A stretch of 32,000 bases of DNA, from NCBI GenBank assembly GCA_964640155.1, contig CAZXEQ010000001.1, positions 201,256-233,255 of the forward strand, in the 5' to 3' direction. The DNA comes from an uncultured bacterium (GTDB lineage Bacteria; Auribacterota; JACPWU01). Shown piece after piece: positions 1 through 32,000 of this stretch. How positions within the stretch are numbered: position 1 is the stretch's first letter; the number at the start of each line of letters is the position of its first letter. The notes under the pieces were generated by a model. It saw only the letters and a program-made list of their open reading frames with translations. It was not told where the DNA came from and did not search any database. Made by a program: the position numbers and the translations under genes.

Positions 1-134
1 CCCTCCAACCAATTAAATCTCAAAACAAAATAAAAAGAAAATAAGCCTAATAAGTCAAAAGCATCACAAAGTCGATATTGACTTTGAAAAAGAATCACCC
101 CAAATACTAAAAAAAACTCTTTAATCCATCTCAT
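1..134 (-). CDS. mreD: MreD-like rod-shape protein, N-terminal fragment running off the window edge
   Basis: Minus-strand ATG at 134-132, 9 nt after the mreC stop. Open for 44 codons to position 1 (MRWIKEFFLVFGVILFQSQYRLCDAFDLLGLFSFYFVLRFNWLE). Hydrophobic and in the canonical mreB-mreC-mreD position. Too short to appear in the ORF track. Confidence 0.45.
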   Translation of the reverse strand, partial: MRWIKEFFLVFGVILFQSQYRLCDAFDLLGLFSFYFVLRFNWLE

Positions 135-143
135 TTCAAAAAC

Positions 144-968
144 TCACACTCCCTCTTCAGGAATAGGTTTCTCCTTGCTTAAAACAACAATAACTTCCCG
201 AAGCTTCCCCAAATTTGCATTGGGTTTCACCTCTGCATATTGAAAGAGACCATACGCATCATCATAAATCTTCGAGACAACCCCGATCGTTAAACCTGAA
301 GGAAAAAATTCACTCAAGCCTGAAGTAACAATAGCATCTGTCGGTTTAGCTTGTGCTTCTCGTGGAAGATAATTTAAAACATAGTTTCCTTTTGAAGCAT
401 TGCCCTGTAAAATCCCTAATTCTCCACTTTCTCGAATCATTGCTCCAACTTTGCAATTTTCATCGCTTAGAAGCATCACTCTACTCCACTCTGGAAAGGT
501 CTCTGCAATTTTACCAATGACTCCTTCAGCTGATACCACTGCCATTCCTTCTTGTACTCCATTGATTTTCCCCTGATCAATCCACAAACTTTGATTCCAC
601 TGACTGGGAGCACGTCCCACAACGCGAGCAGATAAAGATTTCCAAGGACTTTCTTCTACAAAATGGAGCAACTGAGTTAATCTTTCATTTTCCTCAGTCA
701 CATTTTGTAAATGGTCGACTTTTAACCTTAATTCAGCTAACTCCATTTGAAGTTTCTGATTTTCACTTTTGATCGTAGAAAACTGGAAAAGACCTTCAAA
801 AATATTTCCAATTTTCTCAAAGAATCCATGGGAAGAATTAAGGACTGGAACGGTGGATTGATTTAAAAAAGATTTGAAAGAGTTGCCAAATTGATTTGGC
901 AAGCACAGAAAAAGAATGATTAAAATTCCTATCAAAGATAGGTAAAGAAACAAACGATTTCGAAACAA
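144..968 (-). CDS. mreC: Rod shape-determining protein MreC
   Basis: 274-aa ORF 2 nt downstream of mreB. N-terminal TM segment, coiled coil (ENQKLQMELAELRLKVDHLQ), then a beta-rich C-terminal half (VVGRAPSQWNQSLWIDQG...GMAVVSAEGVIGKI) typical of MreC. Confidence 0.85.
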   Translation of the reverse strand: MFRNRLFLYLSLIGILIILFLCLPNQFGNSFKSFLNQSTVPVLNSSHGFFEKIGNIFEGLFQFSTIKSENQKLQMELAELRLKVDHLQNVTEENERLTQLLHFVEESPWKSLSARVVGRAPSQWNQSLWIDQGKINGVQEGMAVVSAEGVIGKIAETFPEWSRVMLLSDENCKVGAMIRESGELGILQGNASKGNYVLNYLPREAQAKPTDAIVTSGLSEFFPSGLTIGVVSKIYDDAYGLFQYAEVKPNANLGKLREVIVVLSKEKPIPEEGV

Positions 969-970
969 GT

Positions 971-2017
<1,047 letters not shown>

Positions 2018-2147
2018 TTAACCCCACTAAAAATAACTCAATGAAAAAATATGGAAGGTGAATCCCCCACAACTTTAAAAAAAGACAGTTGATTTCAACA
2101 TACAAAACTCTAAAAAGCAATTAAAAAAGAAGTTGCATTCTTCAAAT

Positions 2148-2729
2148 TTATTGAACAAATTCTAAATTTGAATCTATTTGAAATTCTTTCCAATTTTTCC
2201 CTGATTGAATCCAAATTAAACTGCCATCTGAAAATACAATATTGCCACCTCTTTGACCATGATTTCGACTAAAATGGATCGTTTCCCCCATTTTACTTAA
2301 TTTTCCTCTTTCATGACACCCCTCTCCCAAACGATCAAACGCAACTGGAAACTTCCCAGACTGATCAATATTCACTCCACGACCCGAAGAGCCCAGACCA
2401 AACCCATAATCTAAGTCTTCTAAGGTAAATTGACCCCACCCTCCTCGAAAAGAGCCATGGCCTTGAACTCCAGGGCACATGAAAATTTCAGGATTGGGTA
2501 AATAAGGAGTATAGAGTTTTGCTATTTCCAAAGCATTATCTTGCGCCGTCGGCATATGCCCATCTGTATCCATTGCATATTGCATCGCTGCTAAATGAAT
2601 TTGCCGCAAATGATCGATACAGTCAGACCCTTTTGCTTTTCTCAAAGCATCTGTCAAATAAGCAAAAAGACTTGTCTGGAATAATAGGAAGGCTAAAAAG
2701 AAAAGAAATAGAAAGAAAATTTTTTTCAT
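2148..2729 (-). CDS. H-X9-DG / DUF1559-like (pseudopilin-related) secreted protein
   Basis: Hydrophobic N-terminus followed by ALRKAKGSDCIDHLRQIHLAAMQY, resembling the AREAARRxQCxNNLKQIGLA segment of DUF1559 proteins. C-terminal NHGQRGGNIVFSDGSLIWI matches the H-X9-DG box with one extra residue. The G-F-T-L-I-E prepilin cleavage motif is absent. Confidence 0.55.
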   Translation of the reverse strand: MKKIFFLFLFFLAFLLFQTSLFAYLTDALRKAKGSDCIDHLRQIHLAAMQYAMDTDGHMPTAQDNALEIAKLYTPYLPNPEIFMCPGVQGHGSFRGGWGQFTLEDLDYGFGLGSSGRGVNIDQSGKFPVAFDRLGEGCHERGKLSKMGETIHFSRNHGQRGGNIVFSDGSLIWIQSGKNWKEFQIDSNLEFVQ

Positions 2730-2839
2730 TAACTTTGCCGCTCAAATGACAAAAAATACGCCCTCTTAGTCATTTAGTCCGCAGTCCATAAAATTCAAGC
2801 TGATTTTATCGACCATTGATTAAAGACTGTCTTTCATCT

Positions 2840-3070
2840 TTATTGGGAAGCTTCTTGCATGATAGTTTGAACAGGACATGCACCTGATGCTTTACAAGAT
2901 TTGTAACAGAAATAACCTGAAAGTCCTATACCCAAAAGACTCCCAACAATCATTAAAGTCGCAATAATATTTCCTAGATGTTTCATAAAACCTAATTCTT
3001 CAGTCGCTTTCATAGCAACAAAATAGCCCACACCCATGGTTAAAAGAAACAGTGGAATCTTTGCAATCAT
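2840..3070 (-). CDS. Small two-TM membrane protein with Cys-rich C-terminus (unknown function)
   Basis: The internal ATG at 3070 is preceded by AGGAGA 8 nt upstream (caggagaaaacttctATG). The 76-aa product is MIAKIPLFLLTMGVGYFVAM...IVGSLLGIGLSGYFCYKSCKASGACP. The longer ORF-track start at 3160 lacks an RBS. Confidence 0.5.
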   Translation of the reverse strand: MIAKIPLFLLTMGVGYFVAMKATEELGFMKHLGNIIATLMIVGSLLGIGLSGYFCYKSCKASGACPVQTIMQEASQ

Positions 3071-3222
3071 AGAAGTTTTCTCCTGAAATTTTAAATTCTC
3101 CCGATTGTAACACGTCACAAAAAATATCACCAAGAAATATTTTATTTTCCAAACAAACACTCATCTCTAATAAACCTCTCCCTCAGTAGAAATATTGCCC
3201 CTATTTAAGAATTTCAATATTT

Positions 3223-3249
3223 AAAATATAAGGGAATCCCTTATATTTT
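3223..3249. promoter_or_regulatory. Perfect 27-bp palindrome (13-1-13), candidate operator
   Basis: aaaatataaggga-a-tcccttatatttt is perfectly self-complementary. It lies in the divergent region between the small membrane protein gene and the glycosyltransferase gene, 1 nt upstream of a consensus TTGACA. Confidence 0.4.
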
Positions 3250-3250
3250 C

Positions 3251-3280
3251 TTGACATAATGTTCTCCCACAATTTAGACT
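3251..3280 (+). promoter_or_regulatory. Candidate sigma70-type promoter for the glycosyltransferase gene
   Basis: Consensus -35 TTGACA at 3251-3256, an 18-bp spacer, then TAGACT (4/6 match to TATAAT) at 3275-3280. GGGAG RBS precedes the ATG at 3304. Confidence 0.3.
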
Positions 3281-3303
3281 CTTTCGTGGGAGATACTTCT
3301 ATT

Positions 3304-4572
3304 ATGAGCTATCGTATTTTAATGATTGCACCAACGCCTTTTTTTGCAGATCGGGGTTGTCATATCCGAATTTATGAAGAAATTAAAGCATTACAACAAG
3401 TTGGCCATAAGGTAACCGTTTGCACTTATCATCTCGGACGTGATATTGAAGGCATTGATATTCGACGAACTCTGCGTGTTCCCTGGTACACAAAGCTAGA
3501 AGCAGGACCTTCCTGGCATAAATTTTATTTAGATGAACTTCTTTACCGAAAAGCAAAAAAAATTCTTTCTAATGAGAGCTTTGATCTGATTCATGCTCAC
3601 CTTCATGAAGGTGCTTTTATCGCAGGACGCCTTAAAAAGAAATTCAATTTACCTGTTGTCGCTGATTTTCAAGGCAGTATGACGGATGAAATTCGCACTC
3701 ATGGTTTTGCAGGAAATTTCCCTTGGATTTTAAAAAGCTTTCGCTGGTTAGAGAAAAAAATAAACAAAATGCCTGACGTTTTGATGATGAGTTCTCAAAA
3801 AGCGGCTGAAGTTTTTCAACACGAGTTCTCGATTCACCCCGATAAAATGGAAGTAGTTACGGATGGCGTAGACACAGAAGCTTTTGTAATGAATCCTACA
3901 GAGAGAAAAGAAATGCGAGAAAAACTCGGGATCTCTAACAATCAATTTGTTGTTGTTTTCCTAGGTTTACTAACCCCCTATCAAGGGATTGATTCTCTTA
4001 TAGAAATGATCCCAGAAGTCATTCGAAAAATTCAGAATGTACATTTTCTGATTATGGGGTTTCCAAACGAAAACCATTATCGTCAAATGTGCAAAGAGAA
4101 AAAGATTGAAAGCCATATCACTTTTACAGGTAAAGTTCCGTACGATATGGCAAGAAAATATCTCTCCTGTGGAGATGTAGCTGTAAGTTCAAAAATCTCT
4201 AAGAGCGAAGGTAATGGAAAGCTCATGAACTACATGGCCATGGGATTACCCACGGTTGTTTTTGATACCCCCGTTAATCGAGAAATCTTAGGAGAAAACG
4301 GAATTTATGCAAAGTATCCTGATACCCATAGCTTTCAAACTAAATTGATTGAAATACTAGAAGACTCTGGAAAAAGAAGTCATTTACAACCTTTGCTTAG
4401 AACAAGAGCGACAAATCAATTTTCTTGGAGTCAAAGAGCTACCCAGATTACAAAACTCTATCAAGCACTAAAGAGCCCGACACAAAATATATCTTTCGTC
4501 ATTCTAAATTTTGTGGGATCCATGCTAAACGAGCTACCTCAACCAGAGTTTTTTACATCGCTCATAGCTTAG
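3304..4572 (+). CDS. Glycosyltransferase, family 4 (GT-B fold)
   Basis: MSYRILMIAPTPFFADRGCHIRIYEE is a typical GT4 N-terminus. C-terminal donor-binding region is SKSEGNGKLMNYMAMGLPTVVFDTPVNREI. Start moved from 3259 to 3304 (GGGAG RBS) because the 3259 ATG overlaps the putative promoter. Confidence 0.8.
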   Translation: MSYRILMIAPTPFFADRGCHIRIYEEIKALQQVGHKVTVCTYHLGRDIEGIDIRRTLRVPWYTKLEAGPSWHKFYLDELLYRKAKKILSNESFDLIHAHLHEGAFIAGRLKKKFNLPVVADFQGSMTDEIRTHGFAGNFPWILKSFRWLEKKINKMPDVLMMSSQKAAEVFQHEFSIHPDKMEVVTDGVDTEAFVMNPTERKEMREKLGISNNQFVVVFLGLLTPYQGIDSLIEMIPEVIRKIQNVHFLIMGFPNENHYRQMCKEKKIESHITFTGKVPYDMARKYLSCGDVAVSSKISKSEGNGKLMNYMAMGLPTVVFDTPVNREILGENGIYAKYPDTHSFQTKLIEILEDSGKRSHLQPLLRTRATNQFSWSQRATQITKLYQALKSPTQNISFVILNFVGSMLNELPQPEFFTSLIA

Positions 4573-4650
4573 TTTTTCAAAAACACAATCTTCTTGCCGA
4601 AAGAAGAACTTCCCTCTAGAATCTGACCCTCAAACAGTTTGGAAACTTTT

Positions 4651-5709
4651 ATGCCTCAAAAGAAAATTAAAGCTCTAGGTCTATTATCGGGTGGGCTTGA
4701 TAGCTCCGTAGCTGCTAAACTCCTTCAGAAGCAAGGAGTTGAGGTGGTCGGCGTTAATTTTAGCACCGGTTTTTGTCTCTCAGACCATACCCGAGCGGTT
4801 CAAAGAAAAAGAACTCCTGAAAAGAAGCTAAGAAACGAAGCATTAAGAGCTGGAGCCGATTTAGAAGTTCCAATTGAAATCGTGGATATTTCAAAAAAAT
4901 ATTTTAACGATGTCGTTCTTAATCCAAAATATGGTTATGGCGCTGGCATGAATCCTTGTTTGGATTGCCGTATCTATATGCTCAAAAAAGCTAAGAGAAT
5001 TATGAAAAAGGTAGGAGCCGATTTTGTCTTTACAGGAGAAGTACTCGGACAACGTCCCATGTCACAATACCGACAAGCCTTAGATTTAATCGCAAGAAAG
5101 AGTGGTTTAGAAGATCGTCTTTTAAGACCTCTATCTGCTGAAAGATTACCAGAAACTTTACCAGAAAAAATGGGTTGGGTGAACCGCCAAGAATTAAAAG
5201 GTATTACAGGCCGGGGCCGATCAGAACAAATTAAATTAGCCAATGAACTAGGGGTCGTTGACTTTCCTCAACCTGCAGGAGGTTGCTGCTTTCTCCCCGA
5301 TAAAAACTTTGCTTTTAAATTAAGAGATCTCTTGCAACATCAGAAAAATCTTCGAAAGAATGATCTTGTGCTTCTTAAAGTCGGTCGACATTTTCGACTC
5401 TCTCCCCAAACAAAACTCATCGTTGGACGAGATGAGGCTGAAAATAATTTTTTAGAACGATTTCCAAGAGGGAATATTGTCATGAGTGTTCTTGAAACCC
5501 AAGGACCTACCGCCCTACTTCAAGGAAAACCAACCGAGGAAGAAAAAACATTCGCAGCTCAGATTCTAGCTCGATATGCAGATAACAATCCGACTGAACC
5601 TATTCCAGTAAAAATTCTTTTAAGAAAGGGTCAAACGGAAAAGACAATAACTGTCAGTGCCTTAGAACATGAAAAAGTCGCAACATATCATATTCAGCCA
5701 AAGTCTTAA
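4651..5709 (+). CDS. PP-loop ATP pyrophosphatase, ThiI/MnmA-like tRNA sulfurtransferase family, lacking a THUMP domain
   Basis: PP-loop LLSGGLDSSVAAKLL, then NPCLDCRIYMLKKAKRIM...FVFTGEVLGQRPMSQ, resembling the ThiI adenylation domain. About 150 aa of C-terminal extension of unknown function. ATG at 4651; the ORF-track start at 4639 is TTG. Confidence 0.6.
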   Translation: MPQKKIKALGLLSGGLDSSVAAKLLQKQGVEVVGVNFSTGFCLSDHTRAVQRKRTPEKKLRNEALRAGADLEVPIEIVDISKKYFNDVVLNPKYGYGAGMNPCLDCRIYMLKKAKRIMKKVGADFVFTGEVLGQRPMSQYRQALDLIARKSGLEDRLLRPLSAERLPETLPEKMGWVNRQELKGITGRGRSEQIKLANELGVVDFPQPAGGCCFLPDKNFAFKLRDLLQHQKNLRKNDLVLLKVGRHFRLSPQTKLIVGRDEAENNFLERFPRGNIVMSVLETQGPTALLQGKPTEEEKTFAAQILARYADNNPTEPIPVKILLRKGQTEKTITVSALEHEKVATYHIQPKS

Positions 5710-5720
5710 AAAATCTTTAA

Positions 5721-6719
5721 TTACGACTCCTCTGGCTTTGCTTCACGCAACATCAACTCCTGAACTGCTTTAACAGGGTCCAAATTTTCGTAAAGAACTT
5801 GATATACTTTTTGTGAAATGGGCATTTCCACAGAATATTTTTTGGAAAGCTGCACAACCGCAGCAGAGGTAATCACACCTTCAGCCACCATTTCTGTTGT
5901 TTTTAAAGCTTCTTCCATTTTCATCCCTTTTCCAAGTAACTCCCCTATTCTCTTATTGCGACCATGTTTGCTAAACCCTGTTGTAATTAAATCCCCAACA
6001 CCAGCCAGTCCATAAAAAGTTTCTCGCTTCGCTCCCATCGCAACTCCAAGTCGTGTCATCTCTGCTAATCCCCGTGTCAAAAGTGCAGATTTTGTGTTAT
6101 CGCCATATCCTAAACCATCACTGATCCCTGCTGCAATCGCGATCACATTTTTGAAGGCACCACCCAATTCAACACCGATTAAGTCGGCATTTGTATAAAC
6201 TCTAAACCGATCGGTCATAAATAATTTTTGAACCTGATGAGCAATTTCTTCATTTTTTGATGCAACTGCAACACTGGTTGGGACCCCTCGAGCTACTTCT
6301 TCTGCATGGCTAGGCCCAGATAAGACAGCTATTGATAGAGGTCTAAGTTCTTCAACTAAAATTTCACTCATTCTTTTAAGAGAATTAACTTCAACCCCCT
6401 TGGCAACACTGACTAAAGTCGTTTTAGATTGATAAGAAGATTTAATTCTTTTTGCAACCTCTCGCATCACATGCGAAGGCGCAGCCAAAACAGCAACGGA
6501 GGCTCCTCCCAAAGCTTCCACGCTATCTGCAGTATGCTTTAATTCTTTCGGCAAAGAAATCCCTGGTAAAAACTTAACATTCTCTTTTTTTTCTTTTAAA
6601 AACTGAACATAATCAGGAAAAGCTCCCCACAAAAAAACATCATAGCCTTTCTTTAAAAGAAGAAGTGCCAATGTTGTTCCCCAACCTCCATTACCAATGA
6701 CTGCGATCTTTTCATTCAT
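5721..6719 (-). CDS. gpsA: NAD(P)H-dependent glycerol-3-phosphate dehydrogenase
   Basis: The internal ATG at 6719 gives MNEKIAVIGNGGWGTTLALLL (Rossmann GxGxxG). Also GAFKNVIAIAAGISDGLGYGDNTKSALLTRGLAEM. The 83-aa upstream extension in the ORF track overlaps plsY and is rejected. Confidence 0.9.
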   Translation of the reverse strand: MNEKIAVIGNGGWGTTLALLLLKKGYDVFLWGAFPDYVQFLKEKKENVKFLPGISLPKELKHTADSVEALGGASVAVLAAPSHVMREVAKRIKSSYQSKTTLVSVAKGVEVNSLKRMSEILVEELRPLSIAVLSGPSHAEEVARGVPTSVAVASKNEEIAHQVQKLFMTDRFRVYTNADLIGVELGGAFKNVIAIAAGISDGLGYGDNTKSALLTRGLAEMTRLGVAMGAKRETFYGLAGVGDLITTGFSKHGRNKRIGELLGKGMKMEEALKTTEMVAEGVITSAAVVQLSKKYSVEMPISQKVYQVLYENLDPVKAVQELMLREAKPEES

Positions 6720-7347
6720 GATTTTTCTTCTTTTGACCAATTTTATTTTCTGTCCCTGCACGTAAACGTTGAATATTACTTCGATGCTTCCAAATCGAAA
6801 TTCCTGACAAAACAATTCCTGCAATAACCCAGGAGCAAGGCTTATGAAAAAAGAAAAGTAAGAAAGGAAGCATCGCAGAAGCAACAATAGAAGCAACTGA
6901 AACATACTTTGTAAAATAAGCAACCCCACCCCAAACAAAAAGCAAAGAAAGAAGAACCATTGGAGCAAGACCTAAAAAAGCACCCGCCGTTGTTGCAACT
7001 CCTTTACCTCCTTTGAATTTAAGAAAACATGTCCAGTTATGACCAAAAATAGAGGCAACTCCGCAAACCAACTGTAAACTTGGAAGATTTTTACTAGAAA
7101 AACAAACGAGAGGAGCAATCACTAAAACTGGAATTAATCCTTTGAGAATATCAATACAAAGTGTCAATATTCCAAGAGGTTTTCCTAAAACACGCATGGC
7201 ATTGGTTGCTCCCACATTTCCACTTCCATATTGGCGAATGTCCACCCCCTTAGTCCATCGCCCCATGAGATAAGCTGTAGGAATAGAGCCCATCAAATAG
7301 CTTAAAATAATGCCCAAAACCCATTGCAATAAATACATGTCATTCAT
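6712..7347 (-). CDS. plsY: Glycerol-3-phosphate acyltransferase PlsY
   Basis: Polytopic membrane protein with the GSGNVGATNAMRVLGK and FKGGKGVAT motifs. It overlaps the gpsA start by 8 nt, the classic plsY-gpsA pairing. Confidence 0.9.
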   Translation of the reverse strand: MNDMYLLQWVLGIILSYLMGSIPTAYLMGRWTKGVDIRQYGSGNVGATNAMRVLGKPLGILTLCIDILKGLIPVLVIAPLVCFSSKNLPSLQLVCGVASIFGHNWTCFLKFKGGKGVATTAGAFLGLAPMVLLSLLFVWGGVAYFTKYVSVASIVASAMLPFLLFFFHKPCSWVIAGIVLSGISIWKHRSNIQRLRAGTENKIGQKKKNHE

Positions 7348-7417
7348 CCCTATTATTCACAAACTATTTATAAAAACGTATTATATAACAAACAAAGAAA
7401 ATCATTATAAGAAAGAA

Positions 7418-8365
7418 TCAATATTGTTGATTTAAATTTAATGTTTGTGAAATTCCTTTTTGTGTTACCACCACACACTCCGTTCCATTTGAAAGAAGCA
7501 TAATAGCTCCATCCTGATCCGTTCTCAGAAAACGACTTCCCAAAAGATTTGTATAGCGATTGACTACTTGTGGAGATGGATGTCCATAGGAATTTCCCTT
7601 TCCTACAGATATTCCTATCAGAGACGGACGAACCAATTCTAAAAATGTTCGACTACTAGAAGTTTTAGATCCATGATGAGGTGACTTTAAAAAATCGCAT
7701 CGTAATCCATCTCCATAACGTGAACATAAAATTTTTTCAGAACCTAACTCGATATCTCCCGTCAACAAAAGCTTAAGATGTCCAAAAGCCACTCGAAGAA
7801 CCAAAGAGGCATTATTATCTTCCCACTCCTTTCCTTCATTAGGAGAAAGAACCTGGGCCTGAAGATATTGTCCTAGTTCCAAAGAATCCCCTTCTTTTAA
7901 AGACAAAAGAGGAATATGACGTCTAGCAACAAGATCTAAAAATAAACGATAACTTTCTGTACGCTTGGCCCGGCCATTATGAAATACCTCTCCTATAGGA
8001 ACATGAGCTAAAAGGCTTAAAATACCACCCATATGGTCTTGATCGTGATGCGTGAGCACAACATAGTCTATTTTTTTAAATCCTAATGCTTTAAGTGTAG
8101 GCCAAATAACTTCTAGTCCGGCATCCCACTGATATCCTCTGGAATCCAACACAGGACCTCCATCAATCAATGTAACTTTGCGATCAGGAGAAATAAGAAG
8201 AAAAGCATCCCCTTGTCCTACATTTAACTGGATTGCAACCAAAGTTGGTTCGTGAAAAGTGACGCTTTGATGCGATAATCTTTGGGACCTAAAAAATAAA
8301 GCTCCGCTCCAACTTCCAAGACAAACAAGAACTAATATTAAGAAATAAATTTTAGTCTTTTTCAT
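7418..8365 (-). CDS. Membrane-anchored or secreted metallo-beta-lactamase-fold protein of the ComEC C-terminal domain type
   Basis: N-terminal hydrophobic segment, NVGQGDAFLL, HxHxDH motif (LTHHDQDHMGG), LTGDIE, and SPHHGSKTSSS...YGHP, as in the ComEC/Rec2 C-terminal MBL domain. The competence channel domain is absent. Confidence 0.75.
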   Translation of the reverse strand: MKKTKIYFLILVLVCLGSWSGALFFRSQRLSHQSVTFHEPTLVAIQLNVGQGDAFLLISPDRKVTLIDGGPVLDSRGYQWDAGLEVIWPTLKALGFKKIDYVVLTHHDQDHMGGILSLLAHVPIGEVFHNGRAKRTESYRLFLDLVARRHIPLLSLKEGDSLELGQYLQAQVLSPNEGKEWEDNNASLVLRVAFGHLKLLLTGDIELGSEKILCSRYGDGLRCDFLKSPHHGSKTSSSRTFLELVRPSLIGISVGKGNSYGHPSPQVVNRYTNLLGSRFLRTDQDGAIMLLSNGTECVVVTQKGISQTLNLNQQY

Positions 8366-8802
8366 TGATCCTTATTAGAACTAAACTTGATAAGGGGTTT
8401 AAGTGTTTGTAGTGTTTTGACACCAATACCTTTGACACGCTTTAAGTCATCTAAATTCTTGAAAAGAGCCTTCTGTCTTTCTTGAATAATTCTCTGAGCC
8501 ATCGCAGGTCCAATTCTAGGCAGTTGCTCTAACTCTTCCTGCAAAGCATGATTGACATCTACTTTTAGTCTTTCTTGGATTTTAGCTTTTTCTTCTCCTT
8601 CTAAAATATTAATGCGATAACTTGTTTGAAGAGAATCCAGACTAAAACGTTTGAAAGAAATTTTTTGGCAAGCGTCAAAAATCCAACCCACTCGTTGTTT
8701 TAAGTTTTGATAAACAGAAATTTCATAGATCAGAAGACTTATCCCTATTATCGTCAAAGTAACAAGAATAAAAGAAAGAACTTTTTTTAGAAAATTCTTC
8801 AT
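8362..8802 (-). CDS. comEA: ComEA-like helix-hairpin-helix DNA-binding protein
   Basis: N-terminal TM anchor plus C-terminal tandem HhH (LPRIGPAMAQRIIQERQK...LKRVKGIGVKTLQTLKPLI). Its stop overlaps the downstream MBL gene start as ATGA at 8362-8365. Confidence 0.7.
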   Translation of the reverse strand: MKNFLKKVLSFILVTLTIIGISLLIYEISVYQNLKQRVGWIFDACQKISFKRFSLDSLQTSYRINILEGEEKAKIQERLKVDVNHALQEELEQLPRIGPAMAQRIIQERQKALFKNLDDLKRVKGIGVKTLQTLKPLIKFSSNKDQ

Positions 8803-8901
8803 ATTAGAAACTCTAAAGTGAGTAGAGATGGTTTGAAGAGCGTGAATATCAATTTTATCTTCTTCTCGCTCTGCAATTTTTAATCAAATTAAATTAGGTT
8901 C

Positions 8902-9588
8902 TTACTGCGAACTATATCGATCTGAAGGAGCCCCACGAACCTCTCCCTTAATTTCCTGAGGCTCGGACCATGAAGAATTTATTTTTTCCATCTTCTCAGA
9001 AACTTTTTCATACCAATCCTGAATTTCTTTAATTTTGGCTTCTAGCTTCTGATTCATATCATCCAACTTTTTCAAACCATCCTCATAGTTACGAGATAAA
9101 TCCTCGAGTTTTCGAATCACATCATCCTCATGCATACGCATATCATCAATTCTTTGAACAAGACTGCGATAATCTAAAACAATATCCCCTGTTGAAACCA
9201 TCGGACCTCGAAAATCTCTTGCTTCTTCAATCGGCCTTCCATCCGGTCCTTGATTGACAGAACCCCTATTGAAATAAGGATCTTGAGGCGAATAAGAACT
9301 CCCTCCGGCAGCAGGATCAGTGGAAGTTTGATTATAGGGAGGATTATTCCCTTGCTGTGGATTTTCAAAATTTCCAGGACCTGAATAGCCTCCGGCAGCA
9401 GGATCTGAATTTATGGTTTGATGAGTGACAGGAGGAGGATTTGCCGTATCTCCAGGATTCTGAATTGAATCTCGTGGATCATCTAGGGAATAATTTTGAC
9501 CAGGATCATCTTCAGGACCTTGTGAAAAAACAGTCCGTGAACAAACAAAAATCATACCTATCATCATAACAATAAATATTGATTTCAT
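8902..9588 (-). CDS. Secreted protein: P/Q/N/G/D-rich low-complexity region plus C-terminal coiled coil
   Basis: The ATG at 9588 is preceded by GGGAGGG (gggagggttttaaaaATG). Signal peptide MKSIFIVMMIGMIFVCSRTVFS-QG, repeated DPAAGG-S units, and coiled coil DLSRNYEDGLKKLDDMNQKLEAKIKEIQDWYEKVSEKMEK. Confidence 0.5.
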   Translation of the reverse strand: MKSIFIVMMIGMIFVCSRTVFSQGPEDDPGQNYSLDDPRDSIQNPGDTANPPPVTHQTINSDPAAGGYSGPGNFENPQQGNNPPYNQTSTDPAAGGSSYSPQDPYFNRGSVNQGPDGRPIEEARDFRGPMVSTGDIVLDYRSLVQRIDDMRMHEDDVIRKLEDLSRNYEDGLKKLDDMNQKLEAKIKEIQDWYEKVSEKMEKINSSWSEPQEIKGEVRGAPSDRYSSQ

Positions 9589-9661
9589 TTTTAAAACCCT
9601 CCCTTCATTAGTCATAAGCTATAAGTCGTAAGCAACAAGTCATGATAAGTTCTCTTAAGAC

Positions 9662-12600
9662 CTATAACTTACGACCTATGATTTTTTGTAAGTATTTCGC
9701 TGTATAGGATTCTACTCCATTTTCAATGATCTGCGTTGGAGAACCTTGAGCTACAATACGCCCACCTCCTTCTCCTCCTTCAGGACCTAAATCAATAATA
9801 TGATCCGACTGACGGATCACATCTAGATTATGCTCAATCAAAATCACTGTATTCCCTAAATCCACCAAACATTGCAAAATTTTCATTAACTTTTCAATAT
9901 CTGCAAAATGAAGGCCGGTGGTAGGTTCATCCAAAATATAAAGCGTTTTTCCTCGATTTTTTTTAATCAATTCATGAGCCAATTTAATACGCTGGGCTTC
10001 TCCTCCAGAAAGAGTAGGACTGGGCTGTCCTAACTCCAAATAACCTAACCCCATTTCATCTAATAATTTTAAAGGATCACAAATTTTAGGAATATTTTCG
10101 AAAAACTGAGAACCTTCTTGAATGGTCATCGCTAAAATTTCTGAAATATTTTTTCCTTTGAAAGTAACTTCTAAAGTTTCTTGATTAAACCGAGCCCCAT
10201 GGCATTCATCACACAGCACATAAACTTCAGGCAAAAAACTCATTTCTATTTTGATACGACCTTGCCCTTTACATTTATCACAACGGCCTCCTTCCAAATT
10301 AAAAGAGAAACGACTCGCATTATAGCCTCTCACCTTAGCTTCAGGCATCATCACAAAAAGATCTCTTAAATCTGGGTAAAAGCCTACATAAGTTGAAGGA
10401 ATGGAACGGGGTGTTTTGCCAATAGGAGTTTGATCTACTTCAATAACGCGTTCAATAGGCTCATGCCCAACAATTTCTCCGTGCGCACCTACCACCCCCT
10501 GTTCTCCTTCATATTTTATTTTTCTTAATCCCCGATAAAGAATATCTCTGATCAAAGTGCTTTTCCCAGAACCAGACACTCCTGTCACGCAAATAAGTCT
10601 TCCAAGAGGGATTTTAACATTCATATTTTTAAGATTGTGTTCTTTAGCACCTCGAATCGTGAGAAAAGAAGCAGATTTCAATGAACGAGTTGAAAATGTT
10701 TTAGGCTCAAAAAATTCTTTTAAATATTTCCCCGTGATTGATTGATCAGACTCCATCAACTCCTTGGGACTTCCTTGAGCAATTACGCGACCTCCGTTTT
10801 TTCCAGCACCAGGGCCCAAATCAATCACATGATCCGCTTCTAAGATCGTCTGCTCATCATGTTCAACAATCAAAATACTATTGCCTCTGTCTTTCAATTT
10901 GCAAAGTGTTTCCAACAACTTGTGATGATCACGAACATGAAGACCAATGGTTGGCTCGTCCAAAATGTAACAGACTCCTTGTAAATAAGAACCCAGTTGT
11001 GCAGCCAAACGTACTCTTTGAGATTCACCCCCGGAAAGGGTTTGTACCGGACGATCTAAAGTTAAATAAGCAAGACCCACTTCATTTAAAAACTCCAGAC
11101 GTCGAAGAAGCTCTTTTAAAATATTTTCTGAAATCTGAGCTTCGCGTTCTTGAAATTTTAATCGTTTAAAATATTGATATGCCTCTCGGCATGTCATTTC
11201 AGTGACTTGAGCAATAGATTTTTTATTCACCCACACACCCAATACACTTGATTTTAAGCGCTTTCCAAGACAATCAGGACATGTTTTCTTCTTCACTTCT
11301 TCAAGATCCAATTCGGGATCCACACCTTCAGGTAAATCCCCTTTAAAAACGAAACCTAAACCATGACAAGTTGCACAAGATCCTTGCCGGCTGTTAAAAG
11401 AAAAGAGCTTGGGATCTAATTCTTCAAAACTGATTTCACAACGAGGGCAATAAAGTTTCAGACTATAAAGTTCATCAGCCTTGCCAGATGTGCTCAAGAA
11501 AAAAGAATTTTTCCCAAAATGCAATGCCCGATCAATCGTTTCTTTTAAGAGTTGAGACTCTTTTTGACTGACCCTAAATTCAGCCAAAACTGCATCAATA
11601 TTATGCTCACTAAATCGAATCATAACAGGCGTGGGAGTAATTGCACGAATACGTCCATCAATACGGGCCTTTGAAATTTTCTGTTTTCTTAATTTTTCAA
11701 AGATATCTTTGTGATATCCCTTTTTCCCACGAATCATGGGAGAGAGAAATCGAACGGTTTGTCCCTGATAACGCTCCAGAATACGGTCGTAAATTTGCCG
11801 GGCTGTTTGAGAAGTGATTGTTTGATGACATTGATGACAATGTTGAATACCCACTTTTGAATAAAGAAGTCTTAAAAAATGATAAATTTCCGTCACGGTT
11901 GCTACGGTAGAGCGTGCTCCTCCTTGACTTAACCGCTGCTCAATTGCAACTGTCGGAGGAATGCCTTCCACCCAGTCGATATCAGGTCTGGAGAGCTGTG
12001 TCATAAATTGACGCGCATAAGAAGACAAGCTCTCAATATATCGTCGCTGTCCTTCTGCAAAAATAATGTCATAAGCCAATGTCGACTTTCCTGATCCTGA
12101 AAGCCCAGTAATCACCACCATTTTGTCTCTAGGAATGACCACATCTATATTTTTTAAATTATGTTCTCGAGCCCCTCGCACATGAATCGAATGATCTAAT
12201 GCTATTTCTTGAGTTGAACTTGAATAGGGCAAAGGGGCATGAGAACGTTTTAAAATACTTTTAAGAAATTGCCCTGTATACGAATATTGATTTTTGGCGA
12301 TGTCTTCAGGAGTGCCCACAGCAACAACTTGTCCGCCTGCATCTCCTCCTTCAGGGCCCAAATCAATACAATGATCAGCAGACTTGATCACATCTAAATG
12401 ATGCTCAATGATCAAAACGGAATGTCCTTCTTCGATCAAACGCTCAAAAGTATTAATTAATTTTCGAACATCTTCAGGATGAAGCCCGGTGGTAGGTTCA
12501 TCAAAAAGAAATAAAGCATTTGTTCTTTTAAACACCCCCATAAAATAAGCGAGTTTAAGCCTTTGGGATTCTCCACCCGATAAAGTGTTCAGAGATTGTC

Positions 12601-15121
12601 CTAAACGCAAATACCCTAATCCAATTTCCTCCAAAATTCTTAAAGGTTTTAAAATCTTTTCATGATTGGTAAAAAAACTCATGGCCTGTGTAATGGTTAA
12701 ATCCAAAACTTCTGAAATATTTTTATCCTGATATTTAATTTCTAGTATTTCTTTTCGATAGCGCTTCCCTCCACACTCTGAACATTTTACATACACATCT
12801 GAAAGAAATTGCATTTCTATTTTTTCACATCCATCCCCTTCACAAGCGTCGCAACGCCCCCCCGCGACATTAAAAGAAAAAACACTCGGTTGAAAATGAC
12901 GAATCTTTGACAAAGAGGTTTGTGAAAAAAGATTTCTAATTTCATCAAAAATCTTCATATAGGTTGCAGCATTAGATCGAGGTGTTTTCCCAATGGGGTC
13001 TTGATCGATTAAAATAACTTCATCTACATTATTGGCACCTACAATTTCAGAGCAGATTCCTGGCACTCCCACAAATTCACCTTTTAATTTTTTAAGTCCT
13101 CGATACAAGACTTCCTCGACTAAAGTACTTTTACCCGAACCTGACACCCCCGTTACACAAACAATGTTGTTAAGAGGAATCACGACATCAATATCTTTTA
13201 AATTATTCTGAGAAGCCTTGCGAATATAAATAGATCGATAACGTGAAGATTTTCGACGTACTTTAGGAATAGGAATTTCTAAACTCCCACTCAAATATCT
13301 TCCTGTAAGAGAACGAGGATGCCCCGTCAAAGCTTCAACTTTCCCCTCGAAGATGATTTGTCCCCCGGCCTCCCCTGCACCAGGACCCAAATCAATGATA
13401 TGATCTGAATAGCGAATAATATCTAAATCATGCTCCACCAAAACAATCGTATTTTGATTTTTTTTGAGGCGATGAAGAATTTTGATAAGACGAGCATTGT
13501 CTCTAGGGTGAAGACCAATGCTAGGTTCATCTAAGATAAAAAGAGTATTTACAAGATTTGTTCCAATGGCTGTCGTTAAATTGACCCTTTCAACTTCACC
13601 CCCCGAAAGAGTTTTAGAAGGTCGATCCAAGGTCAAATAACTTAAGCCCACATCTTTTAAATAGCCCAATCGTGACTTTACTTCTTGCAGAAGAATTTCA
13701 GCTACTTTTCGTTCAGATCCAGAAGGAAACGCAATTTTTTCAAAAAAAGCTAAAGCCTCTTCTACATTCATGGCATAAACTTCGCAAACCGTTTTATCTG
13801 TTACCTTAACTAAAAGTGTATCTGGTTTAAAACGAGTCCCTTTGCAATCTGAACAAAGCACATAACTGCGATATTTAGAGAGCAAAACACGAATATGCAT
13901 TTTGTAGGCTTTGGTATTAAGCCATTCAAAAAATCCTCGAATGCCATACCACTCCCCTTCTCCTTGAATAACCCAGGCTTTAGCCCAATCTGGCAATTCC
14001 TGAAAAGGGACATTTATTGGAATATTCTTTTCTCGCGCATATTTCAAAAGTTCTTTCTGAGCTTCAAAATAGGATTCTGTCTGCCAAGGACGAATCGCCC
14101 CTTTTTCCAAACTTTTATTTTTATCAGGGATAATCAAATCTAAATCCACATCAATCATTCGCCCAAATCCACGGCACGTTGGGCAAGCCCCTAAAGGGTG
14201 ATTAAATGAAAAAAGATTGGGAGTTAAATCTTGATAATAAATATCGCAATCGGGGCAATGATAATGATGGCTGAATTTTAGAACATGAGAGGATTTACTA
14301 GGGTGCTGTTGAAGTTCTACATTCCAAAGAGGGAAAATAGAGAGAACTCCTTTTCCAAATTCATACGCTTGTTCCAGAGAATCCATCAACCTTTGCTTCT
14401 CTGATTCTTCAACTTTTACACGGTCTACAAAAATAGTTAAGCTTTGTCCTCGCATTTTTTCGATCAAAGATTCATCCATTTCAAGAACTTGATTCTCCAA
14501 AATAATCTTACGAAAACCCATTTTGGAAAAACCGTCTAACAATTCTTTGGCTTCTAGCTTTGAAGAAATACGAAGAGAAAAACCGATCAAAATCATTTGA
14601 TGGGAAACTCTTTTTAACAAAGCTTCATAAATCGTTTCTGGAGTATCAATCTTAACCTCTCGAAAGCATTGACGGCAATAAAGTCGACCCAATTTCGCAT
14701 AAATCAATTTCACAAAATCTGTGATCTCTGTCATGGTTCCAACGGTAGATCTCGAACCTCGTACACGATCGGTTTGATCAATAGCGATGGCGGGTAATAT
14801 CCCTTCAACATGCTCAACAGCGGGTTTATCCATACGATCCAAAAATTGGCGCGCATAAGCAGAAAAGCTCTCTACATAACGACGTTGGCCTTCAGCATAA
14901 AGGGTGTCAAAAGCTAAACTGGACTTCCCCGATCCACTTACTCCTGTAATCACAGTAATTTCGCCCAAGGGAATTTTGACATCAATATTCTTCAGATTAT
15001 GTTGGCGAACCCCTTTTAGTGAAATGAAACCTCGGGGGTCATCATTATGCTGAGATTCGATAGAAGGTAACTTTGCTTTGGAATTTTTCAAAAGCTCTTT
15101 TGAAGGGGAATCTAATTTCAC
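9662..15121 (-). CDS. uvrA: Excinuclease ABC subunit A, covalent tandem duplication (two complete UvrA modules in one 1,819-aa chain)
   Basis: Four Walker A boxes (GVSGSGKSS, GVSGSGKST, GLSGSGKST, GVSGSGKST). Four signatures (LSGGEVERV, LSGGESQRL, LSGGESQRV, LSGGEAQRI). Four Walker B/H-loop pairs and two sets of UvrA zinc modules. The diagnostic AEGQRRYVES(F/L)S(A/S)YARQF occurs twice. GTG start at 15121 with AGGAGA 6 nt upstream. Confidence 0.95.
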   Translation of the reverse strand: MKLDSPSKELLKNSKAKLPSIESQHNDDPRGFISLKGVRQHNLKNIDVKIPLGEITVITGVSGSGKSSLAFDTLYAEGQRRYVESFSAYARQFLDRMDKPAVEHVEGILPAIAIDQTDRVRGSRSTVGTMTEITDFVKLIYAKLGRLYCRQCFREVKIDTPETIYEALLKRVSHQMILIGFSLRISSKLEAKELLDGFSKMGFRKIILENQVLEMDESLIEKMRGQSLTIFVDRVKVEESEKQRLMDSLEQAYEFGKGVLSIFPLWNVELQQHPSKSSHVLKFSHHYHCPDCDIYYQDLTPNLFSFNHPLGACPTCRGFGRMIDVDLDLIIPDKNKSLEKGAIRPWQTESYFEAQKELLKYAREKNIPINVPFQELPDWAKAWVIQGEGEWYGIRGFFEWLNTKAYKMHIRVLLSKYRSYVLCSDCKGTRFKPDTLLVKVTDKTVCEVYAMNVEEALAFFEKIAFPSGSERKVAEILLQEVKSRLGYLKDVGLSYLTLDRPSKTLSGGEVERVNLTTAIGTNLVNTLFILDEPSIGLHPRDNARLIKILHRLKKNQNTIVLVEHDLDIIRYSDHIIDLGPGAGEAGGQIIFEGKVEALTGHPRSLTGRYLSGSLEIPIPKVRRKSSRYRSIYIRKASQNNLKDIDVVIPLNNIVCVTGVSGSGKSTLVEEVLYRGLKKLKGEFVGVPGICSEIVGANNVDEVILIDQDPIGKTPRSNAATYMKIFDEIRNLFSQTSLSKIRHFQPSVFSFNVAGGRCDACEGDGCEKIEMQFLSDVYVKCSECGGKRYRKEILEIKYQDKNISEVLDLTITQAMSFFTNHEKILKPLRILEEIGLGYLRLGQSLNTLSGGESQRLKLAYFMGVFKRTNALFLFDEPTTGLHPEDVRKLINTFERLIEEGHSVLIIEHHLDVIKSADHCIDLGPEGGDAGGQVVAVGTPEDIAKNQYSYTGQFLKSILKRSHAPLPYSSSTQEIALDHSIHVRGAREHNLKNIDVVIPRDKMVVITGLSGSGKSTLAYDIIFAEGQRRYIESLSSYARQFMTQLSRPDIDWVEGIPPTVAIEQRLSQGGARSTVATVTEIYHFLRLLYSKVGIQHCHQCHQTITSQTARQIYDRILERYQGQTVRFLSPMIRGKKGYHKDIFEKLRKQKISKARIDGRIRAITPTPVMIRFSEHNIDAVLAEFRVSQKESQLLKETIDRALHFGKNSFFLSTSGKADELYSLKLYCPRCEISFEELDPKLFSFNSRQGSCATCHGLGFVFKGDLPEGVDPELDLEEVKKKTCPDCLGKRLKSSVLGVWVNKKSIAQVTEMTCREAYQYFKRLKFQEREAQISENILKELLRRLEFLNEVGLAYLTLDRPVQTLSGGESQRVRLAAQLGSYLQGVCYILDEPTIGLHVRDHHKLLETLCKLKDRGNSILIVEHDEQTILEADHVIDLGPGAGKNGGRVIAQGSPKELMESDQSITGKYLKEFFEPKTFSTRSLKSASFLTIRGAKEHNLKNMNVKIPLGRLICVTGVSGSGKSTLIRDILYRGLRKIKYEGEQGVVGAHGEIVGHEPIERVIEVDQTPIGKTPRSIPSTYVGFYPDLRDLFVMMPEAKVRGYNASRFSFNLEGGRCDKCKGQGRIKIEMSFLPEVYVLCDECHGARFNQETLEVTFKGKNISEILAMTIQEGSQFFENIPKICDPLKLLDEMGLGYLELGQPSPTLSGGEAQRIKLAHELIKKNRGKTLYILDEPTTGLHFADIEKLMKILQCLVDLGNTVILIEHNLDVIRQSDHIIDLGPEGGEGGGRIVAQGSPTQIIENGVESYTAKYLQKIIGRKL

Positions 15122-15133
15122 TGTTTTCTCCTA

Positions 15134-15303
15134 AACCAAGTCACAAATTTTATCTATCAAAATGTGCCTTTTTAGAAAGTAGCGGGTCCTGCCACTCGGC
15201 AGCCCCACCGTCCTCGCTTTAAAGCTGCGGGCGGCGGGGCTCCCCGCCGAGTGGCACCCGCATCCACAAGGACATACTTTGATAGACGCAACCAAGTCAC
15301 AAA
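15134..15303. repeat. G+C-rich imperfect palindromic element flanked by 14-bp direct repeats (MITE-like insertion or structured ncRNA)
   Basis: Direct repeats AACCAAGTCACAAA at 15134-15147 and 15290-15303. Outer inverted repeats 15153-15168 / 15270-15286 (tctatcaaa/tttgataga perfect). Inner arms 15182-15217 / 15224-15261 around a tttaaa apex. Hand count is 61/80 G+C over 15182-15261, in an AT-rich spacer. Confidence 0.55.
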
Positions 15304-15354
15304 AAACCATTCTTTATCATATAAAAATATACAAGTTCTTGCCATAATAAAGCG

Positions 15355-16236
15355 GTGAATAGGAGGCCGTGGATTGGGAATCTTATGCTCTTCTTAAATA
15401 TTAGTTTTGCAGTTCTGTGTCTTACGATCTTGATTTTTATTTATGCCATTTATTATTTTTATCGCTCCTTAAAGCCGCCTCGTTTTATTACGCCTGTGAC
15501 GCCTGAACATTATGGCCTGGCTTATGAAAAAATTTCTTTCAAAACAGAAGATAATGTTTTGATTCGCGGTTGGTTCTTACCTAATATTAATTCTGACCGT
15601 GCCATAATCATCTGTCATGGATATCCCTTTGATAAAGGGAATTTGCTTCCTTTGGCAAAATTTCTGACGACCGACTTCAGTCTTTTGCTCTTCGACTTTA
15701 GGGCCATGGGAGAAAGCGAGGGAAAGATTACAACGGTGGGATACCTTGAGCCTTTGGATTTAAAAGCGGCTTTGAATGAATTAGAAAAAAGAGGATTTAA
15801 AAAAATAGGGGTTTTAGGTTATTCCTTGGGAGCCTCCGTTGCTCTTTTAACAGCTTCAGATCCTAGGATTAAAGCCATCATAGCTGACTCCCCCTTCGCT
15901 TCTCTCAATCCTTTACTTGACGAAATGTTACAAAATTTAGGACCTTTTCGTTTTCTTTTCAAAAAAATACTTATTTATCTTGGAAGAAATTTTCTAAAAA
16001 TAAACTTGAATGATATTTCTCCTAAAGAAATCGTTCGACAAGTTCAAACTCCTATTTTTTTAATTCATGGAGATGAGGATAGACAAATCAAATTAGATCA
16101 TGCCATTCGATTGAAAGAAGCTAACCCCCAATCTCAGCTTTGGATTGTCTCAGGGGCTGATCACGGACAAGCACATGAATTGTATATGGAAGAATATGAA
16201 GAGAGGGTGAAAACTTTTTTAAATTCTTTTTTGTAA
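15355..16236 (+). CDS. Alpha/beta-fold hydrolase with N-terminal membrane anchor
   Basis: TM segment, then IIICHGYPFDKGN and the nucleophile elbow GYSLGAS. C-terminal IFLIHGDEDRQI...GADHGQ fits a Ser-Asp-His triad. GTG start at 15355; alternative ATG at 15385. Confidence 0.75.
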   Translation: MNRRPWIGNLMLFLNISFAVLCLTILIFIYAIYYFYRSLKPPRFITPVTPEHYGLAYEKISFKTEDNVLIRGWFLPNINSDRAIIICHGYPFDKGNLLPLAKFLTTDFSLLLFDFRAMGESEGKITTVGYLEPLDLKAALNELEKRGFKKIGVLGYSLGASVALLTASDPRIKAIIADSPFASLNPLLDEMLQNLGPFRFLFKKILIYLGRNFLKINLNDISPKEIVRQVQTPIFLIHGDEDRQIKLDHAIRLKEANPQSQLWIVSGADHGQAHELYMEEYEERVKTFLNSFL

Positions 16237-16254
16237 GGATCTAAAAACTTCAAC

Positions 16255-17454
16255 TTAAGACTCACCTTTTGACAAATAAAATCTATAACTCTTTTCAAGC
16301 TGTGCAAATTTCAGAATTTTATCTTTTAAATCATTAGGAATTTTTTCTAATTGAAGAGCTTCTGTGAGTTGATTTAGATTTAAATCTGAAAAATTCATCC
16401 ACTCACCACTTTCCTTCACAAGCTTTTCTAAATCGGATCGACGAGGATCATCTTTAAGAGGAAATTGATAGCCTTCTTTTATTTTCACACGCAATTTACA
16501 ATCACTCCCATAAATGATCTCAACCCCTTCTTTATCTGCATATTCAATAAGTGCCTTTTTTAATTTTTCTAACTCTTCATCCAAGGTCTTCACTGTTTTA
16601 TTCTTTTGCATTGAGAGCTCTGCATAACGATTCACCAAATTAACACCGGGTTCATTCAAATACTCATTAACGGACAGAGCTTCCACCTTTTGCTGATGTT
16701 TCATCAAAGGACAAATATCAATAAATTCACACCAAGGGCATATCGCGCCTTGTTTGGGAGGAAATTCTTTAGTTTGCTCAATTTCATGAATTAACTTTCT
16801 TGTGTCTTGGCGTAAAGCATCCAGTTCTTCAATACTTCTTTCTGAAACGAGATCTCGATCAAACGCCAAATAATGCCAAATCAGTCTTACTTTTTTGACA
16901 TCTGGCCAACGCTGCTGAATACCAATTTGATACAAAGCCAATTGTCTATCCTGATCTGCACTTTCTTGAGTCGGAAGAGATTGTCCAGTTTTATAATCAT
17001 GAATTTCAATAATCCCTTCTGAACCTTGCGAAATCCGATCAATATAACCAATAATGCGATATTCTCCTTTCTCATCCAACTCAACAAAAATTTGTTGTTC
17101 AAGACCTATTGTTCTATCTTGCTCAAAGGGATAGAATCTGCGGTAATAATCGCGAATACATTTTTCGCCCAGCACACGATAATTTTCAGATGTATAATCT
17201 TTTCTAATAATTTCAACATTCTCAGTCCAGTTTTTGCGCCAAGCATCATTATAAAAAGTCAAAAGGTCCCCCAAACTATCGACTTTGGTTACCTTCAAAT
17301 CTTTATAAAGTTTCTCAAGTGTTTCATGAACACGTTTGCCCACAAAAGCTTCGATCGTTTCTCGACCTAGTTTGATTTTATCAATGTAGCGGTATTTATA
17401 CTGGAGAGGACATGTCTCGTAAGTACTTAATTTGGAGTGAGAATAAATGGGCAT
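16255..17454 (-). CDS. PD-(D/E)XK nuclease with Cas4/AddB-type Fe-S cysteines, plus about 150-aa coiled-coil C-terminal extension
   Basis: C15 (YETCPLQY) plus CPWCEFIDIC form the four-Cys pattern of Cas4/AddB nucleases. Also GYIDR, EIHDYKTG (D/E-x-K) and QLALYQ (QxxxY). The start ATG shares one base with the phoU stop (TAATG at 17456-17452). Confidence 0.75.
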   Translation of the reverse strand: MPIYSHSKLSTYETCPLQYKYRYIDKIKLGRETIEAFVGKRVHETLEKLYKDLKVTKVDSLGDLLTFYNDAWRKNWTENVEIIRKDYTSENYRVLGEKCIRDYYRRFYPFEQDRTIGLEQQIFVELDEKGEYRIIGYIDRISQGSEGIIEIHDYKTGQSLPTQESADQDRQLALYQIGIQQRWPDVKKVRLIWHYLAFDRDLVSERSIEELDALRQDTRKLIHEIEQTKEFPPKQGAICPWCEFIDICPLMKHQQKVEALSVNEYLNEPGVNLVNRYAELSMQKNKTVKTLDEELEKLKKALIEYADKEGVEIIYGSDCKLRVKIKEGYQFPLKDDPRRSDLEKLVKESGEWMNFSDLNLNQLTEALQLEKIPNDLKDKILKFAQLEKSYRFYLSKGES

Positions 17455-18125
17455 TATTTCAACTTCTTTTCCTCAAGATGATGTTTGATGTTTTTACCTT
17501 GAACAAGATAAATCACATCTTCACCAATATTGGTTGCGTGATCCGCAATTCTCTCAATATGGCGTCCTATCAAAATCAAATCTACAGCCCGTGTGATGGC
17601 TGAAGAATTTTCAATCATGTAAGTCAAAAGTTCTCGAAAAATTTGGTCGTTTAAATTGTCAACTTCATCATCACTCTGACAAACCGTCCTTGCCAATTTC
17701 GCATCACGATTTACAAAAGCATCTAAACTATTTTTGACCATTTTTTGAGCCAAAGCCGCCATACGTGGAAGATCAATTAAGGGCTTCAGAAGTGGTTGTT
17801 TAAAGAGGTCTAGCGCACGTTCTGCAATATTGACAGCTTGATCTCCCATCCGTTCCAGATCATTCACAATTCTCATGACCATCGTAATAAATCTTAAATC
17901 CGATCCAGCAGGCTGATGCAAGGCTAGAAGTTTAAGACATGTTTCTTCAATCTCAACTTCCATCATATTAATGGCGTCATCTGAACGAATCACATCTTCT
18001 GTCAATACTTGATCACGATCCACCAGTCCTTTAACAGATCGACTGACCGCTTCTTCAACCAATCCCCCCATTTTCAAAAGTTCTTGGCTTAATTGCTTTA
18101 ACTCTTCATCAAAATGTCGTTCCAT
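17454..18125 (-). CDS. phoU: Phosphate signalling/transport accessory protein PhoU
   Basis: 223 aa, two-repeat PhoU architecture (DDAINMMEVEIEE..., NDLERMGDQAVNIAE / DDEVDNLNDQIFRE..., RHIERIADHATNIGE), in the last canonical pst operon position. Confidence 0.9.
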   Translation of the reverse strand: MERHFDEELKQLSQELLKMGGLVEEAVSRSVKGLVDRDQVLTEDVIRSDDAINMMEVEIEETCLKLLALHQPAGSDLRFITMVMRIVNDLERMGDQAVNIAERALDLFKQPLLKPLIDLPRMAALAQKMVKNSLDAFVNRDAKLARTVCQSDDEVDNLNDQIFRELLTYMIENSSAITRAVDLILIGRHIERIADHATNIGEDVIYLVQGKNIKHHLEEKKLK

Positions 18126-18154
18126 ATATGATATTCATCTCCCCTTATATGTTT

Positions 18155-18910
18155 TCATCCAAATCTTCCAGAAATATAGTCATTTGTCCTTTGATCCAAC
18201 GGATTGGTGAAAATCTTGCTCGTTTCACCAAATTCAACAAGCTCTCCTAACAGCATAAAACCCGCTTCATCAGAAACTCTAGCAGCTTGTTGCATATTAT
18301 GCGTAACGATCACTATAGTGTAGCGCTCTTTAAGATCAAACATCAACTCCTCAATTTTAGCAGTCGCCACTGGATCCAAAGCAGAGCAAGGTTCATCCAT
18401 CAATACAACATCCGGCTCAACCGCAAGAACTCTGGCAATGCAAAGACGTTGCTGTTGTTCCCCTGACAAATTTAATGCAGAACGATTCAAACGATCCTTA
18501 AGCACATCCCATAATTCCACAGATCGCAAGCAATTCTCTACCACTTCTTCTACATCTCTAACTTTTGTTAATTGATGAATACGCAGACCATAAGCAACAT
18601 TTTCAAAAATAGAAATAGGGAAAGGATTAGGTCTTTGAAAAACCATTCCAATTCTCTTTCTCAGAGAAAGTAAATCAACATTGGTCCCATAAATATTCTG
18701 ATCATCAATCAGAACTTCTCCTTCAACACGCACACCATCAATCGTATCATTCATGCGATTAAAAACTCTAAGTAATGTTGATTTTCCGCATCCTGAAGGA
18801 CCAATCATGGCTGTAATAGATTGTGCACGAATTTCCATATGAACACCTTTAAGCGCATGGAAAGAACCGTAATGTAAATTAAGATTTTTTACAGAAATTT
18901 TTGAGTTCAT
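18155..18910 (-). CDS. pstB: Phosphate ABC transporter ATPase PstB (canonical motifs)
   Basis: [10 protein letters not shown]-loop [34 protein letters not shown]-loop [13 protein letters not shown], and C-terminal DYISGRFG. Start set at the ATG at 18910 ([15 protein letters not shown]). The ORF-track extension to 19057 would overlap the upstream pstB. Confidence 0.9.
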
Positions 18911-18983
18911 TTTTAAATCATCATTGTTTTTTAAATTTTGGGTCTTATCTTTTTTAACTGGCAACCCGCCAACGGCTAACTGA

Positions 18984-19742
18984 TTAACCGAATCTTCCTG
19001 TAATATATTCTCCCGTTCGAACATCTGCAGGATTTGTAAAGATCTTATCTGTTTCATCTACTTCCACCAAATCTCCCATCAAAAAGAACGCGACACGATC
19101 CCCCACTCGAGCTGCTTGTTTGGTATTATTTGTTACTAATACCAGGGTATAAAATTTTTTCAACTCTAACATGGCTTCTTCTACTTTTCCTGTAGAAATA
19201 GGATCCAGGCCAGAACACGGCTCATCAAAAAGAATAACATCCGGTTCTACAGCCAATGTTCTTGCAATGCAAAGCCGCTGTTGTTGTCCCCCCGATAGCT
19301 GAAAAGCAGAATTTTGGAGACGATCTTTTACTTCTTCCCATAAATAAGAAGCTTCCAAACTTTTTTGAACAATCTCCTGCAAGGCTTTTTTAGATTTAAT
19401 GCCATGCATACGAGGACCATAGGCTACATTGTCAAAAATAGACATGGGCAACGGAATGGGTAAAGCAAAAACCATTCCTATTTTTTTTCTTAAAAAAGCA
19501 ACATCTATGTCTTGAATATTTTGACCATCCAGCAAAATTTTTCCTTCTGTTCGTATTTTTAAACCTTCGTTTAAACGATTAAGAGATCTTAAAAAAGAGG
19601 TTTTCCCACTATTCGAAGGACCGATCACACCTAAAATCTCATTTTTTAAAATATGCAGGTTTAAGTTCTTTAAGGCATGAACATTGCCATAAGAAACATT
19701 AAGATCTTCTATTTTAATTTTAATTTTGTTCTCGTTTGTCAT
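18984..19742 (-). CDS. pstB: PstB paralog with degenerate Q-loop and H-loop
   Basis: [32 protein letters not shown] and EYITGRFG are conserved. The Q-loop reads [10 protein letters not shown] (Gln to Ala) and the H-loop reads [13 protein letters not shown] (His to Asn). Start set at the ATG at 19742 ([19 protein letters not shown]); no clear SD. Confidence 0.85.
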
Positions 19743-19770
19743 AAATTTTAATATTTTTTTAAATTTTTTA

Positions 19771-19808
19771 CTGACGACCGACAACTGACGACTGAAGACT
19801 GACAACTG
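19771..19808. repeat. Heptanucleotide tandem repeat, 5.4 copies of CTGACRA
   Basis: ctgacga ccgacaa ctgacga ctgaaga ctgacaa ctg, read directly. It lies in the 73-nt pstA-pstB spacer. Confidence 0.7.
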
Positions 19809-19815
19809 TTTTTAA

Positions 19816-20664
19816 CTACCATTGTTTTCTTTTTCGAAATCGAGTCCGCATAATCACTGCAAAAAGATTAAGTACAAGCACAATAACAACTAGAACCAAG
19901 GCAGTTCCATATTGAAGATGGGGCTTAACATTGGGAACTTGTGTTGATAAAACATATAAATGATAAGGAAGAACCATTACCTGATCAAAAATAGAATGGG
20001 GTAGTTTTGGTAGATAAAAAGCTGCAACCGTAAAAAGGATTGGAGCTGTTTCTCCTGCCGCACGAGACAGACCTAAAACAGTTCCAGTCATAATACCAGG
20101 TAAAGCATTTGGAAGAACCGTATGTCGAATGGTCTGCCAACGTGTAGCACCTAAAGATAAACTTGCCTCTCGAAAAGATTGAGGAACACTGCTTAAAGCC
20201 TCTTTTGTAGAAGTGATAATGACAGGAAGCGTCATAATTCCAAGTGTAAGAGCTCCAGCCAAAATGGAAGCCCCAAATTTAAGAAAAATAACAAATAGGC
20301 CTAACCCAAAAAGCCCAAAAACAATCGATGGAACACCTGCAAGATTCACAATAGCTACTTCAATCAGACGCTTCAAAGCATTATCCTTGGCATATTCAAC
20401 CAAAAAAATGGCAGCAAATACACCTAAGGGAACAGCAAAAACCATTGTCACTGAAACCAAATAAAGAGTCCCGACAATGGCTGGAAAAATACCTCCCGCT
20501 CGCATTCCCATTCTCGGAACAGCACTTAAGAATTCCCAGCTGATCGCAGGAGCACCTCGCATTATAATTAAGGTAACAATCATTAAAACAGGCACAATGA
20601 TAATGACGGTGCATAACAATGTAAGAAAATAGGCAATCCATTGAGTATGACGAGGCGAGATCAT
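19816..20664 (-). CDS. pstA: Phosphate ABC transporter permease PstA
   Basis: 282-aa polytopic permease with the EAA-type loop (EASLSLGATRWQTIRHTVLPNALPGIMTG), in the second permease position of pstSCAB. Confidence 0.9.
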   Translation of the reverse strand: MISPRHTQWIAYFLTLLCTVIIIVPVLMIVTLIIMRGAPAISWEFLSAVPRMGMRAGGIFPAIVGTLYLVSVTMVFAVPLGVFAAIFLVEYAKDNALKRLIEVAIVNLAGVPSIVFGLFGLGLFVIFLKFGASILAGALTLGIMTLPVIITSTKEALSSVPQSFREASLSLGATRWQTIRHTVLPNALPGIMTGTVLGLSRAAGETAPILFTVAAFYLPKLPHSIFDQVMVLPYHLYVLSTQVPNVKPHLQYGTALVLVVIVLVLNLFAVIMRTRFRKRKQW

Positions 20665-20739
20665 CCCACCACCTCCTTATTCGCCAGAGACAAACCTCGA
20701 AGAGGTTGTTTACTTTGTGAACTCAAGGAGGTGGTGGGA
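20664..20739 (-). promoter_or_regulatory. Intercistronic hairpin sequestering the pstA Shine-Dalgarno sequence and start codon
   Basis: Perfect 15-bp inverted repeat: 20664-20678 pairs with 20725-20739. The mRNA reads UGA-U-UCCCACCACCUCCUU...AAGGAGGUGGUGGGA-UG. There is an inner hairpin AACCUC-UUC-GAGGUU. The element fills the whole pstC-pstA spacer. Confidence 0.6.
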
Positions 20740-20740
20740 A

Positions 20741-21640
20741 TCATTTTTTTCTCCGATGTAAAAAGAAATCAGCCAATAAATTGACAGCAAAAGTGATGAG
20801 GAATAAAACAATTCCTATTGCAAACAAAGCATCATAATGCGAACTACCTTGTACAGCCTCTCCCATTTCAGCAGCAATCGTAGCCGTCATTGTTCTTGCT
20901 GGATCAAAAAAGCTTTTAGGAAAAATAGCCGCATTACCTGTAATCATCATAACAGCCATGGTTTCTCCAATCACACGTCCAATCCCCAACATTACTCCAG
21001 CAAGAATTCCCGTTGAAGAAGCAGGAAGAATCACACGATAAATAGTTTGCCATCGTGTCGCACCTAAAGCCAATGAACCATCTCTATAACTTTTAGGAAC
21101 CGTGTTTAAGGCATCTTCAATAATGCTCACAATGGTTGGAATAGCCATAAAAGCAAGCATAATAGACCCTGTCAGAACTGTCAGTCCACTTCGCAAACCA
21201 AAAAGCTGTTTTACCAAAGGGACTAAAGTCACTAAACCAATAAATCCTAAAACAACACTTGGAATTGCTGCGAGAAGTTCCACGCCTGCTTTAAGATAGT
21301 CCCGCAATCCCTTAGGGACTATTTCACCAATAAAAATGGCACACCCCAGTCCCAAAGGAACAGAAATAAGGACAGCACCTAAAGTCACCCACAAAGATCC
21401 CATCAATAAAGGGAAAACACCAAATTTTGGAGGATAAGATATGGGGTACCAAAGATGTCCTAAAAGGAAATCTTTTACAGAAGCTGCCTTAAAAAGCGAC
21501 ATTCCCTCTTTTAATAAAAAAATAAAAATTAAAATAACGAAAATAATCGAGGCAATGCCGCTTAATAAAATCAGTTTTTCAATGACAAGTTCAGATTTTC
21601 GAATTTTATTTTTCATCACAATCTTTGCATGATATGTCAA
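20741..21640 (-). CDS. pstC: Phosphate ABC transporter permease PstC
   Basis: 299-aa polytopic permease with the EAA-type loop (DGSLALGATRWQTIYRVILPASSTGILAG), immediately after pstS. The ORF-track start at 21640 is TTG; alternative ATG at 21616. Confidence 0.9.
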   Translation of the reverse strand: MTYHAKIVMKNKIRKSELVIEKLILLSGIASIIFVILIFIFLLKEGMSLFKAASVKDFLLGHLWYPISYPPKFGVFPLLMGSLWVTLGAVLISVPLGLGCAIFIGEIVPKGLRDYLKAGVELLAAIPSVVLGFIGLVTLVPLVKQLFGLRSGLTVLTGSIMLAFMAIPTIVSIIEDALNTVPKSYRDGSLALGATRWQTIYRVILPASSTGILAGVMLGIGRVIGETMAVMMITGNAAIFPKSFFDPARTMTATIAAEMGEAVQGSSHYDALFAIGIVLFLITFAVNLLADFFLHRRKK

Positions 21641-21648
21641 ACTTGAAT

Positions 21649-22506
21649 TTAGTTTTTATCCCCTGCTTTTAAAGGAACAAAATCCATTTCCTGTACAATT
21701 TTCTGACCTTCTGGGCTCAAAATAAAATCAATCAATGCTTTTACAGTTCCCTCAGACTCTTTAGGTGTATAGAGAAGCAATGATCTTGCGATTGGGTATT
21801 CCCCAGAAGAAGCTGTTTCAACAGAGGGCAACACAAAAGGTCCCTCAACTGTCTTAGAAACTCCTAAAGGCTTTTGCCGAGAAGACAAATATCCCAAGCC
21901 AAAATAACCAATGGCATCTGGGTTCTGAGCGATCTCTTCAGCAATCGCTTGGGAGGAAGGCAACATCAATACGGAAGGATGAAACTCCTCAGGACCTTTT
22001 TCATTTCCGCGACGCACCACATGCTCTAAAAAATAGACATGTGTTCCCGAATTACGTTCTCTAGAAAGAACAACGATAGGCCTATCCTCACCTCCGACTT
22101 CCTTCCAATTTTTGGTTTTGCTCGTGAAAATATCTGAGAGTTGATCAATAGAAAGTTGTGAGACTTTATTGTCAGGATGAACTGCCACGCTCAAGGCATC
22201 AATGCCTACGGCAAACTCTTTGACATCCCTGCCTTTAGCTTTTGCCTGTTCAAATTCCTCGGGTTTCATTCCTCTAGAACTTTGAGCAATATCACAGGTT
22301 CCATTAATTAATGCTGCGATACCTGTTCCCGATCCTCCTCCCGTCACTGCAATAGAAGTTTCTGAATGCTGCCCCATAAAAGCCTCTGCCCATGCTTGTC
22401 CAAGATTCACCATGGTGTCCGAGCCTTTAACTTGTATCATTCTTTCATCAGAAAAACTGGAAAAAGTGCATCCCCAAAAAAGAATAAATAAAAATAAGCG
22501 TTTCAT
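21649..22506 (-). CDS. pstS: Periplasmic phosphate-binding protein PstS
   Basis: Signal peptide MKRLFLFILFWGCTFSSFS. PstS-family motifs VKGSDTMVNL, GGGSGTGIAALINGTCDIAQSSR and SGTHVYF. Start at the ATG at 22506 with AGGAG 7 nt upstream. Confidence 0.9.
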   Translation of the reverse strand: MKRLFLFILFWGCTFSSFSDERMIQVKGSDTMVNLGQAWAEAFMGQHSETSIAVTGGGSGTGIAALINGTCDIAQSSRGMKPEEFEQAKAKGRDVKEFAVGIDALSVAVHPDNKVSQLSIDQLSDIFTSKTKNWKEVGGEDRPIVVLSRERNSGTHVYFLEHVVRRGNEKGPEEFHPSVLMLPSSQAIAEEIAQNPDAIGYFGLGYLSSRQKPLGVSKTVEGPFVLPSVETASSGEYPIARSLLLYTPKESEGTVKALIDFILSPEGQKIVQEMDFVPLKAGDKN

Positions 22507-22548
22507 TACAGTCTCCTTTTTAATCATTTTTTCAAAATCTTAATAAGC

Positions 22549-22588
22549 CTGTCACAATTAGAATATTGTTGTGTGACAAAATTGTGAC
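22549..22588 (-). promoter_or_regulatory. Candidate Pho-box-like operator upstream of pstS
   Basis: On the pstS-coding strand, GTCACAATTTTGTCACA gives two GTCACA hexamers 11 bp apart (22588-22583 and 22577-22572). A third, inverted copy (CTGTCACA) is on the plus strand at 22549-22556, 21 bp away. All lie 45-82 nt upstream of the pstS ATG and resemble the E. coli CTGTCAT-type Pho box. Confidence 0.45.
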
Positions 22589-22667
22589 TTTTTCGTTAAA
22601 GATCCGTAACAATGATAAAAAGTGAAGAAAAATAGAACAGAACTAGAATAAAGTACAAGCTTTTTGC

Positions 22668-23186
22668 TTAACCAATGAATACTTCAGGAGAGATTAATAG
22701 TTTTAAAATGCCTTTCGTCTGCGTCAACTGACTTAAATTACGTGGAATTTCTAAAATACAAAGACCTGCTTTAGCTAAATCAATTTCTAAATCTTCTTTC
22801 CCCAATAAAAAAGAAATGAGTCGACTCATGCTCGGTTCATGTCCTACTAGCAAACAGGATTGAACTTTTTTGCATTTACTTTCTTTTTGAAGAGAGAAAA
22901 AAAAGTTCAAAAATTCTTCGGGTATTCCGGAAGGAATCAAATCTTCTGAAACAACCATTGCTTCTTTTAACTTATAAGTTTTAGCAACCATCTTTGCAGT
23001 ATCAAAAGCTCTTGTATAAGGACTCGTAAGGATACAGTCAAAAGAAAAACCTAATCTTTTCATCTTTCGAGCTACTTTTTGAACTTCTTTTTTACCTTTT
23101 TTTGTTAAAGGTCTATCTGCATCAGACATCCCCTCATGAGATTCTGGATCTACAGCACGCCCATGTCTTAAGAAATAAAGTTCCAT
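22668..23186 (-). CDS. sixA: SixA-type histidine phosphatase (phosphohistidine phosphatase family)
   Basis: 172 aa. Catalytic RHG motif (LYFLRHGRAV), TSPYTRAFDTA, and second His in LLVGHEPSMS. Size and motif order match SixA. Confidence 0.75.
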   Translation of the reverse strand: MELYFLRHGRAVDPESHEGMSDADRPLTKKGKKEVQKVARKMKRLGFSFDCILTSPYTRAFDTAKMVAKTYKLKEAMVVSEDLIPSGIPEEFLNFFFSLQKESKCKKVQSCLLVGHEPSMSRLISFLLGKEDLEIDLAKAGLCILEIPRNLSQLTQTKGILKLLISPEVFIG

Positions 23187-23218
23187 AATTTTACCTTGAA
23201 ATATAATTTTTTAAGTAG

Positions 23219-23374
23219 AAAACCTCTCAAAAAGGTCTCAGTCATGTTTTTATAGTCCCCTTTATGGGGATGCAAGGCGCACGCAAGCGACTGCGGAACC
23301 CCGATGTAATACAATCGGGACGACAAAGAAGCGCAGCGGGCAACGCAGCAAATGAGCCTTTATTCAGAGGTTTT
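23219..23374. other. G+C-rich structured island bounded by about 17-bp inverted repeats (candidate ncRNA, processing element or MITE remnant)
   Basis: AAAACCTCTCAAAAAGG (23219-23235) faces CCTTTATTCAGAGGTTTT (23357-23374). The core holds local hairpins tcccc-tttat-gggga (23256-23270) and cccgat-gtaataca-atcggg (23300-23319). The core is visibly G+C-rich against AT-rich flanks and occupies the ppk-sixA spacer. Confidence 0.4.
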
Positions 23375-23377
23375 AAA

Positions 23378-25477
23378 TCAGATAGCTTTCGAAGCCTTTT
23401 GAGGTCTCAACTCCTTTGGAAGAGATTTTTTAAACATCTCCTCCTCTTCCACTACTCTTTTGCAAAGAAATTCTTGTACTCTAAATGTCTTATTTTGTTC
23501 TGATTTTAAACGTTCATACGAACCATCTGAACAAAGCCGCCATGATTTCACATTATCTTTAAAATATAAATTTAAAATTTCTAAGAGCTCTTTTTTATTT
23601 TGGCCTTCTATGGGAAACATAATTTCAAGACGACGATCTAGATTACGTGGCATCCAATCTGCACTAGCGAGATATAATTCGTCTTCACCCCCATTGGCAA
23701 AATAATACATACGGCTATGCTCAAGAAACATATCAACAATACTCACCACTTCTATATTTTCACTCAAACCCTTTACCCCTGGTTTAAGACAACAAATTCC
23801 TCGAATATTAAGCTTTATTTTCACACCTGCTTGAGAAGCGCGATAAAGTGCTTCTATAATTTTAGAATCCACCAGAGAATTCATCTTTGCCATAATACAC
23901 CCTGGTTTTTCTTTCGAACTTCTCATGGCTTCACGCATAATCAAACGGATCAAGCGATTGCGCAAGGTATAAGGGGCCACCTCTATTTTAGACCAAACCA
24001 GAGGTTGAGAATAACCCGTGATCATATTGAAAAAACCAGAAATATCTCTCGCAAAACTTTCATCACTGGTAAAAAAACCAATATCAGAATAAAGTTTGGC
24101 TGTTTTTTCATTATAATTTCCAGTTGAAAGATGAACATAACGCCTAATTCCTTCAGGTTCACGTCTAACCACTAAACATGCTTTGCCATGTGTCTTTAGT
24201 CCAGCCACACCATAAAGCACAGTCGCCCCGACTTTTTCAAGTTGGCGTGCCCATTCAATATTTTTTTCTTCATCAAATCTTGCCTTTAATTCGACCAAGA
24301 CCGTCACTTGTTTTCCATTCTCTGCTGCTTTTTCAAGAGACGAGATAATGCTAGAGTCCTGTCCAGATCGGTAAAGCGTCTGCTTAATTGCAAGGACATC
24401 AGGATCTTGAGCAGCTGTTTCTAAGAAACGATTCACACTTGCAAAAGAGTGATAAGGTAAAAGCGTAATGACATTTTTTTCTTTTAATAACTTCCAAATA
24501 TCATCCACGTCTTGAAAATCAGGGAGTATTCGTGGCTCCCAAGCAGGCCGTTTTAAAGCATCAAATCCTGGCTGAAAAGCCAATTGCGAAATGGCCTTTA
24601 AGTCCATCCACGTATTCACTTCATAAAATTTTTGATCTGTAACCTTAAATCTATTTTTTACAAAATCTAAAAGATGTTTCGAGAGTTTAGTTTCTAAACG
24701 AACAATGGGTGCTTGACGACGCATTCGAAGAGCCTCTGCCATTACTTTCAAGAAGTCTTCATCCTTCTCTTCATCTAATGTCATTTCAGCCCCTCTTGTG
24801 AGGCGAATAACACCCTGATCTACAATCTCATATCCAAGAAAAAGATCTTTTGCAAAAAGAGCTAAAACATCTTCTAAAAGAATAAATCGATATGCATCAG
24901 AACTTCGAGGCAAAGCAATCAGACGTGAAAAATTTGAAGGAACTTCAACAAGCGCATATTTCAAACGACCTTGTTTTTGAATATCCGAAAGAGCAAACAA
25001 AACATGCAATTTCAAAGAAACAAATGAAGGCAGAGGACTTTCCTCTTGAACTGCAATGGGAGTCAATACAGGCAATAATTCTTTTTCAAAAAATCTTTTG
25101 AGATAATCCATCTCCGAATTCTGTAGCATTTGAGGTTCCACACGGACAATACCACTTTTCTCAAGCTCCGGAACAAGCACTTTCATAAAATAATCATCGC
25201 GCTTTACAACAAGAAGCCGGGTCTTTTCATCAACGAGAGGAATTGTTTCTGAACCTGATTCATAGAGACTTGCCACACGCACCATGAAAAATTCATCTAG
25301 ATTAGAACTCACAATACCTAAAAATTTCAACCGTTCTAAAAGTGGATTGGTTTCATCCATGGCTTCGGCTAAAACCCTTGCCTGAAATTCCAACAAAGAA
25401 AGCTCTCGATCAAAAAACCGATCTTTCATCACATCAACCATGGCGGATACCTCTGTTTCAATAAGACTATTGCTCAT
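23378..25477 (-). CDS. ppk: Polyphosphate kinase 1
   Basis: 699 aa. N-terminal FDRELSLLEFQARVL, the segment YGVAGLKTHGKACLVVRRE...HLSTGNYNEKTAKLYSD carrying the presumed autophosphorylated His, and two PLD-like C-terminal domains. Confidence 0.95.
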   Translation of the reverse strand: MSNSLIETEVSAMVDVMKDRFFDRELSLLEFQARVLAEAMDETNPLLERLKFLGIVSSNLDEFFMVRVASLYESGSETIPLVDEKTRLLVVKRDDYFMKVLVPELEKSGIVRVEPQMLQNSEMDYLKRFFEKELLPVLTPIAVQEESPLPSFVSLKLHVLFALSDIQKQGRLKYALVEVPSNFSRLIALPRSSDAYRFILLEDVLALFAKDLFLGYEIVDQGVIRLTRGAEMTLDEEKDEDFLKVMAEALRMRRQAPIVRLETKLSKHLLDFVKNRFKVTDQKFYEVNTWMDLKAISQLAFQPGFDALKRPAWEPRILPDFQDVDDIWKLLKEKNVITLLPYHSFASVNRFLETAAQDPDVLAIKQTLYRSGQDSSIISSLEKAAENGKQVTVLVELKARFDEEKNIEWARQLEKVGATVLYGVAGLKTHGKACLVVRREPEGIRRYVHLSTGNYNEKTAKLYSDIGFFTSDESFARDISGFFNMITGYSQPLVWSKIEVAPYTLRNRLIRLIMREAMRSSKEKPGCIMAKMNSLVDSKIIEALYRASQAGVKIKLNIRGICCLKPGVKGLSENIEVVSIVDMFLEHSRMYYFANGGEDELYLASADWMPRNLDRRLEIMFPIEGQNKKELLEILNLYFKDNVKSWRLCSDGSYERLKSEQNKTFRVQEFLCKRVVEEEEMFKKSLPKELRPQKASKAI

Positions 25478-25523
25478 AATTTCTATATCTCAATCTACGA
25501 ACTACTATCACGCGAAGTACAAA

Positions 25524-27107
25524 TTACTGTTTCTGGGGTGTTCCCTGCTTCAAAACAATCGACATTCCAAAAACATCTGAAAATAAATCACTCTTTTCAA
25601 GCAAGGATTGTCTTTCTAAAGATAAATCCCCCACCTCATCTAAAACCCAAAGTTGACAATGATCATTTTGTCTTACAAATGTAAAATCACGAATTTTCTG
25701 CTGATGCACACGATCCAAAGCATCAGTAACCCTTAAAATAGCAGCTAGTTTAGAAACAATAGGACGATCTGATTTGGGTAGGGACATATAAGGAACATGT
25801 GTTGTTTGTGGTGCAGAACGTCGATGATAGCGTACCACATTCGCAACAATATCTTTGTCCACTTTACGCAATCCAAAAATTTCAGAAGCAGCCACCAAAT
25901 AGGCGCTGTGTTTATGATGTCCTGTGGCAGAAATATACATCCCAATATCATGCAAAAGAGAAGCTACTTCCAAAAGTAAACGTTCTCGAGAACCCAACCC
26001 ATGATCCTCTTTAAGACAGTCGAATAATTTCATGCTCAAGCTGGTCACACATAAAGCATGAGCTTCATCATACTTGTATTTTCGACCAAAACTTTTTGCC
26101 GAATTAGTAACTTGTCTAGAAAGATCTGTTCTCTTTAAACCCGAAAGTAATTGAGAAATTTCAAGCAAAAGCCCATCTCGAATACTTACCAGAGGGACAA
26201 TGATATTTTCAGATTTTGTTTCAGCCAAAAAATCTGCATAAATCAAAAGAGAAGGGTAAAACATTTCTGCTTCTTCATACGTCATTTGAAATTTTCCGAC
26301 CATTTCTTCAGGAGATAATTTTGACAAAGCCTTAATAAATTCCAAAAAATCTTTTTGCTTTAAAACAACAAAGCGCTCTTCAATTTTTTCAACGAGTTGG
26401 CGACAAACCAAGCGCATGTCACCTCCCATCGCAACAAAAGTATCCACATCGCCCAAGCTATATTCCCGACTGGCTTCCTCCGCTACCGTATGAACACTGC
26501 GCTTTAAAAGCCTCTGCATCACATTGGAATCCACTCTTCCCATGCCCACCTGTTCGGGCAAGCGTAAAGAACCAATAGGAAGAGCACGCGTTAATTTCAC
26601 CTCTCCTTTAGTCATTAAAATAATTTCGGTGTGCCCTGTTCCTACTTCAATAATTAAAACGTTCTTCTTCTCAAGATCAATTTTATCCTTCAACACATCT
26701 TCAACAACCATCAACTCTAAACGATTCTCTTCTGCATCTTCTAATATTTCAACATCGATACCTGCTCTGACAAAAACTTGATCCACAAAATTATCTCGAT
26801 TAGCAGCTTCACGAACAGCACTGGTTGCAATGGCATTAAACCGACGAACCCCATAACTTTCCATCATGACTTTATAATTTTTTAAAATATCTATACCTTC
26901 GCGAATTGCATCATTGCTGAGTCTGCCTGTTTTAAAAACATCTTTTCCAAAACGAACAGGCTTTTGCAAATTTTCCAAATGGCGCACAGGTGCTTTAGGG
27001 CCCACCTCTGCAATAACCATGCGAATAGCGCTGGAGCCAATGTCTATGACCGCTACGACTTCTTTTGAAATTGTTTGTTCAACCATCTTGCCCTTGTCAC
27101 AACCCAA
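25524..27107 (-). CDS. ppx: Exopolyphosphatase / guanosine pentaphosphate phosphohydrolase (Ppx/GppA) with C-terminal HD domain
   Basis: ASKHA-fold N-terminus (VIDIGSSAIRMVIAEV, IEVGTGHTEI) and HD domain (LLHDIGMYIS...GHHKHSAYL). The ORF-track start at 27107 is TTG; alternative ATG at 27086. Confidence 0.9.
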   Translation of the reverse strand: MGCDKGKMVEQTISKEVVAVIDIGSSAIRMVIAEVGPKAPVRHLENLQKPVRFGKDVFKTGRLSNDAIREGIDILKNYKVMMESYGVRRFNAIATSAVREAANRDNFVDQVFVRAGIDVEILEDAEENRLELMVVEDVLKDKIDLEKKNVLIIEVGTGHTEIILMTKGEVKLTRALPIGSLRLPEQVGMGRVDSNVMQRLLKRSVHTVAEEASREYSLGDVDTFVAMGGDMRLVCRQLVEKIEERFVVLKQKDFLEFIKALSKLSPEEMVGKFQMTYEEAEMFYPSLLIYADFLAETKSENIIVPLVSIRDGLLLEISQLLSGLKRTDLSRQVTNSAKSFGRKYKYDEAHALCVTSLSMKLFDCLKEDHGLGSRERLLLEVASLLHDIGMYISATGHHKHSAYLVAASEIFGLRKVDKDIVANVVRYHRRSAPQTTHVPYMSLPKSDRPIVSKLAAILRVTDALDRVHQQKIRDFTFVRQNDHCQLWVLDEVGDLSLERQSLLEKSDLFSDVFGMSIVLKQGTPQKQ

Positions 27108-27110
27108 TAT

Positions 27111-28082
27111 TTACATTTTTTGAAAGATCAAATGTGCTGCACCAAAAATAATCGCATTATCACCTAACTGCGCAGGAACAACTTTTACAGCCTTTAAAAG
27201 TTCGCCCATGGTATGTTCTGCCATTGCAGCTTTAGCTTCTCTTAGAATTAATTCCGGCATGGCCTCGACGACTCCTCCCCCTAAAACAATTAAATCGGGA
27301 TTGAGCAAATTCACAATATTAGCCATGGTTATTCCAACTAATTGGGCTTTGGATCGAATGAGTCTTTCAATTGAACGATCTCCTGCTTTAATCGCTTTAG
27401 CAAACGAACCACTTCTCATTTCAGAAAAAGAACCTTGAGTTTCTTTCAAAAGAGCTGGAGCTTGCTGCTTTGCAATAAGCGCAGAAGCATCGGCTGCAAT
27501 TGCAAGTCGTCCCGCCATGGCTTCCAAACATCCTCTTAAACCACAGCCACACCAAGGTCCCATGGGATCCATTAAAACATGTCCGACTTCTCCTGCAGCC
27601 CCAATAGCCCCTCGATAAAGTTTGCCATTAAAAATAAAAGCTCCCCCAATGCCCGTCCCCATAAAAATTCCGGCCACATTAGAATGGCCAACAGCAGCAC
27701 CTAGGCAATATTCGCCATAAAGACCGGTGTTGACATCATTTTCTACAACCACTTTTACATGAAGTTTTTTGCGAAGTTTTTCGGCTAGAGAAATCCCTTT
27801 TAAAAAAGGAATATTGGGAGATGAGAGAATCACACCATGATCATTGATTAAACCTGGACATCCAATACCAATTCCCTCAATTTCTTTTAAACTGACTTCA
27901 GACTCACTTAGAACTTCTTCAATACCTTCAACCAATCGTTCAAAGAAATACTTTTCACCTTCTTCTACTTTGGTACGAAATTTTATTTTGTTTATTAAAT
28001 GCTCGCCTTTCATCAAGGCAATCAGCATTTTAGTTCCACCCAAATCGATTCCTAAAGCATATTTCTTTTTAGAAGTAGCCAT
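27111..28082 (-). CDS. ROK-family sugar kinase (glucokinase-like)
   Basis: GIDLGGTKMLIAL phosphate-1 motif, GTGIGGAFIFNG, and ROK zinc motif GHVLMDPMGPWCGCGLRGCLEA. Start ATG preceded by GGGGAG. Confidence 0.85.
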   Translation of the reverse strand: MATSKKKYALGIDLGGTKMLIALMKGEHLINKIKFRTKVEEGEKYFFERLVEGIEEVLSESEVSLKEIEGIGIGCPGLINDHGVILSSPNIPFLKGISLAEKLRKKLHVKVVVENDVNTGLYGEYCLGAAVGHSNVAGIFMGTGIGGAFIFNGKLYRGAIGAAGEVGHVLMDPMGPWCGCGLRGCLEAMAGRLAIAADASALIAKQQAPALLKETQGSFSEMRSGSFAKAIKAGDRSIERLIRSKAQLVGITMANIVNLLNPDLIVLGGGVVEAMPELILREAKAAMAEHTMGELLKAVKVVPAQLGDNAIIFGAAHLIFQKM

Positions 28083-28191
28083 TTTCTCCCCTCAAATGAA
28101 CGTAAAATTCTATCATGAGAAATGTTTAATGGAATGAAATTATTAGAGAGAAGAATTAATAAATCTTAAGATTAATTGAGAAAAGAAAAAA

Positions 28192-31100
28192 CTACGCCGC
28201 CCTGTCAAAAATAGGCGTAGGAGCAGGTAAAACGTGAGTCACAGGAGGAAGATCTGCAGGTTTCATTCGGTCTTTGCGAGAACGAGGTTGCGCAGTTCTA
28301 ACAGGAGTGATTTTATCAACATCTGATCCCCCTTTGAAGGCCCTCGCTTCTACCCCAATAATAGCACCATTGGGTCCAATCCAGGTATCATATCCGCCAC
28401 GTGGAGCAGATGGTTGGGCTCCAGAAAACCATCCACAGGCTCTCGCAAAAATTCTCCAACGCTCTGAAGGCATCACGTCTACCCCAACCATAGGACTGAA
28501 CTCTCCATCTGTAAATTGATAATAACCACTGGTTGAAATCCTCAGCCAAGAAGCTGCATTCAAAGCCGCTTCCCAACGCAAAATCCCTGTTTCGCTGTAC
28601 GGCAAATAACTGCTCCAATATCTTCCCCCGGATATAGCAGCATTGAAACGAGGGCTTTCAAATCGAAGTTGTCCTAATTGAGCATGCGCCAGTGGATTTG
28701 CAAATTCAGTTTCTGCAAGTGCAAAAATCCCAAGTCGAGTTTGCCCTATCGGAATCCAAAAACCTGCTGCTGCATTCAGAGTCAAATAAGAATAAAGATT
28801 ATACCATCTCCTCACGAGAGGATACTCTCTTCCATCCGGATCCAAACGATCAGAACGTGTATATTCAAACGGATCTACATAAGGATCATAAACCAATCTA
28901 CCTTCTCCAGAAATACTCCACTGAAAAGGGCCCCAAATATTTTGAAGACCATATCCTAAATTTCCAATGACACCGAAATTTTGTCGAGGTGTCAGCATGC
29001 CACTTGCACTTGGAGTCAAATAAGCACTCCATGAGCCATCTCGTGTGAGTGAAAATGGGATATGAGTTGAAAAGCTTAATAAGCCCCATCGCCGCAAAAA
29101 TACGCTTACTCTAGAATCTGGATTAGAAGGATTTGGATTGGATGTAAAAAGCCGTCCTTCAGAAGAAAGACTGAGCATAAAAGGTCGCCCGCCCAAATAC
29201 ACAAAACCTGTAGCACTTGCATTTCTAAACCAAAAACCTGGATCTGTTGTCCATGCATAATTGCCAAGTGAAGTATCTCTACGATCTTGTGGAGTACCTG
29301 CAAAATGGCCACTGGCATTCAAAGCCAAACGCCCTCGAGCAAGGGATTGCATATTAATAGCATCACTCAAACTTTCTTCTTCTTGGCCATTTACAATCTG
29401 CACAGTTCCAACTCTCATCCAAATGTCTTGAAAACTTCTATCTAAAGAAACCCTTCCACCTCTTTCAGATTCATAAAAGATAGCATTCGCTGTATTAAAA
29501 TTTGCATCGCGACTTGTATAAATACGATATTTGAGAGCTCCTGCAGGCAAAGGTCTTAAGTTTAAAATATATTCCGTTCCATTTATCCAAAGAGAGGTCA
29601 CAACAGAAGTTGAAGTAGGAATAAGTGTCGGAGTCGCAGTTGTTCTATCAGATTGAGTCCGAGCAGACGCAACTGTAGGTTCTGGAATAGGTAATTCTGC
29701 TGGCGTACTTAAAATCTCTCCTCCACTCTCTCCTCGTCCCGCAATCACTCTAACACGACGAACAACACGTGGATTGATTTCAAAAGATAAAGCTTCAGCA
29801 GCATTGACCCTGCCTAATACAGTCCATCCACCATTCGTAGCACTTGAATCATCGTTAGAATTTGAATTTCCGCTCACTTCATAAAAGAGGGCATCTCTCA
29901 CCGAAGTCCATGTGATACGACGTGTTTGAGCATTAAAATCAAGTCCTGTAGGAGATTGCGGGGCTGGGGGTACATTAAACGTCACGGGCAAACGAGAAGG
30001 CCTGGACCATCGTCCTATTCGACGTCCTTCTAAATTAAATAATCCCCTTCTTAGAAAATGATGATAGCGACTATTCGAAAGCCAGACTTGATAAGTCTCT
30101 GCTGACAATTGATATCGCGCAGTGTGATCACTAGGAAAATTTTCTGTAGGACTTGTCTCTATTACCAAAACTTGATTTGGATTCGTATTAGGAAGAATAT
30201 GATACAATGCGTATCCTTGAGCCACACATATCACTGGAGCACCCCTCAAACGCTCTACTACAAAAAGGTCGTTTACAATTTTGTCTCCATTGTTATCAAG
30301 TTCAAAACTTCCATCTACTTCCCTTGAGTAACACACATCCGGGAATTGAGGTGTTTGAGCATCTCTAACAGCATCTCTATTAATGACTGATGCAGCAGGA
30401 GCAACAGCAGGCGAAACTGCTGGAACATCTCCCCCGCGTGCCTCCTCTTCAGTAAAACTCATGCTGCCGTCGGTGGAGCCAGATGAAAGTGCTGGTTGAG
30501 CAACAACAGATTGGGGTGGCACCACCACACTAGGTTGTATGGGAGCAGGTGCAACACTTGCATCAGTGACTTGTGCTACAGCACCTGAATCCGATGTTAC
30601 TACAGCAGGAATTGATGCGCTTGCATCCGCCACTGTCAATGTGGTCCCCGCGTCAGGCGTAGCCACTATTGCCGCAACACCTGCGTCTAAAGCAGGTGGA
30701 ACTAGTGAACTCGATGCACCAGTGCTAGGAAGACGCCGAATACTTCCTCTAGATATATCGATTAAATTAAAACTACTCTGAATGCGACTATCGGCATCTC
30801 CACGAACAGCGAAAATACGTATGAAATTCACATTGTTCTGCTCTACTACAAAACGAATAGAAGTTTGCCCTTGCACTGGAAACTCTGTTGTCAGAATATT
30901 CCATGAGCGACTCCCTGTCGTCGCATATTCAACCACATAGCGAAGGCCTGGAACAACATCCCACTCTAATGTACGTGTCGCAGCATCATAACCCAAATTT
31001 TCAGGTCGAGGAGGAGCTTGTATCGTTATATCTAATTCAAAAGCAGGCCCTCTCACTCTACTTTCAACCGGCCCATTTCCATTATAAGGCAATACTTGAA

Positions 31101-31959
31101 CCCTATGTGCTCCGACTCTCAAGGAGCTTATAGTATAAGTTGTATGAGGTGCAGATACCTCACCTACAAGTACCCACTGTTCATTTTGTGATGTGACAGG
31201 ATTACGAGTAAGATCAAAGCGTCTGATCTCATATCCAGTCACACCGTCCACCGCAGGCCAAGACAAAGTGTAGGTTGAATCATTAAACGTAGGAGACGAA
31301 GCTAATGCCGCAGGAGCTTCGGGAACATTGAATTCTGCCGGCAAAGCATATGAATTTGTCCAATTTCCAATTGGAGTGATTTCGCCTTCCGTTAAAACTC
31401 TCTGACCAAAACGATATTGTAAGTATCGATGTCCACGACTCCGTATCAACCATTGACCTTCTCCCCCTCGCGTAAAAACATATTGTTGGGGACGATCATT
31501 GGGGGGAAAATCGATAGGGTTACTATGCGGGCTTGTTTGAACAAGGAGAACAAGCTCTGCACCTTCGGCGGTGCGCTGACGATTCCATTCAGCTTCAGGA
31601 AGAGAAGGCCTTAAAAGATAGCCTTGCGTAATAGGCATCTGGTCTTGATTCAAAGGACGAACTGCATGTCTGTGCGCTGGTTGTGCCATCGCTCCTGTCG
31701 CAGCTAATCCCAAAACCATTGCTGTTGCAAAAGCAAAAGCCCTTGCCTGGAAGCTTGCTCCTCTCATGATGTCTGATTTATATTCACTGATGGTTCTAAA
31801 GAAGCGTGAAATGAGCGGCGGATTTTCTGAAAAAGCCTGTTCTTTTAATTTCAAAAATTCTGTTTCTTCCAATAAACTCTGATCGAAAGAATTTAAATTC
31901 CCTTGAGTCGCTGACCTTTCATCAATCACAAAACCATAAATATTTCCTAAAATTGTCAT
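28192..31959 (-). CDS. Large secreted/outer-membrane protein: duplicated module plus FN3-like repeats, A/V/P/S linker, C-terminal beta-barrel-like region and basic tail
   Basis: Uninterrupted 1,255-codon ORF. Hydrophobic segment FAFATAMVLGLAATGAMA-QP. FN3-like signatures LSWPAVDGVTGYEIRR, LEWDVVPGLRYVVEY and ITWTSVRDALFYEVS. Aromatic/small alternation over aa ~875-1208, ending VEARAF. Start uncertain between M1 (31959) and M65 (31767); neither has a clear SD. Confidence 0.8.
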   Translation of the reverse strand: MTILGNIYGFVIDERSATQGNLNSFDQSLLEETEFLKLKEQAFSENPPLISRFFRTISEYKSDIMRGASFQARAFAFATAMVLGLAATGAMAQPAHRHAVRPLNQDQMPITQGYLLRPSLPEAEWNRQRTAEGAELVLLVQTSPHSNPIDFPPNDRPQQYVFTRGGEGQWLIRSRGHRYLQYRFGQRVLTEGEITPIGNWTNSYALPAEFNVPEAPAALASSPTFNDSTYTLSWPAVDGVTGYEIRRFDLTRNPVTSQNEQWVLVGEVSAPHTTYTISSLRVGAHRVQVLPYNGNGPVESRVRGPAFELDITIQAPPRPENLGYDAATRTLEWDVVPGLRYVVEYATTGSRSWNILTTEFPVQGQTSIRFVVEQNNVNFIRIFAVRGDADSRIQSSFNLIDISRGSIRRLPSTGASSSLVPPALDAGVAAIVATPDAGTTLTVADASASIPAVVTSDSGAVAQVTDASVAPAPIQPSVVVPPQSVVAQPALSSGSTDGSMSFTEEEARGGDVPAVSPAVAPAASVINRDAVRDAQTPQFPDVCYSREVDGSFELDNNGDKIVNDLFVVERLRGAPVICVAQGYALYHILPNTNPNQVLVIETSPTENFPSDHTARYQLSAETYQVWLSNSRYHHFLRRGLFNLEGRRIGRWSRPSRLPVTFNVPPAPQSPTGLDFNAQTRRITWTSVRDALFYEVSGNSNSNDDSSATNGGWTVLGRVNAAEALSFEINPRVVRRVRVIAGRGESGGEILSTPAELPIPEPTVASARTQSDRTTATPTLIPTSTSVVTSLWINGTEYILNLRPLPAGALKYRIYTSRDANFNTANAIFYESERGGRVSLDRSFQDIWMRVGTVQIVNGQEEESLSDAINMQSLARGRLALNASGHFAGTPQDRRDTSLGNYAWTTDPGFWFRNASATGFVYLGGRPFMLSLSSEGRLFTSNPNPSNPDSRVSVFLRRWGLLSFSTHIPFSLTRDGSWSAYLTPSASGMLTPRQNFGVIGNLGYGLQNIWGPFQWSISGEGRLVYDPYVDPFEYTRSDRLDPDGREYPLVRRWYNLYSYLTLNAAAGFWIPIGQTRLGIFALAETEFANPLAHAQLGQLRFESPRFNAAISGGRYWSSYLPYSETGILRWEAALNAASWLRISTSGYYQFTDGEFSPMVGVDVMPSERWRIFARACGWFSGAQPSAPRGGYDTWIGPNGAIIGVEARAFKGGSDVDKITPVRTAQPRSRKDRMKPADLPPVTHVLPAPTPIFDRAA

Positions 31960-32000
31960 CTGGACAAAGAGTTGAGAACCAATTTTTTCAACATTTAAAT

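Follow-up and report, generated by a model that had tools for sequence, protein, structure and literature searches.

A lysine desert maintained by selection in the C-terminal two-thirds of an envelope protein exported by an uncultured Auribacterota-like bacterium

Results

The locus and its full-length product

The host of the window, the 32,000-nucleotide stretch of DNA analyzed here, is an uncultured Auribacterota-like bacterium of the PVC group; the genome nearest to it belongs to a Candidatus Auribacterota MAG. On the minus strand lies an ORF at 28192..31959 (stop codon 28192-28194) that is translated into 1,255 aa, including 9 Lys and 102 Arg residues. An earlier note took this ORF for the whole gene, a model that proved incomplete: the window end cuts the ORF, no in-frame stop was found between 31960 and 32000, and the full-length protein (P0001), which is 100% identical across the window ORF, has 1,881 aa. 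The window feature is the C-terminal two-thirds of this exported envelope protein. The gene extends ~1.84 kb past the window, and this outer portion contains the real start codon, the Sec-type signal peptide and a conserved N-terminal domain (the N-domain). An assembly check of the window sequence against a Logan SRA-run contig gave 0 mismatches over 8,733 bp.

In this genome and in a sister Auribacterota genome, which carries the syntenic ortholog P0002 (locus L002), the gene sits between pstSCAB-phoU and ROK-ppx-ppk on the same strand, and a second pst operon is nearby. No terminator-like site was found downstream of the gene. The locus also encodes a 1,819-aa double UvrA, which we take to be Chlamydia-like.

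A lysine desert bounded by lysine-rich sequence

The Lys residues of the window ORF occupy positions 37, 39, 61, 560, 810, 1209, 1216, 1229 and 1233; the earlier total of nine and the last seven positions were correct, but the first two had each been placed off by one, at 36 and 38. Lys makes up 0.7% of this ORF versus 2.8-11.0% of the 22 other window ORFs of at least 150 aa. By residue counts, only 2 of the 1,114 residues in the core of the desert (window-ORF aa 95-1208; 28336..31677, minus strand) are Lys, while 92 are Arg; the core represents 59% of the 1,881-aa protein. The desert is genuine, as the earlier note had claimed, and far outside chance: the binomial P value is ~3e-32 when the 7% Lys of the neighbors is the expectation, and ~2e-30 given their Lys/(Lys+Arg) of 0.56. 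For Szulc et al. 2023 (PMC10665810), a lysine desert is a stretch without Lys that covers 150 aa or more or, alternatively, at least 50% of the protein, and the Lys-free runs here measure 498, 398 and 249 aa. Arg supplies the positive charge across the Lys-free region. The core is not a polycation, because its 94 basic and 103 acidic residues leave a net charge of ~-9.

Up to ~aa 690 of the full-length protein, Lys density is 4-14 per 100 aa (9% overall), so that the earlier description of an FN3/barrel protein compositionally unlike its neighbors holds for the C-terminal two-thirds but not for the first 690 aa, which are Lys-rich like the neighbors. Within the window, the end of this Lys-rich N-terminal half (full-length aa 614-690) lies at 31768..32000 on the minus strand, as judged from P0001 and from the ORF being open upstream of 31959. 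Lys ends at a conserved internal signal-peptide-like segment and resumes immediately past the final strand predicted for a putative outer-membrane barrel at the C-terminus.

P0002 shares this layout of a Lys-rich N-terminal part, a Lys desert and a Lys-bearing tail. The earlier note had proposed asking whether homologs keep the Lys depletion, and the sole homolog known, P0002, does so, with 1 Lys in ~800 aa at 34% identity. Across the flanking proteins, identity is 91-97% and dN is 0.02-0.05, versus a dN of 0.64-0.88 and a dN/dS of 0.48-0.65 in the desert, with dS comparable for module 1 (see below). The desert region is among the fastest-evolving parts of the locus, yet Lys has been kept out in both known lineages. 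Conservation of the desert rests on one comparison, because the family has only two members.

Lysine exclusion acts at the amino acid level

As had been noticed, the G+C content of the gene (0.443) is above that of its flanks, but the excess is confined to codon positions 1 and 2 (GC2 of 0.512 versus 0.28-0.41 in the neighbors), while GC3 is 0.276, within the neighbors' 0.22-0.39. AAA and AAG make up 0.18% of codons in the reading frame of the desert core versus 4.2-4.3% in the other two frames. Of the Arg substitutions between P0001 and P0002, 1 of 73 in the desert is an exchange with Lys, compared with 12 of 23 in the N-domain. At the 523 variable columns, Phe, Tyr, Ile and Asn occur at 0.85-1.6 times their frequency in the neighbors and Lys at 0.10 times. 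The GC3 value, the frame-specific loss of AAA/AAG, the desert of the ortholog and the rarity of Arg-to-Lys change therefore indicate that Lys is specifically selected against. Its exclusion acts on the amino acid; base composition, ancestry and avoidance of AAA at the DNA level do not account for it, and it is natural selection rather than DNA composition that maintains the desert; these data and the variable columns bear out the earlier opinion that GC drift was an unlikely cause.

A compositional legacy would be another route to such a protein, if the C-terminal part had come from a high-GC donor, in which Lys-poor proteins rich in Arg, Ala, Pro and Gly would be normal, had been fused to a resident gene and had since been adjusted only at synonymous sites. 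Enrichment of Gly, Ala, Arg and Pro, depletion of Ile, Met and Lys, and the resemblance of the Ala-rich internal signal-peptide-like segment to the start of a once-separate exported protein fit this scenario, as does the finding that lysine deserts are most frequent in Actinobacteria (PMC10665810). It is nonetheless quite improbable: GC3 is that of the neighbors and Arg codon usage is indistinguishable from theirs, no donor-like homolog was found among 1.84 billion representative proteins, Arg-to-Lys changes have stayed at 1/73 despite the high dN since the species split, and residues with AT-rich codons are normal at variable sites, where only Lys is missing.

The N-terminal domain and the internal hydrophobic segment

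The full-length N-terminus, MKIKNRTLSCFLALCLILSSFQMGGA|ETS, reads by eye as a Sec-type signal peptide and is kept in P0002 and across the N-domain family. The Lys-rich N-domain (~560 aa) is followed by a Lys-rich linker and then by the internal signal-peptide-like segment. Its family comprises 550 confirmed loci in Omnitrophota and Auribacterota genomes, with homology over ~500 aa that includes a [VI][LM][IV]TGGFHT motif (E 5e-53 to 2e-18 versus P0015-P0023). The domain usually stands at the head of proteins of 2,000 to >3,900 aa; one family member has a SecA_DEAD domain, and members reach lengths above 3,800 aa, with transmembrane helices in clusters. In the giant Omnitrophota proteins of West-Roberts et al. 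(10.1101/2023.11.21.568195), which may carry the same N-domain, a signal-like N-terminus likewise precedes an N-terminal region without annotation; the protein described here is much shorter, and its C-terminal part is unrelated and Lys-free.

Invariant His, Arg and Gly-Gly-Phe-His-Thr motifs in the N-domain suggest an enzyme. Were it a protease, ligase or other enzyme directed at Lys, the absence of Lys might spare the attached polypeptide from attack in cis, much as E3 ubiquitin ligases have lysine deserts and Lys-specific proteases resist autolysis. Only the linker separates the N-domain from the start of the desert, and lysine deserts that protect components of the ubiquitin system are documented (PMC10665810, PMC10169902). 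Such self-protection appears improbable, however, as the N-domain is itself 9% Lys, the C-terminal parts of ~60 paralogs and orthologs with the same domain have an ordinary Lys content of 2.5-10.7%, and no catalytic family could be assigned to the domain.

The internal hydrophobic segment, read from the sequence as MRGASFQARAFAFATAMVLGLAATGAMA followed by QP (31684..31767, minus strand), marks the exact start of the desert. Its counterpart in P0002 is WRGASLRARAFALTTAMAIGLTATGVMA followed by QQ, and its dN/dS is 0.15, versus 0.26 and 0.65 in its two flanks. The earlier note had considered a signal peptide starting at M65 or a signal anchor starting at M1. Neither survives, since P0002 has Trp at the place of M65 and is without a start codon able to give an independent signal peptide, and M1 is internal to the 1,881-aa protein; the segment is therefore internal.

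Repeated modules and FN3-like units

The desert contains two copies of a novel module, as the earlier note had recognized. Copy 1 (aa ~100-215, ...ELVLLVQTSPHSNP...FNVPEAP; 31315..31662, minus strand) is conserved in P0002, and copy 2 (aa ~540-666, ...QVLVIETSPTENFP...FNVPPAP; 29962..30342, minus strand) lies, by alignment with P0002, in an insertion or duplication that only this genome carries; in self-BLAST they are 32% identical over 137 aa (E = 3e-13). Copy 1 had no match in Pfam, NCBIfam or the PDB.

Two FN3-like units follow copy 1 at aa ~216-400 (30760..31314, minus strand), with whole-library phmmer matches to P0003, P0004 and P0010 (E 1.6e-11 to 4e-5), and unit 3 at aa ~667-745 (29725..29961, minus strand) matches the FN3-repeat protein P0005 (query 565-644 in the 1,191-aa numbering). 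Over P0003-P0012, phmmer gave E values of 1.6e-11 to 1e-4 at query positions 117-330 and 565-644, and all eight of these proteins that were scanned are fn3 in Pfam (E 7.6e-15 to 4.6e-75). The FN3-like units that had been proposed are supported by these matches, although direct hmmscan against Pfam gave no fn3 (PF00041) match at E <= 1, the gathering score not being reached. A 5-unit profile had a single PDB match, the 'Fn3-like protein' 3mpc (E = 0.57). A tentative fourth FN3/Ig-like unit at aa ~786-865 (29365..29604, minus strand), with no independent family match, aligns to P0002 and was recognized in the sequence by a W...L.L.P...YRI pattern. Like bacterial FN3-repeat surface or secreted proteins, this protein has at least three units with a W...G..GY...Y pattern and significant phmmer matches; unlike them, its units are sub-threshold in Pfam, and the matched proteins are without a consistent Lys/Arg bias.

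Between these elements, the low-complexity linker of Ala, Ser, Val, Pro, Thr and Asp at aa 411-527 (30379..30729, minus strand) has the composition claimed for it. It is missing from P0002, where the alignment has a gap, and no DNA tandem repeat was found in it.

A predicted barrel followed by a lysine-bearing tail

The earlier proposal of a C-terminal beta-barrel at aa ~875-1208 (28336..29337, minus strand; ending ...IIGVEARAF) is plausible, but the model behind it is of low confidence. AlphaFold2, run on a 2-sequence alignment, predicted 16 long antiparallel strands at aa 910-1207 (pLDDT 38, pTM 0.36), in which hydrophobic and polar faces alternate, and each of the best 50 Foldseek PDB matches was an outer-membrane barrel, though at E >= 0.01 and at TM scores of ~0.2-0.4. 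Pfam and NCBIfam scans gave no match to autotransporter (PF03797), Omp85 (PF01103), POTRA or porin families. The terminal Phe of the region is conserved in P0002, but it precedes a 47-aa tail rich in Pro, Arg and Lys (28195..28335, minus strand), whose 4 Lys residues, reported earlier, were confirmed by residue counts. In P0002, too, the tail brings 4 Lys straight after the last strand; apart from these it is poorly conserved.

Type V autotransporters (Va and the patatin-like Vd) combine a Sec signal at the N-terminus with a large modular region and a barrel ending in a conserved Phe, the arrangement predicted here, and an Omp85-type barrel, as in Vd, would equal the 16 strands of this low-confidence model. 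The present protein differs in its lack of an Autotransporter, Omp85 or POTRA sequence match, its 47-56-aa tail after the barrel, its internal signal-peptide-like segment, and a passenger of FN3-like units instead of a beta-helix.

Lpp and beta-barrel outer-membrane tethers provide a model for a designated site of attachment to peptidoglycan. By analogy, the Lys-free part could span the periplasm and cross the peptidoglycan while avoiding covalent trapping by L,D-transpeptidases, with the Lys-bearing tail as the attachment site. The return of Lys only in the tail, right after the last barrel strand in both proteins, is as this would require, and the even strand number of the predicted model places both barrel ends in the periplasm. 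The Lys-rich N-domain would then be periplasmic too, however, other periplasmic proteins here, e.g. PstS, are Lys-rich, and the tail is poorly conserved, all of which make a tether rather improbable.

Arginine content and the phosphate gene cluster

It is also possible, but unlikely, that Arg is positively required and Lys poses no hazard, the stalk and barrel using Arg and aromatic residues to bind ligands that contain phosphate or carbohydrate (phosphate, polyphosphate, extracellular DNA or glycans). The gene has a conserved place in a phosphate-uptake/polyphosphate cluster in both genomes with no terminator-like site after it, and its Arg (8.3%) and Trp (2.3%) exceed the 5.5% and 0.7% of its neighbors. 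Conversely, a requirement for Arg in the binding sites would leave the absence of Lys at ~520 fast-changing positions unexplained, the core is net negative, and phosphate synteny is not common to other members of the N-domain family.

Replacement of Lys by Arg is known in alkaline-adapted secreted enzymes, and exposed Lys might likewise have been exchanged for Arg, which remains charged even at high external pH, in keeping with the 2 Lys and 92 Arg of the core. This is very unlikely, because the signal-peptide-bearing N-domain and PstS are rich in Lys, the other secreted-looking proteins of related loci are low in Arg as well as in Lys, and there is no sign of an alkaline habitat.

Discussion

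Our studies favor, with a probability of about 0.4, the reading that the desert shields the surface-exposed part of the protein from a Lys-directed hazard. The Lys-free part, which is probably outside of the cytoplasm, would be the portion embedded in the outer membrane and exposed at the cell surface, with an FN3-type stalk anchored by a 16-strand barrel in a layout resembling that of type V autotransporters. It may have been kept Lys-free because Lys in the stalk or barrel would be a liability, most plausibly because of Lys-specific proteolysis or because amines are modified, chemically or by enzymes, outside the cell; Lys-specific proteases and amine-reactive stress had been named as candidates in the earlier note. 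Fast divergence, duplication and indels would be consistent with a surface protein engaged in an arms race. Several points weigh against this proposal, among them the low confidence of the barrel model. If the N-terminal part is wholly a surface passenger, its Lys-rich head is exposed too, which weakens a pure compartment argument; and a 16-strand barrel with both termini periplasmic and without a lumen-threading segment would leave the stalk in the periplasm.

A third candidate of the earlier note was host ubiquitination, which an intracellular bacterium would evade by lacking Lys. The double UvrA, presumably Chlamydia-like, and the PVC affiliation first hinted at a chlamydia-like organism. 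Furthermore, the Lys depletion of AB-toxin A chains has been attributed to such evasion (PMC10665810). Host ubiquitination is nevertheless extremely unlikely, because the nearest genome is an Auribacterota MAG and, for the members of that phylum described so far, a free-living life as anaerobic fermenters has been inferred (PMC9324843). The partners with which the related Omnitrophota associate are bacteria or archaea (10.1101/2023.11.21.568195), and these lack ubiquitin; in addition, Lys is abundant in one half of the protein studied here.

This protein resembles the lysine deserts of the ubiquitin-proteasome system, AB-toxin A chains and Actinobacteria (PMC10665810, PMC10169902) in having long, conserved Lys-free runs with Arg retained. 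It differs from them in that it comes from a PVC-group host with a genome of ~38% GC, the Lys-free part is exported and probably located in the outer membrane or at the surface, half of the same polypeptide is Lys-rich, and neither a ubiquitin nor a Pup system is known to have a bearing on the protein. Its longest Lys-free run, at 498 aa, compares with the 150-aa criterion used in the lysine-desert papers.

Gene model and amino acid composition

The open reading frame at 28192..31959 (minus strand; 1,255 aa) meets no stop codon from 31960 to the window end and forms the C-terminal part of a database protein of 1,881 aa, P0001, which is 100% identical across it. The two methionines at which the earlier note had considered translation to begin, M1 (giving a signal anchor) and M65 (giving a signal peptide), are therefore internal residues. 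The additional 626 aa open with a typical signal peptide, MKIKNRTLSCFLALCLILSSFQMGGA|ETS, and are Lys-rich, at 4–14 Lys per 100 aa. Exactly at the internal hydrophobic segment MRGASFQARAFAFATAMVLGLAATGAMA|QP, Lys reaches zero per 100 aa, and GC3 is flat all along the gene. This internal signal-like helix, which opens the lysine desert, is better conserved (dN/dS 0.15) than both of its flanks. In P0002, the syntenic ortholog from a sister Auribacterota genome, Trp stands at the M65 position and the hydrophobic core has no ATG, GTG or TTG ahead of it, which rules out separate translation of the Lys-free part. An assembly chimera, which the earlier note had named as a possible refutation, is also ruled out: the complete gene is present in a Logan assembly of an SRA run, which shares 8,733 bp with the window at zero mismatches, and P0002 has the same architecture. 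The Lys-rich, signal-peptide-bearing head disfavours alkaline adaptation as the reason for avoiding Lys.

The window ORF contains 102 Arg and nine Lys, the total reported earlier, although two of the positions given then (36 and 38) prove to be 37 and 39; the others are 61, 560, 810, 1209, 1216, 1229 and 1233. Within the core (aa 95–1208; 1,114 aa) there are two Lys and 92 Arg, so the near-absence of Lys between the N-terminal segment and the tail holds, with a binomial probability of ~3e-32 taking the neighbours' 7% Lys. Lys makes up 0.7% of the window ORF versus 2.8–11.0% in the 22 other window ORFs of at least 150 aa. Under the published operational definition, the Lys-free region is a lysine desert (PMC10665810).

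The G+C content of the gene does exceed that of its flanks, by way of codon positions 1 and 2 alone. GC2 is 0.51 versus 0.28–0.41 in the neighbours, GC3 is 0.276 and lies inside their range of 0.22–0.39, and Arg codon usage resembles theirs. AAA/AAG triplets make up 0.18% of the desert DNA in frame versus 4.2–4.3% in the two other frames. Because third positions and Arg codons are neighbour-like and the depletion is frame-specific, it is the amino acid that is avoided, not a DNA motif or base composition. The same frame specificity rules out DNA-level avoidance of A-runs or AAA, and 62 Lys codons further upstream in the same ORF rule out tRNA-Lys-independent translation.

Divergence between the two orthologs

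Word-indexed and exhaustive HMMER searches with the Lys-free part recovered solely P0001 itself and P0002. No further homolog was found among 1.84 billion representative proteins, in the word-indexed database or in JGI metagenome contigs, and neither a protein-derived metagenome scan nor one using a DNA pattern for VQVL.Y.G..PVESRVRGP gave a match. The sole homolog has the same desert. Seven flanking proteins are 91–97% identical between the two genomes (dN 0.015–0.05, dS 0.57–1.48, dN/dS 0.01–0.08) and the Lys-rich N-domain of P0001 is 71% identical (dN 0.18, dS 0.79, dN/dS 0.23). Identity over the whole desert is 34%, with dN 0.64, dS 0.99 and dN/dS 0.65 in the first module and FN3 part, and dN 0.88, dS 1.85 (near saturation) and dN/dS 0.48 in the C-terminal part. 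The desert thus evolves almost neutrally or under diversifying selection. The mutational equilibrium of the genome is towards codons rich in A, and even so Lys is kept out in both lineages.

Lys is involved in 12 of the 23 Arg substitutions between P0001 and P0002 in the N-domain, versus 1 of 73 in the desert. At the 523 variable desert columns, Phe, Tyr, Ile and Asn, whose codons are all AT-rich, occur at 0.85–1.6 times their frequency in the neighbours, and Lys at 0.10 times. A compositional legacy of a high-GC donor is disfavoured by these data and by the neighbour-like GC3; divergence, the deficit of Arg–Lys exchanges and the normal frequencies of the other four residues together rule out a passive legacy of this kind and mark Lys as specifically purged. 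Comparison of the two sequences shows purifying selection acting specifically against Lys in the desert. Among the 366 ORFs of 300 aa or more in related loci totalling 1.17 Mb, zero-Lys windows of 300 aa occur only in the P0001 and P0002 genes and no other Lys-poor stretch near the desert's length was found; those next in order of Lys content are either short stretches or beta-helix-like secreted proteins, which are poor in Arg as well as in Lys.

The head domain family

With the N-terminal ~690 aa as query, a family of hypothetical proteins was recovered (E down to 5e-53), and 550 loci were confirmed by scanning genomes, nearly all of them in MAGs of Candidatus Omnitrophota and Auribacterota. 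The best match, at 70% identity, is L002, the Candidatus Auribacterota MAG locus that encodes P0002. With Auribacterota as the closest genome, Chlamydiae, which the double UvrA had at first suggested, are rejected as the source organism. Family members (among them L003–L081) share a ~500-aa unannotated domain with invariant ...FY..ALKRD... and [VI][LM][IV]TGGFHT motifs, usually N-terminal in its host protein and often present in several copies per genome. Most are 2,000 to >3,900 aa long with signal-like N-termini and distal transmembrane-helix clusters, and in this they resemble the giant Omnitrophota proteins (bioRxiv 10.1101/2023.11.21.568195); one member has a SecA_DEAD domain. P0001 belongs to this unnamed Omnitrophota/Auribacterota head-domain family. 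Neither singly nor as a profile did the N-domain match any family in Pfam, NCBIfam or PDB sequences; its motifs (xxDxH...E...RD...GGFHTxG) resemble those of the Tiki/TraB/ChaN superfamily, a candidate affiliation. A rival explanation of the desert is self-protection of the Lys-free part against this head domain acting in cis. The C-terminal parts of other family members contain 2.5–10.7% Lys, so the desert is confined to the C-terminal module that P0001 and P0002 share.

Two other members have Lys-poor stretches of 300–500 aa (0–2 Lys per 100 aa) shortly behind the head, L061 (plus-strand ORF, aa ~700–1200) and L026 (aa ~1000–1300). The L061 stretch is Ala-rich, apparently helical and without sequence relation to the P0001 desert.

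Anatomy of the lysine-free part

The internal duplication noted earlier is borne out as two copies of a novel module of ~115 aa each (self-match 32% identity, E = 3e-13). The FN3-like units placed behind each copy are upheld by phmmer matches to FN3-repeat proteins (library-wide E 1.6e-11 to 1e-4), all eight of those scanned having fn3 confirmed by Pfam, whereas a direct Pfam scan of the desert ORF itself gave no fn3 match. Pfam, NCBIfam and PDB sequence searches assigned the window ORF to no family. Composition agrees with an Ala/Ser/Val/Pro-rich linker at aa 411–527. Module copy 2, the FN3 unit that follows it and the linker have no counterpart in P0002 and so represent a lineage-specific insertion or duplication.

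The C-terminal region (aa ~875–1208) is predicted to be all-beta. Run on the C-terminal 392 aa as a single sequence, AlphaFold2 gave no usable model (pLDDT 31); with a two-sequence alignment it yielded a low-confidence model (pLDDT 38, pTM 0.36) of 16 long antiparallel strands, whose hydrophobic and polar faces alternate. Every one of the top 50 Foldseek matches in the PDB is an outer-membrane barrel (OmpG, BamA, BtuB and FhaC among them), though the matches are weak (E at least 0.01), so that the barrel proposed earlier is better described as putative. The Phe closing the last predicted strand is kept in P0002, and in both proteins Lys returns directly after it, with four in each tail; that of P0001 has the 47 aa previously described. 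Escape from covalent capture by peptidoglycan transpeptidases, with this tail as the anchor, is a further rival explanation.

Why lysine is avoided

The two boundaries of the desert, which starts at the internal signal-like helix and ends at the last predicted barrel strand, are the strongest clue to its cause. We infer, with a probability of roughly 40%, that the Lys-free part is the membrane and surface portion of the protein, in which Lys is a liability. It would be embedded in the outer membrane and exposed in a type V-like layout; exposed Lys would invite Lys-specific proteolysis or amine-directed modification, and fast divergence and domain shuffling would reflect a surface arms race. 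Type V secretion proteins do have a layout similar to that of P0001, although P0001 fails their profile tests, and a simple inside/outside model sits uneasily with the Lys-rich head. It seems rather unlikely that Lys exclusion marks a physical boundary, with a Lys-tolerant periplasmic head and tail separated by the helix from a Lys-intolerant outer-membrane and surface part. If it did, a Lys-directed extracellular hazard would be able to purge Lys from a free-living anaerobe's hypervariable surface protein, and the envelope-crossing topology would be an unusual one among type V-like proteins.

Until now, lysine deserts have been attributed to the avoidance of ubiquitin or Pup, or set aside as by-products of high GC; the P0001 desert has no known ubiquitin, Pup or high-GC context. 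A literature search on Lys-poor bacterial surface proteins turned up ubiquitin-related work alone. Evasion of host ubiquitination, a cause suggested in the earlier note, is disfavoured since the nearest genome belongs to Auribacterota, which authors infer from published genomes to be free-living anaerobic fermenters (PMC9324843), and since the head is Lys-rich. With an AT-rich genome, native codon usage and a phylum inferred to be free-living, neither usual explanation fits. The desert is therefore a clean natural experiment in which Lys itself is strongly counter-selected in a bacterial envelope protein, one in which the unannotated head domain known from giant proteins of the Omnitrophota type is joined to a compact, experimentally tractable architecture. 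The selective agent, once identified, could reveal an unrecognised pressure on microbial surfaces, such as a protease, amine chemistry or peptidoglycan cross-linking. The observation is robust and the evidence for selection unusually clean; the case consists of two sequences from uncultured bacteria and a low-confidence model.

Gene neighbourhood

Synteny is identical in both genomes (response regulator, pstSCAB-phoU, desert gene, ROK kinase, Ppx), and beyond the Ppx gene the window also contains ppk, a histidine phosphatase gene and another pstSCAB-phoU set. Another rival explanation is that Arg is positively required, in connection with this phosphate/polyphosphate context. The phosphate cluster is common to the ortholog alone, which rules it out as a trait of the N-domain family. 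Two complete pstSCAB-phoU operons on one strand (window 17454–28082, minus strand, and 404–6080 of the Logan contig L001) bracket the desert gene together with those for the ROK kinase, Ppx, Ppk and the histidine phosphatase; a PhoB-like response regulator lies upstream, and the sister genome keeps this arrangement. The 110-bp gap before the ROK kinase gene (28083–28191) holds no terminator-like hairpin, and the desert gene may be co-transcribed with ROK-ppx-ppk.

The ~110 nt ahead of the true start are ~97% identical between species (L001 6170–6315 versus L002 9855–10000), even though the flanking genes have diverged at their synonymous sites (dS about 0.6–1.5). The block contains a sigma-70-like promoter (TTGCTT, 17 nt, TATAAT, extended TG) and a conserved leader containing a 19-bp hairpin with a U-rich 3′ arm; the leader had no match in Rfam, and the block may be a regulatory leader or attenuator. 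Elsewhere in the window, Pfam matched neither of the ORFs at 2148–2729 and 8902–9615 (both minus strand; 193 and 237 aa), in which Lys content is ordinary. The UvrA-like protein encoded at 9662–15121 (minus strand) has 1,819 aa, roughly double the normal length of UvrA; its UvrA modules are duplicated, with UvrA_inter in two stretches and P-loop matches at four places along the protein.
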